Part shown: positions 1 to 64,000 of the stretch, piece by piece
Numbering within the stretch: position 1 is the first letter of the stretch
How the letters are laid out: each line of letters begins with the position of its first letter
Assembly (NCBI GenBank): GCA_002633005.1
Contig: NMRA01000004.1
Coordinates: 997,793-1,061,792 of the forward strand
Direction of reading: 5' to 3'
Source: Phoronis australis
Taxonomy: Eukaryota > Animalia > Phoronida
DNA: 64,000 nucleotides
Made by a program: the position numbers and the translations under genes
Notes under the pieces: generated by a model
The model's database searches: none
Seen by the model: the letters and a program-made list of their open reading frames with translations, nothing else
What the model was told of the DNA's origin: nothing

Positions 1-284
1 CCAGTTGTAAGTTTTGATAAAACTATCCAGTTAGACCACCGCATAAAAAGTCGTGAAGTTACGACATTATCGTGAAATTATGCTCCAGGTCAATATTGTG
101 AACTCAAGTGAGACTAACACCGTCTGTTTTCACTAAGCCATTTCTGACTTCGTTTAGGAACGTCCTTTGTAGGTTTTTACTCCAAACTGGAAGGCAATGA
201 GACGCCGCACTTAGATTTAGCTCGGCGATGTCATGCGGCTTTAATTCCGGTAATACATGTAATGGCGCCAAAGCCTTGTCGTAC

Positions 285-383
285 CTGATATATGGAGTGT
301 TCGCAGGAATGTGGTATTTTGCACCTGGATCAAAATCTGCTTCGCTCCTCTTCACAGGTGGTGCTAGACCTTGGTATTTACAC
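285..383 (-). CDS. ACE: ACE exon 10 (gene continues beyond the left edge)
   Basis: Acceptor CGTACAG|G, donor AG|GTACGA; 99 nt, phase 2/2; [33 protein letters not shown]. Confidence 0.93.
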
Positions 384-2409
384 CTGTACGTGATAAATAC
401 TTAATGTTAGATTCCATCAGCCGAAAAAATATATTTTCGGGATGCCGTTGTTCATGTCAATCAAATGTCTTTAAAACATTTGCCCTACAGATTTTTAAAA
501 AACTAACACTGTGATTATTTTTCTAAAAATCCCGATGAAAGATTAGCACTCAAATATACTGACAACTCGCTGGTCCTTTGTGTTGGTATTTAAAACTAAA
601 ATTTTTCGTCTAACGAAATACACAGGGGTCATGTACGTTGAACAATCAAGTCAAAATCAAACTTATGAATTCCCGGACATAACGTTAGGCCCTGCGCAGA
701 CGGACAGCTACGAGTTTAACTGGCTCACCGGTCGTTAGCTCAAGTCATGACAAGAAATTGGAGTGCGACCACAAATGAATAAACTAGCGCTAGTTCTCTC
801 ACTTGTTCACGTCTTCACAGTGAGCTATCGGCTCATTCAACATTCATTCGAGGCAGTCAGATGAGCTCGTAGCACACCGTCTACGCAAGCACTCAAAGGC
901 GTTAAGCAATGACAACATTCCATTCACGAAGACGTGTAATCCATAGAGCAAGTTCCTTACGAGGAAAGGGAGTTCAATAAAGTCTTTGCAAGACATCGTC
1001 AAGGATTACAAACGAAGCACGTGATCACACTAGTTTCACTCGCGAGTATCTTGCGTCCACGGAACGCATCCCAGGATTGGCCTTTAAGAAGTATTTCAGT
1101 TAGCATATACCCAGCCTTGCCTGGCAAAGGTTTACTAACAACATACAATAAGTGTAATCAATGAGCTACCAAACTTGTTTACATGTAAATCTCTTTACAT
1201 TCCATTGAATACCTGCAAAATAAGACCGACAATTTCATGCATTTTGACAAATCACTAGCTTAACGTCAACACATTCGTTCTGCCTGGAAATGTTTGTTTC
1301 ACCAATCTTGAGTTGCTTTTAAACATAGGTATTGCATTTCAAAACCAGTGATGATACATGCTTGGGGCGAAAACAGAGCCATTACTCTACAATCGGAAAG
1401 TTATTCCATCGATAACTGACGGCCTGCACTCAAGCCTACTCGGAGGATATTCTCATCAAGCGCGGATACGGTGTCATTGTTGTTATATTTAAGGATGCCA
1501 CGATGGGTTAAAAATGGCCAACTTAAAAGTAAGACCCCATAGAAAACAAGAAGCCGTCAGCAACTTGCCTTACTCCACAACTCGATTTTTGTGACGTAGA
1601 CGCAAAATTGAGACAGTAGAGCTGGACTGCAGCCACAGTCAGTTTGCACTACTCCATTCGGCCTATGCTGGGTTTGGCGACAGTTTTTTGGGGTTGCATT
1701 GGAAGTTGTATTATTGAATTTGAATTGTTCGTGTTTGTGAACAGAATGGTAAAGAGGAAAGTCCATTTATTCAATTGTGCATTTTCTTTTCTTCAAAATG
1801 GCGGCCTCCTGCAGCATTTGACTAGTGATGTTTACCGACTGATGAGTCTTTCAAAAAGTCCTAAAACAATCCAAGGTTGTAAAATCGTTTGCATGGCACA
1901 CCTTTATAGCCAATTTATGTAATTTTAAGAGAATTTGACTTGAGAACTTATTGTAGGCTTATGCTGTGCATCAGTAGGGATGTGGTGATTATTGGCTCAA
2001 AAATGACAGTTTGCATTTTGAACATATTTTTGGAGCCTCGCTTTCTTTACTGGGTAAATGGACTAAAATAAGCAACAGCATTAACTTTCTGTGATCATAG
2101 GCAGTGTTTTGATGTTTGCTCGATTCATATCTGTCAACAGAGTGGGATATCTGTAAGGTAGAGCTTCCCAGGCAAAATTGACCGCGAACTCTGCAGTAGC
2201 CTGGCTGCCTCCTACGTGAAATGAGATGTCCCGATGTAATAATTATGTTACCGAAAAAGCAGTCAGTTTAACTTTAATAAAGGTGTTCGGACAAGGGACA
2301 ATCATAAGGGGCATCTCGTATTGCTACGCTGCGGGAATACAAAAGCCGTACGAGAGGGGGAACGCCTCGACTCTCTAGATCACCTCATCTGCACTGTATA
2401 ATTAATTAC

Positions 2410-2554
2410 CTTAGGTCCCACCACTTTTCATTGTACTTGGTGTCGGGTGTCTCTCCACTGAAAACACTCCATCGCCACTGATCCATGAGATAACCAAATG
2501 GTATGAATGCGATTTTGTCCAGAGCCATGCTTAGAAGAAAGTTTAGGTCACTCT
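2410..2554 (-). CDS. ACE: ACE exon 9
   Basis: Acceptor CTTCAG|AG, donor AG|GTAATT; 145 nt, phase 1/2; [49 protein letters not shown]. Confidence 0.93.
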
Positions 2555-3311
2555 CTGAAGAAAAGAGTTTCTTATCATTTAACCAAAACCACAATAACTG
2601 GAATAAAGATTCGACTCTTGTTACATATTTGGAAAAATGTAACTTGATATCGGTTTCACCACTTTACATAAGTTAGATACTTAAATAAATAATATGCAAA
2701 CTTATTACATCAAGCAGGCTTCCGAATCTTGATAAAGGCCCACGGCACCTAGGCCCATGGATGTACCTTGGATCCATATTTAAAATCCGTAAAGTTTGCA
2801 GGGATTCTCAAGATGAACGTTTAACAAGACCAGGGAGTGAAAAACAGGTGGCAGATGTATGAGAAACAGGCCATAATAATTAGTTATTTCACACTGTTTT
2901 TAAATTTTCTTCCCAATAAACTTATCTTCCGCACGGTACCATAGACTAGGTATATGGGATATTATTCCCCGTCGATTTCATTCATAGTTTACGGAAAATG
3001 TTCGAGTGACTGGAACGTTTTCCCGCGAACTATGCCAGGTCCGAATATACGAAATGGGGATCAGAAACTACTCGTAAGTTACATGTATAATCCACTGACG
3101 AGTCATTTATGCACCTGAAGCAATAAGGCGGCTAAACTCCCGAAAGTGAAGTGGTGCCCTGATCAAACGCTAGACGGAGCACGAATACAAAAACATACAT
3201 TTTTGCAGATAACAGCACGCAGTCCCTACCTTACAACACAACATTAAGTTATACTTTCAGTGAAAAATCAACAACAAATATACAGTCCAAGACTTATTAG
3301 AAGTACCATAC

Positions 3312-3410
3312 CCCTGTCATCTTCCACGTTGTCCAATAAACCAATTTCTTTCAAATGTTTTGGGGTGGCAACCGACAGCGCCAACACGTCTCCGACTGCT
3401 TCATGAAATC
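3312..3410 (-). CDS. ACE: ACE exon 8 (third zinc ligand, GFHEAVGD)
   Basis: Acceptor TTCACAG|GA, donor G|GTATGG; 99 nt, phase 1/1; [33 protein letters not shown]. Confidence 0.93.
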
Positions 3411-4527
3411 CTGTGAACAGCATACACCTAATTAAGCTTACAATTTGACCAATTGAAAGTGGGACCAAACGTCATATCAAATTGGTTTCCAGGTAACGTT
3501 TTTTAAACCATCGACAGCAAGTCTCTGATTTGCACAGAAGATATTGCCTTTCATACGTTTTCAAAAAATTTCCACTTGAATGTATAATGATATAATGATA
3601 CGCATGTCGTACAATTGTTTAACAGTACACGTCGTACGGAATAAATGTATCGACATAAAAACTTTGATGGAGTAAGAAATTAAACTAGGAGTTATCACAG
3701 TTACATTAACTGTTTCACTTTCAAAACAAAAGACGCCAGGAAGAAAAAGATGAAGCACAAAACGATTAACATAACATTGCCAAATCCGCGTGCTACAGAT
3801 ATCTGGACAGGCACATGTAAAGCGGTAAGTGGGGGGGAGAGACGGGAAGACGCCGTGAATAGAACAATACAGCCATACGGTGCAGGAACATGCGGTTGTG
3901 TGAAGACATCAATCTAGTGAAAAGAAAAGGCTGGAATAGGAATACATTAAATTTTAGAGATTCTCCCCATTTAGTAATTATCACGATAGAAAATTCATAA
4001 AAAGTACCACAAGACAAACTACTTCCAACATGACATCGCTTGAAAATAGATTTTTGATGAAAAAAATTTAAGGTCGACAGGAAGTGTAATTGAACTTTTT
4101 GAACAGGGACAATATGACACAAGAGACTTAAATAGCGAAATAAAACAAATGCATAGGCGTTTGCGCATTTGACTGCGTGCGCATGTTCTCAGCAGTCGCC
4201 GTTTTGTCAACAGGCACTGAAAGTTTATGCCCAGATCTTTAAGAAACAAGGCCGGCATTATAATCCTGGCTCGATTTTTTTCAAAATAGGTAGAATTTTG
4301 TTATTTTTTGACTCAGCACATTTTGGCAGTGACATTTGATAGCCACTAAACTTGACTTTGTATGAACTAAATCGACACTGTTAGACCAGTGGTTGGCAAA
4401 GTGTTTTGATTTTTAGACCGCCTAGTGAACTCTTTTGTCTGCCGTCGAGCCCCTGTGACCAGTTACAGTAAGAACAACAAAGTCTACTTAACATACAACT
4501 TTTTCAACAATAAGTTAGCGAGAAGGA

Positions 4528-4543
4528 TGCCCCCTAGTGGCCA
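4528..4543 (-). promoter_or_regulatory. CTCF-like motif
   Basis: TGGCCACTAGGGGGCA on the minus strand matches the CTCF core; motif match only. Confidence 0.4.
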
Positions 4544-6164
4544 CTACAACACATTAATATTTGGCTGATTATTAGTTAGGTTCATTAAGTCTCAAATCAC
4601 CACGCTCCTCTGGGTTTACTTGGTTTAGTCAAATAGTATTGGAGTGACCAAATCCTACTTCCACCGTGTAGGACCTGGGAAACGTGATCAGAAATGGCTT
4701 GACTACAGCAGAAATCTTGGGATACTTGCTCGTACTATTTACACTGGTCATGTAGTCTGCAAAACTGTGATTTCGTCACCAGGTGAACACACATAAACAC
4801 TATATCAACACGTTCTTCCTATAGGTCAGGTTCAATCTTTGTGCTTTCTATTCCTATCATTCATCGACCCCCCCCCCNCCCCCCCCCCCTGAAATGTCAC
4901 CGACCACCAAACGAACCCCCTGGTTATTGTCGACCCTCAAGGATCTTAACGACCCTGGGGGTCCATAGAGACACCCTTAACGACCACTACTGTATGTTAG
5001 ACAAGCCCAAAGTTCTACCTGCTGAAAACGAAGTAAACGATATCCTTAATGCTCTAACAACGGACCAACATTAGTGTGTTACGTGTAAAGTAACCGACAT
5101 CGTAGAGCTGCATGGAGAAACTTATCTTCTTCATGGTTGATAGTTTCCAAAAATTTAATACATTTCATCCAACGCGCACAAGAAGTTGTTGAGGCCTCAA
5201 AAGAGCAATTCCTCTTGTGACATAAAATAAAGTGTCTGCCTAAAATCTTTGTGGTACCATCGACAGTAAAAACATCAGTATGCATGAACGACGTAATGCA
5301 TCTACCACCAGATGCCGCAACGAGTGTCAAAATGGTTGAATTGTAATTGTTTCAGTTATTCAAATTCCATACCTACAAGATCATTTCTTACATTTTGAAT
5401 AACAAAATATGATGGCCGTAGGGACTTAGAACTATAGACGGAGCTCATAAAAACGAAACTCTGTAAAATTTATTCAGGAAGGTTAAATTAAAAGCTTTTC
5501 AACATTCTTCAATTGACATGCACTAACACTCGTCACAACCACGACATTCAACTGCAGTGCATGCGTGACTTAAGATAAATCTCAAGCTTTGTTCGGTGTT
5601 ATTGTAGTCTTACAAAAAGAGTAACGACGGTAATCGAATGTTATTGATACAATTATGCCAATTCGTGACACTCATGTCTAACGGTATTTGTAACTATGGC
5701 TTCAATTCCGACATCCCGGATTCAACTCTCCTATTTTCGGAGACAGAAAAACTTATTGTGTAACCGATCTATTTTGCGAACGTTAGGACCGCTTACACAA
5801 TTTTGAGCTGAGTAAGGGTAAGGTGGAGATTTATCATGCCTCACTCAGCTTTTCAAATTTGATAATGTCTTAACTGCAACTGAGTCACTCTACAACAGTA
5901 GGTCTAACACTGTAGGCCTATTGGTATCAGAATGACAGGTGGTACACTAATCTTAATGTAGTGACTACAATGGCAACGGTGCACAACCGTGGAGCAAGTG
6001 TCCTACTCCAGTCACACAACCGTGTGGGTTAATGCCGTAGAATCACTGAAGGCATTGTCTCCGGGAGCTTAGTAGCTTTACTTGCAGATTATAGGTGTGG
6101 TGCCTCACTGCGTGTGTGCTAAAATGACATGCCATCTCTCGGTAAAAGCTGACACTACAGTTAC

Positions 6165-6289
6165 CTGCGTTAGCACCATCTCGAAACACAACCGGAAGGT
6201 GTTTGTACTGCAGGAAGTATTGTATGTGACCCATCTCGTGATGTGATATGACAAAAAACTCCATGGTGATGTCCGAGCACTGCTGAATT
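6165..6289 (-). CDS. ACE: ACE exon 7C (HEXXH exon, variant C)
   Basis: Acceptor CTGATGGTAG|A (weak pyrimidine tract), donor GCAG|GTAACT; 125 nt, phase 2/1; IQQCSDITMEFFVISHHEMGHIQYFLQYKHLPVVFRDGANA. Confidence 0.88.
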
Positions 6290-6504
6290 CTACCATCAGA
6301 ACATTTCATAAACATTTGTAAGTCCTTTTAGCGGGGAAGGCCTAATCAGTGACTTGTAACAAGCATCATGACAACGTGGTACTCATGACTTACACGACTT
6401 TCTGTCTGAATTTCTGCACTCGGATATTTCCGCCGGTTCAGCACAGCCAACCAGCTAAGACATCTGATTGTCTTACAAGCCGGAAGTCATTATCGAGAAT
6501 CAAC

Positions 6505-6651
6505 CAGCCTCCCGTTCAGTAACGCTAGGACCTCGCTAAAAAGCGAGATTACGTGAGATATTGCCGTGTTATTTAAATGAAAACACGTGACTTTGACTAG
6601 GTTTTAGCTAGGTCCTAGCGTAGGTCCTAGCGTCTACTGAACGCACGCCAG
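6505..6651 (+). mobile_element. Short foldback MITE family A (between exons 7B and 7C)
   Basis: CGTTCAGTAACGCTAGGACCT ... AGGTCCTAGCGTCTACTGAACG inverted arms; homologous copies at 19134-19272 and 37463-37619. Confidence 0.8.
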
Positions 6652-7236
6652 ATGTCTCTGCCAGTGCACCGGGATCGAACTGGCGCAGTAAATCAAGTGA
6701 CATTGAAGATCATTATGAAGGAGCAGTACCTGTCTATACAGCCAGATGGCAGCAGTAGTCATCGGCTCCACGTGACTGGTCTATTTGGGTTTGCGATTGT
6801 GTCTCATTTCTGGGTGTAAACAGTGATGGAAACACAGACGCCTTAAAGGTGAGATACTATAAAATTAAAAATACACACGGAATTGTTCTCGACACCTCGC
6901 CAACGGTTAAGTATATTAATTTGGAAAGTAAATAAACATTAGCCGATGCATGTCGAACCGCTGTTTCTTTGTCTTAGTTAGAAACTACAACATTGAATGT
7001 AGACAAAATATTTGACATGCGTCATGCCTGGTACATCAGAAGTTACGAAGTGTGTTTATTTGGAAACGAAAGTGAAAACTGCCAAGCAATGCAAAGAAAG
7101 TCTGTAGATAGTTAATTAATTTTCGTTACCAAAAGCCGGTCAACAAAATCAACTAACAACACGATGGACAACAATAGACGAACGACTAAAAGGATGCCTC
7201 GCATACGGTTTGGGATCCTTAAAAAGATGGGTTTAC

Positions 7237-7361
7237 CTGGATTAGCTCCACCCCTCAGTTGAGGGGGCAGGTGTTTATATTGCATAATATACTGGATGTG
7301 TCCCATTTCATGATGAATCAAGACCAAATAGTGCATTGTCACCTGTGTGCAAGCCGTTACT
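7237..7361 (-). CDS. ACE: ACE exon 7B (HEXXH exon, variant B)
   Basis: Acceptor TTCTTACAG|A, donor CCAG|GTAAAC; 125 nt, phase 2/1; VTACTQVTMHYLVLIHHEMGHIQYIMQYKHLPPQLRGGANP. Confidence 0.88.
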
Positions 7362-8985
7362 CTGTAAGAAGTACCTGTCATAAGTAACCACAGGCCAGTG
7401 CCACTTCCGTGCAAACGGTAATGAATCCCGTAATGACGCAAAGCAATGGGATCGTGTAATTTCAAAGTCAAGAAAACATACGTTCGCCGGGATCGTAAAC
7501 TGACGATGACCCAAAGTCACAGCATCTGATCTGCGAACTTGGTCCTTGCAGAATTCGGCCGAAGCCGGGCAGCAAGTACGTTTGTAAGTCAGATAAGGTC
7601 TTGATCAATTCAGCATTCTTGATTTAGTGCATTATTACTGTACAACTAAAAAATCTTTAAAGACTTTTATCAATCTCAAGTGCATTATTAAATACTAAAC
7701 CGGAAGTGACGGGGCATATTTCGATGTGTCCGAGTAAGCCACGCTCTCATATAATTTGTGCCGTTTTCCAGTTCCGTTTTCAATAAATAAAATGACGTCA
7801 ACAGAATACAGTGAATACTTCATACAAATGAGGTTGGTCTTTAATTACCCCTTCAGGGCAATTGTCAGGGCTTTGTTATTTGGCCAGTCAAACTACATCA
7901 CGTCTGAATTAAAATCCAGTTGTCATTATTGAAATAGTCTTTTAAAAAAAGATGTTTAATATAGCCTAAAGCAGCATTTCGCCCAATGGATCTGGCTAAA
8001 GTCGAAAATCGAATTACAGTAAGTCTTATAAACTGGGTCAAAAAACATTCCTTACCTAGATTGGTTAATATTTCCGTTACCAAAAAGAACATTGAAACTA
8101 CAAGTATTAGCGATTTAATAAAAAAATCTCACAGTTAATTGGGTTTCGCCAACCCCAACTTTCGAATTTCAAAATGGCGCACGTATTTGTGAGTCTCCAG
8201 CCCAGTCGGATGATGGCAAATGTTCTTTAATAAGCTCATGAGCGAAGACTTCAACATAGCCAGCTAAACAGCCGTGAAATGTTCCGTTAACACCGTGTCA
8301 AATATACACAATTGACCAAAAAGCTGTTTAAATACGGTAACATTGATATCCGGCAGCAATGCTTGTAATCTTTGACCAGGGAATGATGAGCCTGCCACCA
8401 TGATTTCCGACACAGTCAATTTAACTGGCCATGTGGTACGCTCTCTCACCTACTGAAGAAAGGGGTGCGCGGTCATTTCTGTCGATCACGAAAAACACTG
8501 TCTTGTCGATATATGCATTGTTTACTATTGTCAGTGTTTCAATAAATTCATACGCCACCCATTTCCCTAGAATTTAATAGAAGTACTACCTCGGGGGGCA
8601 TGCGGTATATAATAACTCTGTGCGTCGCTGAGACAACAGTTCTACTAGTATTTGCAAGCTGCCAAATGCTACAAACATTTTATATTTCGAAGACCAAGCA
8701 AGCATAAGCTAAAGAAATCGTCGCATCGGGTAGATGTCACGTTACCTGAGAGAATATACCTCTGGAATCCCATTGTTCAGTGAATTGATCTAAGCCTATG
8801 CTACAGATACATGTATGCACTAATTTGAGCTAGTAATCTGCGCTGAGCAAAATAAGACATACCTGTCTCGAGCGCACGTGCACATGATTGCAATTTTCCG
8901 AACGGAACAAAAAGCTACTACTAAATCATCGCTGAACGTAATTACGCATCCTTTTTAAAAGCGCACGCTTCTGTTTATTGTCTTT

Positions 8986-9420
8986 CAGTGGCCGGTTGCA
9001 TGAAACGGTCCAAATAGGGACTCAGCTAAGCTCCCTAATTCTTTGTGCGTATTTGTGTTTTATGGTTTCACAGATGAAATGTTTTCTATCATTTCATCTT
9101 CATTATGAGCTCCTCATTGATTAATGACATTTTCTAATAAAATAACTAAAACAGAGCCCAGAGTTCATTGAAAATAAATAGTGGCTCAATCCTTAAATTG
9201 GAGGTGTTGCATGAAAAGATCCCTACTTTTTTCGATAATATTGACAATTCAGCGTAGAGTTCACTCTCAATTTGTATCAAAGTCAAAAGTTGACTTAGAA
9301 ATGAAACTAAAACAATGCAAGAAAGGGCAATCGATGTTTTCACAAGTCCAAAAATACGCAGTAGATTTAGGGAACTTAGTTGAGTCCTTATTTGGGACTG
9401 TTTCATGCAACAAGGCACAG
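8986..9420 (+). mobile_element. MITE family B (CAGTG termini; between exons 7A and 7B)
   Basis: TIR CAGTGGCCGGTTGCATGAAACGGTCCAAATAGGGACT / AGTCCTTATTTGGGACTGTTTCATGCAACAAGGCACAG; related copies at 23275-23856 and 25131-25486. Confidence 0.75.
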
Positions 9421-9777
9421 AACTCCTGCGCGCCAGAAAGCGAGAATATTAGAGAGTGAAAACTTGTAAAATTCCATGCTTCGCTTGTAATGCAGTGGCG
9501 ACATCTCAACTTCCGACTCAAGGAGGAACTAGCTTTACAGAACGCATCCGTGGGCTGACATGCTCAGCAAATGAACTTGCAGGTCTGCTAGCTCAGCAAG
9601 AAGTGTGCAAAGGGCATGCTCGTTAGACTGTAGAGAGGCGCAGTGCTGCCTTGATTGGACAGGTCCTACTCCGAAACGCGTCGTAATCGCGTTTAGAACT
9701 TGGAGGCTTAGTGTAATCGCGTGCAGGTGCCACGGTGCATGTGATGAGAGAGAACAGTGGTTCTAACCCCCCGCTAC

Positions 9778-9902
9778 CTGGATTAGCCCCTCTTCTGAAA
9801 TTAAGCGGCAGTGTCTTATACTGGAGGTAATATTCAATGTGGCCCATCTCGTGGTGAACAGTTATGAGGTCCTCCATGGTGATATCTGTGCACTGTTTAA
9901 TT
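9778..9902 (-). CDS. ACE: ACE exon 7A (HEXXH exon, variant A)
   Basis: Acceptor CATTTCAG|A, donor CCAG|GTAGCG; 125 nt, phase 2/1; [41 protein letters not shown]. Confidence 0.93.
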
Positions 9903-11212
9903 CTGAAATGTGACAACTGAAGTAAAGCGTGCACGTGATTCACCACCAGATGTCCTACTAGGCAAATCTGGTTTTGTCACAGTGAAGGAGTGATGGCTGG
10001 TTTCTGCGTGAATAAATAAATTATTTAACCAATAAAGACATGCAAGCAGATTAGTGGGATAGCGATTATTCCTGTGAATCGTGTCTTTAGTCTTAAAGGG
10101 ACATTAAACCTACTTTACAAATTCATTACAAAGTGGGTTAAATCTGTAAGCATGACTAGCACTTGAAGAGAGTTAATTGGCTGTTGGCGGGAAAGACCGC
10201 TCACCTCGAACCACGGGATCCATTTTTGACGTAATGAAGAAGTGTTTTGGTTAAACGTAGATATCTCTCAGAGAAGTTGCGTGTAAGGCTGCCAGTTGTG
10301 TAAGTAGCGGACAACGATCAACTGGTTTAGTGTTATTTTAATTTTGATTGTTGGTATGACTTCAAAAACATTATTCGTCAATTAACCTAAACGGCGCGAT
10401 GTTACTGTTGCGTTTAGCGTATGCCTGTCATAAAATGGTACCTAGTGAAACCAAAAGTTATACACGGCCGAAACTTAGCACGAGTTTAATGTGGAATTGA
10501 TTGAATGGAAACTACACTGAAATACAAAGTTCTAATGACGTCAGTCACATACATGACAACTGAGATTAAGTAATGAGGTGCTCGACACAGCGCCTTCGCG
10601 TTTGCTAAGACTTGTCACAAACGCTAACAGTAACAAGATACAGTAACCCTGCGCATGCGTCTTGAACCTAGCGCTAACATACGTGGCAACGGATGTTGTA
10701 ATTTCGTTGGCGATTTTTTTTAACTTGGGGTATTTCAGAAACACAGGCTTGATCAAGCTTTTTACAAGCATATAAAGTTTATCGGACAAGAAGATTTATT
10801 GAGATTTATGCCCGTTCTGTAGTATTCCCTATTACTTGAGTGAGTGAAGAGACGCAAAGGGGAGCGTCTGGCTTCACTTAGTGAAAAAGACGCGTGAATT
10901 TATTGACATAAAGACACGAGGCGTGTACTTTAGTGATCTACGTTTGTCCTGGTCCAAGATACATTGCGTTGTTGAAGTTTGTTTTCTAGTTAACAGAACT
11001 TGCAAACTCCATACTATTTCGACATCAACGGGCGGAGTTACAGCGGCTTCGCTGCAGCCATCTTTTTTGTTCCATGAGGTCGAGATGAAGTTGCAGCAAA
11101 TGTCCCTCAAACGAACATTGTAACGCCGTCGTTTATTAAAATCCTGACTGTACATTAAATGATTCTCCATTTTATACGAGAGCACGGTCCAATGGATTCG
11201 TTAAAATCTTAC

Positions 11213-11382
11213 CGAAAATCTTTGCCATTGTAGAAATCCCAAGCCGAAGCGTGGCAGACGACTTCTCTTCCTTCCGGTTTCACTATCATCGAATGGTTCC
11301 AAAATGCGGGTGGCATTGGTAGTAGCCCCAATGAAGTGAAAAACTCGTCAGACAATTCGAACATTTGCATCGCCGTGTATTT
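11213..11382 (-). CDS. ACE: ACE exon 6 (absent from ORF track)
   Basis: Hand translation: acceptor TTTACAG|AAA, donor CG|GTAAG; 170 nt, phase 0/2; [57 protein letters not shown] with the CHASAWDF motif. Confidence 0.93.
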
Positions 11383-12425
11383 CTGTAAATGAAAGAGATA
11401 TTGTTACCACGTTTCAAGTTCAGGTGGATTAGCAGATCTCATCGTCATAGCTTCATTTATCAGAATACCTATTCCAATATACTGAGATCATTTCAATATT
11501 TTAAATCCAAAGCGGTCAAACTTCACAAAAAGATATTTAACGTAAATCAACCTAGTCGCTAACAAAATCGCCGCCAAAGCTGAATGTAATTTAACTTCAT
11601 TTTTACAGACTTAGAAAACTCTGATAGTAAAACTTAAACTCAGCTAATTTATGAAGTGTTCCTATCTTGGATACATCTTTGGATTGATGAAGCACATCCT
11701 TTTTGAAATGCGGCAAGTGTCCATTTAAAAGTACATTATCCATATCGTTTCCAGCATCACGGGAAGACATATGTCTTGTTACATAAATTACTTTTATGTT
11801 GGCATCAAATCAACCTTCTACGTAATTATAATTACTTTACAAATTAGCAATTGTTTGATTAAAGTTATGTAGGACCATAGAATAATTTGCTATCATGGCT
11901 AACTTCGAAAAATATCTCAGAATGAAATACCACCGTCCCGCCGCACCATTTCATGGGTTTTTAAGACACCCGCAATTTTTCATTGGAATAAAAATCGTTG
12001 TCGAGCGTTTTTGTGTGTTCGAAAAAAATAGCTGTCGGGGCGTTTTTGTGAGTTGCGGCGAAACTTCCTCCTTTGCATTTTGGCATGTAGCCAGATGTCT
12101 CGTTTTTAATCCGGATGTCAATCCAGTTATCCGGTTTTTTTATTCTCGAATGTTGATTGTCTTTCCGTTATTAATATTGTATTTCTTTAGTAACATAGCA
12201 ACAGCAACAATTAATGTTCCAATGTTCCTTTGTCACGGTAATTCACACTATATGTATCAGGATCACTAATTTTTACTTTCAATTCTAAAGAAATGCGCTT
12301 ATTTCCAAACGTCTGTGTAAAGTCAGAGTTCTACAATGCAAACACTGTTGTGTGCTATCCACAGTATACGTCTATGCCACATAATAGATAAATTGGAGAA
12401 TATTATACATCCAGTTGATAGATGT

Positions 12426-13034
12426 CAGCAAAAAACCTTAAAACTAATACTGGACTTACATTTCAACTGAGCGACGTTGCGTCCTCATCGCGAGGACTTT
12501 CACAAGTCATTGCCGTGGTGGTGTTCGGCTGATGACGTAATCGGCGGGAAAAGAAACACCGTGTACGGTCCCAAGTCTTGGAGAGCTGGCCGAATCTGAA
12601 TCCGCCTTGACAATTCAAGGAAGGGCATTCAACACCTTCGTAGATAGATTCCTTGACACCACGTTTGAACCAGTTTTCCTTACGATCCAACATCGTACAT
12701 CACTGGAGTCAAATGAATGTTTTGCAGTGTTGATGTGAGTGAAAACAGCGGAATCATACGTGTCCCCATAACTGAGCCGGCGGTGCTGGTTCATTCTGCT
12801 TTTGACAGACATCAAGGTTTCACCCAGGTAGGACTCGGTACACCCCTTGTCCTCACGTGTATTACCATAAACGACATTGGAGACTTTTTTCTTGGGAACC
12901 TTGTCTTTTACCCGGACTAGTCGGCTCCTGAGAAAGTCGATTACGTCATCAGCCGAGCACCACCACGGCAGTTGCTAGTGAAAGTCCTCGTGATAAGGAC
13001 GCAAAGCCCAGTATTAGCTTTAATTGTTTTGCTG
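12426..13034 (-). mobile_element. Penelope-like element remnant (GIY-YIG 3' end with inverted pLTR arms)
   Basis: Frameshifted KDKVPKKKVSNVVYG...SYLGET...SRMNQHRR...SAVFTH...HSF...LDRKENWFKRGVKESIY...PSLN; the ~110-120-bp arms 12426-12545 and 12935-13034 are inverted copies. Confidence 0.75.
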
Positions 13035-14240
13035 CATAATAGATGTTTACCCATTTTTTATATATCAGAAAACTCTTACTGGCAAATTCTTGATAGGTGC
13101 TGTAATTAGTTTGTCACATTTTTTGTTAATGTCAATGCATCCTGAATTTTTGCTGAAGAATATAAATGTATCAAACGGCCTCTAAGTCCAATTAATATAT
13201 AAAGATGTATAATTTTGGAAGAATCACTGACCAAATTCTTCACAGCAACTGTGAGGGATCTACACTCTAAAATCTTTGTCTGCCGGCAATATTTTGAATC
13301 ATTGGAACATACTATTTTCCTGCTGGTTTAACTAGTTATTTATACAACCTTTCGGTTTTATTTCATTTTTACGTTACTATTGCACAATAGATTAATTGAC
13401 ATTACGCTTAATTAAATAACTAATTAGATAATTAACCAGTCAGTTGGTACACGAGGGCTTTCACTATTACACTATATCATTTTCCGCATTTTCGTAAGTA
13501 AAACTATTGTTTTTATAATGTAAAGTATTTTTAAAATTGTCTGCTATGCAAAATGATAATTATTTATGAAGTAAATTGTTTATTCCTTGCTTCTGATATT
13601 ATCGAAATCAAGAGCTTTTGAAGAGCTTTCTTAAGATATGATTCTTATGCAATTCGGTCGAAAAACTGTAGAGTTATGAAAAGTTATACTGACACTATTC
13701 CAATTGGCCTGGTGCTAACATACAGTACATGTACGTACATGTATGTACATTATATATTTGTTATGACTTGTCCTAAGTACATGATTTTGGTATCGTAGCA
13801 GAGCTCAGGAGATGCTTCATCATACCGATATATTTTAAGGAAATTGTAAACTTTCGAAATTGTTGTACAACAGGTTCCTCTAGATGGCTTTACGTTACGT
13901 CTACCAGTTAGGTAGCGGTACCCACGGGCGGCTTACCGAATTGCGGAACACCTGGAGCTATGATGACGACGGAAACGGCATGACTAAGGTTGATGAGGGT
14001 CAAAAAGACAACAATCTCGCGAAAAGGCAGGACTTTACAAGCACGTGATCACACGAACTTCCTTAGCGAGATTCTTCAGTGCGTCTCTCTACCCTGGTCA
14101 ACCGGTGAGACATCTGATTGGTTTGAAAGAAAGCCAAGCAGTCAAAAACCAATCAGATGCTTAGCCGGTTAACATACCGGATGAACTGGCATGAGCAGAC
14201 GGTAACATACTGTAAGTAGATGTAAAACGAGAACACTCAC

Positions 14241-14338
14241 TCTTTCTATAAGTGTAGGCGTTATGTCAACGCTTTCTTTATCCGGGTATGGTCGAATAAA
14301 GCTGAGCAAATTACTCCATGTCTGTGCCCACATGTTTC
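14241..14338 (-). CDS. ACE: ACE exon 5
   Basis: Acceptor TTTTTCCAG|GA, donor AGA|GTGAGT; 98 nt, phase 1/0; GNMWAQTWSNLLSFIRPYPDKESVDITPTLIER. Confidence 0.93.
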
Positions 14339-14975
14339 CTGGAAAAACATTGCAATGGTATCTAGGTCCATGTGAGTTACACGAGGCCGAACTATCCATG
14401 TCGTTCAAGTACAAGTAAGCAGGGCAACATCGACACGGACGTCGGACAAGTGATTGATTTTTTACGGTAGGCCTATCAGACGTTGTTGGACTGACAAGCC
14501 CTGTACAATATTCAGGAATGAAATGTCGGTGAGTCCACGGCATCACTTCACGATTGCTTTACCCAGAAACTGTGCGGCTGCATTACTTTTTTGTCGGACA
14601 CAATGTGTGCAATACAACATGCCCTAGGCGTAGTACGAAGGACGCCTGTAGTAGTGGGAGGAACATACCGGGTAGGCAAACGCTTCCCCGTTCGGCATGA
14701 TTTCATAACCTCACCTTCCCGGTCGCTTCCAGTTTTGCTTCCTTCCTCCCATAATAGAATGCAAACCTGCTCCCCAGCTGCCAAGGCCTATAAATGCACT
14801 AGGAAAGCAAAGTATCTGTACGAATGTACAACTGTGGGTCTACTACGGAAATGATGTGAATTAGATATCGAACTGTCGAGCAACATGACTGGGATGTCTA
14901 AATGTCTGTACCAATATCTGTTAGAAAGCTACGTGTACGTATGAAAGACACGGTGTGACAATGGAAGTTCCGTAC

Positions 14976-15173
14976 CTAGGAGGTGAGCTGGAATGTGTCC
15001 GCCCTGAGGAATCTTGTCCTCCCCGTGCTTTGCTCTTAACTTCTTCCTCACAAACGCGTGCAGCTGTTCGTACAAAGGTTTGAGCTGGTCGTACAGTCGG
15101 ATAAGGTCTGCTTGGAAATCATAGCCAGGAACGTCGTATGATGATCGCCAAAACACGCCCGTGTCTTTATAGC
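14976..15173 (-). CDS. ACE: ACE exon 4
   Basis: Acceptor ACTACAG|GC, donor G|GTACGG; 198 nt, phase 1/1; GYKDTGVFWRSSY...QLKPLYEQLHAFVRKKL...IPAHLLG. Confidence 0.93.
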
Positions 15174-16304
15174 CTGTAGTGGATATATGCATTGCTGGTT
15201 TCATTCATGAACGTTTACTTGTTAATACATTTACACCGTAAGCATATGACTGCTATAGTTTAGATAGAGGCTTTCATGGGTGTTATAGAACCCTTAGCAC
15301 GTATCACTGATCGTTAACTGTACGGAGAGGAAGTGTTAACACGGAAGAATCAATCAACCACCGCTCTTCTAAACATAACCGCAAAGACCAGTATCTCTGA
15401 CTACACGCAGATGTCATTCCAAAGAGCGCTGAACAGCAGCAACACGTACATGTAAGCACACTTAGTGCTGCCAGCCGAGAGGCTGCAGCACATACGGTGG
15501 TACTCTACAGGTAGTGCCACAATACAGTTAGACTGTGGCCACGTGCTATTTGCACTGTTTAGAAATTACCTAAATATTTGAGGCAGAACAGGTTTGGCGG
15601 CAAGATGGGACGTGTGCAATGCCAGGAAAATGTGAGAATTGAACTGTACCTCCTTACCAAGCACTACGTAGTTCCTGTGTAAGTGTGGTGCGGCCTAGTA
15701 AGCGTTCGACTATCGGTCAGGATCTTTTGGAGAGTAATAAAATATATACATGTTCCTCACGCCATAACTGTGGAATTACGAATTAGTTGGGATACTGCGA
15801 TTTCTCCCTGTCGTGTCAAAAACGAATGCGAACGCAACCTTTGAAGTAAGCTGTGAAATGATTCATATATAATTACAATACCAGGTTGTGCAACGATTTT
15901 GAAAAAAAAAACAAATGGTTTTGTTCTAACGTATTTGTAAGCCACTAGAAATATTTCTTTTTCGTAAAAGTATGCAGACGTATTATCACAAATTAAAATT
16001 CTTATCTCTGGAGAGTTGCTCACCCCTTTCTTCACTACACACCTTGCAATGATACGTCATTCCTATATTTCAAAATCGATTGGCCAATACTTTTAACATT
16101 TCTCATTTCCATGGAAAACATCTTTAACCAATGACATCATTCTAACTTTGAATTCCAGATGGACAATTGTACATTTTCTCGGCGTTACGTTTTCACAATG
16201 CTGACACTCAGTCGGTGAAGTTTCAATTGTTTTTCCAATCAAGCGGGAGGATCCACGTTATTGTCAAACGCACACGCTAATATGAAAATGTCATGTTATA
16301 TATT

Positions 16305-16469
16305 CAGGGGCGGATCCAGGATTTTGAGTTTGGGGGGCAGGGCAGAGTATTAGCCAGGATTTTGGCCGTCAGACATTCGCACCCCCGTACTTCCAAATGG
16401 AATCTGGGAGAATTTTAAGGGGGCCTTGGCCCCTTGCCCGTCCCCCCCCCCCCCTTAAATACGCCACTG
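16305..16469. mobile_element. GC-rich MITE, CAGGGGCGGATCC type, 5-bp TSD
   Basis: CAGGGGCGGATCCAGG ... AAATACGCCACTG flanked by ATATT on both sides. Confidence 0.65.
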
Positions 16470-18110
16470 ATATTTGCTCTACCCATCGAATACCAAGTAG
16501 GTCTCGTTCCGAAACTGACAATATATTTTATGAAACTGCCTTTTTTGGTCAGCTGAAATGTCCGTGTGTGAAATTGGAATACCACAATCACTGGAACTCC
16601 GGGCTCGCTCATGCAATCTCAAATTAAGCAAGCGGCCGTGTTTGTGGGAAACTATTACAGCTGTATTACTACAGGTTCCGCCTGAATCTGTAAACATTTG
16701 AAAGCACTGAATGAGTGTGATTCACGAGTGAAGATGCCTCGTTGATGATGAGATACTAATAAGTAAGATGCCGGGTTTAAGTCAAAGGTTGTGTTGCAAA
16801 ATTTGAGCCACTGGACAAGTTTGGTTGTTGCTTGACGTGAAATACATTGTTTGACAAAGGCAACGTCACGCGCGTTACCATCAAACACTTCTAAGGACTC
16901 AACAATCAACATCGAATGAAAATGACACGCGATTTGTCAATTATGGAGTTAAGTATCGACTTAAGTTTGTGTGCGCGGAACCTTGGACCATGCAACCGAT
17001 CAATTTTCGGGACAAATTCCGAGTACACAGATTAGACCCCGTCCACTGGGTTCCAGGGTATAATGTATGTACTCGAAACTCGACTCAAAACTTGACCATT
17101 CATATGTCATGCAAAACCACACATCGCGCTTCTAATCCTTTTTATGATATTCGACGTTTTTTCCGCAATCATGTATGGTGGAAAAGTTGCATCGCAGCGC
17201 GTAATGCCTTTAATATTCTCACCACGACAGAAACCAGTTACCCTATCCGGCTAAGCCGAGAGCAGCTTACTAATAGTTTATGGCTTTCTGATGCTCAGCG
17301 TGTGATGTACCACGGACAGTAAGGTGTGTGTATCTCGCCTTGCGAATTGCTAGCACCGTACACGGAATGGGTTGAATTTCGAGTTTGAGCTTGGCGAGTA
17401 CGAGTCCAGAGAATAGATCCTGGTCTTAACAGTGTTTATACACGCCAAACATTCGGGCCCTATGCCCCCGTAACTACTGAAGTCAAAAGGTTAAAATACA
17501 AACTTTTGAAATGCAACATTTTCTTTACCGATACGGCTTCCATTCATACACCTATTCACAAACAAAAAGCATCGACGTCAGAATCGTATTAGCGTATTCA
17601 TGAAATGGAAACAAAATGTAACTTTTTTCAGTCGTCACGAAAACGAAACTAATTGCCTTGGGATTCAGCACACAGTGTAGTCTATATATTTGAAGGCAAG
17701 TCTTCTGGGCCTTTTTCATATTGACAAAAGAGCTCGTGTCTTCAGAAATCGCTTTTAAACAACAACCGTCTTGTTTCCTCAATGTGTAAAGGTCGAGAAT
17801 AAAATCATATGAAACAACTGCAGTAGTTTGTTTATATAATTTTGTGTCTAATTGATAAATGTATTCATCCGTGACAACTATCTCCGTTTAACACTTTTTA
17901 GCGTATTGACACGAATGCGATGTAGCCTACGCAAAGAACAAGGTAGAATTTCGTACACGCAAGAATATCGGTAGGGAAGCTAGTTTGATCACTTGCTTGA
18001 GTTAGCGATAAAACGCAAAGTATTGCGTGTTCTTGCATTTTCGCGAGATTCTCGCCTCTACCGAACGCATGCCAGGTGCACAACTGTACTTCGAAGACAT
18101 GACACCATAC

Positions 18111-18345
18111 CGTTTAGGCCAGCGGCTTCATTCGACAGCTCAACAAACTCCTTGTACTTTGGCCTTATTTGAGGTCCAGTGACGTCACGCCACCCTTTCC
18201 ACGCCCATAACAATTCGTCGTATGACGCACTAGGATTTGCCATTAGTCTCGTCAGGTCGGGTTCGAGCGTATTCAATTTTCCGTTCTCATCTTTCACTTT
18301 TCCAGTGCTGTATATTGTCTCCATGTCCGTCACTAACTGCTGGAG
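18111..18345 (-). CDS. ACE: ACE exon 3
   Basis: Acceptor TTCAG|CTC, donor G|GTATGG; 235 nt, phase 0/1; MET-IYSTGKV...LEPDLTRLMA...YDELLWAWKGWRD...YKEFVELSNEAAGLNG, typical ACE motifs. Confidence 0.93.
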
Positions 18346-18907
18346 CTGAAAGAACAGAAATCAATCAATGCTTCAAGTATTTTTGCCCAAAACTATGTAG
18401 TTTCTATCACTAACTAGCTCAAGTTACTCTTTGGAGCAGACAGGAAATTTGTTATCCTCGTCAAACTTCAAACTTGGGTGTAAGTCTAAAACTTTCTTAA
18501 TTTCCCTTCTTCAGCATGTGTGACAATAGGTTTGGGTGAGTTATTCGACGGCTCAGAGATATTATAACCTAGATTCTGTAATTTTGGTAGGAACAATAAT
18601 TTTTTTTCACAAATATTTGGTCTAACAAAAACGATTCTTAACACAAATTTGAGGTCCAACAGACAACTTTAAAGCCTTCCATTTTCTTTCAACAGTTCAT
18701 CCTCTCCTATAACGTTAGGAGAGCACTAAAAATGACTGCAAACACTTGATGTTCGAGAAATAGTATCATGCTGGTGCTAGCGGATGCTCCACGACTCTTC
18801 ACCACTTGCGACAACCAAGAAGACATCTTCCTGATATAATTGATCAGTCTAAAGCTCACGTTGGTTCCCGCTGCTGTAATGATTTTGTAAACGAGGTGTT
18901 CACATAC

Positions 18908-19075
18908 CTTTTTGTACTTCTCCTTGTCTACTTCAGCCAGTTTTGCCGAGCCGATGTCGCTAATTTTAGACAGTTGTCGTTTGATGAACGTGTCGTTGAA
19001 GCCAGACCAATCAAACATGGAAGCATTTTTGGCTGCCTCCAAGTCGAAGTCCGCTTCCACAAGGGTGAAGTTGAG
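18908..19075 (-). CDS. ACE: ACE exon 2
   Basis: Acceptor TTTTTTTAG|CTC, donor AAG|GTATGT; 168 nt, phase 0/0; LNFTLVEADFDLEAAKNASMFDWSGFNDTFIKRQLSKISDIGSAKLAEVDKEKYKK. Confidence 0.9.
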
Positions 19076-19133
19076 CTAAAAAAACGAAGAGGATATCTCA
19101 AGGTATAGACCAAGAAGCAAAAATCAAACCACG

Positions 19134-19272
19134 CTCCCGTTCAGTAACGCTAGGACCTCGCTAAGTAGCAAGACATTGCGAGATTAAGTGAGATATTGCC
19201 GTGTCTTTTTGAATGAGAACACGTGACTTTAGCTAGAATTTAGCTAGGTCCCAGCGTTACTGAACGCACGCC
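19134..19272 (+). mobile_element. MITE family A copy
   Basis: Aligns with 6505-6651 end to end. Confidence 0.8.
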
Positions 19273-22200
19273 TCGCTTATCGGAAAGTGTTACTGTCTAG
19301 AGAAAAAGTCCTTCTGTAAAGGAGCGTTATCTGTTTTAAGGCTAAAAAGGCATTTTAGATTACTCTTGAATGGGATAATTTTCTTAGAGTTATTAGCAGA
19401 GCTATAAAACAACAAGATCCGGTTATGGGTTATGTTTTTCTGTTTTTCCAAATAACTAAATCTCCCGTTGTCTGACAGACATTCTCTTAAATCAAGGCTG
19501 GTGTCTTAACAATTTAAACAGCCTTTAAGTACTTTGCTATGCGGCAGAGCGCGGAGCTAGAGCGTTGTCACAAGGTGGCGCTAAGAGCGTTCCATAAACT
19601 TCGGACTGTCGTGTTCCAGCCAAACACGTATGTATTTTAGGTTACGAGTTCATGTATGAGTCGCAAAAAGGGAAAAATAGTTAATACAAAAATCAAACCT
19701 TATTCCTAATTTTGCATTTTCCGCGCACTTAGCTATTTCCCGTTTCCACCGACGAATTGGGTTTGATCTTCCTTCACGACTGATTTTTACGAATTAGGTT
19801 TGATTCTTACGAATTAAGATTGATTTTAAAAACATGATTGATTTTTACGAATTTCGTTTGAATTTTACGTATTTGTGTTGATTTTTCTATTAACTATTTT
19901 GGCCTTTCCGCGGCCCATAATCATGTCCTGAAATGCAGCTTTTGAAGTCGAACTCCTACTCCAACTCAGTGTCGATATTTGATGCTATCACCTCAGTACG
20001 AAATCGTCTCTAAAAAGTCTTCATGCACTTCAATAGTTACTGAGCACATTAAGATATAGGCCTACTACGCGGATGAGTAGATGTAATCCGAGTTTGCACT
20101 TGCTGACCCGTAGAATGCAGCTACAAAGGTTTAAATTCGACATGCTGGATTATGTTATGGAAGCTTTGGTGTTTGGTACATCACTTGTACTTTTGGTTTT
20201 CGTACTCTTTTTCTTAATGCATTGTTAGTGCATGTGCTCGAGCACAAAAACGCAGTTAACTTTTATCTCGAGTGTACATGCATTCTTATGAAGTGGTTTA
20301 CAACATCTCTGTTGCATAGAGTAAGATACAGCGTGGCACCGCACCGTAAATTTGTAACCATAAAACTTCTATTGTTTCGTGGTACGAAAAGCGCCGCGCG
20401 GCAGCAAATCGACAGCGGTTTCAAACTAAGAAAAACGATCCTGTATTAAGTGAAAAATGAAATATGGCCAAAATAAACACATCCTACTTGCGCGCGTGAG
20501 CGATATTTTTATTCTTGAACCCGACATTTACAGATGCACATTCGTGTTACTTGTTTATTTTTGTGTGTTGCAAAACAATGAGTAAATCTTGTTTTAGTGA
20601 TGCGAATAGAAGTGCTGCTTGTTAGATATTTAATTGTTATGTGGGACCTTATCGACAAGTGGATTTAGACAAATATTTAAAAAACTATGAAACTTCGTTA
20701 AAGAACACATTTTCTTAAAGAGGAAAGCCCGGAGACTGAATATATTTTTGACGTAATGCAAAATTGCCAACAATTTGATCGTCTGATCATGTCTTGTAAA
20801 TAACGTTACACAAAAAGAGAGTTGTGTTCAAAACAAAACAAAATAATTAGCCTAAGGCCCATCGTGCAACAGCGGAGCACGTTTAAAACAATTCCCAATA
20901 GCACTTCGGAGAACATAGCGTAGAGCACAATGTCTGAATGTTTCATTTCAATATGACCAATCATTTCTAAGATATGACGTTTCGAAGTAAACCAAATTCG
21001 CAGTCTCACATAATTTGAATTTGTATTTATCAAAAACTAGTCACTCAAAAACTGGCAACTTCCTTTCCTTTTGTCTCAAGTTGTGGGTCATATATTTTAA
21101 GACGACATATATTAAAGTTTACACATTTTAAAGATGAACACGGAAAAACAAGCAGTGTATGTACCTCCTCTAAGGCTATCAATGCGTTCCATTTCTCGCA
21201 ATGAATGCTTTTTGCCACATTTGCTAATTTTGCTACATTTCTTCCCAAAACCCATTGCTACGTTACAATTCTAAGATTCCTCAACAAGCTCTCCAAATTT
21301 GTCGCGAAATGTTAGGCGAACAACGATTGAAGTTTTGACATGCCTAATCAGATTGTTTTGACCTTCTGACCCCGCGTGCACAAGTTCAACAGTGTTATGG
21401 AGAGGTGATTCCATAAACACAGAAAAAAGTCGTTGTTAAGTTTCATAAGTTCACCAGTTTCATATTTGGACTCACCGAGTTATGTTCCATGACAAGTAAA
21501 CTGAGTAGAAATGTGAAATGTGCAGAAAATGAGTAGATTGGATGCATTCATGGCCTTCACGAACAAATTGTGTGAAAAATCTGACCTGACGCAAATTACT
21601 GACCAGTGTCCAGTTGATTTCGTGATATGTTGTTAGGGAATAATTTTAACGCTGATGAAGTGGGTATTTTCCATGGGGACAAAAGCTGTGTTTGTACAAG
21701 TTTCTCAAATTTCACAAATTTCGTAAATGTCCACTGGAGCAATGGCAGACTGGTGAGCTCAGAATTTTATTACATGTACAACTACGGCGCATTTTACGGA
21801 ATGGAGCCATTAAAATTCCACTTTAAGTTGGTGCCAAACTGCAACGCACTACCGTACATGAGAAACCAGCAACAAAAGACCGTCACAACTCGCTATTTGG
21901 CAAATGTAGATAGAAAGTGTTTTCAAACAAAACGTTTTTCTTATAAACCTGCCCCTAGTGCTCTATTGGAAACTTACGACAAACAATAAAATACATGTAT
22001 ATATTAGGCACATTCCCGATCTTTCGCTATCAAATCTATGCACATTAGAGAGGTTTATCTATTACAAGTTCTTTGAAATGGTCTTCGAAAGCCGTTAATT
22101 TCACCGAGCCATAAAATTTATCACCCTGACATTGCCACAGCTATGGACACAGTGCTGTAGTGAGGTGTAGGCGCACGTAGGCGTTTGAACGTAGCGCCCT

Positions 22201-23274
22201 TCTCACCGCAAGCTACATTAAGTGCTCAAGGTGGTGCGGTGGGCTTTAGGCGCCTAATTACATTGTACCTCTTATTTTACCACTACAATACTGCTTGTCA
22301 CTGAAAATGTCGAGGAGATTTTGGGGTTAAGTATTATTTCAATCGAGTTTGAATTAATTTTCTTCTGTTCTTGGCTTGTCTATCCTCGTGCCAAGCACTC
22401 AATGAGGGCAGTAGAATCACGTGTTTAAATTACGGTCTTTCAAAATGTGTCCATCCCCAGCGAACTATGCCCGACTATGTACATGAAACTTGTCTGTCTA
22501 TGGGCTCAGTGAATGTTAGGCAACATATTGTTATTCTTCTCAATGACAAATAATGCCTGTAACAAACATTACTGTGGAAAAGTTCAAAAATGTTTAACTT
22601 CAAGTACTTCATTTGCTTGGGAGAGACGCCTAAGGCAGACTAGAATTTTTTGGTCGGACAACCTCGGTAGGCCTTGCGCCAAGGCACAAAATAATTTTAT
22701 TATTTAAATTTATTTTTTTTTTGTATCTGGCATGAGGAATGGGATGTCCTGTACGATGTTCTAAAAGGAATTGTTGGTCATCTGAGAACTGACAGTACAT
22801 TCCCGAGGCCAGCGCCCTGTTTGTCGAATAGTTTATTGGCTTTTGATAGTCAAATACCTGACTACGAAATAATTGATGCTTCGCCTTTGGCATATCTAGA
22901 CATGTGACAACGTACATGTACATGTATAGCCACAAGTTTTGAGGTTTTGCGTCTCAATGAAATTATGGCGAATCCATGCAATTGCCATGCACATACGACG
23001 ATTGGTGTTGGAATGGACTTTGCGTCTTATTCAAAAATCTACAACATTCCTTTATTGACATGACTGCATCTTGTCGCGATCATTTTTTCAACGAGATTTA
23101 ATGACTCTCAACTGGAAAAAGGAAGCGCGTTATACCTACAAAACACTTTGAATTGCAAAGTCAAATTTCCAAAATGGGTCCGTGCCTAGTCTCATTTTTT
23201 TCACTCCGCATTGGCAGTACTTGATATACATTTACGTCTCCGCAGGTTCACCCAAACTCGACAGCCTAAGACAC

Positions 23275-23856
23275 CAGTGGCTGGTTGCATGAAACAGTCC
23301 CAAATACATGTAGGATTCGACTACCAAGTTCCCTAAATCTACTTACTGCGTATTTACGGGCTTGTGAAACACCGATTGCACTATCGTATAGTGCATGAGT
23401 ATCATTACTAAGCCAGTAATTGGCTTTGATACAAATCGGGAGTGATCTTTACATTGAATTCTCAATATTGTTTAAAATAAGTAGGGATCTTTTCATGCAA
23501 CGCCCCCAATATAAGGACCAAGACCCTAATTATTTTGATTGAATTAGAGGCTCAGTTTTTAATCATACTATCAGAAAACTCCAATAGTCAAAGAAGAATT
23601 CATAATAAAATTACCGAAAAATATTACATCTGTGCCTAAAAACGAAACAAATACGAAAAAGATTTAAGGAACCTAGTAGAGTCCCTATTTAGGACTGTTT
23701 CATCCAACACGTGAGTCCCTATTTAGGACTGTTTCATGCAAACCGTGAGTCCCGATTTAGGACTGTTTCATGCAACCCGTGAGTCCCTATTTAGAATTGT
23801 TTCATGCAAACCGTGATCAGTCCCTATTTAAGACTGTTTCATGCAACCCGGCACTG
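23275..23856 (-). mobile_element. MITE family B copy with 5x tandem-amplified terminal repeat
   Basis: CAGTGGCTGGTTGCATGAAACAGTCC ... GGACTGTTTCATGCAACCCGGCACTG; 34-bp unit GAGTCCCTATTTAGGACTGTTTCATGCAAACCGT x5 at 23679-23850. Confidence 0.75.
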
Positions 23857-25130
23857 GGATACGTTTCTCAAAGACAACTTTTGTCTTTTTGACTACAGCC
23901 AAATGTCAAGAATCTAAGAATATCCAAAAGTTGAGTTTTTGTCTTTTGCCTCCTTGTTTTGTCTCCTGTCTAGTCAAATAGACTACGGATTTATGTATTT
24001 TGATGTCTAGTTTTAGCCATATTTTAGAGGCTACGCCACACGTAGGCTAATTTTAAACAGGAAGTCAAAAGACCCCTGAACCACTGGTTAAGAGATTTAT
24101 TAGCTACAACACACTTGGTTTAGCTTGTATTTATAAACGGCGCAAGACAAACGTAATCAGAAAAAATACCGTTTTCCCGTCATGACGGCTAATCCTGTTA
24201 ACATCAGAAATGACCGTTAGGGCGGCAAATTTCTAATTACAGAATGGCTTAGCCACTTTACTGACTTTCCTGTTGATTCCCCTTCATTCTCGGCCATCAG
24301 GGGATACTAATCTGCTGATGAATTCTGCTTCCGCCCAGTCGTCATGGCGGGAAATTCCGGGTCATTTTGTCTAAGTACTTTTGGCTTTTACTGTACATAT
24401 TTATTTTTGAGAGGTCGCATTACCAAAGGTCGCAAAAATGCGGTTCGCTATCTTCCCTTGACCTTGCCATTACGCAGCGGTTATCCATAAGTTATCGGAT
24501 AAAACGTGTTGTGATAAGTGTGAAATTTCCAAGGACCGTACATGTAGGTTTATTTAAACTCAAAATTCCTGATACCAGTAAATACAGCGACAACAGTGTG
24601 CTTCTGGTGTTCAAAGCTAAATATTGTATGTAAACTTGCAAGCTGTTGTTATGACTATGCCAGTGGCCCAGAAAACAAGTTTGATACAAACAGATCGGTT
24701 TTCACGATTATTTGCCGCGTGTTTCTGAATAGGTGGTATTAATTCCAAAACAAATTTAGGATAGACCTCTAGCCTAGAACTACGTTCAATAACACAGCAT
24801 AACTTGAGTGAACAGCAAGAATAGTAATTTGATAGAAAAACGTCTGTCCTGGATTTAATTGTTCCCTGCCATCGCCAATATAGTGAACGCACTTGATTTA
24901 CTCCGCCTGTTCAGAAATCTGATTGGTTCTCCATGATGGTGATCTCTGGCTTACATACAAATAAGGGATAAGTTGCGGAGACGCAAGAATCTCGCGAAGG
25001 AAGCAAGCGTGATCACGTGCTTCGCTTGCACTACATATGCCGATCACGTGGCGAAGTCTTGCACGATCTGGCGTTTTCGCGATCAGGTTCTCGCATCTAC
25101 GGAACGCAGGTCAGGGGGTTGAGTTTCGTA

Positions 25131-25486
25131 GATGTAGAAATGTTTTATTTTGCTATCATTTTATCTTTGAGCTCCTCTTTGACTAATGACATTTTCTAAT
25201 AATATATCTGAGAATTAAGACTATATTTCAATGTAAATAAATGGGGACTTAGTTCTTAAATTAGGGACGATGCATAAAAAGATCCCTATTCATTTGCTGT
25301 AACATTGAGAATTCAACGTCAAGAGTTTTCTCACGGTGAATATCAAAACCAAAACTTGATTTAGTAATCAGAATAATACACTATGAGAAAAAGTAATCAG
25401 TGTTTTCACAAGGTCACAGTTTCAGTGAACACTTAAGGAACATAGTCTATTCCCTATTTGGGACTGTTTCATGCAACCAGCCATTG
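25131..25486 (+). mobile_element. MITE family B copy, 5'-truncated
   Basis: Colinear with 9073-9420, ending GGGACTGTTTCATGCAACCAGCCATTG. Confidence 0.7.
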
Positions 25487-28400
25487 ATGAATAAATTAGC
25501 CGGTCGACCCGGATGTACCTGCGAAGACATGAATCAAGTGCGGCCAGTGTAAAATGAAAAGCACGTGATTAGACCCGGGCATATTTTTGGAATTCGAATA
25601 AGCAATTCTAAGAACTTTGTAGGTACAACACATTTTCCTTTTAAGGCGAAATTTATTACATCTCATTTGGAATAAATGGTCATTACAAGATGCGCAGCCA
25701 TTTCATAAAGGACAGGGTTGCCGATGTAGTCAGTACTGATGGATTGATACTACCGATACACGTTCTAGCGGAGAGCAAACAGGTAAGATCTCCAAGAAGT
25801 CTATCGCATACAACAATATTCGTCAAAATGCCCTTTTCAGCCGTAAAAGCGATAATGTTCCTTTGACATGGAAACATATTCCCCTAAGAGCTCCTCGATC
25901 GTCGACGCAGTACTGTCGACTACGAAAACTAAAAATGATTTATCGAAATTAAGCTCCCCATAATGAAACTCATAATCAAAATAAAAAACATCCGCTTGAA
26001 TGTACTTGTGGATGAGAGTACGAGAGTTGTACGTGCAGTAATTTTACTGAAACCTTCCTTTTAACGATTTTGAGTGGTTTTAAATTGTCTAGAATTGAAA
26101 CTAGACATGATTTTAGGAGTTTTCACAGTTGTAGCTTTTCCGCAAACATGTCGAGGTCATTGGCGTTTAATTTGCAACATTTCACTCTTTTCTGGGGCCA
26201 CTGATTATTTTTTCCGCGAGTATTGCTAAAATCATGCAAGAGCACACGTATTTGAGGATTTTTACCGGGTCTAAAATCACAATTCGTTTCGATGCGTAAC
26301 GCATAAATGATGTTTAATTTGAATTTGAACCGTCTTATTTGCCAACTCTAAGTTCATCGTGTCACAACAAAAACACGTTTCAGAAGTGAGTTTTGTTTCA
26401 AAACAGCAATCAGAAGATGAGTCGTCTGTAGTAGCGTTCAACTATGCCAAATGCATTATACACTATTCGAACAATTACGCGAGTGTACTTCCTTCAAAGA
26501 ATTTTCAAAACCGCAATCTGTCATCCTTAACGAGTCGGTCACTGTACTATCAACACTGTCAAGTTGCCTCTTCTGCTTGAAATCGGCGTCGTCGCTAAAG
26601 ATTTTGTCTTTTTGGTGACGTTTTACGCGTTTCGACTTATTTAGTAGCTTTTTAGGACATTGGCACCTTCCGCAAATTGCTCAAAATCGTCACGCAATCA
26701 AGGGCTTTTCATAGAGGACAAATTAAAGTCGTTTTAAGAAATTGGTTTGTTTGAACAATAGAATATTTAAAGCGGGAAGGTTGTGATCGAAAACACGCGA
26801 TAAGACATCTGTGTGTTCCAGAGTTCTGGGCACTGGAATTCAGTGTTTATATCTGTTTGTAAACGCATGGCGTCTTTTAAGAATGATATTTGTATCTCAC
26901 TTCGGGTACAACATGCAAAACCTCTATACCTGCATCTTACGCTTCACCACACCCGGGTAAAGACCGCAACAGCATTTCGGTGGAGCGCGCACAGCATAAA
27001 TAACAAAAGTACATCGCGAATGGTGAAAAGAGATTAATTATTTTACGCTGATGGAAAGGGGAGTCAAAACGACATAAAAGCTGGAATAAATAGAGCAAAT
27101 ATCTTCAAAGAGAGCTGAACCCATGTACAACATTATACTTTTAACTTTATCATAATCGGAAGTTTTCTATGTAACCGCTAACGTGCTTATTGAACGGTAC
27201 GAACGTCCATGTGACATGTATGCAACAGGCCAAACAAATCAGAAGCACAGGCCGTTTCGCATGATAACTCGGAAGTAGGCGATGTATAGACGCTGGCCTT
27301 GTTAAACAAAAGTAAACCGTTAAATATTTGAAAATATTTGGTAAACATTAATATCTTAGTTTACTATAAGGCCGATGCAAAAGCGTCGAGAACAGAGGAT
27401 AAAAAACAGTGCTAGACGGGATTGTCTGCACTAACTTGGCCAAGCTTTGACCTGCGCGGAACGTGTTTACTAAGTTGTAGAACAGCTTATACTCGTTCTC
27501 CCCTCGACCAAATTCGGCGATCTGGGTTTCAACATTGGCTCTATGTCAACGATAAATATGACTCAAATAAGAAAAGTTAAGAAAATTTTTAACGAAAAAG
27601 GAGGAAAAGCATATTCCGTCAATCCGTTTGAGGTCTACGGTCAGTAACAGAAATACCTGTACATTGAGGAAGAAGGGCGGTTAGAAAGAACACACCTAAT
27701 AAACGGGTTATTGTGAAAAAATGAGGACCGGCTAGTACAGCGTTTCACAGAGGGTTTAGGCACGGAATGGTCAGGATTGGTTTCCTTTTAGCATATACAT
27801 GTATGCGGGAAAAGAACATCGTCCAGTGGTCGATTATATGGTCCACATGTGCAATTTACGAGAGGACATTTCTCCCAATGGGCATTGCCCTCGTTGTTGC
27901 GATTGAGCAACCCACAGACGGGCACTGGCCGCTAATTGTTGCGGGATGTGCAAATTGCCCTACAGTCGCAATAAAATCGATTTGTCCAATGGACGTAGTC
28001 TGACATTTAGGTCTCGAAAAATCCCCAAAATCACGAATTCGTCCACAACCGGAATTCCTTTTTGATTTCCAGTCATTACTAGATTGTATTTTTGTCATTT
28101 CCATCCTGATCACATGTTCATGTACATAATGTTCACGGTAAAAACTGATTATTAACGGGCTCGCTCAGGCTGCAGTTTTCACTCGATGATTGTTTAAGAC
28201 ACCGCGAAATCATATTCCCGTTTACCACCCACGGCAGCACAGACGTGGCGGGAGGAAATTGATTTTTTGAAATTCAAAACGTTTATCTCATAAAAAATGC
28301 TTATTTAGTTAGAGTATACGTGTATGTTGTTTATATACCATACACAAATCTACATGTAAACCTCACTAAAAACTCGTAGTGGCAAATCTTTAAAAGGGAC

Positions 28401-28994
28401 AGTGCATTTGTACAATAGTGACGGATTACTGTAAACTTTAAAAGTGTGGATAAGATTGTGAAATTCGCAGGGTATAGGTATGACAATTGTTATACGGAAT
28501 TTATTCTACCATGTTCAAAAGTACTGAAACCATCTGTCACAAATTCCAAAACAACACGGATGCTTTGTGGTTGGATTTCTATAAACTATCATGACCCGAG
28601 ATAACGCTGACCTCCTGCATTTAGAGAACGAACCAATTCCTACTCGCTAGCTTTGGCTACCTTAATTAAAATTAAAATTGAATTCCACTTGGACTTTGTT
28701 AATGACTTCGATCGAATTCGGTGTGGTTCGCCTACAATTTTGCAAGTTTGTCAAACATTTGTCTTGTTACTTACTCCCCTGTCTACTGTGGTGATCAATA
28801 TGTCGCATTGAATATTTAGAAGCCCTACGTGTATGACCTTCGACAACTCCATGTCAGTCTCCTTATACAATTCACCTCTCTACCTATCGGATAAAAGATA
28901 GGAGATTGCCCTCTCGGGAGTAACGCTTCTGTGCAGAGGAAGTGAGACAAAATCGACATCTTGTTAAATAGCCTACTATTGCTGAAGTTATACC

Positions 28995-29155
28995 CTGTAG
29001 CGGATTTAGGGGGGCAAGGGGACCGTGGTTACCCCTAAAATTCTCCCAGATTCCATTTGACAGTTCGGGGTGGGAATGTCTGAAGGGCAAAATGCTGAAT
29101 AATACCCTCCACTGCCCCCCCCCCCTTTTAACTCAATTTCCTGGATCTGCCCTTG
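28995..29155. mobile_element. GC-rich MITE, same group
   Basis: CTGTAGCGGATTTAGG ... CTGGATCTGCCCTTG; flanks ATACC/ATCCC. Confidence 0.55.
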
Positions 29156-30264
29156 ATCCCAACTGTGGGGATTACTAATTTCGCTACCAAATGTATGTTT
29201 GTGTATTTGAGCTGTTTAAATGACGTTAACGGCGCCAATGTTGTGTATTTGAGACCAACCTCAGGACCGACTCGAACCAACGATCTCGGCGGTCGCAGTC
29301 GCACTTGTCTGATAACAAAAGTTTCTCATTCGCATACAACGCACATTTATAAGAAATAAAGTCACTTAGCATTGACAAGCAGTGATGCAAAGTAAGATGT
29401 CACTAATTGCCTGAAAGAAATATCACACTCATTTACTTTCAGTGATTCGTCTGCATTAAAGTACGGTATATTAAGTAAAATGTTTTAATTTTTCAAAATA
29501 TGAACCAATAACATATCACTTATTTATTATATACTTTTCAGAGTCATGTTGATTTCATGCATTCAGTAGACGCACAAACAACTGTGAACTGTGTTCCAGT
29601 AGGCTTTAAACATTTGAAGTCATTGCGCAAGCAACTCTTACACGGACGTCCACCGACAACATTTGCAGTGTACTTGTACATGTACTTTAACCCTAAACTA
29701 CAAGATTAAAGACGTACAGGGATGTGTACGCCAAGGAGTGTGTTGATCATAACATTCTTTTTCTTCTAGGAACACGTTTTGGGTATATACTTTTAGCTTC
29801 ATTGAACTTTCAAAACTTGTTTTTCCTATTATTGTAATTTACGGCCAATCAAGTGTCAACATTGAACGGTTGATGTTTGACAACTAATTGTACTCACAAA
29901 TAAAACATTAATATCAAATTCAGCGCGATAACGAAGTGATTGGCATGTTTTGAGACTTCAGGCTTGCTGCACTGGGAGAAACCATCGTGAATTTCAAAAA
30001 TGGTGAATCTTTTTTAAATACAGACTCTACAACTAGCGATCTATGCAATATTTCTAACCAGTATGGCAGTGTTTGCTACAATGTCCATAAGAGAAGACGT
30101 CAAGTGTCATAACAACGCTAAAATCTTTGTGACAAAATAATGCCCTGTAACCCTCATCAAAAAATTCAAGACAAGTTTGACAAGAGCAACGCGGAACGTT
30201 GAAATGCGCCCAGGAATGCATCGCAAATGGTGAGCTTTTAGGGTTATTTATTTGTATCATAAAA

Positions 30265-30282
30265 TGGCCACTAGATGGCGCA
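30265..30282 (+). promoter_or_regulatory. CTCF-like motif
   Basis: TGGCCACTAGATGGCGCA; a second one, ACCACTAGGAGGCGCCA, at 30512-30528; motif match only, possibly repeat-borne. Confidence 0.35.
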
Positions 30283-33199
30283 AAAACAACACTCCATCCA
30301 AAAACGGGATCATGCCATATTTCATAAAAACGTTTCAGAGAAACAAAGGAAAACAGAACAAAATGAAATTGCCACTTGTGGGCACGGTGTTCATTTGATC
30401 CGCCTGGCAGTCATTGTTTTTTATCTTCACATAAATTCACTTACTAAATTTAACAAAGATCCTGCTGTAGGTTTTGGAGATACAGTTATGGTCGAAAAAC
30501 AAAACAAAACTACCACTAGGAGGCGCCACAGTAGTCAGTCGCCATCATCAAACGTCTTCTTCACACTGAAAACATATAGGCCAATTTTCAAAACCATCCC
30601 CAGAATAATTTGGTTGATCGAGGGCTGGACGCCAAAAACAAAGCTTAACATTTTCGAGCGGTTTGGTTGAGCATGCGTGCTCCGAGCCTAAAATAGAGGG
30701 TGGGGTTCCCAATTTTTCGTATGTGGACCTTTTACTAAAAAATTTTAGGTTCAGACCTATGAATTGTGCATTCGCGCCGAATTCATGTGGACTTTTGTCT
30801 CGTTTTCTGGGAATTTTTGTTTATCTGAGGCGGACAGTTTTGCTCATTTCGCCAAATGGGGGGCTCGTTCGAATTTTCGTCAAATTCGTTAGCGTCAATA
30901 TATTACGGTTTACACTTAGATGTAATATGTTACTGTTTTTAATACATTCTTTTCCTTTTTGTTAAATGAATTATTTTAATAGTAGATTTCTCGGGCAAAA
31001 AGGCTTTAAAAGAAAATCCGAGAATAGCTTTTGTAGCTATCAGAGTCAAGAAACAAACTCACGTTTGTGGAAAACGAGGCGATCTGGGCAAAACTTCACA
31101 ATCTTACAAAGCGTAGTGATATGATTAAGATGTTGCGATTTGTCTGTCATGCTAAATATCGTAATTCAATTGGATGAAGTGTGAAAGGTCGAACTGATGT
31201 TTTTCGAATTTTCACCAAAAAAATAAACATCCCTTAGAGCGGTGCGAGGTCTTGCAAACAAAAATATACCAAAGATCGCTTGTGTAAACGAATCAAGACA
31301 AAACAAAATAATCTCCTAGTTTTACGGTCCAGCATGTCTCCTATAATTCCAAGCGTGGACACCAATGAAATAGGCTGATTGATAATTTCAAACGCGTTCT
31401 AAAAATTTATTTGTCGTGATAATATCCTTTGCTTCCGACATCGTGCACGTGCAATGATGGAAGACTACATACATCGACTTGAAATAGTTACGCACAAAGG
31501 AAACCCAGTGGCTACCTGACACGTGTCAGCGTATTATGAAGCCGCCAGGTACCAGGATTTGGTGTTAAAAATATCAGAATTCTCTTGTTCTAAAAGTAGG
31601 TCATCACGCTCTTATCGCTTTAATAAATCTAAATTGGGTACAATAAACTGCCTGGATTTTCTCTGAGGGCCATAGTAACCCACGGTGAAAAGCAAATTAA
31701 TCTGCCTGCTCCGAAGCAGTATCGTCCTGTAGGTACTTATCAAGTCTAGAAAATCATTTCCAAACTCAATGGGAACAGAATGAGACCCATTTTATAACAA
31801 TAAGTGGCCTATGCCAAACCTTGAATTTTCCCATAAGGCGCCGGCTAATTTCCCCCTTTACAGAAAGACAGATGCATTTCGACTGCAACAATGTGAAATC
31901 GTAAATGTTTTTATTCAGGAGTCAGTGAAGCAAAATAAATTAACATTGTATATCTTCATTAACTATTAATTTTGTTTGAAGTCTGATCTTGTGAAACTTT
32001 TTAAAAAGTCAAACACAACGTTATCTTTAAAAAAAACACTTGTTTTGACTCAAAGTGTTGTATTCTTTTTAAGACGGAGAGGTTGTGCAGTTTATTTTAA
32101 ATGAAATATCCTTTAAACAAAGTGTAGTCCACGTGTCTCTAGAAGCTTGTGCTGCACAAAGTTCGTCCACTTCCGTGTGACGTTATCGTGTACATTGCTA
32201 TAGAAATATGTACACCATTACGCCGTGCAGAAAATGACAAATTGTATCGAAAGAGCGTGGTTTGCTTTTACGGCTCAATTCGTTACCTAAAACCTGATTT
32301 CTTGCTGTGAGATCTGCACTTTCGATTTGACCTAGGTAACGCTGCAAAGGGACTTCACAAATAATTTGGTCGAAATTCTTAAAAGTACATCATCGATTAA
32401 AATGTTGTGAATTTGAGAACAGACACAAGAAGGATTTAAACCCAAGACCTCAGCGGCCGCAATACGGCGACGTTTCTGAGTATTTAAGTAGCCCAGAATT
32501 TTAAGCTTATTTGAAGTGACATTATCGGCGACCGTCGGATCTGTTCTTGAGTTAAACCGCAATGAGACGGATAAGAACACACGAACTCACGCTCGCAGAT
32601 AGACACTTTGATAGTTAAGAGCTAAAAAAGTCACGTGACGAGAAGCTGAGTATTTTAAGCGTTTTTAAATTAAGTTCACCTGCCTCGATTTCGCTTAATT
32701 CTACGAATTACTGGATGACAAATTTGGGAATCGGTTATTCTTTTTATTTTAAAAACAAAAAGAATTTTGCTGTTTTATATTTGTGGTAAAAGCTACTATC
32801 TTTAAAAATTCTATGTTAATCGCCCGTGTCCGTTTAACTAGTGATAAGGTACATGTAAGTGGTCTTATTCTACCGAATAGTTTAAAGGTAGCGTCGGGAA
32901 TCGACGATCTCAAAAATGCCACAAAAACGGAACGGGTTTTGTTTGTTCAAGTTATGGTCAAACCTAAGAAGTCCCAACAGGATTGCCGTGTAATTGAAAA
33001 GCAATAAAGGTGTTGTTGTCCTGTATGCCGGATTTCTCTCCCGTTGAATTTATAACTAAGTCGTTCTTTATGATATGGGGACGTCTCATCAGACCTGGTA
33101 GCTTCACTACTTATTTGAGCTGAACATTTTCTGTTCGTAATATTGCTCTTCGCAACGATTGCATAAAGAATTGTCAAGCACGCCCTAGGTATGTGTAGA

Positions 33200-33280
33200 A
33201 AATTTCCGTCTCCGGCGAGGCTAGAACCCGGGTTGCACGAGCGACAGTCAAGCGTCTAAACCATTCGCCCAAGAGCCAAT
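33200..33280 (-). repeat. tRNA-derived SINE-like head
   Basis: Minus strand GGCGAATGGTTTAGACGC (A-box-like) ... GGGTTCTAGCC (B-box-like), no full cloverleaf; similar B-box fragments near 41520-41585 and 61700-61770. Confidence 0.4.
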
Positions 33281-33831
33281 TGCCGCTTAGCAAGCGGCTT
33301 AGAGAGGCTTCACATGACTGTACGTGTCGTCACAACCGGAAGTCACGCTTCACAAAGTCACGCTTCACAACATATGTATAGATCGACCCTACACTGCAGA
33401 AAGGACAGTCGGGTTGCCTGGAGCATAAAGGTGTTCTAAAAGAGGTTTTCGGTAATGCAAACGCAAGGAAGTCGGACTTACCTATTGTGTGGTTAGATTT
33501 AAAGAATACTTACGGTTTCATGACACATTAATTGATTAGGAAGGTGACTACGCCTTATCATGTTCTAGAAGGAGTCCAGTAGGTCATCAGCAACTATTTC
33601 AACAGCAAATTGATGCGATTTTCTACAAATGAGTTCACAATGAGTTCTTGGCAAAAGGAAACATAAACCAGCACCAGATTCAATCAATGGGTGAGACGTC
33701 ATGGAAATATCGGGGTAAGGTGTACGTCAGCAGCCAAAGAGACATCACGAACGTGAGGGACACAGCTCAGGGAGAGTCTGAGTAAGATCGGCGGAGGCAA
33801 TTTGCCAGGGAATATCAAGTTGTGGTGTTAA

Positions 33832-34936
33832 AGGCGAAGGCAACCTTTTTCCATGTCATTTTGAGCTAAAATAAGGTTGGTTGGTTATCCTAGACATATT
33901 TTCCACTTAATTACAGCTTTTCGTAATTTTATTAATTACTCGTCCGCTACTGCGGAAGTGACGTTTTAGGAGGCAAGCATTTCGCGCCAATTTCTTTTCA
34001 TATAGTCTGACTGTGAGAGCTGCCGAGTCAGTCATTGTTCTACCTCGGTTGTGTTAAGTTCCGTCGTCGTTTGCTTTCATTTACTAGTCAGTCAACATGC
34101 CACACTGTTGCTGCGTACCGGAATGTACTANGGGCCTTTAATCACTCCCACTACTCAATATCGCTGCAGGGCTGCTTAGAGGCTCTGGGCTGGAGAAAAC
34201 AGCACAGGGCGAATCACTACTGGTTTCAGGAATTGCACGCTCTGGGGTACGTTCGGAGGCACAGGTGACAGTAGATGAAGTGCCTCAACTGGCTCCAGTC
34301 ACTTTACTGGCCACAGCTCGCGAGGCTTCTCGCTTCAAAAAAGCACTTCTCGGGGGTGGCGACGGGGCACTGCCGGGAATCAACACAGACGGAATGGCAT
34401 CCTTCTTCAGGCGTTGTTTCGCAGGGACCTTCGTCAGTTCAGCGTACAAATCCCTTTCGTAAGCGGAGGGCAAAAAGTGCTTGCCACACACACGGTAATT
34501 CGCCACTGCTTTGTACATGTACGTTACGTGGACGGGTAACGCTGCCTTCTGCACACGAACGAGCCAAGTACGGCGAAGTCTGTCATCCATCGGAAAGCGA
34601 TGCAAAGGTACTCCCAAAGCGCGCGTGAGTCGATAATTAGTACAGTCCGGTACGCAGCAACAGTGTGGCATCTTGACTGACTAGTAAATGAAAGCAAACG
34701 ACGACGGAACTTAACACAACCGAGGTAGAACAATGACTGACTCGGCAGCTCTCACAGTCAGACTATATGAAAAGAAATTGGCGCGAAATGCTTGCCTCCT
34801 AAAACGTCACTTCCGCAGTAGCGGACGAGTAATTAATAAAATTACGAAAAGCTGTAATTAAGTTGAAAATATGTCTAGGATAACCAACCAACCTTATTTT
34901 AGCTCAAAATGACATGGAAAAAGGTTGCCTTCGCCT
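33832..34936 (-). mobile_element. Kolobok-like non-autonomous DNA transposon carrying a THAP ORF (copy 1)
   Basis: TTAA on both sides (33828-33831, 34937-34940), AGG...CCT termini, ~299-bp near-perfect TIRs (33832-34130 / 34638-34936). TTAA + RR..YY termini + THAP fit the Kolobok superfamily. Confidence 0.8.
34285..34671 (-). CDS. THAP-domain ORF of the transposon (truncated transposase/accessory protein)
   Basis: MPHCCCVPDC...LHRFP...W...RVCGKHF...RLKKDAIPS: C2CH zinc finger, conserved P/W/F and AVPTIF-like box. Confidence 0.8.
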   Translation of the reverse strand: MPHCCCVPDCTNYRLTRALGVPLHRFPMDDRLRRTWLVRVQKAALPVHVTYMYKAVANYRVCGKHFLPSAYERDLYAELTKVPAKQRLKKDAIPSVLIPGSAPSPPPRSAFLKREASRAVASKVTGAS

Positions 34937-37462
34937 TTAACAATTCGGTTTACTGCTCACGATCTCAAGGACGTTATCGGTTTACCGCATTCCGATCTCA
35001 AAAGTCAAGCTTATGGAGCGGGAGGCAAACCAGCTTATTAGGAAGTGGTTGGGGGTGCCAGTGCGTTTTACGTCGGTTGAATTATATACTAGGACGGCCG
35101 CAGTATCCCTTTCACTAGGATCTCTGGTTGAAGACTTCAAGGTGTCAAAATCAAGGAAAGTTCCCACAATCCGAGATTAGTCAGCTTATCAAAGATTCGA
35201 GTATTAGCAGGCTGAAACAGGAATCCTCAAGTGGTAGTGAATTAACAAAGCAGAGAGCCGCCTCCGCAGTCTGTTGTGGTCGACAAGGTCTGGATTTTGT
35301 ACCATCCACTATATGGAAGGCAACAAAGGGGACGGAAAGCGAGATATAGTACCCAATGAGATTCGTGAGGCGAAAGAAGAGAAGTGCGTCGCTCGAGCAG
35401 TTGGTATGAAGAAACAAGGCGAATGGACCACCTGTGAAGGAGTACTACTCAGGGAGAATCATTGCAACGGACCTTCTCCACATGGGAGCAGCACACGCAG
35501 AGATTTTTATTGTGCTCAGTGTATGACACCTCACCAACTAGGAGCAACGTAAAGTTACGGAAGTAGGGAGACGACGACAGATGTAGCCGTTGTGGCAAAG
35601 TGGAGTACCTAGGACCTGTCCTTCCACTTGCATGGTGGCCTGGGCAGAGGGGAAGTACACTTGACGGCACAACAAGGTCCTCAAGGAATTGTGCACGCAC
35701 TAGACCTGGAGAGAAGAAACATGATGAAGGTAGTGAAGAAGTTTATCTATTTTACGTCAGCTGGCTGCAAGATGGGTATCAGTGACGCTGGAGGAATCTT
35801 GTCTATGGCGAATTATTGGTGCATCGAGGCAGATCTGGGGAAACAAAGCAGATTACCTGCCCATATAGCTTCAACAATTTTATAAGACTTGACATTATTT
35901 TGTGGTCAGACACAGCGCAGGTGGTAGTCTTGGTGGAATTAACTGTGCCGTGGGATACTAGGAAACAGGAAGTTCAGGAGAAGAAAGCTTTGAAGTACAA
36001 CGACCTGAGACATGCGTGTTCTAGAAGTTTACCGGTTGAGATAGGGGCCTGAGGTTTTGTGACATCAATCTTGTGGAGGGTGTCAAGGATGCTGGGAATT
36101 TCAACTAAATCTAATGAGGTTTATGATGAAGTCAGTAGCAGCCGCAGCGGAGTCAGCATCAACATGGTTGCGGTTGCAGAAGATCAAACAGTGTCAAGAT
36201 CAAACAGTGTCAAGCCGGAGCCTGATCAACCAGTGGCGCCTAACGTTGGAGTGTGTTCAAGTTAAAGGTTGAAACTTGATGTGAAGACGTCATTTTGGCG
36301 ATCATTGGGCCGAGAAGCAGAGTAACATCATATGTTTAAAGTAAGTTTTAAAATTTTATGCGAAGGGATTGCATGACCAGGTTGAGAAAATTGCTAGTTA
36401 GCGATTTTAAATTATTTTGTTTTATTTTATTAGACTAGGACAGCCTCTAGGTGGAGCTCCTGTTGTTAAAGGCTACGATGGCGTTAGTGGTACAGTAGGA
36501 CCATTTAAAGTCCTGCTCTCAAACTGCCCATGTGGTTCCAATATCCGAAAATACTACATAAATTCTTATTTTCGACACCCTTTCTTTATATTCCTTTCGT
36601 CTTTCTTGCCAAAAGCGATTTTTAACAATATTTGACCCTTCTCTGTGAGCGTATAATTACCGGCTGTCATCGGTTATTTCCGTACCCACATTTCTGGCTC
36701 ATCAGTTCAGGAACTTTTCCTGAACGCCGCCATTTTTCCTTGTAACTATGGCTTGCTCGAAAAGACTTCATAATTTTGTTTTATTAGTACTATCTCGTGA
36801 TTCGTTTGCATATGTAGTGTATTTATAGTTATAGTTAGTAGTCGTTGATTTTTTTTTGGAATGTTAGGAACCAATATGAGTCGAACCAATTTCTTTTCGG
36901 TTTTACTTTTCTTCTCGTTTTGAAAAAGTACTTCGCTATCATCGGAAAGGTAGTACATTCTACTCAGTAAAAATCGAAAAAGTATCAAAATCGGGGCAAG
37001 CAGTGTAAAGTTATTGCAAGTTTTGTGGCGAAATTTGGGTCACTTTGTTTGGATCGCGTCGGCCATATTGGAGGACAGCGGGATAAGTTACGAGTTTAAA
37101 ACTTTGTGTAAATTGTTTTCGCCAACAAATTACGGTGAAATTTAGTTAGACATATCTTTACTTACTATTCTGCACGATTTAACAGTGTTCACCAAATTTC
37201 AGCCTCGCAGTTGTTACTCATTAAGTGATAAATGTGCTCACAATTCCCGTTGGACTTCGTCTCATTTCTGGCGGCACCGACAACATGGCGACTTTTGCTG
37301 AACTGAAAGGCATGTTCAATCGGCTACTTTGTAATTTGTGAAGATTAAACGTTGATACATTTTGACAAACGTTGCTACAAAAAAGAAACTTTGTTCAATT
37401 TTCGTGTTTTTTGTGTTTGTGGCCAGCGACCAGTTAGGCCTAAGGGTAGTCTTGGCGCAAAG

Positions 37463-37619
37463 CTGGCGTGCGTTCAGTAGACGCTAGGACCTACGCTAGG
37501 ACCTTGCAAAATCCTAGTCAAAGTCACATGTTCTCATTTAAAATACACGGCAATATCTCACGTAATCTCGCGAAGTCTTGCTTCTTAGCGAGGTCCTAGC
37601 GCTACTGAACGGGAGGCTG
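37463..37619 (-). mobile_element. MITE family A copy (inverted)
   Basis: Reverse complement aligns with 6505-6651. Confidence 0.8.
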
Positions 37620-40106
37620 TATAGGCCTACTAACAAGCTGTATTTTGACTATAGTCTTCACTGGTAGCTGGTGACTGAGGCTAACTAAGGTCTGCCGCGG
37701 CAGTGTGACACAGGACTAACCAGCCCGTAATTTCATGCAAGTGTCTGAAACTACCCTTGAATATATGCAGCATTTATCATTTGACCATTTTACTTCGACA
37801 AAACAGCTTGCAACCGCATGCATTTACCGTTCGCCAGTGTCTGGTCTCGATCCGCACCGGGTCCGATAGGCTGCGGTCCCGAGTCTGGCAAAATAATTTC
37901 TGTCAAAATTTATTCGCCACATTTCTTCAGCAAATTCCATAAAATTGTCCGTAGTTTGATTTTATCAAAATTAAGGCGCGCTGTCGATTTTTTTATCCCC
38001 GTTTGCTGGCTGGTAACAGTACAGGCACTGCTCCAGTCGCACTGACGGCGTTTTCTCGGCCTGGGTTCCTGAATGAATTGTACTTCCGGGTTCGCGGCAA
38101 GTTCAAAATGGCGGTGGTTCTTCGGGTGCGAATCGTGAGTGGCGCGTTCATTTAAACTTTTTTCGAGTACGGATCGTGTATTAGTTTTGGGGTAGGTACT
38201 TCTTGGATCCTTATAACATCCTCTAACCAAGTAATAAGGGTTAACAACGTGTGAGAGCAGGACTTTAAGAGAGGGAATCAATGATGCTTGCGATGCCTAA
38301 AAAGAAACTTTGGCAAAAACAGCATAACTTAAGCAAAAACAGTCTCTTTAAAAGTACACTTCACAATCTTTATTTTCACCATTTTAAAACAGTCAACAAC
38401 TAATCTGAGTAACAAGAAAATAAGACTGCAACTAGATTTACATGCATTAGCGAACAACACTGCACAGTTCCGCATATGTCTTGTTACATATCTGTTTGAG
38501 TTCATAAAATGTGAAGCTCAAAGTCAATCAACATCCATTTTGTTGACTTACCACCATAAGATAATTAAACATAAACATTTTGTTCAATGAGAAATCAAGT
38601 GGAGGAACATCATCTGAGAAAAAGTCAAATTTATTTGTGAAGTTTTAGCGGTAAGAGAGTTTTGGAGGACCTATCGTCAAAATTTCCAGAAAATCGCATT
38701 AGGAGTGCTATTTCAGGGTGTGGAAACGATCCCATTGCTGCGCCTTTAAATTCGAGCTTGGAACGAGAAAACACCAAACTCGCTGAATCGGTTCCATGCG
38801 CACGTTACACCAAACAGCTCCATAGGCCTCCAATCACCTTAAACTCCAGTCCCGTGTCATTAGTTTGGTGATAGTAGTATTTTATTCCTGGTACGGAAAT
38901 GGGATTTAGGGGTCTTCGGATATCGCAGCTGGAATTCATAGGCGCAGCCGTGCAATCATTTGAAATAAAGATATTCTGTTTATTTTAGATAACAACGTTT
39001 GCACTTTAATCCAACGAGATCGTCGACCAATGAAACAAGTCACGTGGTCAAGCTCTGAGGTAGACAGTCACAGCTATCTCGATGACGGATCAGGTAAATT
39101 GTTTAATGAAAAGATTTATCGTTAGCAATGCTTGGAAAAAATCGAACCCATGATACCTTTTTTGCTTTGGTGTTTAAAACAAATTAAAAAAAAAAACATT
39201 TTTGTTGACTTTCAGTTTTGCTCTTTATAAATGATTACAAACATCTCATCAAAGAATACAATTTTTAAATTTATCATTTGTAACAAATAACGTGAAATCG
39301 CTAAAGTAGCGCATTTCTAATACATGTCATTATGTCAATAATTTAGAGGCTCGTTTGTACAGATACGTGTATGTCAAAATTGATCGTGAAAAGCAATTCA
39401 TCATACGAAAAGCTTGCTGTGCTTTGAGACTCAGTGCAAAAGTGATACGTAATCAATGTTGAGCATAGACTTTGAAAAGCTGCAAATTTCTAATTCTTGT
39501 CATTAAATCAACATCACGAAAAAAATAAAAAAACGTAAGGGTACCAGAGTTTAGGATTTTATGGAACAGTATTCTAGTCTGAAAAAGTGACGTCGTCGCA
39601 CAAAAATCTAGCTTTTGTGGGTTCGTTATGCTGTGTAACATTTGAAGTCAAAGTGTTGTGTAACTTTTGAAGTGTCAGTTTCGACGAGCGCTGCTGATCA
39701 GGGACCACGTTCAGTGACTTGATCCGAGTCCCAGTCTTAAAAGTCTTAGCTGCATTGCGAAACAGTGTTTGCTCCCTTGGAGGTACGCCACTGGGTAAAA
39801 CGCAGACGTACAAAGTAGCTCTTAGTCGATTGAGATTCCTGAGACGCATAATAAGTCATGACAAAATCCGTCTTTCTGGACGGGACTGTTGGTTCCGTTA
39901 GAGAAATGATTTGATGTACGCAGGATATTTTGAAAAACATTAGTTCAATTCTCTTTTCATTCCCTTTGGAAAACACGTGTTTCACTGCAAAATATGGAAA
40001 TACGCAGAACCTGAAGAGTAAATTTATCGCAAAACGTTAAGCTGAGGTCTATTCGGATACACTCTACGCTCGACGCAGGCGACCAAGCGCAACACTTGAA
40101 GCTAGC

Positions 40107-40402
40107 GTGAAAAGGGGAAATATAACTTAATTGCGTGCTGGAATTACAGTGTTGAAGGGTGGCTGAACTGATTTTCAGTAAAAATCGACGGGCAATTGTC
40201 TGGTCATTCTGTTTTATTAAAACGCCATTAAGTTTATTATCGTCATTATTTCAGTGAAAAGGGGAAATATAACTTAATTGTGTGCTGCAATTACAGTGTT
40301 GAAGGGTGGCTGAACTGATTTTCAGGTAAAAAGCGACGGGGCAATTGTCTGAACATGATGTTTATTAAAACGCCATTACCTTTATTGTCATCATCATTTC
40401 AG
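40107..40402. repeat. Tandem duplication, ~147-bp unit x2, at the start of ACE intron 1
   Basis: GTGAAAAGGGGAAATATAACTTAATTG... begins at 40107 and at 40254. Confidence 0.9.
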
Positions 40403-40426
40403 AGGATACGTTGGCTTCTCACTTAC

Positions 40427-40624
40427 CTGCAGCTCCTGGTTGTAATCCGTAATATTTGTGTTGTAATTCCATGCTGCCAAAACACTATTGTAGTAAACTT
40501 CTTGAGCTCTCTGGTTGTACTGCTCCAACCAATCGCGCGCGACATTTTCGTCCGTAATTTTCTGCGCTTCCGTCTCCTGCAGCGAGTACGTGCAATACAC
40601 GAAAACGACAAAAACGCGAAACAT
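40427..40624 (-). CDS. ACE: ACE-like peptidyl-dipeptidase (M2 family), exon 1 (signal peptide + first helix)
   Basis: ATG at 40624; MFRVFVVFVYCTYSLQETEAQKITDENVARDWLEQYNQRAQEVYYNSVLAAWNYNTNITDYNQELQ with the ACE N-terminal motif W(N)YNTNIT; 198 nt, donor CAG|GTAAGT, phase 0. Confidence 0.9.
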
Positions 40625-41944
40625 CGTCCGAAGTCCGGTTTCACTCCGTTCGAAGTCCCAACAGCAAACCTCCCCGCTTAGGACCAACGAGCGCACTCTA
40701 GCACCAAATCCGAACTGCTAATAGAGAAGATAAACACATACTCAACAACCTGTTATCTTTAAGTGGATGCGCCAACGAAAGGCTGTTATCTCTCGGCAGA
40801 GGGCGCTTATGTATGGCACCAATGAAATGCTGGCAATTAGCTACAATTTTCGATTAGGAAAAGAGGGCTTGGCGCTGTTACATTGTCATGGAGTCTTTGA
40901 AAGAATGGGAGTGTCAAAGCGTGTGTGATTGATCGTTCTTGACGAAATCAGTCGTTTATGCCATGCAATCACATTTCTACCACTTTAATTAGTCGTACCG
41001 TGGTGTTTTTAGACTAAACATTATTCAGGTTATAGGTTATGCTACACGCATGCTTCTAAGGATATTAGTTTGATTATCAGGGAACATTCTGCAAAATAGA
41101 TTTGTATTACTACGCGGTAGACTGTTTATTTGATGCGGCACAAATGTGCAAGTGCATTACAATAATAGTTGATTTCTCAACTGCACGCAACATTAATAGT
41201 GCCCCCTCTGCTGGAATGGCATGCAAAGTCATGCGACCTTAGAGTCAACCTTGACTTGTAAAGCTATATACGAAAAATCACGTGCCTGATAATTCAGTCG
41301 AGCCTCAGATATAGCGTCTTGGTGGTCGAAGGCTTCACGTGTATGTGCAAGAAAGCAGTTTTTCTACACCGGCCTTCCCCTAGGCCATATGAAATCGAGC
41401 GTGAATAAATGATGTCACGTGTGTGATATTAATTAGCATTAGTTTGCCTTGAACTGTTTTGGTCCCTCACCTTAAAGGGACAATATCGACAAGTAACGAG
41501 ATATCGTGAGATCAGCCTCAGGGTGGAATCGAACCTGCAACTCCTTTGGTTGCAGTCTAACGTCCTGCTAGCAGAGCTAAGTCCCACTGAATTAAAATTG
41601 ATGACTGGGTATTTTAAGAGTATGTACTCGTAGTTAAAATCACCGGTCTCGATATCAGCGAATGTCTGGCAGACAACAGGGCCATTAGCGTTTTGTAATA
41701 AAATTTCAAAACATAGCAGCTCCCTTCAACGCTGATAACTTCATGAAGTCTGTACGATTCAGGAATAGTTCCCAAAACAGTGTTTTGGGCCGTTGGGACG
41801 TAAACCCGAAAACGTCCGTTTAGCATAATTTTCCTACTTATGTGCAGGTGCGTAGGAGAATATTTTTGTCTCAGTGTCGCTGATGCATGTACAGCAATAT
41901 TGTAACTTACGTGTAGCTTCAGCAGAGTGCGAAAGTAAGTAACA

Positions 41945-42482
41945 GTGAATATGGGTAGTGAGCACAATGGGCGTAATGTGGGTGGAAAGTGGACGTGACG
42001 GGGTTCTGTGAATGGGTTGCGAGCGCAATGGGGTTATGTGAATGAGTTGTGAGCACAATGCATTGGTTGCGCACTATAGGGGGCTAGGGGATTATATTTG
42101 CCCCACTTTTTTCAGTGCTGCGCCGCCCATGGTCTATGGGCGGTGCACCACAGGGGGCTGGGGGGTTTAGCCCCTTCCCTACTTTTTTCAGTGCTGCGCC
42201 GCCCATGCAATGGAGGTAATGTGAATGGGTTGTGGACGCAACGGAGTTGTGTTAATACATGTAGGTTGTGGACGCAATGGGGTAATGAGAATATGGTTAT
42301 GGGAATAGGTTGTAAGGGCAATGAAAAGGTTGTGAGCACAATGTGAATGGGTTGTGGACGCAACGACGTTATGGGAATGTGTTGTGGACGCAATCGGACT
42401 GGGCTGTGGACCCAACGGGGTTATGTGAATGGGCTGTGAGCGCAATGGAGTTTTGTGAATGGGTTGTGGGTGCAATGGGGTT
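41945..42482. repeat. Degenerate ~30-bp minisatellite
   Basis: Recurring GTGAATGGGTTGTG(GA/AG)CGCAATGGGGTTAT units. Confidence 0.8.
42061..42207. mobile_element. GC-rich MITE inserted in a minisatellite
   Basis: CATTGG ... CAGTGCTGCGCCGCCCATG with CAATG on both sides; related sequence at about 62880-62975. Confidence 0.55.
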
Positions 42483-43910
42483 GGTCCAACATCAACAAAA
42501 GGCACAATATAACTTACTAAGACCGAAAAATAGAGTGGAGTTATTTGAAGTACGGTTACCTTCTTGAAGTTATTATGTGTATTTTTGACCAGAGCTATAA
42601 AACAAAATGTGTGTATTTTCGTAATTTTAATGTAAGTTGCCAATTCGTATTCACAGCCTGGCAGTCAAAGTTCACGGGAGGCGGCTACCTCAGTCGTCAG
42701 TTGTTTAGCCTACGCGAGCATTGTGTAGTGGTGATGAATTCCAGCGTGAAAAAGTATTGGTGGTAACTTTCACCAACCTACTCTGCTGTTAGACGTCATA
42801 GCTGAACTCTAAAATTACATGGTGCCGCACAAAATGAGCTTGCGGGCAAGGCAGTACCTAAACGTCTCGTGGTTCAGCAGTCGGGGAAGTCGAGGGTCAT
42901 TGGTCTGTTAGATTTTGCGGAAATAAACCGAAAGAGAGACACACTCATGCGGGAAAATAATTTTGATGAAATATCCCGTGTTCGTCGGTTCAGCTTTGCA
43001 CACTTCTTCCACGTCTCATTGTCGCAAATTAGGTCACTTGAAAACACAACCAGAATAAAAATGTAATGATTTAACTCCACCTGAAGGTCTTGGAGTTTAT
43101 TAAAATGACATATTGACGTACGATCATAGCAAAAATTGTTTTTCCATCAGAAACACCTCGCCAATTGATGGCCAATAAATGGAATATTAATTTAGGTCTT
43201 ACCTAAGACAAAACCTGTTTGATCGATTAGCTCTGCTGCGACGTCTGTGAAATTGGGTTCCCCGAAACCGAAAAAACATGCCAGGATTATTTGAAAACAA
43301 ATTCATGTATACAGTACATAGAACGTATGCAGAAGAAGTGGCCAAAATGATTCATTTGTTTATGTATTTTATGCTTATAAAACCAACTTAATTTAGGCTT
43401 ATGACACTCAGACTTTTCCATAGTTCGTACGTAAACTGGAGACTATAAACTCCGTTTGGTTCTTGCCACGCCCCTTATGTCAACCCTATGACACGTACAC
43501 AATTTAGAGCCCAGTCATTGGGCACCATGCACTATTCAACTTTAACCTAGCTGTCTCTCGCCCATGTGCAAATTAAGCTAGCGAGTCAAATATCACTGAA
43601 CTAGGTTCCTGTAACAAAAGTTTATAAACTTGGATTTTTGTGCTAACTCAGATAGCTGTCACGCCACCTGGCGTTTAGGCAGGAACCGCAATTTCTTACT
43701 ACTGCGTTCCTGACTTCTTGCAGCGTGCACGTGCAACACGTACACGAAAACGGCGAAAATTTTCAACATAAAGCGAAATCCTTGCAAAAGATGATCTGCG
43801 CCCCCTAGTGAGGTTTATTTTCCTGACCCAATTTGCAGAGTTTACCTACAGTGTGATTTTTCAGCGGAGATTATGAAAGAACGACCTGTCGCGTGCTTCT
43901 GTCGACTTAA

Positions 43911-45212
43911 AGGCGAAGGCAACCTTTTTTCATATCACTTTTAGCAAAAATAAGGTCTGTTGATTATCCCAGACAAATTTTTCACTTAATTATAGCTTTT
44001 CGTAATTTAATTAATATCTCGTCCTCTACTCCGGAAGTGACGTATTGGGAGGTAAGAATTTCGCGCCAATTTCTTTTCATACAGTCAGACTGTGAGAGCT
44101 GTCAAGTCAGTCATTGTTCTACCTCGGATGTGATAAGTTCGGTCATCGTTTGCTTTTGTTTACGAGTCAGTCAACATGCCACGCTGTTGCTGCGTACCAG
44201 GATGTACTCATTATCGTCTCACACGCGCTTTGGGTACCTTGCATCGCTTTCCGAAGGATGACACACTTCGCCGAACTTGGCTAGCTCGTTCGTGAGAAGA
44301 ACGCAGCGCTACCCGTTCACTCAACGTACAAAGCAGGGGCAAGCATTTTCAGCTGTCAGATTACGACAGAGATATGTACGCTGAATTGATGAAGGACCCT
44401 GCGAAACAACGCTTGAAGAAGGGTTCCATACCGTCGCTGTTGATTACCGGCAGTGCCCCGTCGCCACCTCCGAGAAGTGCGTTTTTTGAAGCGAGAAGCC
44501 TCGCGAGCTGTGGCCACTATATACAGTGACTGGAGGCACTTCATCAACTGTCACCCATGCCTCCGAACGTACCCTATAGCATGCAATTCCAGGAACTAGC
44601 AGTGATTCCCCGTGTGCTGTTTTCTCTAACCCAGAGCCTGTAAGCAGCCCTGCAGCGATGTTGAGTAGTGGGAGTGAGTACAGGCCCAGTTTTGACACCC
44701 AGTTCGTCATCCAATGAACAGATCGGTGAGCCTAAGTTTGATAAATTTATTGTGGACTTGTATTGGAGCTATTTAGAAGGTGCCATGTGTGTGACGAGGG
44801 AGTCGCACGGCGGGATGTAAGCAGTTTGGGTGCTCAAGTCACCATCCACTGGGAGTGTGTCGCGGGACACTCGGGCAAGTGGGACAGTTCTTCCTCTGTA
44901 CGTGATACGATAATGAGTACATCTCGGTAGGCAGCAACAGCGTGGCATGTTGACTGACTCGTAAACAAAAGCAAACGACGACCGAACTTATTACATCCGA
45001 GGTTGAACAATGACTGACTTGACAGCTCTCACAGTCAGACTGTATGAAAAGAAATTGGCGCGAAATTCTTGCCTCCCAAAACATCACTTCCGGAGTAGAC
45101 GACGATTAATTAATTAAATTACGAAAAGCTGTAAATAAGTGAAAAATATGTCTGGGATAATTAACGAATCATATTTTTGCTAAAAATGACATGAAAAAGG
45201 TTGCCTTCGCCT
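43911..45212 (+). mobile_element. Kolobok-like non-autonomous DNA transposon (copy 2, degenerate THAP)
   Basis: TTAA flanks (43907-43910, 45213-45216), same AGGCGAAGGCAACCTTTTT termini and ~300-bp TIRs; frameshifted THAP starting ATGCCACGCTGTTGCTGCGTACC near 44176. Confidence 0.8.
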
Positions 45213-46759
45213 TTAACTAACAACGTTTCACTTTCATGACGACGATCAGTAGTATCTCGCTCGCAAATTACATGGCGATCGAGCTTGACAATGAATGAAT
45301 GAAGCGTAATTAAGCACAGCTATGAACATCTTGGCGACAGTTGTTGCCTGTTGATGAAAATGCGATCGCAGTCTATTGCGTACGACCACGTCGAACAGAC
45401 ATAGGCTTACTACTTTTGAGAAAATGGCCGCCTGTTTACAGTTTGTCTTTCTATATTGCGATCAAAATATTGCCAAAATCGTTGGCATACTCTTTAGACC
45501 AGCGGGTAGCATAAGCTCCAATGCCTCCCTATTTAAGGCAAAATCAATCTCGCTACACATCTTCGGGCAGTGGACCCTCGTAAAGACAAGTCTCTGGTTC
45601 TTTAGGCAGAATACCTCTAGCTATGCCATGGTAGCCAGTGGACATGACTTGATCAAAGAAGATGGTGATAAAATGTGTCAAAGTGAATCGACTAATTGTA
45701 GAAAGACGCCCTAATCGCCTAAATAAAGCATCACTATCTCGTCTGTTTGAGTAGCACTCTCAACCTACAGTAAGGTCAACGGCTAACGTGCACTAAAATA
45801 TGCCTTAGTAGTTTACTTGTGGAACACGGCCGAGGCACATGCCAGAAATGTTGAATAAGGAAGAGACAAAATATAACAATCTGATAAAGTCATGTGCCTG
45901 AATGGTAAAGCTTCCTCATTAACTGTTTGCACATTTAGGTGACCCTGCAAAAATTATTGCAGTGCATTGTTAATTAGGACACAGTGCCTCGTTTTAGCAT
46001 CAATTTTAACAACGCTAACGTGAATATACGCGTGTTCCACACGTGCAGAGCTCTTTGTAGTTTGGCCACATGGCCTCGTTTTCAAGTATAATGGCTAATC
46101 CGGCCAAGTACATGTACATTTACTGTTGACTGTTTTGTGTAGTTGACGATGTCTAGTCTGGAACGTGCACGTTTAAGTGAAAACTTGAAGCGCATACAAC
46201 AATATTTTTTAAAGGTATTTAGGTATAAGTTGCCTGTTGTTCGAGGTCTAAGTGATCTATCTGTTTAGAAAATTAAGTGTATTTGCAATGAATTTACGTC
46301 ATGCATTTTCTAGTCGTACCAAGGTTGCGTTCCTAAGGCTAGTTTCAAACGAACTTGGCGACGGTTCGCAAGTCCTCATCATGTGTTACAAGCGAGGAGG
46401 CACTTGCTAACTCTCACTGGCAGGAAGGTTTGCGTGATGGAATGAGCCCGGCGAGACATGTTATCCAACTCCCGTCACACTGGTACACAACTCAAGAATC
46501 CAAACTAGATTCAGGAGTCATATTCACACGTCGTGTGTTTGCGAAATTTGTAATTGAACTTTCAATCAATAACAATTACCGAATTGATTTACTTTTTATT
46601 CTTTGTCATCATTCAAACACTGTATAAAATACTTGATTTATATTCAACACTTAGCGTAATTATACAAATAATTAAATAAATAAATGGATAAATAAAAATA
46701 CATCACTACAATAGATATCACAAAAATTTTCCAATTAGTTAGGATTTGATCACGCCGTT

Positions 46760-46925
46760 TTATTTTGGAGGCAAATGAAGTGACACTGGAGACGACGCCA
46801 TCGCTGCGTTTGCCACATACAGACTATGCAGAGCGAATTGGTTCCATAGACCGGTAGGGGGCCCCCATAAACCTTGCCGATGCGCAATCTTCAGGCGAGA
46901 GGCAAGCTGCTTTTTCCATTTCGTT
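46760..46925 (-). CDS. Nedx: Nedx exon 4 (end of homeodomain, C-terminus, stop)
   Basis: Acceptor TTTCAG|A; RTKWKKQLASRLKIAHRQGLW...PPK*. The SRLKIAHRxGL extension matches lms/Nedx. Joined CDS is 1071 nt = 356 aa + stop. Confidence 0.88.
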
Positions 46926-47957
46926 CTGAAATTTAGAAACGGAGTCATTTTTTTGCGTTGAGCAAAAATCCACGAAAATCCTCAAAACTTAACATAGCTT
47001 TTTTTTTCAAATTCCAACTTCTTTTTGTTTCGATTTTGCGTCAGGGTTGCGTAATATTAATGTCTAGCGCAAGACAGTCACGAGTCGCTCACATGATTTC
47101 CTGATTTTGAGAATCGTTTTGATGATCGTTATTCAATGGCAGAAACTGGTTTCCAAAATCTGCAGCCCTTTCAGTGACTTTGACAAGAATGACAGTGATG
47201 ACACTGCATGTATAACGTGCTCATATTCACATTTTCATATTTTATTATTTTAGCAGTTTTTGTAAGTAACTCGTTAAAAATGAGTTGCATCGATTACCCT
47301 TCAAAAATGTAGTAAGTATAGGTCCCGAAACTCTGCCGAAACTGTCTTTGGCGATTTTGATTATCAAGAATGCCAACTTTGGACAATTTAGTGCTACGCA
47401 ACTGATCGCAACTTGGACATATATTTGATTTCAGCGGCCTTTTGGAGTAACGGGCATATTGGTTCTGCTACAGAACAAACTCAACAAAATGAGATTCACA
47501 GGTTGTCATTTTATACGCCGAAAGCATTACAGCTGAAAATCCAATGGACATTGCTAGTTATGTTACCGCACGCTATGTGGCGCTAGTTGTTGACCCTAAC
47601 TCATTGGTCTTCAATTTTGCAGGACAACATTAACAGCTCCGTATCGCATTATCGTGAAAAACTTTTTTACACTAGTGACAGTATTTCAAAAAATACTCGA
47701 CTCGCTTCGTCGAAGTTGTCACGCCAGGGAAAACAATTTTGAAGTTATACAATACAGAAAAAGTCAAGACGGAAAATAGATGATTTTCTTCTTGCTCGTC
47801 GAAAAGCGTGATAAAAATCAGGACAAATTTCTGGATCACTTTAGAATTAGCCGAAACATTTTTGTCACGCATTCATCTTCATATTCGATCATTAACGAGA
47901 AGATATTCGTCGTCGTTGTTGTTTTTTTTTTGAAATTGCTTTGTGTTGTAATCTTAC

Positions 47958-48052
47958 CTCCTGTTTTGAAACCAAGTTTTAATCTGCGTTTCTGTTAATT
48001 TTAGAACTTGTGACAGCTCCATCCTTTTATTCACGCTCAGATACTTGTCACA
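47958..48052 (-). CDS. Nedx: Nedx exon 3 (homeodomain residues 22-53; absent from ORF track)
   Basis: Acceptor TATTTCAG|TGT, donor AG|GTAAG; 95 nt, phase 0/2; [32 protein letters not shown] (T47, Q50). Confidence 0.9.
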
Positions 48053-48918
48053 CTGAAATAAATAGATAAATAATATTCATAAAAAGACAATAGTCCCTGA
48101 TTTTTAAAACCGGTTTAATGCTCGTTACTCAGCTGAGAAAACTGGTTCTCAAAATTCTACGCGACCATTACCCATCAATCAAACTTACAAAAGTTCGTGA
48201 TTTGCAAGCCTTTTTTGGGAAATAGACCGCTGGAGCCGGTAGCTTAAAACAATCCCAGACAATGACGCAACAAAATACATTGCCAGTGTGGATTTGTGCT
48301 ACAGTAACAATGGCTCCCTTTTCTTCTTATATTTTATCTTAATTCAGACTAAAAAACTTTTTGACTTTGATACATGTAAATACCGAAAGAAAAATTTCCG
48401 TTGAATGCGTAATATTAATGAAATTGAGCAAGGACCTTTTCATGCAGCATTGGCGAATTTAGGATACCATAAGGGGGGCCAAGATGTTGCCTCGGAGAAT
48501 TGGGCAAGCGCGATTGTACGCACAGGCGGCCCGAAAAGTTGTGGGGGCTAGCGATGTGGACGTGTACCCAAATTCTATCGGAGGACTAAAAAAAAGAAAA
48601 AAGAAAACGGGAACACTGTTCCGCCGCGCTCTGGGGCCCTCCACTGCCATTCCAAATTGGTGCACTCGATATTTCTTCACGCTGTCGCTGTTTAATTTTC
48701 CTTGCACCAGCCAAGGAAGGCCCCCTGCAGCGTCCCTAATTTAAGGACATCGTCATGTCTCTGTTTATTTTCAATGAAATTAGGAGCCAGCTTTCAGATT
48801 GATAACTAAAACTGTGATTAAAGAGGACTGGAACGCGAAAAAAAAACATACTAAGTTGTATAATTCAGAGTGGTTGTCTACCACTGTTACAGAATTCAAA
48901 TTGCGTTCAAAACCAATG

Positions 48919-49186
48919 CATGGGCGTACCCAGAGGGGGGCTAGGAGGGGGCTCAAAGGAGCGCCCCAATTTGGCGAATCGGGCAAAAAGGTCAACCTCG
49001 GTGAAAAAAGTCCGCGTAAAAGACACAAAAGTCCACAAAGGCACAGGAATTCGGCCCAGATGATGCACAATTCGTAGGCCTGAACATAGTGGCCCCGTTT
49101 TTTTAGTCCTCGTTGATTTTGTTCAGTAAAAGGTCCCATACCGAGAAATTCGAACCCCCTTATATTTTAGGCTGAGTGCGCCCATG
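48919..49186. mobile_element. GC-rich MITE, CATGGGCG type (Nedx intron 2)
   Basis: CATGGGCGTACCCAG ... CTGAGTGCGCCCATG flanked by CAATG; relatives at about 52281-52540 and 30671-30872. Confidence 0.7.
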
Positions 49187-49408
49187 CAATGTTAGAACAA
49201 TAAAAACGTATGTCAATATACCGTGTATATTCTTGCATAGTGGTAGCTTGTCGAATACACGTATGTTTATTATTTTCTAAGAAATGATAATTCCACAATG
49301 AAATGAGAATATTTCAGATAAATTATTCACAGAAAAACCGTACTCTTTAGAATTTATTCAACTTCATCAATTCCAAACGTTTAGCTTCGTTGGATTTAAT
49401 GAAAATAC

Positions 49409-49512
49409 CTTAAACTCTGCTTCTAACTTTTCCAGCTGAGAGGTCGAGTAGGCTTGTCGTGGCTTGCGATCAATCCCTTGTTTCCTAGCTCTCCGACCCA
49501 TGGGTTTTGGAC
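49409..49512 (-). CDS. Nedx: Nedx exon 2 (homeodomain residues 1-21; absent from ORF track)
   Basis: Acceptor CCTTCAG|GT, donor AAG|GTATTT; 104 nt, phase 1/0; GPKPMGRRARKQGIDRKPRQAYSTSQLEKLEAEFK. RKPRQAYS is the N-terminal arm I recall for the Drosophila lms (CG13424)/Nedx family. Confidence 0.88.
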
Positions 49513-51719
49513 CTGAAGGACGAATTGGATCGGCTTATAAGAAAGACGGTGACAATAACGCTGCACACTGTGCATCTATTCCTAAGGTGGTATACATCTG
49601 TCAGAGGGAAACTGAATGTTGATAACGTTATGTAAAACCCTAGGAAATTAGGCTAAGTTTGGAACAACGAAATGGCTTATATCGGATCCCTAGAGGAAAT
49701 TTTCGCATACCATGCTTTAGGCGNCCCCCGCCCACCACCACAATTTTTGATAGCCCCTGTGGAAATGGGGCTCCCATTTTACGAGAGGCCCCTAGCTTTT
49801 AAGGATAATCTTACGCTAACCATAGCAGAGGCAGTGCGGACTATTGGTAGATTTGCTGCCCTCCAATTCAAAGATAGCGTGTTTAAAAGACTACTAGACC
49901 ACACTGTTGGACTCCTGATTGCATAAAGTCTCATGTTCCAATGCTTACTTTGTGTGCCTCATTTCCCACGTGCAAAATGTATTGCGTTGCAATATACAAT
50001 GTACCGTGTGTTAATCTAACTTATTGGAGACGAGACAAAATCAAATAGCTACAATACAGTACAAAGTCCAACGTTTCGGTTCAGTATTGAACGGTCCTCG
50101 GGGTAGCAAAAGTTCAAACAAAATATTACTAAACCTAAAGTTACATCGAAATATGTGAGTTACCCTGAAGATTGATCAAGAGTGAACCGAAATTTTGGAC
50201 TATATATTACAACTATGAATATCTTAACGTTCGATTTGTTATCCCTCATTGATTAAACTATTGCCAAAACGTTACGTTATTGGAAAAATATCTACAATTG
50301 TTTAATTTCTAGTTATGTGAATTGTAATGATCCTGTAATTGGGATTAAACGACAAAATGAAATATGATACTTATATAATCATATAATAATACATAGAAGC
50401 TAAATAGACAAAACGTATGCCTTTGAAGTTCAACCTTAAATATTACGTTTACTCTTCTTTTTATTAAAAAGGTCATCCAATGAGTTCCAACAGGAGATCA
50501 TTTTAATAACTAAAATATGTTGTAGATTTTTTAGTTTCTGTCGATGTACCACCAAACTAACGACTGCAGTTGACTGGCATTGATTTAACCTTTTGTGAAG
50601 ATAAAAATGATGACATAAACTCAAATATACAAAGGGTTGTAATTAGTTTTTCGAAGTGTTTCTATTTTTGTAACATATTTCGAATGATGAGACATTCTGA
50701 CATGTAAAATGATAAAAAAGAAATGATAGGTTGGGATTATCAATGATTAACTTACAGGGAATTGATCAATGCGAAACACTTTGTTTGCATTTCCACGCGA
50801 AGTTCTGCTAATTAATAGCTCACTTAAACACGATATAATTGTTTCAAATAGCGCACGCACGGTAAATATTTGTTTAAAACTAACTAGTGCGTTTGATACC
50901 AATATTCAGAGATGTAGCGTTTCCGTTAAAACGTGTTGAATTGATTAAAACCGACAATTACATTGTCTCTTATATTTGGTCATGAAATTGACGCCAATTA
51001 GAAGGAATAATAACAACTTTATACGACGCTTTTACCAATTATGATGTATCAACTTCTTTTCAACTGCTTGTGTTAGTTCAGTGCGACATTTGATAATTTT
51101 CACATTGAAACAACCCTAGGGATTCTCAGGTTACAGGGATGTCTATTCTGTTAGAACTGAGAGCTTCGTGACTGTTTGAAATTAGCGTCCTTGTAAGACA
51201 ATATCTAAGCCAATACAGAAGACAATTAACAGATCTTTAACAACTAGTTTTGCTTACAAAAGCAGTCGGAGTCTGACTTGTTAAATCAAAAAAGCACAGT
51301 TTGTTCAATTAGACTCGCCCGTGCGAGACAGTGCGTCATTAACAGGTAATTAGGCCCTACTTGGCAATCCACCGGCGTTTAAAACGTTGCTTGCATGCAT
51401 TTTTAACGGCTTCAAAGAAATTGAGACGTTGGCCGACATTGACGTGGGCAGGCGCTTTACACACGGTGTGCAAAAAGTAATGACATTCTATTTTGAATGC
51501 GCACGCATCTTGATTGGGTGCGTGAATGTTCATGAAAATCACTTATTAACAACTTTTGAACTTTTCTATTGTCGGGCATTGAAAATATCTTGAAAATACA
51601 ACTTTACTGAATTTCAGAACATGGTCACCCGTAAAGGGTTTTGCGCACTGCTTCCCGCAGAAAACCTGCAAGGAACTTTGCTTTGTTTGGAAAGAAATAA
51701 AAACTTCGTATTTAGAGAT

Positions 51720-51850
51720 AAGTGTCACTGTTATTATGACTGTTTATCTAATTTCACCCAAGTAGTCCGCCACCCCATACCAGAAGTGTCACTGTTGTTA
51801 TGACTGTATATCTAATTTCACCCAAGTAGTCCGCCACCCCATACCAGAAG
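51720..51850. repeat. Tandem duplication, 64-bp unit x2, in Nedx intron 1
   Basis: AAGTGTCACTGTT(A/G)TTATGACTGT...CCACCCCATACCAG at 51720 and 51784. Confidence 0.9.
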
Positions 51851-52820
51851 CCACCCATTCCGTCGCTCGGGAACGCCTATGAACCATGACGTTCTGCTTA
51901 TGAAGTACTGAGACGCATTTGCAAATTTATCATAATGCTATGGCAATAGCTTTAATTTTTACTTGGTGCTTGAATGCTTGGATATATTAATCTAACATGT
52001 TTAATGGTTGGTACAGGCAATGCTGTCTATGGACAGAAGAATATTCGTTGTCTCTAGATTAATTTCACTTCAACTGTGTTGACTGACTAGCAGGACTTGA
52101 TTTCTGGCGCCCATGAGGATGTATCCTACAGGGTTTTTAAATCATTTGCATATTGGAAGTTATCATGGTATGTATCTATTGTGAACCAAAGTTTATTGAC
52201 TTGTTCGGATTGAGGGTTTCTCCCAGTTACGAAATCGACCAATGCGCAGTAGTAATTCATGTTGAAAAGGTAGGTAAACCATGAGCGTACCCACCCTTTA
52301 ATTATGGGGGGCTCGAATCTCCGACATAGTGGACCTTTTGCTTACAAAAGAGCGGGAGGACTAAAAAACAACAAAAACGGGGTACCACCTTCAGGTCTGT
52401 GAACTGTGCGTCTGCGCCTTTTTAGTGGACTTTTGTCTCGTTTTCTCGGAATTTTTGTTTCTCTGAGGCGGACCTTTTTACCCACTTCGCCAAATGGGAG
52501 GCTCGTTCGAGTCTCCGAACCCCCTCCCCCCTGGATGAGCATCTTCCAAAGTCCACATAAATGACACCATATATTTTTAGAATTAGTGAATAAAGGAAAT
52601 CTAGCCGTCTCTTTCATGAGAATTTGCGCCCTAGAGTGCCCTCTGCATGCATTTCAATCAGATTGTCGTTCACTTTGGAGCACTCTGTGAGGCGGAGATT
52701 TCAAAATGAGTCGGCCATATAGTCTGAACCAACTATGCTACAGTTTCATAAACTTTAGTGTTTTTGCATATACCCGGAGTTAAATGTAGAGAACTAGAGA
52801 AGACAAATATTTCAACTCAC

Positions 52821-53526
52821 CGTTAAAGCCAAGAAAACCATGCGCACCAAGCATGCTGGGATAGAACCAAGGTGACGTCACGAGAGGTTGTGTGGCTGTC
52901 GTGGTCCCGGGTAACATCGGGGTTTGGAATGGGAACATAGCAGGTAGAATCTGCGGCTTAACGGTGCTGCTCTTCAATGCCGTGGCGTCACTAGTCGATA
53001 TCGCATATTTTTGTCGATCACAAAAAGATTGGTTGCCTTGTTCTAACGTGATTTTGTAAGGTGCGTTAGCCTTGCTTTCCTCCGCCAATTTTGCTAACTT
53101 TTTGTCATAACTGCAAAACCTGTCCTCGACTTCTCCACAATCGCTTTCGTTGTCCGAAGAAAATGTCTCTAGTGATCCACAAGCGTTTGGTGTTGTCTTT
53201 TTGGGCAATGTATCATTTTGTAGGATATGATCGATTGTGAAAGCAAACTTTGTTTGTATATCCTTCAGGTTGGAATTGTTAAGAGATAAAGTCTTGCATG
53301 ATTCCTCTTTGCTTTGCCCTGATGTATCGGGCGCACCCGTTCCACTCGGCGTGAATGATGAAGTCAGGTTTAGCGATCCCGCGAGATTAACCGTTGTCGA
53401 TGCGGCTGACTCGCCGCTGGCAGGCATTTTTATACCGCGACAGAAAGAATCTCCACGGCGTTCACTAATTTTCAAACTACCGAAATGAGAATGAAATGAC
53501 ATCGGACTCGGCTTTATAGCGGACAT
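52821..53526 (-). CDS. Nedx: Nedx/lms-type ANTP-class (NKL) homeobox gene, exon 1
   Basis: Long Ser/Thr/Pro-rich ORF from ATG 53526 with an eh1 Groucho-binding motif (FTIDHIL); donor AACG|GTGAGT, 706 nt, phase 1. Confidence 0.85.
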
Positions 53527-56325
53527 ATAATTGGTTCTTACAACATATGCGCGATAATCAATATAAACTTACTTTTCGTGAATAAAGAACAACACTTCAC
53601 GTAATGTAATTGTCAAACATTTGCACACTCGTTCTCAAGTAGCTGCTTTAATAATCTTATTTGCGCCAACTTAACCACGTGTTTGACATCCATGCGCATA
53701 CATGAAACCCGGTTGTTGAATGACAGTAAAAGATTGGACGTTCCTGGAGTAATTAATTATTCATTATACAAGAATACCAGCGAAAACGTTTGATTGGACA
53801 ATTTTTAATGATCTGCCCTGGAGTAAAGAAAACCACGAATGATTAGGCATAAGTGAAAACTTAGTTAGTCAAGGCTACATTTTTTAATGATGCCACTTTT
53901 TTATCAAACGACCGCTTACACGTGGATACAGGTATCCATTTCCGGAAATTACGGCACTTATGTATTTATTTGACTCAATATAAGGTTAAAGGGCAACAAA
54001 CCTACGCCCCATGCCAAAAAAAAAATGTTTAGGCCCTTAATGTTATAAAACCGGTATAACCTTGATCCAGTCTCAAATTGGAGATATTTTAGGCTTGAAG
54101 AGACTGGTAATCGCGCTTTTTCGGGCAGTAGAGAAAGGGCATCGACAGCGATGTCAGTTCTAATAAAGAATGTTAAACAGTCACGGTGGTGACCCGGGTT
54201 GTGTTGAAACGGTGGGACCGGGACTCCGTGAGATTTATAAGTCTGTGGCGACCTTGGGAAATAGGGGGAGGGGTGAAAACAATGGCGACTGGAGGCGGCG
54301 AAATTGGTGGCGACGGGGGTTTTGAATTGGTGGCGATGGAGGGGAAGAGAAAGTATTCACACGCCTATGGTCAGGCACATTTACATCCCCATGCCAAATG
54401 ACGTCGTGTGGAAGTCGCAAGGTGTTGTTTAACTTATGGAATCCATTCGACGGGCGTAAGCTAGCTCATCGCGAGGGTTATAGCCCATGGGTCTCTACCA
54501 TTGTTTTCTTTGTTGTGTCATTGTTCGATACAACTATACAGGTTGCACGAATATGGTACCTTGGGCGCACACCAGCGTTTTACTGATAAACGCTCACTCT
54601 TATCTTCATTATAAGAAAGAAAAAAAAATGAGCAATAGATACGCCTATCTACCGATCTCTATTATACTTGACGAGTTTCGACACCTAGTTCCCCCCGAGT
54701 TTTGCCCCCCACCCCCTCCAGACGCAAGTTTTGGTACATGTACGTCTATGACCAGGCAATTTCAATTCAAACAAAGTAGAAAAAAATCAATGACGTTGCT
54801 TTGGAAGTACAAATGCATATGACGAAAGCTAACGTTTTTAGCACTACACCGTGGTGCTCTAGCGTTGTGCACAGGTTCCAATTTTGAAATAATCTGGCGC
54901 ATGTCTTCTAAAGATGTCCGAAGACGAAACCTTAATAATTTGCGTAATACCGTCAATGTTTTTGACACTACTTTAGCCGGCTTATCAAAGACGCAACGGA
55001 GTGTGTACTTAATTGCTGTAAATACATACACTTATGAGTCATGTTTGATAAATTTTATGTCATTATTTTGTTACTCCCATATATTAATTGGGATGCGTCA
55101 GGGAAAGCATAATGTCACCTTCCATGTGGCTAAATTATCATAATAGTATTGGAAAATTTTAGTATTTGACGTTTATTTTTGTCTTGACATACTGCGTGAG
55201 CCAGGACTGGTTGCCTGTGATTGCCATATCGCGGACAAGGTGGAACCGCAGACATTACCCTAGTTTTGTACTTGAAAAAATGAGTTTTAACTTCGGATGG
55301 AACACATTCCTCATTGTTTGAAACTCGTATCACAGGAAACTGTAATTTTCAAATTGTGCCTAGCGTGTCTTTATCACATCACATCCATTTTTTCTTTAAA
55401 ATTAGAATATAAAGGTCTTGTGTATTGGTCAGCCTCAGGTATAGAGACATATATATTTATGATACCAGCTTGGTGTAAACAAATATACATTAAGTCTATT
55501 TAAGACTCTAGAAAAATTACAAATGCCTAATATTTGGGATCATCATATCTCAAAAACAGCTTATCGGATTCGGGTGAAAGTTTCACATGGTACGCATAAT
55601 GCATTATTCTCCTAAACACTGTTAGCGATTGATTTTAAATTGTTCCATTTTTGAATGAGGGTCTATCAAAAATTAGGTTTCCTGTGATTTTTATGTCTGA
55701 AAATCAAATTTGCATTAAGAAAAACGAAATAGTAATAACAGCATTTTTTAGGTTTCATCTTGAACATTCGTATCAAATAAAATTTGGTGATGTTATTGAT
55801 GGCCAGTCTTTTGCTATGAATGTAGTCTACTTTTTTTCTTTGCTAGATTTTGCTAAAAAGACTTCGCCAAGTGACCCACTCAATGACAGTTTAGTACGAA
55901 GTTAAAATCAAAGTATACATGCTTTATACTTTCATAAAATATTTACTCAAGTCCTGTACATATTTGGTTAAATGCGTAGACCTGTCGATAAGGTCCTACA
56001 CAACCTGAAAGCGAATACAAACCCGCCTTTCATCTCAGAACCATTTTTTGACACCAGGTGGTGATTTCGGGTAAGTTTGTTATTACTCGAGACCAAGCCC
56101 TGAAAGTTATCTTGTATATTTTTCTACTCGATGAACCGAGAATAGTTTTCAAAAAATAACTAAGCCAGGAAATCATTTCTGATCTGCAAATGAGCAGGAT
56201 AAAACCACGTTTATAGCAGCAAGTGGTTAAAGTCACGTGACAACTTCTCCGGATGGAAGGCGATGTAGTCACTTTTTAACTCATTTGAATTGTTTCGCAA
56301 TTGATATTTCAAACCCTGGTGTCGT

Positions 56326-56482
56326 CAAGGGCGGATCCAGGATTTTAGAAAGGGGTGACGGATCAGGGATTTTTTTAAAAAGGGGAGTCCAAGTCAACAA
56401 TTTGAAAATTCTAGATTTGATATCACTAAAATCACGGGAAAAGGCGGGTCCTGACGCCCTTGACTCTCTGGATCCGCCTAGG
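56326..56482. mobile_element. GC-rich MITE, same group
   Basis: CAAGGGCGGATCCAGG ... CTGGATCCGCCTAGG; flanks GTCGT/GTCCT. Confidence 0.6.
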
Positions 56483-59400
56483 GTCCTCCCATGGTAGAAT
56501 GAGTGTAAGACTTGACTGACGATCAGTTTCTTGTCAGAAAGTAGCTCCCCGGGGTATCAGACAATGAACGACAAACGAAGATCCAGTAGAATCTAATGAA
56601 TTTTGCCTCCTTGCTCGACATCTCCTTTTGTATAGCTGCACGGAATGGAGATGCTTCATTTTTACCTTTTGTCAGACCCCCTCACAATCCTGGATTTCCT
56701 CCTAAAAGGCAAATTTACAGACAAATGCAATTCCAAAGTCAAAAATCCCGGCCTGATGACAAGAGCTCAAACTGACATCCATTGTTCCCCCGTTTTCTGT
56801 TTCATCATTCTAAAGGTTGATAAGCGTCTATAGGTCGTATTACTTGTGTGCGACTAGTGACACCTGGACACCTGACTGATTCGTGGTCGGTTTGTATGAA
56901 ACCGTTTAAAGCAATCAAGACTGGATTCAATTAACCATGCTGATCTATTTTCTGAATTATAACCGCTCCATTTCATTTAAAATTCCCTTAAAATCATGAA
57001 AGGTGAATTTTGCCAGTACTTTGTGTCAATAAAATGACTCCTCCAAGATTCTCGAGACAGATGCATCTTTCACACGTGAAGTGGTGTTCCTTTTGTTATG
57101 TGGGGAGTCGTTGAAAATTCTTGCTCTAGTCTAATTGTTATCGCCTACTGCGGAAATGCCCACCAAAGCTTGACAGGTGAGGAATTCTGGCGTTGGAAAA
57201 GAACATAGAACTGATTTAAAAATAAGCATTGATGTATATGTAAGTATGAAGTTTCTTTAAAAATATATATCAAGCACTACATGGAGATGTTAAAAATAGC
57301 CAACTTCAAAGGTAAAATAGTAATTATATAGTAAAATAATAGTAAAATAGCCAAAAACACCACACTATAACTACAGAAGTCTTGCTTTACCAGTCAGTGT
57401 TTTGTGACCGTCGCAAAAATTAAATTAGAACATTCTGAACTCGCCATTGCGTGAAGAGGGATGTCACACAGTACGCACAATAGCTCGCTTCCTAAACAAC
57501 GATACCGGCTTCATTTGTTCTGGCGTCAAATCGGCGTGTTCCTTCAGTTGATGAATTTTTATACACAAAAACTATCACTCTTGAAACTATTCAAGGGGTT
57601 AATTTCAGCTACGATAGCACTTCCACGTTATACCATGCCGTAGCATTGGTAAAATTGTGACTTCTGTAAAACATCACAGGCCCGAAAACATAAAATGGGT
57701 GGTTACCGTATGTACGGAATTGGTGTTTTCAAAATACGTGCACTGAAATGAGTTTTGGACTATCTACTTTTTAAATAATGTTCTTCCAAACCAGCTCACC
57801 GTAGAAAGATCGTAGTTCAAGATTTATTTTGGTGTAGCGGTGTAATCGAGATTGAATACCTGTATTCAAAGTTTTCTGTTTCCCCCCATTTAAAGCTGGT
57901 CGTTCACTTTACATCATCCACGCGCATGAGAGATTATTTAAAACCAGTTTACAACTGTGAGGAAAGTTTGCCTTGCTCTTTAGATAATCAAGTGATTTAG
58001 TCCCGTCTTCACTAATGAGGAATTAGAAAGGACCACGTTTGTTCTTTAGATTAACTTGTAACGTAGCAAATAATGAATTGTAACAACAGTTTGGTCGAGC
58101 AAAATAATTATTTCTTGTTTTAGTAGAGACACCAGGCACGCCTTTCTTATTGTCGTGGTTGAAATCTTTATAAAAATCCTTTGCGATTTCGTAATTATTA
58201 AGCAAGCCACGAACAACATAAGTATGGGCTGGTTTTAATAAAACACAATGAAATTGTTAAAATGTACAATTGTTATTTTAAATGTATTCCTAATCTTTAT
58301 GTGTATTGCATTTTACTGATTACTCGTGTTTGTGACCGAACACTTCTCGCAAACAAAATACAAATTAATAAAGTTTTGCCAATGACTTATCTAATTCTTA
58401 TCGCAATTACGATAAATTTCTGGTATCAATGGTTCACCTTCGTTAAAATGCTTACAAAACGTCGACCGAATTCATACGGAATTCATATGTAAACAAGTGC
58501 GTGACATTACAATTTCTCGCAGAGGCTAATTAAGGACTTGTCATTTTACGAATGGGAAATATCCACTCCGCCCGTATCCACATACATGTATGTAAAGGTG
58601 AATCAAACAGACTTTTTTATCATGATACTCATCGGTATTCAGGGGCGCACATTTTGAGTTGTTCGTTACCAGAAAATAGAACGCTCTTATAATTATTGGT
58701 TCCGTCAATTTTACTTTCACTTCCTCAATTTAAATAGATCGCTGGAAGCAAAAATTCCATTGGTATTTTCCGCATTTTCTCAATCGGTAACTGCGTCAAA
58801 GTCAATAGCACGGAAACTTCGTCAATTAAAGCGCAGCCACAAGACAAAACTGCTGCCAGGGCCCTTTTTGAAGCAGCTTTAACAACAAAAAAACAGATTG
58901 GGAATATGGCCAACGTTCAACTAAAATACATGTTGGCCCTACCTTCCTTTTAAATGGCTCCATAAACGCACACTCAACTTCAATCTTTTCTTAACGTTTT
59001 TTCATCGGTTTTTGTCTGTTGCCTCATTCATGCCCTTTTCATGAGGCACAGTTACGAAATATCCCGGTACACAAACATGCAGCCAACTAGATGTGTTTTA
59101 GCGTGCGATTTTACCTCAGTCTACACTGTATTTCCCAAAATAACAATAATATATAATCCTAGCCTCCAAATGTAATCATTTTTTTTCGTTGTAATAACAA
59201 TGCGAGATCAAAAAGGCGTGTAAACATTAATTTCTCGACTTATTTCTTTCATAGAATAACAACAAATTCTTCACGCGATACCCTTCTAATTGTTCATTCA
59301 TGGGCACGTGCGATGTAAGCACCTTGATAGCTCCTAAGAATCTTGAGAAGTCTTTGAGCTGGGAGCCGGACGCGCAGCCAGCCCCTTCAAAACACATGTT

Positions 59401-61042
59401 AACACGGGCTAATTATTCTAATCTCTTTAAGTTGCGGTGCTCCAATCATCAACGGAATATTAGTTTCAATTAGAGGAAGCACTCATGGGCGTTTAGACTA
59501 TTCCTTACCGTAACATGATTGATTTCAATTTCAAAGCGCCATCGAGTGTTTAGTTGTTAAAGAGACGGAAAATAGTAAGTCCGTTCGAGAGGTTATTAAT
59601 ACCTCGTCATGACAGGGAGCCCGTGACAAAGAATTTTAGAACATTCTTTGGTTGCCCTTGTTTAACAGACCAAGGTATTAGGGCTTAATTCAACGTTGCG
59701 ACATTGCTATTTGCATAGTCCGGTGGCTAATTCCTCTTCAGTCAATACAAATTCTTTGTAAACTTAGAATTACTACTTCAAATTGAAGTTGTTGTCTGTA
59801 CACGTATACATAATTTACTACATTGTGCTATTTTTCACAACCGTTTCGTTAATAACAAACGCCGAATTTTTCTCAAAACGTAGCTTTTGTGCACTAAGAT
59901 ACCAAGCATAGAATAACGTAGAGTTTAATTAATAGCAGACTTAATAACATCATCTCTCGCTTTTCTCCATCAAAACAAATTACTCAGAATCCTCATCGAC
60001 ACTGATTCTATCCTGGAACGTCAACATGACGGAAATCGCAAAATAAAATTTCCAAAAGTAAATTGTCAATCATCTAAACCTCACAGTGCTTCCTGCGCTT
60101 TTTTTCGAACCCAGAATGTAATACGTTAAATTACCATGCTCATGATTGAAACTATATCATAAATTACCAAATGCTAATTGCTTAGATTTCAAAATGAATT
60201 TGTTGACACAGTCTTGTTATGACGCCGACTCGCTAAATATAAATGAAACACAAATGAACTGTTCGTCACTGCAGGGCTGAGACGCAAAATATGAGGCCGT
60301 GTGAGTGGGTATCTTCCGCATGACCATGAGCAAGGTGTCAATGGTTTCCGGCACGACAGGAAGACGAAGAACTCACTCCCATTAACACTAGCGTTCAGGT
60401 GAATTCTTCATTACGCTAACGAACAACGCAGTGCTACAGTCAGCCCTTAGGCCTACATACGTATCGTCTGCTTAATTGTGACGTAATAGGAGACCATGAG
60501 ACGAATTTCCTTCGGATTTTATAGTTTCAATTAACCCCTCAACGAAGTTACATTGAGCGCTACATCGGCAGGTAAAAATGGCCAGTTTCAAATTGAGGTA
60601 AGATACAAATGTCACGCACGTGTGCGTGTGTTTACCAAGTGAATAGAATGAGGGGTGTCGTTCCACATATTCAAGAAAGTAAGTTCTGGCGGATTGGTTC
60701 CCAAAAAATTACTCCTTCGATGATTGAAGTTGGAACCTCTTACGACGTCCCAAATTCGTCCGTGACGCATACGTTTTCGTACGTCAACTTATTTGCAGTA
60801 TATAGGCCTACCAAAGTACCGCTGAGAAACAGTCTGTGTGGTTTAGATGAATTGTAAAATCGATCAGCAACAAACTTAACATGTGATTTTTTTAGCGAAA
60901 TACGTACAAACGTATGGATTTATATATGGATGTACATGCAGGTAGTTTGTGTTTGAATATTGAACGTCATCAGCAAATGACCCTTGTCAATGACTTGGGT
61001 TAATAATTTAACTTCAGCAGATGAAATTTAATAAACTTTAAT

Positions 61043-61255
61043 TCAGTTTAATTCTTTAATCCATATTCCTTCGAAGACCACGTGGCCCATCATTTCAAAT
61101 CCAGCGATCGTAAGCGGCATATACCCATCAAGTGCTTCGTCCATGAGAGTCATGCGCAGTTTGTACAGCGACATCTGGCTGTGAATTTCACTCTTAACTC
61201 CGCTAGTGAATAGAACGTTGAACAAGGGTTGTCCTGTGCGAACATCAGGGGTCAC
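61043..61255 (-). CDS. Probable terminal coding exon of a third gene; resembles a polyglycine-hydrolase-like/BTRD1 structural repeat
   Basis: Strong acceptor ACTTCCTTTCAG|GTG, 70 codons then TGA, ATTAAA just downstream; pattern GYMPLTIAGF....G...FEGIWIK. Upstream exons not found in the window. Confidence 0.45.
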   Translation of the reverse strand: MTPDVRTGQPLFNVLFTSGVKSEIHSQMSLYKLRMTLMDEALDGYMPLTIAGFEMMGHVVFEGIWIKELN

Positions 61256-64000
61256 CTGAAAGGAAGTGTCATCTATACCTGATTCGTACGACATTAAAAT
61301 TCAACACAGCGCCATAAGTTAAAGCCATGATTTTGAATTATGTTTTGAGTAAAACCTTTTGTGTTGTTTCTCTCAGATGAGAAAGCCTTATAGGACAGAG
61401 TAGACCGAGTGCATTGATTGTCTCAACGGGAAAATCCACCGTCATTCAACCTGGTTAAAACCAGTCTGAAGTTCACGATTTCGGTTTCACCTATTCGTGC
61501 TGGTGTGGGTCTTTGGAAATTATATTTTAATATGCATGTCGTGTTCGAAGTCGGTCGGACGTTACGCGCACGTTTTTTCTCATATGTGTTACGACACGAA
61601 TGGTTAATAATACCGATTACACCACAATATTAACCTCGAATGGCAGATACAACCGTGTAATAACCCATAAATTATCTCACTAGAGAGATAACATTTTGCC
61701 GGGAAACCGAGTCCGGATTCGAAACGGGACCTCAAGAGTTTGGTCGCCGACTTCACCACTACACCACGACTCAGCGGCTGACGTCATCGTGCGTGAAAAT
61801 AGAATACTTAAATGAGCATGCGCAACAATCGCATATTAAGAAAAGGGCATTGCACCGACATTGATACGCTATGAAAAATAAGACGCATAATTTACATAAA
61901 AACGATATTTTAATTCAGTGAAATTTTTCTTTCGTGTTCTCTCACTTGTAAATCACCGATCTCCAATTTGAATGCGGGTATCGTGTCGTCGGGATCCTTT
62001 GACTTGAGCATTATAGTCAGTTACTAGTGGTAACCTACTTTAGCAGACGATATTTTCCCGGCCGAAGCTTAGCGTGATAAAATATGTAGTAAGCTATAAT
62101 AGTTGCTAAACCTTAATTTATAGATTCACTTTATTTCTATTTTGTTTTATTTTAAAATTGATTTTGAGTAAAAGCAATTTTTATATTACGCATACATAGG
62201 CGAATCACAAAGTAGTGCAAAGTAGAAATCCATACAATGTACGCCTTATATTTTATCGTCTGCAAAACATTAATACCGGGGTTTTCCCATTGGCGTGTAT
62301 TGGTAAAGTGAAAATCTTCACACATTTCACTAACTTCAAATAAACATCCGGGCGTTTTTTTGGAAAGGGGGGGCGTGTAAACGGAAAGTCAGCCTCGGCT
62401 GATATGAGAATATCAGCGATTTTTCTGCATAAAACTGTGTTTTTTTAACTTTGAGTTAATAATAGTATAGTTCGCCAGCACTTTGTTCGTTTTCATGAAT
62501 GATAAATGCTCCACAAAACTGATTTTGTGGCTAGGAATTGACGCTAAGTGGGCTTTTAAGAGGACTTTTTCCGAATAAACGCCCGACTATCAAGACACTC
62601 GACATCAGAAGTTGCAAAACCAAATAATCGACCAAGGGCGTTTCATCGGGTGGGCTTATCTACGGAAAAGCCCGGTATCAACAATCAAACAATGCCGGAA
62701 TTCCGAGAAGCTGACAAGGTTTATATTATTGACAAATCGAGTGTTGCAAGAGTACGTACTCCCAGTCGGAAGGACAGGTAAACAACTCTTTAAACGGACG
62801 CATCTTCGGCGGATCCACGTTCATTCAAGCGGATACGAACCCTAATTCAAGAAACCACGCTGTGAGATTAGCTTGCGCGGTGCAGCACTGAAATAAGTGT
62901 GGGCTATAGACCCCCCCCCCCCCAAGCCCCCTGTGACCGCGCGCCGCCCATGCCGATGGGCAGCGCAGCACTGAAATGGGTTGTTGACGAAAGCTAAATG
63001 CAATTTACAACTGTTAAGTTTGAAATAAAATTATTAACAAAAAGTAGCTGGGTTTACTTTACTTTACGCAAGCGTGTTTTTACAAAAATTGCATCATGTA
63101 GTTGAAAGTTTTTCGGCAAAAAGATTGTTTTTACGGTTCATGTGAGAAATCAAATCCTACATTCGTCTCACAGGTTTGTGACTTGAGTAAAAGCTCTTGG
63201 AAATCCCTCAACAAGTCTTGGGATTTCGACATTTTCCAAGAGGTTTTGCCCATGTCATAAACATGAGACTCATGTATAGTGAAAATGGCAATGAATTTAA
63301 AGTCTGAGTGCCAAAACGCAATACTGGGAGGGCACGAGTTAAATGAAATGTGAAAGCTTTTTCAGGACGACAGTGGTAAAAGTCTATGCAATCTGCACGA
63401 TATCGTTAGAAGGAGCTCAGAGAGCAGGGTGACAACAAACTAAAACTTTAATGATAATTACGAACAGCGTTGCCCTTAGAAACCTGTTTGACGAAAAGTG
63501 ATTTAAAGAATGTATAAACTGCCTTCCGTCACTAAAACAACTTTGATTTAGACCACTTACTGTTAAGAAAAGGACCTTCAATCGAAGTAAATTTTAAGTG
63601 ATTCAAGGGCTTCAAAAGACTGGTAGCTCGTTAATAGTTGATACCTGCAGGCTCTACAACTTGGCTTTTCATGACGTATCACTCTATGCCCTGAGCATGG
63701 TCTCAAGGAATAACGAACTTGCAGCTCAGTCATTGTAAAATCCGCACATCACTCATCTGAGTGAGGAACAGGTAATCTAAACGTTCTTTTCTTGGACGTA
63801 ACGCGGGTGTAGAACCTCGCTGTGCCCGTCAGACATGTTGTCGATATACTCTGGATAAAGTTTTTCCAATGCTAGTGTTAGAGCATCATAGTGCAGCAAT
63901 AATGTTTACACATTATTTGAATGCTTAGCCATAATTATATAGAAATATTTTCAGAGACGTTACACTTTGGTCAAGGGAGATTAAGTTATTATGGGGAATA

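Follow-up and report, generated by a model that had tools for sequence, protein, structure and literature searches.

Three tandem, long-diverged HHEMGH exons, likely mutually exclusive, in one ACE gene of Phoronis australis

Tandem-duplicated, mutually exclusive exons are classically known from insect Dscam1 and myosin heavy chain. In PMC3228551, such exons are predicted from exon length, from conservation of splice sites and reading frame, and from sequence homology. In vertebrate ACE, whole-domain duplication has placed two active sites on one chain at once. The S2 residues Tyr369 and Arg381 of the N domain are replaced by Phe391 and Glu403 in its C-domain counterpart, an exchange that explains the selectivity of RXP407 (PMC2975193). 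Inhibitor contacts have also been described at Val380/Thr358, Ser357, Phe391 and Glu403 (PMC5947662).

The present study concerns an ACE gene of Phoronis australis in which three tandem, long-diverged exons carry the HHEMGH motif. We consider it likely that these exons are mutually exclusive, such that a single gene would give rise to as many as three enzymes, which share their catalytic core but differ in their substrate pockets. As in mutually exclusive exon clusters, frame incompatibility renders double inclusion unproductive. Unlike in Dscam1-type clusters, exclusive use is only partly shown by reads. Whereas vertebrate ACE carries both sites together, the Phoronis enzyme, which is probably single-domain, would make one site at a time by exon choice, with the remaining pocket identical.

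The ACE gene and its three cassettes

The window (64,000 nt of contig NMRA01000004.1) carries on its minus strand one ACE (peptidase M2) gene, with exons 1-10 and the cassette cluster at exon 7 (Table 1). Ten minus-strand ORFs match Pfam PF01401 (Peptidase_M2) in profile order, from position 2 to position 488 of 581. Exon 1 encodes a hydrophobic N-terminus, matches ACE N-termini in tblastn and covers profile positions 2-47. At the other end, loose read ends at 281 run on into ACE sequence, and the gene extends past the window start. Protein searches give a chiton ACE as the nearest relative (65% identity). HHEMGH is present in every cassette and an HEA stretch in the constant exon 8, the Glu of which we take to be the third zinc ligand; peptidyl-dipeptidase activity is predicted for the encoded ACE.

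Table 1. Exons of the Phoronis ACE gene, in window coordinates
Feature	Positions	Strand	Length (nt)	Basis
Exon 1, coding part	40427..40624	-		ATG at 40624, GT donor just past 40427
Exon 2	18908..19075	-	168	RNA joint 18345|18908, X1 contig piece; acceptor seen in sequence
Exon 3	18111..18345	-	235	RNA joints
Exon 4	14976..15173	-	198	RNA joints
Exon 5	14241..14338	-	98	RNA joints
Exon 6, constant	11213..11382	-	170	RNA joints 9902|11213, 11382|14241
Cassette exon 7A, main form	9778..9902	-	125	RNA joints on both sides and X1 transcript contig
Cassette exon 7B, most diverged copy	7237..7361	-	125	Sequence; donor joined to exon 8
Cassette exon 7C	6165..6289	-	125	Sequence; no junction listed in RNA runs
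Exon 8, constant, HEA stretch	3312..3410	-	99	RNA joints 3409|9777, 3409|7236, 2554|3312
Exon 9	2410..2554	-	145	RNA joints
Exon 10	285..383	-	99	RNA joint 381|2408; canonical GT at 284-283

A first-pass annotation of this DNA had described three homologous exons between the single exons 6 and 8, and its anatomy holds in full. Cassettes A, B and C are each exactly 125 nt long and are bounded by AG upstream and GT downstream. Translation from the second base yields an uninterrupted 41-residue peptide in each case, which carries Cys at position 4, HHEMGH, and GAN close to its end. Translation shows that exon 6 ends two bases into a codon and contains the partner of the cassette Cys. Peptide identities are exactly as claimed (A-B 23/41, A-C 27/41, B-C 23/41), and the corresponding nucleotide identities are 74/125, 83/125 and 76/125, with tblastn E-values between copies of about 5e-14 to 2e-17. 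The ORFs of A, B and C score 74.7, 60.4 and 61.9 bits against Peptidase_M2 (cut-off 23), each covering profile positions of about 322-373 of 581. It was also right that no other internal exon is duplicated: tblastn with four ACE proteins places every other ACE exon in the window once only. Permissive tblastn and blastn searches of the window did not find a degenerate fourth copy, leaving exactly three cassettes. A short match to the donor region of B at 4611-4628 was considered as a cassette remnant and rejected, as no coding remnant lies there. The intron separating C from exon 8 contains an N and a poly-G run (4851-4892).

The duplication is old. The flanking introns do not align, as had been stated (100 nt on each side are 21-37% identical in ungapped comparison, which is chance level), and blastn matches between the copies end inside the exons. 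Nei-Gojobori estimates among the cassettes give a saturated pS of 0.85-0.89 versus a pN of 0.21-0.30. Differences at codon positions 1/2/3 number 17/6/28 for A-B, 13/7/22 for A-C and 16/7/26 for B-C. Twelve positions are invariant in 107 distinct ACE cassettes, and all of them are kept in A, B and C; under simulated random substitution, an open frame together with these 12 residues was kept in 0 of 20,000 trials each for B and C. The saturated pS, low pN and unalignable flanks thus bear out the earlier reading of an old tandem duplication under purifying selection. For at least as long as silent sites took to saturate, the copies have been maintained as protein-coding sequence. Judged from the sequence, this constraint would span the whole period since duplication, and a recent loss of use would be compatible with it.

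Reading frame and RNA evidence

With exon bounds set by RNA joints, the frame stays open in translation when exactly one of A, B and C is included; without a cassette, or with two or three of them in any combination, it runs into a stop, as the first-pass annotation had argued. In the five other combinations, the stop falls 3 to 103 codons after the end of exon 6. Since skipping and double inclusion both lead to an early stop, only single inclusion keeps the frame. By an established rule, transcripts with such early stops would be removed by nonsense-mediated decay. Frame incompatibility is therefore available here as a mechanism of exclusivity, with decay of the unproductive mRNAs as its presumed second step.

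Like the clusters treated in PMC3228551, the cassettes are equal in length, in phase and in splice-site type, keep the reading frame, and are clearly homologous (23-27 of 41 residues). The introns between cassettes, 2416 nt (A-B) and 947 nt (B-C), are too long for steric hindrance. Repeated selector-like arms were not found in the cluster introns, and no docking/selector pairing stood out there. When 30-nt windows were paired with the other introns, the mean duplex energy was -19 to -21 kcal/mol, and the best duplexes (-28 to -35 kcal/mol) include the poly-G run; both figures are raw energies for a single sequence. The pyrimidine content of the acceptors drops from A (14/20) to B (12/20) to C (10/20). 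In the mechanism that we propose, one cassette would be picked per mRNA from A, B and C between exons 6 and 8, the choice probably being set by the weaker acceptors of B and C and by regulators. In at least one tissue or stage, or under some condition, productive 6-B-8 and 6-C-8 mRNAs would then arise from B and C.

The RNA evidence comes from three stranded RNA-seq runs of one study, chosen by the same species label (tissue unstated; 18-19% of each run read; junctions listed from 3 reads in a run), together with a contig set. Exon A was joined to exon 8 by 40, 33 and 75 reads in the three runs and to exon 6 by 70, 26 and 68 reads. Exon 8 was joined to B by 2, 4 and 2 reads, with anchors of 53-74 nt. 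Thus, of the 156 listed reads entering exon 8, 148 came from A and 8 from the B donor. Exon A is the main spliced form, and the donor of B is used with the exon 8 acceptor. The contig set (2015, X1) holds the A form only. At the listing threshold and with 18-19% of each of the three runs read, neither a junction from exon 6 to B nor any junction involving C was seen; likewise, no joint between two cassettes (A-B, A-C or B-C) was listed in the three runs. Of the junctions proposed by the first-pass annotation, 11213>9902, 9778>3410 and 7237>3410 were therefore recovered, while 11213>7361, 11213>6289 and 6165>3410 were not listed; the proposed coordinates are the true exon ends.

The donor of B was also joined to a cryptic acceptor at 6856 (0, 3 and 1 reads, i.e., 4 versus 8 to exon 8), which looks like low-level noisy splicing in these samples. 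Read depth is 4-8x in the cluster introns versus 0-1.4x in the introns at 881-2142 and 11608-13500. Given this raised depth, the B-to-8 reads could stem from half-spliced pre-mRNA; transcripts containing both A and B could be another source. The original proposal that one gene makes three metallopeptidases accordingly stands to different degrees for its three parts: the 6-A-8 form is seen on both sides of the cassette, the B form is hinted at by eight reads on the donor side, and the C form, for which no junction was listed, is predicted.

Pocket residues and the same exon in other animals

In an alignment to chain 7q3y_A, cassette position n corresponds to human N-domain residue 344+n, so that positions 25 and 37 are Tyr369/Phe391 and Arg381/Glu403 of human ACE. 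The cassettes diverge mainly just before the HExxH helix (positions 10-15) and at these two positions, where A has Tyr and Arg, B has Ile and Gly, and C has Phe and Asp. Against the N and C domains of human ACE, respectively, A scores 59.6 and 52.3 bits, B 45.3 and 43.5, and C 42.0 and 49.2. For Asp377/Gln355, Val379 and Glu376, the papers searched yielded nothing usable, and our remarks on positions 10-13 follow from position alone. On these residues, A would be N-domain-like (Tyr/Arg), C C-domain-like (Phe/Asp) and B a third type (Ile/Gly). Vertebrate somatic ACE has the same two S2 states, one per domain (N, Tyr369/Arg381; C, Phe391/Glu403), and they recur in cassettes A (Tyr/Arg) and C (Phe/Asp), respectively. 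By analogy with human ACE, we infer that the isoforms would differ in specificity.

The first-pass annotation knew of no active-site exon swapping in ACE. This is contradicted by public annotation, which shows the same cassette swapped in six moths and decapods (Table 2). Isoform pairs were sought inside protein clusters, and 6 of the 30 clusters looked up hold RefSeq pairs whose members are equally long and identical outside the cassette. No pair had appeared among the first 227 proteins fetched, because that library was clustered at 90%; the pairs emerged inside the clusters.

Table 2. Equal-length ACE-like isoform pairs in RefSeq that differ only inside the cassette
Species	Isoform pair	Differing positions
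Choristoneura fumiferana	XP_073942651.1/XP_073942652.1	17
Danaus plexippus	XP_061377584.1/XP_061377585.1	16
Achroia grisella	XP_059056708.1/XP_059056709.1	14
Plutella xylostella	XP_037962636.2/XP_037962646.2	11
Procambarus clarkii (crayfish)	XP_045585497.1/XP_045585498.1	9
Scylla paramamosain (crab)	XP_063845955.1/XP_063845956.1	7

Every difference in the six pairs lies between residues 366 and 403, in the 41-residue cassette around HHEMGH. In five of them, one member has Phe25 with Asp or Glu at 37 and the other Tyr25 with a non-acidic residue at 37, types that match cassettes C and A, respectively. In contrast, the Ile/Gly type of cassette B has no counterpart in these pairs, which are two-way switches known from automatic annotation alone, whereas the Phoronis gene has three cassettes. 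Gryllus gene models and three other contigs likewise contain diverged cassettes arranged in tandem. In Gryllus bimaculatus (GLH09197.1-GLH09200.1), one gene carries two diverged tandem cassettes, as here: the first is Phe/Glu, and the second is Tyr/Arg in three of the four models and Phe/Arg in the fourth (P0144). Unlike the single inclusion proposed for Phoronis, these models combine the two copies in a single protein, probably through an annotation error. A literature search by title found no publication on ACE active-site exon swapping. The Phoronis cluster is a new three-way example and not a new principle, as the exon is already swapped in moth, crayfish and crab annotation.

Competing explanations, origin and implications

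It could be argued that only A is in current use and that B and C are once-functional relics, their rare splicing being noise that ends in decay. The share of A among the reads into exon 8 (148/156), the lack of a listed junction for C, the four reads from the B donor to the cryptic acceptor and the A-only contig set of 2015 would all fit, and protein searches did not retrieve a B-like or C-like cassette in any protein of a close relative. However, B and C keep their open frame, exact length, AG/GT borders and 12 invariant residues although silent sites are saturated, and any loss of use must therefore be very recent. Moreover, cassettes of this kind are normally used at a minor level or in certain tissues only, and moths and decapods are annotated with alternative use of the same exon. 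We thus regard this explanation as rather unlikely. A very unlikely one is that B and C act as regulatory poison exons, whose inclusion with A would cause a frameshift and decay, thereby tuning the ACE level without producing new enzymes. Such a role needs no conservation at the protein level, yet the differences are concentrated at third codon positions, and all invariant residues, including the zinc ligands and the Cys, are kept. Every double inclusion does meet an early stop and the cluster introns do show raised read depth, but no A-to-B, A-to-C or B-to-C joint was listed.

Recent copying of B and C from diverged paralogous ACE genes, with purifying selection inherited from these, would account for the nearest cassette of C being in an annelid ACE (32/41) and not in A (27/41). 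We hold it to be highly improbable: the copies match the exon exactly from AG to GT without flanking homology, as an old tandem duplication leaves them, and monophyly of A+B+C withstands an AU test (p 0.788), the constrained tree having scored better. The underlying cassette tree (66 rows, 41 columns) is poorly supported, with 1 starred branch of 63. That the extra copies are an assembly artefact is practically negligible as an explanation. Nothing beyond the N and poly-G run speaks for it, whereas the copies differ at 34-41% of bases (assembly duplicates are near-identical), and RNA reads of other individuals cover the introns between copies, their junctions from A and B to exon 8 falling on the bases predicted.

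Mutually exclusive use of three old cassettes is thus the explanation that we favor. As to their origin, an exhaustive search of 1.84 billion representative proteins with B returned 451 matches, none above 72% identity, and a word-index search with B returned two short, ordinary ACE fragments. The search with C gave nothing above 85% identity over part of its length; among the best 120 of 601 matches to A, the top ones were multi-domain ACEs only, and a near-identical single-domain protein may rank further down. A speculative and distinctly doubtful extension is that an early bilaterian ACE already chose between a Tyr/basic and a Phe/acidic zinc-helix exon, that mutually exclusive splicing continues to make this choice in moths, decapods, crickets and Phoronis, the last with a new, third pocket type, and that in vertebrates the same two specificities became fixed on one chain, as its N and C domains. 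If so, exon choice and domain duplication in ACE would be two solutions to one functional split.

ACE is among the best-studied drug targets, and a small number of pocket residues largely accounts for how its N and C domains differ. The same residues sit on an exon that is exchanged whole in annotated arthropod isoforms and probably also here; many invertebrates may therefore tune ACE specificity by splicing and not by a second domain. It is then of interest which peptides the individual isoforms process in animals that lack a renin-angiotensin system. The cassettes are natural minimal domain-swap variants, with an identical scaffold and 14-18 changed residues, and could serve in tests of the residues that determine selectivity for substrates and inhibitors. 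They also carry a warning for annotation, as gene models drop such cassettes or wrongly include two, as the cricket models probably do.

The ACE gene and its three active-site exons

An ACE (peptidase M2) gene lies on the minus strand; its 5′ three quarters are inside the window and its 3′ remainder lies beyond it. Exon order was derived by tblastn with four ACE proteins together with Pfam, and exon bounds came from RNA-seq joints. A 3244-nt transcript contig of the X1 set begins about 250 nt upstream of exon 2 and extends 1653 nt past exon 10, an extent that fits a single-domain enzyme. The closest full-length ACE among the proteins fetched was that of a chiton (65% identity over 445 residues). 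Within the 21-kb intron 1, a 131-residue ORF (34288-34680, minus strand) matches the THAP zinc-finger domain with 55.7 bits (cut-off 23.9); it could represent either a gene nested in the intron or what is left of a transposon. The intron that separates cassette C from exon 8 contains a long poly-G run (4851-4892, N at 4878), likely a weak spot of the assembly.

Exons of the ACE gene in the window (cassettes A, B and C are the alternatives for exon 7)
Feature	Position	Strand	Basis or remark
Exon 1	ATG at 40624, end 40427	-	tblastn, Pfam
Exon 2	19075-18908	-	RNA joints
Exon 3	18345-18111	-	RNA joints
Exon 4	15173-14976	-	RNA joints
Exon 5	14338-14241	-	RNA joints
Exon 6	11382-11213	-	RNA joints
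Cassette A	9902-9778	-	125 nt, AG before / GT after
Cassette B	7361-7237	-	125 nt, AG before / GT after
Cassette C	6289-6165	-	125 nt, AG before / GT after
Exon 8	3410-3312	-	RNA joints
Exon 9	2554-2410	-	RNA joints
Exon 10	383-285	-	RNA joints

The cassette triplication is real, and the structural reading of the first-pass annotation is right. When re-derived, the three exons matched every property claimed for them, each encoding 41 residues in a shared frame with HHEMGH and no stop. Peptide identities were recomputed to the same values of 23/41 (A-B), 27/41 (A-C) and 23/41 (B-C), with nucleotide identities of 74/125, 83/125 and 76/125, respectively. The flanks, which had been said not to align, were at chance similarity (21-37 of 100 identical). 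The window holds exactly three cassettes and, as also claimed, tblastn gave no second copy of any other ACE exon in it. Furthermore, translation of the RNA-defined exons bore out the frame rule: the reading frame is open with exactly one cassette, whichever of the three, and meets a stop with zero, two or three.

An old duplication under purifying selection, as proposed, agrees with these flanks and with the divergence of the copies. The proportion of synonymous differences was 0.85-0.89, past saturation, and therefore no dS is obtainable; that of non-synonymous differences was 0.21-0.30. Differences at codon positions 1/2/3 were 17/6/28 (A-B), 13/7/22 (A-C) and 16/7/26 (B-C). All 12 positions invariant across 107 distinct ACE cassettes, a panel skewed to vertebrates because it was gathered by search with cassette A, are retained in A, B and C. 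Simple simulation of random substitutions, set to the measured divergence, preserved the open frame and the 12 residues in 0 of 20,000 trials each for B and C. These measures indicate that, assuming divergence in place, A, B and C have been translated for most of their history, which is compatible with recent disuse. B is the most derived copy, with the lowest mean identity to the panel (22.8 of 41, against 24.7 for C and 30.8 for A) and the longest tree branch of the three.

Cassette use in RNA and the possible basis of exclusive splicing

RNA from a contig set of 2015 (X1) and from three RNA-seq runs of 2026 (X2, X3 and X4; same species label, one study) was mapped onto 250-19150, with 18-19% of each run sampled and a joint reported only at ≥3 reads in a run. 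The RNA-seq reads were stranded, consistent with a minus-strand gene, and about half were 95-99% alike to the reference; therefore, the sampled animals are polymorphic. Constitutive ACE joints had 24-98 reads per run. In X4 only, a joint shifted by one base (11382-11383 / 14241-14242, ends TG..CT; 29 reads vs 24 for the canonical joint) is probably due to allelic variation close to the junction rather than to an additional splice site.

Cassette A is the main form. Its joint with exon 6 (11213>9902) had 70, 26 and 68 reads in X2, X3 and X4, respectively, and its joint with exon 8 (9778>3410) had 40, 33 and 75 and is present in the X1 contig too. The joint of B with exon 8 (7237>3410) had 2, 4 and 2 reads, with anchors of 53-74 nt. 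The B donor (7237), a genuine site that the splicing machinery uses, was also joined to a cryptic acceptor at 6856 in the B-C intron (0, 3 and 1 reads; CT..AC, i.e., GT-AG on the minus strand, skipping 380 nt). At ≥3 reads in a run, the sampled 18-19% of X2-X4 gave neither an exon 6-to-B joint (11213>7361) nor a C joint on either side (11213>6289, 6165>3410), nor any cassette-to-cassette joint. Thus, the claim that one gene makes three metallopeptidases stood for the 6-A-8 form, reached for B only the donor-side joint (8/156 exon 8 acceptor reads in reported joints, against 148/156 for A) and found no joint for C at this threshold. RNA support in these samples, thin for the use of B and nil for that of C, is the main weakness.

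The cluster introns (3405-9714) had 4-8x sense-strand RNA depth compared with 0-1.4x for the introns at 881-2142 and 11608-13500, a contrast that points to slow or delayed removal of the cluster introns. Half-spliced RNA may therefore account for part of the B signal. Separately, intronic stretches at about 6500-7190, 9084-9714 and 16025-16655, with very high read/contig depth on both strands and many loose ends, resemble repeats or transposons that are expressed from many copies; one of them carries a 20-nt inverted repeat (6522-6541 / 6602-6621, 95% complementary).

Nonsense-mediated decay of frameshifted mRNAs is an established rule. With the frame incompatibility of non-single inclusion demonstrated by translation, forms with none, two or three cassettes would be removed in this way. 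Steric hindrance between cassettes is ruled out because the introns between them are 2416 and 947 nt long. All splice sites of the cluster are GT-AG, and a search of the cluster introns for docking/selector RNA pairing, by repeated arms and raw duplex energies in a single species, gave nothing prominent. Pyrimidines in the acceptors fall from A (14/20) to B (12/20) and C (10/20), and the donors of B and C are closer than that of A to the consensus; on this pattern, A could be a strong default exon, with B and C needing activation.

Predicted consequences for the enzyme

The cassettes align gaplessly with human somatic ACE (chain 7q3y_A), so that cassette position n corresponds to N-domain residue 344+n. 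A, B and C all keep the zinc histidines and the catalytic Glu, and they vary in a block just upstream of the helix (positions 10-15) and at 25, 30, 33-35 and 37. Positions 25 and 37 are human N-domain Tyr369 and Arg381; these S2-subsite residues are described as binding the N-selective inhibitor RXP407, and the C domain as carrying Phe391 and Glu403 in their place (PMC2975193). Inhibitor contacts in a second source include Val380/Thr358 (position 14), Ser357 (position 13), Phe391 and Glu403 (PMC5947662). At positions 25/37, A has Tyr/Arg, B Ile/Gly and C Phe/Asp. Scores against the human N and C domains were 59.6 and 52.3 bits for A, 45.3 and 43.5 for B, and 42.0 and 49.2 for C. Since the swapped residues map to the human S2 selectivity positions, the prediction is that the isoforms have the catalytic machinery in common but not the S2 pocket, nor probably the S1′/S2′ pockets. 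This coincidence with the residues that set the human N and C domains apart in selectivity is part of the interest of the swap.

The same exon in other animals

Among 30 protein clusters inspected, 6 contained equal-length RefSeq isoforms in pairs that differ only inside the HHEMGH cassette: the lepidopterans Choristoneura fumiferana, Danaus plexippus, Achroia grisella and Plutella xylostella (17, 16, 14 and 11 differing positions, residues 369-403) and the decapods Procambarus clarkii (9, residues 366-401) and Scylla paramamosain (7, residues 369-399). Cricket ACE gene models likewise have two diverged cassettes in tandem. Three short ENA/Logan ORF calls (P0233, P0170, P0230) each read through two diverged HHEMGH cassettes; the spacers of P0233 (15 residues) and P0170 (12 residues) would correspond to mini-introns of some 43 and 34 nt, a length at which steric exclusion could act. 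Across these ten other cassette pairs, position 37 differs in 10/10 and position 25 in 9/10, and in 7/10 one member has Phe25 with Asp/Glu37 and the other Tyr25 with a non-acidic residue 37. The four lepidopterans probably share one origin and the two decapods likewise one, so independent cases are fewer than pairs.

Exon swapping at the ACE active site was not known to the first-pass annotation. A full-text literature search, judged from titles, found no paper on it; however, the RefSeq pairs show the same swap, and the swap itself is thus not new, since arthropod annotation already has this exon exchanged. Clusters of mutually exclusive exons are also well known. Therefore, the present case is a further, three-way example of a known phenomenon, of interest for its third cassette type, for its presence outside arthropods and for an ACE exon swap on which the literature searched yielded no paper. 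The tree of 66 cassettes was unresolved, and a local origin of the three copies remained acceptable under an AU test (p 0.788); one ancient switch and repeated origin are both compatible with this tree.

Bivalve and gastropod ACE-like gene models of about 1800-1885 aa (P0004, P0123-P0126, P0129-P0131) have three ACE domains per chain, and every domain has a cassette type of its own. These models could be true three-domain enzymes or fused tandem genes. The Mercenaria mercenaria ACE-like X1/X2 isoforms (P0124 / P0401; 1823 aa each, three-domain) differ at 18 positions, all at 1101-1138 and outside the HHEMGH cassette. Another ACE exon thus seems to be swapped in this clam, which indicates that ACE exons other than the cassette can be alternative.

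Follow-up and report, generated by a model that had tools for sequence, protein, structure and literature searches.

Three tandem copies of the zinc-binding exon in an ACE gene of Phoronis australis differ at residues that distinguish the human N and C domains

The ACE (peptidase M2) gene of Phoronis australis carries an intact, three-copy version of the exon that encodes the HEMGH motif. Its transcripts take copy 7A by default and copy 7B rarely, and by analogy with human ACE the choice of copy probably alters the S2 and S1′ pockets of the enzyme, and hence its peptide and inhibitor preferences. Much drug design is concerned with selectivity between the ACE domains, N-selective inhibitors being of interest for fibrosis and C-selective inhibitors for blood pressure. 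This selectivity is ascribed to a few residues, and the HEMGH exon encodes five of them.

Results

An ACE gene with three HEMGH exons

The gene lies on the minus strand of the window (the whole 64-kb stretch of P. australis DNA that was analysed), extends past its left end and is known here up to exon 10 (Table 1). Taken as a whole, the gene is closest to the first domain of a chiton (Liolophura) ACE, with 49-86% per exon. Exons 4, 6 and 8 match the Pfam Peptidase_M2 profile (PF01401), and the Glu of the exon 8 motif GFHEAVGD is, by homology, presumably the third zinc ligand. The 3′ end of exon 6, upstream of the exon-7 cluster, is a 2-nt partial codon, CG.

Table 1. Features of the ACE locus. 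Positions are those of the window.
Feature	Position	Strand	Evidence
ACE exon 1 (first coding)	40418..40648, approximate	-	tblastn with ACE proteins; Met near 40624; signal-peptide-like start
ACE exon 2	18908..19077	-	tblastn; RNA joint 18345/18908; piece of X1 contig
ACE exon 3	18111..18345	-	RNA joints; frame check
ACE exon 4	14976..15173	-	RNA joints; Pfam PF01401 positions 175-242
ACE exon 5	14241..14338	-	RNA joints; frame check
ACE exon 6, donor feeding the exon-7 cluster	11213..11382	-	RNA joint 9902/11213; Pfam positions 270-331
Exon 7A, 125 nt, default HEMGH exon	9778..9902	-	Joints to exons 6 and 8; X1 transcript contig; alignment
Exon 7B, 125 nt, HEMGH, rarely used alternative	7237..7361	-	Donor joints to exon 8; depth step, run X3; alignment
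Cryptic exon, acceptor first base 6856	6700..6856, approximate lower bound	-	RNA joint 6856/7237
Exon 7C, 125 nt, HEMGH, intact, use not seen	6165..6289	-	AG/GT, length, open frame; alignment
ACE exon 8 (GFHEAVGD...), acceptor common to 7A and 7B	3312..3410	-	RNA joints; Pfam positions 373-405
ACE exon 9	2410..2554	-	RNA joints; frame check
ACE exon 10	281..383	-	RNA joint 381/2408; loose end at 281 reading into next exon

The HEMGH exon is present three times (7A, 7B and 7C), each copy being bounded by AG/GT, in equal phase with the others, with A as its first base and G as its last. The interval singled out by an earlier, sequence-only reading of this DNA, 6165..9902, proved exact, running on the minus strand from the first base of 7A to the last base of 7C. 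All three copies match Peptidase_M2 positions 332-372, with scores of 66.4 (7A), 53.9 (7B) and 54.6 bits (7C) against a curated cut-off of 23 bits, and so fit the gap in the profile between exon 6, which stops at 331, and exon 8, which begins at 373. Each retains the catalytic HHEMGH motif and the Cys, and the isoforms are putative dipeptidyl-carboxypeptidases. Nucleotide identity among the copies is 59-66%; pairwise, pS is 0.85-0.89 (saturated) and pN 0.21-0.30. As synonymous sites are saturated and pN is low, all three copies have long been maintained as coding sequence. They are real exons, not chance open reading frames.

The introns between the copies are long (2416 nt between 7A and 7B, 947 nt between 7B and 7C). 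The intron upstream of 7C translates like the end of exon 6, and a retro-copied or intron-less origin was considered; the nucleotides do not support it. Loose read ends at 6503-6651 are repeat-derived.

Exon use in transcripts

Three raw RNA runs from one study, under the same species label, were sampled at ~18% of each, and an additional small-share contig run (X1) carries an ACE transcript contig. In these reads 7A is the default exon and 7B a rare alternative. The joint of exon 6 to 7A (9902/11213) was crossed by 164 reads (70, 26 and 68 in the three runs) and that of 7A to exon 8 by 148 (40, 33 and 75). The donor of 7B was joined to exon 8 by eight reads (2, 4 and 2) and to the cryptic exon (6856/7237) by a further four (0, 3 and 1). 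Among the 160 joints from an exon-7 donor, 148 are therefore from 7A, 12 (~7%) from 7B and none from 7C. No joint read was found for 7C in the sampled ~18% of the three runs, where its depth was at intron background. On the acceptor side of 7B no joint rose above the listing threshold in these runs, so some 7B transcripts may be forms with both 7A and 7B, ending in a stop.

Reading frame and mutual exclusivity

A frame check showed that only single inclusion keeps the frame open, with 391 open codons from exon 3 to exon 10 whether 7A, 7B or 7C is taken. Skipping exon 7 leads to a stop three codons after exon 6, whilst double inclusion meets a stop at codon 43 (7A with 7B) or codon 103 (7A with 7C, or 7B with 7C). 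Mutual exclusivity would be secured by this incompatibility of frames, wrong forms being lost to nonsense-mediated decay. Very short spacers would impose mutually exclusive splicing through steric hindrance; the introns between the copies are long, so the short-spacer hindrance of other loci does not apply here. A search of the locus for docking/selector pairing gave 14 inverted pairs, all short and imperfect, in which no single site served several selectors. Two of them would place 7A in a loop (8529-8550 with 10895-10916, and 9693-9715 with 10513-10535), both at chance level.

Pocket residues of the three copies

The 41-residue in-frame translations of 7A, 7B and 7C (9779-9901, 7238-7360 and 6166-6288, all on the minus strand) were aligned to human somatic ACE (7q3y_A). 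All three align ungapped to N-domain residues 345-385 and C-domain residues 943-983, and the exon spans S2 and S1′ subsite residues. Bit scores to the N and C domains were 59.6 and 52.3 for 7A, 45.3 and 43.5 for 7B, and 42.0 and 49.2 for 7C. Every residue that the sequence-only reading had listed for the copies is correct (Table 2), and its human numbering agrees with the published one (PMC7148434, PMC3875237, PMC9796954, PMC12025037).

Table 2. Residues of the exon copies and of human ACE at six positions (N-domain numbers; equivalent positions for the C domain).
Sequence	354	355	357	358	369	381
7A	E	D	I	T	Y	R
7B	H	Y	V	L	I	G
7C	E	F	V	I	F	D
Human N	D	Q	S	T	Y	R
Human C	E	D	V	V	F	E

Copy 7A had been called N-domain-like. 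It alone has the N-type S2 pair Tyr369/Arg381, and on the N-type prime side (Asp354, Gln355, Ser357, Thr358) it has Glu, Asp, Ile and Thr, agreeing at Thr358 only. Because Glu-Asp at 354/355 is C-like and 357 is Ile rather than Ser, the match of 7A to the N domain is a mosaic. The description of 7C as C-domain-like holds in S2, where it has Phe and Asp for the C-type pair Phe391/Glu403, Asp being an acid but one carbon shorter than Glu. Against Glu376, Asp377, Val379 and Val380 it has Glu, Phe, Val and Ile, agreeing at 376 and 379, similarly hydrophobic at 380 and different at 377. Copy 7B, labelled a third type, does have Ile, Gly, Val-Leu and His-Tyr, and its Ile/Gly pair is without a human counterpart. 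The Glu403-equivalent site is indeed basic, neutral or acidic across the copies (Arg in 7A, Gly in 7B, Asp in 7C).

The human ACE literature places Y369F and R381E in S2, T358V in S1′ and D354E and S357V distally on the prime side (PMC7148434). In the human N domain the S2 mutations lower affinity for 33RE 254-fold (PMC7148434), and a YR/FE double mutant shows a 250-fold loss for this N-selective inhibitor (PMC3875237). D354 and S357 exert their effect via the hinge region and not by direct contact, omapatrilat affinity is unaltered by T358V (both PMC7148434), and the C-selectivity of RXPA380 depends on Phe391 and Val379/Val380 (PMC9796954). Of the 11 subsite differences tabulated among AnCE, cACE and nACE (PMC12025037, Table 3), exon 7 accounts for five, namely the S2 pair and the three S1′ residues. 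Human N/C selectivity is also described as set by S260, E262, E431 and T496, all outside exon 7 (PMC7148434 and PMC3875237). In contrast to the human N and C domains, selectivity residues outside exon 7 are identical across the isoforms here.

Residue classes across the ACE family

Tyr at 369 pairs with Arg at 381, and Phe with an acid, in 255 unique exon peptides of the family (46 Tyr-Arg, 117 Phe-Asp/Glu, 1 Phe-Arg and 16 Tyr-Asp/Glu). For the subset of 66 proteins without a vertebrate name (108 peptides), the counts are 9, 12, 2 and 50, with a Fisher P = 1e-4, uncorrected for phylogeny. As Tyr-Arg and Phe-acid are the two commonest classes, the pairing of both types is not rare in itself; by arithmetic from the family counts, three random draws contain both ~1 time in 3. 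Nor is the contrast peculiar to vertebrates, since many two-domain ACEs of invertebrates likewise combine one domain of the Tyr/Arg type with one of the Phe/acid type.

A closer inspection of the copies found residues absent from all 255 peptides: Thr2, Ala3 and the Ile at 369 in 7B, and Gln2 and Ser15 in 7C. These unprecedented residues could mean relaxed constraint. A search for database proteins carrying an exon like 7B or 7C found none, the best match to 7C being 32/41 (Dimorphilus) and that to 7B 72% over part of the exon. By pairwise diversity, positions 357 and 381 rank 3 and 4 among the columns, and 369 ranks 11th.

Recurrence in other invertebrates

Diverged alternative copies of the HEMGH exon were found at 12 loci, including metagenome contigs, a cricket, a crayfish, a moth and the Phoronis window, represented by 7A and 7C. 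Ten of the 12 differ between copies at position 369 and 11 at position 381. Six of 80 metagenome loci (L004, L028, L061, L069, L007 and L017) have tandem HEMGH copies. All but L017 repeat a 125-nt exon, every copy bounded by AG/GT, and the spacers in L004, L028, L061 and L069 are 32-45 nt; in L017 a longer exon is repeated, with no donor at that place. Protein model P0141 of the cricket Gryllus bimaculatus reads through two copies. Between the metagenome and cricket copies, the Tyr/Phe site, the Arg/acid site or the two together are changed. Two further read-through ORFs also carry two copies. In the read-through ORFs P0225 and P0231 the copies are identical, which shows no S2 switch.

In the crayfish Procambarus clarkii, XP_045585497.1 and XP_045585498.1 are of equal length and differ only in this exon, at 9 residues, the S2 pair changing from Phe, Asp to Phe, Thr. 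The isoforms of the moth Choristoneura fumiferana, XP_073942651.1 and XP_073942652.1, are also of equal length and differ only there, at 17 residues (S2 from Phe, Asp to Tyr, Ser). Phe is present in both copies in Gryllus and Procambarus. A scan of 224 proteins for isoform pairs with identical flanks and a different exon returned only cross-species vertebrate pairs. In the literature we found no paper on alternative ACE HEMGH exons and no published description of the crayfish and moth RefSeq isoform pairs.

Under a null allowing for the variability of each column, the differences at position 369 gave P = 0.0035 (8 loci) and P = 0.0009 (6 conservatively independent loci). Position 381 belongs in any case to the most variable columns (P = 0.069, 8 loci), and the post hoc probability of any column differing in 7 of 8 loci is 0.43. 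In L017 and L069, position 369 is among only 3 and 4 differences, with third codon positions just 59% and 46% identical.

Discussion

The copies differ at the residues that separate the two halves of human ACE, and splicing would therefore be likely to yield enzymes with different peptide preferences. From a tandem set of three intact zinc-binding exons, transcripts would choose one, with 7A the default, 7B rare and 7C reserved for a tissue, stage or condition outside those sampled. By analogy with human N and C domains, the Tyr/Arg, Ile/Gly and Phe/Asp pockets would prefer different P2 residues, and residues 358 (Thr, Leu or Ile) and 355 (Asp, Tyr or Phe) would likewise make the preference at P1′/P2′ differ. 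The earlier proposal that splicing switches selectivity is thus plausible, with comparative support. In its favour are the splicing of both 7A and 7B to exon 8, the selection on the copies, the recurrence in other lineages and the S2 residues themselves; the lack of 7C reads and the ~7% share of 7B stand against it. More tentatively, it is a serious possibility that invertebrate ACEs have repeatedly duplicated the zinc exon and toggle S2 by mutually exclusive splicing, a single domain thereby gaining the dual specificity of two. Phoronis would then be the richest case, three-state and with an Ile/Gly pocket present in no other ACE examined.

The residue pattern would be meaningless if only 7A works, and 7B and 7C are silent duplicates or splicing noise such as targets of nonsense-mediated decay. 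The transcripts lend themselves to this reading, 7A having all but 12 of the donor joints, a third of those 12 leading to the cryptic exon, and 7C lying at background; the residues of 7B and 7C that have no precedent in the family point the same way. However, despite saturated synonymous sites, both copies keep 41 open codons, their 125-nt length, AG/GT, HHEMGH, the GAN motif and the Cys, with low pN. Moreover, all three copies score 54-66 bits on the Pfam profile, and the same exon is alternative in the RefSeq isoform predictions of crayfish and moth. A sole role for 7A is unlikely. Less likely again is that the exons are used but alter catalytic rate, stability or hinge motion, or produce an inactive or decoy form, and that selectivity is unaffected. 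The resemblance to the N and C domains would then arise because these columns are those that the family tolerates changing. The high variability ranks of 357 and 381, and the lower one of 369, agree with this, no classes are commoner than Tyr/Arg and Phe/acid, and D354 and S357 act via the hinge and T358V is without effect on omapatrilat affinity (PMC7148434). Yet the Tyr/Phe column differs beyond its own variability in both sets of loci, and in L017 and L069 it is one of very few differences. Published structures and mutants also link 369 and 381 directly to P2 recognition.

It is very improbable that 7A and 7C are relics of two ancient domain types, joined by rearrangement or gene conversion and not by local duplication. 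Copy 7A is nearer to Tyr/Arg exons from distant animals (38 of 41 residues shared with P0172, 34 with a frog N domain) than to 7C (27 of 41), and both types are found together in many invertebrate two-domain ACEs, as such a history would have it. Outside the six key sites, however, across 35 positions, 7C has mean matches of 23.3 to the Phe/acid class and 23.4 to the Tyr/Arg class. At these positions 7A and 7C agree at 26 of 35, near the best match of 7C anywhere (28). Forty-one residues are too few to resolve deep history. A separate ancient ancestry of the two copies is unsupported on the non-key positions.

Returning to splicing as a probable switch of pocket residues, its truth would mean that several independent lineages have repeatedly carried out a natural Y369F/R381E-type experiment. 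Splicing, and not gene or domain number, could then tune the processing of peptide hormones by tissue in invertebrates, and a gene model that runs on through two copies, like the cricket P0141, or that takes one of them arbitrarily would be misannotated. The exon variants would also serve as ready-made pocket designs for structure-function work, including the Ile/Gly S2 site.

Comparison with known systems

Human somatic ACE (7q3y, 3nxq, 1o86 and the S2_S′ mutant 6tt1) shares with the exon copies its fold family and the 41-residue stretch. Its N domain has Tyr369, Arg381 and Thr358 in common with 7A, and its C domain Phe391 and Val379 in common with 7C, which is also acidic at 403 and hydrophobic at 380 but differs in the Asp at 403, the Ile at 380 and the Phe at 355 (N number); the Ile/Gly S2 pair of 7B is matched by neither. 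Unlike human ACE, with two domains per chain, the variants here are alternative exons of one domain. Drosophila AnCE is single-domain (PDB 2x8y, among others), and its S2 pair, Phe375/Thr387, and S1′ residues are set against those of cACE and nACE in Table 3 of PMC12025037. It has one fixed exon, and no sign of alternative HEMGH exons was seen.

The crayfish and moth RefSeq isoforms come from arthropods and are two predicted variants, against three copies in Phoronis, and the metagenome pairs have short spacers, whereas the Phoronis copies are separated by long introns. The classical mutually exclusive clusters of tropomyosin, Dscam and ion channels share this layout, in which homologous exons of one length and phase lie in tandem. 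One exon enters each transcript in those clusters, with frame incompatibility as a safeguard, and the frame safeguard is present at the ACE locus too. In contrast to the classical clusters, no docking/selector RNA pairing is evident at the ACE locus, and the swapped exon carries the catalytic zinc motif of a peptidase together with residues of its substrate pocket.

Three copies of one exon in an ACE gene

An angiotensin-converting enzyme (ACE, peptidase M2) gene occupies the minus strand; the window covers the greater part of one of its catalytic domains, and the gene runs on beyond the window after exon 10. Exons were located by tblastn of fetched ACE proteins and their bounds were refined with RNA joints and a frame check. 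Exon 1 opens with Met followed by hydrophobic residues, which makes this domain the first of the protein. Among the fetched proteins, a chiton ACE gives the closest whole-gene match, with its domain 1 (49-86% identity per exon). Exon 7, which carries the HEMGH motif, is present as three copies, 7A, 7B and 7C; the interval singled out by the sequence-only reading (6165..9902) runs from the outer end of 7C to that of 7A.

Exons of the ACE gene in the window
Feature	Coordinates	Strand	Evidence
ACE exon 1	40648-40418	-	tblastn
ACE exon 2	19077-18908	-	tblastn
ACE exon 3	18345-18111	-	tblastn
ACE exon 4	15173-14976	-	tblastn
ACE exon 5	14338-14241	-	tblastn
ACE exon 6	11382-11213	-	tblastn
Exon 7A	9902-9778	-	tblastn
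Exon 7B	7361-7237	-	tblastn
Exon 7C	6289-6165	-	tblastn
ACE exon 8	3410-3312	-	tblastn
ACE exon 9	2554-2410	-	tblastn
ACE exon 10	383-281	-	tblastn

Each copy is 125 nt long, preceded by AG and followed by GT. The first base, A, completes an Arg codon opened by CG at the end of exon 6, and the last base, G, opens a Gly codon completed by exon 8. All three match positions 332-372 of the Pfam Peptidase_M2 profile (cut-off 23 bits), which is exactly the slot between exon 6 (ending at 331) and exon 8 (starting at 373). The 41 full codons of each copy align without gaps to human somatic ACE, over residues 345-385 in the N domain and 943-983 in the C domain. The bit score of 7A leans to the N domain (59.6 vs 52.3 for the C domain) and that of 7C to the C domain (49.2 vs 42.0 for the N domain), whereas 7B favours neither (45.3 for N vs 43.5 for C).

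Profile scores and residues at the key sites (human ACE N-domain numbering)
Sequence	Peptidase_M2 (bits)	354	355	357	358	369	381
7A	66.4	E	D	I	T	Y	R
7B	53.9	H	Y	V	L	I	G
7C	54.6	E	F	V	I	F	D
Human N domain		D	Q	S	T	Y	R
Human C domain		E	D	V	V	F	E

Several other features were seen in and around the gene. A 131-residue ORF beginning MPHCCCVPDCTNY lies in the 21-kb first intron (34285-34680, minus strand) and resembles a THAP-type zinc finger of transposon origin. A Ser/Thr-rich open frame of 262 residues lies upstream of the gene (52780-53568, minus strand). Within the introns, RNA depth is very high on both strands at 6500-6655, 9080-9415 and 16300-16400; these stretches carry many variant letters, have loose ends leading into unrelated sequence and resemble dispersed-repeat or mobile-element copies. 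Positions 6522-6621 form a 20-nt inverted repeat. An alternative letter occurs in about half of the RNA reads at 3379 and 3394 (exon 8) and 15012 (exon 4) in all three raw runs, likely reflecting heterozygous or population variants, and the contig of run X1 departs from the window sequence at further places.

The exon covers known selectivity determinants

In PMC7148434, an N-domain mutant (PDB 6tt1, also among the structure matches of 7B and 7C) carries Y369F and R381E in S2 and T358V in S1', with S260T, E262S, D354E, S357V and E431D situated beyond S2'. Affinity for the N-selective inhibitor 33RE fell 254-fold with the S2 pair alone, 22-fold with the prime-side set and 900-fold with all eight mutations. 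PMC3875237 gives 36-fold for Y369F, 8-fold for R381E and 250-fold for both, and PMC9796954 ascribes the C-selectivity of RXPA380 to Phe391 and Val379/Val380. Table 3 of PMC12025037 gives 11 subsite positions at which AnCE, cACE and nACE differ. Both of its S2 and all three of its S1' positions fall within the 41-residue exon; therefore what the sequence-only reading took as established about N- versus C-domain selectivity stands. The residues it gave for 7A, 7B and 7C were all correct, and the variable ones do not lie away from the subsites, as far as an ungapped alignment of 50-80% identity shows.

Residues 369 and 381 define two classes across the family

The first 224 fetched ACE proteins, a vertebrate-heavy sample, supplied 255 unique exon peptides, in which Tyr369 pairs with Arg381 and Phe with an acid (46 Y-R, 117 F-D/E, 1 F-R, 16 Y-D/E). 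A hand-made list of 66 proteins not named as vertebrate gave 108 unique peptides (9 Y-R/K, 12 Y-acid, 2 F-R/K, 50 F-acid; Fisher P = 1e-4, without phylogenetic correction). Of the 34 multi-domain proteins on this list, 29 have at least one Tyr and at least one Phe domain, and six combine a Tyr/Arg with a Phe/acid domain (hemichordate, tube worm, tardigrade, limpet, water flea and one further protein). Judged by these residues, 7A and 7C belong to the two S2 classes that prevail throughout the family, in vertebrates and beyond. Because these classes are common, finding both among three copies is not rare in itself; arithmetic from the 255-peptide counts gives about 1 in 3 for three random draws. 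7B is set apart by Ile369, Thr2 and Ala3 (the last two in exon numbering), which are absent from all 255 peptides, as are Gln2 and Ser15 of 7C. No 7B-like exon of more than 72% identity was present among the best 150 of 451 matches in 1.84 billion representatives.

Alternative copies at other loci

Metagenome contigs scanned with the three-copy alignment yielded 80 loci, all with the exon and 63 with at least 300 nt on both sides. More than one match was found in 11. Four of these (L002, L037, L075, L076) look like two-domain genes or transcripts, and L052 repeats the 3' half of the exon, at 247-640, rather than the whole. The remaining six (L004, L007, L017, L028, L061, L069) hold same-strand tandem copies, which in five loci are both 125 nt long with AG and GT. 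The spacers in L004, L028, L061 and L069 (32, 38, 33 and 45 nt) are below minimal intron size and would be too short to splice as introns, so that steric hindrance would make the two exons mutually exclusive. No second ACE domain was found in the 8.7 kb downstream in L004 or the 5.7 kb in L007, which are thus probably one-domain genes.

Similar arrangements were found among fetched proteins. A Gryllus bimaculatus gene model (P0141) translates through two copies (residues 369 and 381 F,E then F,R), as do ORFs with diverged (P0227, T,T / Y,R; P0230, F,G / Y,R) or identical copies (P0225, P0231). Isoforms X1 and X2 of Procambarus clarkii (673 aa each; F,D vs F,T) differ at 9 residues and those of Choristoneura fumiferana (644 aa each; F,D vs Y,S) at 17, in both cases all within the HEMGH exon. 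Physella X1 and X2 share the same exon version, and a stick insect cluster had one member only.

At residues about 247-354 the P0141 model runs through both tandem exons and the intervening spacer, so that its protein has a second zinc motif 50 residues from the first; this is most likely a misannotation to which alternative exons gave rise. In L052, five 63-nt head-to-tail units of the 3' half, each with a GT donor, give a row of alternative donors, not whole alternative exons; similar repeats occur in P0164 and P0232. The three-domain ACE-like RefSeq isoforms X1 and X2 of the clam Mercenaria mercenaria (P0003, P0384; both 1823 aa) have 18 differences at residues 1100-1137, in another exon (YFVSFVVQFQFH region, second domain), which may be a second site of alternative exons in ACE genes.

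In the first eight diverged loci (7A/7C of the window, the six contigs and Gryllus), positions 369 and 381 each differ in 7/8, and every other column in at most 5/8. L017 and L069 have only 3 and 4 residue differences, including the Tyr/Phe site, with third codon positions 59% and 46% identical. Under a null in which a column's chance of differing follows family-wide diversity and each locus's difference count is fixed, P = 0.0035 for position 369 and 0.069 for 381, or 0.0009 and 0.14 with the related-looking L028, L061 and Gryllus collapsed to one. This test is meaningful only because the sequence-only reading had named both columns beforehand; post hoc, P = 0.43 for any column at 7/8. Adding P0227, P0230, crayfish and moth, and excluding the identical-copy ORFs, gives 12 loci, not all independent, of which 10 differ at 369 (exceptions Gryllus and Procambarus) and 11 at 381 (exception L017).

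Reading frame and use in RNA

Inclusion of 7A, 7B or 7C alone keeps the frame open between exon 3 and exon 10, over 391 codons. Skipping of exon 7 leads to a stop after 3 codons, 7A+7B to a stop at codon 43, and 7A+7C or 7B+7C to one at codon 103. Exclusivity at this locus would thus be based on frame incompatibility. A search for inverted pairs around the exon 7 cluster found no evident docking/selector RNA pairing system. Imperfect inverted repeats (8529-8550/10895-10916, 82% complementary; 9693-9715/10513-10535, 74%) flank 7A and would loop it out, but are at chance level. The 20 nt upstream of the acceptor hold 14 pyrimidines for 7A, 12 for 7B and 10 for 7C, with 10 also at constitutive exons 4 and 8.

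The RNA sample comprised three raw RNA-seq runs of one study with the same species label (X2-X4), about 18% of each being read, and one contig run (X1).

Reads across splice joints in the three raw runs
Joint	X2	X3	X4
Exon 6 to 7A	70	26	68
7A to exon 8	40	33	75
7B to exon 8	2	4	2
7B donor (7237) to cryptic acceptor 6856	0	3	1

Both 7A and 7B are used. 7A is the default exon in the sampled RNA and is included in a 3244-nt contig of X1; 7B accounts for about 7% of donor joints (12/160), some of which may be unproductive. In the portion of the raw runs read, no joint at the 7B acceptor reached the listing threshold and 7C had no joint of any type. Depth over 7B exceeded its flanks only in X3 (about 7-13 vs 1-7), and depth over 7C (1.5-5) matched that of the intron, X3 showing a weak rise at most.

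The cryptic acceptor, 380 nt downstream of 7B on the minus strand, leads into repeat-adjoining sequence, and its joint is probably a non-productive by-product of using 7B. The intron from 7A to exon 8, within which 7B and 7C lie, has a steady sense-strand depth of about 3-9 over 3841-9600, compared with 0-3 in other ACE introns (10241-10880, 11521-13440); this could reflect slow removal of the intron or low-level alternative processing.

Interpretation and comparison with known systems

On balance we favour the view that the gene yields at least two enzyme isoforms, and probably a third, through the choice of one among three HEMGH exons. The strongest argument that all three copies were functional over most of the time since they arose is what they have kept despite their divergence. 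Nucleotide identity is 59-66% between pairs and synonymous differences are saturated (pS 0.85-0.89 vs pN 0.21-0.30). Each copy nonetheless keeps 41 open codons, the exact length, both splice sites, HHEMGH, the Cys and the GAN motif, coding features that a drifting copy would lose over such time. The missing 7C joints in three runs of one study do not prove 7C silent elsewhere, and we infer that it too is used. That 7B and 7C are dying duplicates seems unlikely given such long retention. It is quite improbable that the exons are used and selectivity is not what changes. If it does change, the 7A isoform (Tyr/Arg, Thr358, Asp355) would prefer acidic or hydrogen-bonding P2 groups, as the N domain does; the 7C isoform (Phe/Asp, Ile358, Phe355) would have a more hydrophobic, C-domain-like S2 and S1'/S2', and the 7B isoform (Ile/Gly, Leu358, Tyr355) a wider, uncharged S2.

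A descent of 7A and 7C from ancient domain types is highly implausible. When the six key sites are set aside, 7C is no nearer the Phe/acid class than the Tyr/Arg class over the remaining 35 positions (mean identity 23.3 vs 23.4), and it is nearly as close to 7A (26/35) as to its best match anywhere (28/35). Its likeness to its S2 class is thus restricted to the key residues, and local duplication followed by divergence at these sites fits the alignments, where inheritance of two ancient exon types does not. The earlier proposal of convergence on the vertebrate two-domain solution is in keeping with a likeness found only at key sites; the vertebrate comparison is too narrow, as the classes span the whole family, including invertebrate two-domain ACEs.

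Taken singly, both the phenomenon of mutually exclusive exons and the determinants of ACE N/C selectivity are well known, and alternative HEMGH exons are present in RefSeq predictions for crayfish and moth. In full-text literature searches, whose coverage did not extend to most subscription journals, no description of such exons in ACE was found. The Phoronis locus stands out by its three copies, its long introns and an unprecedented Ile/Gly version.
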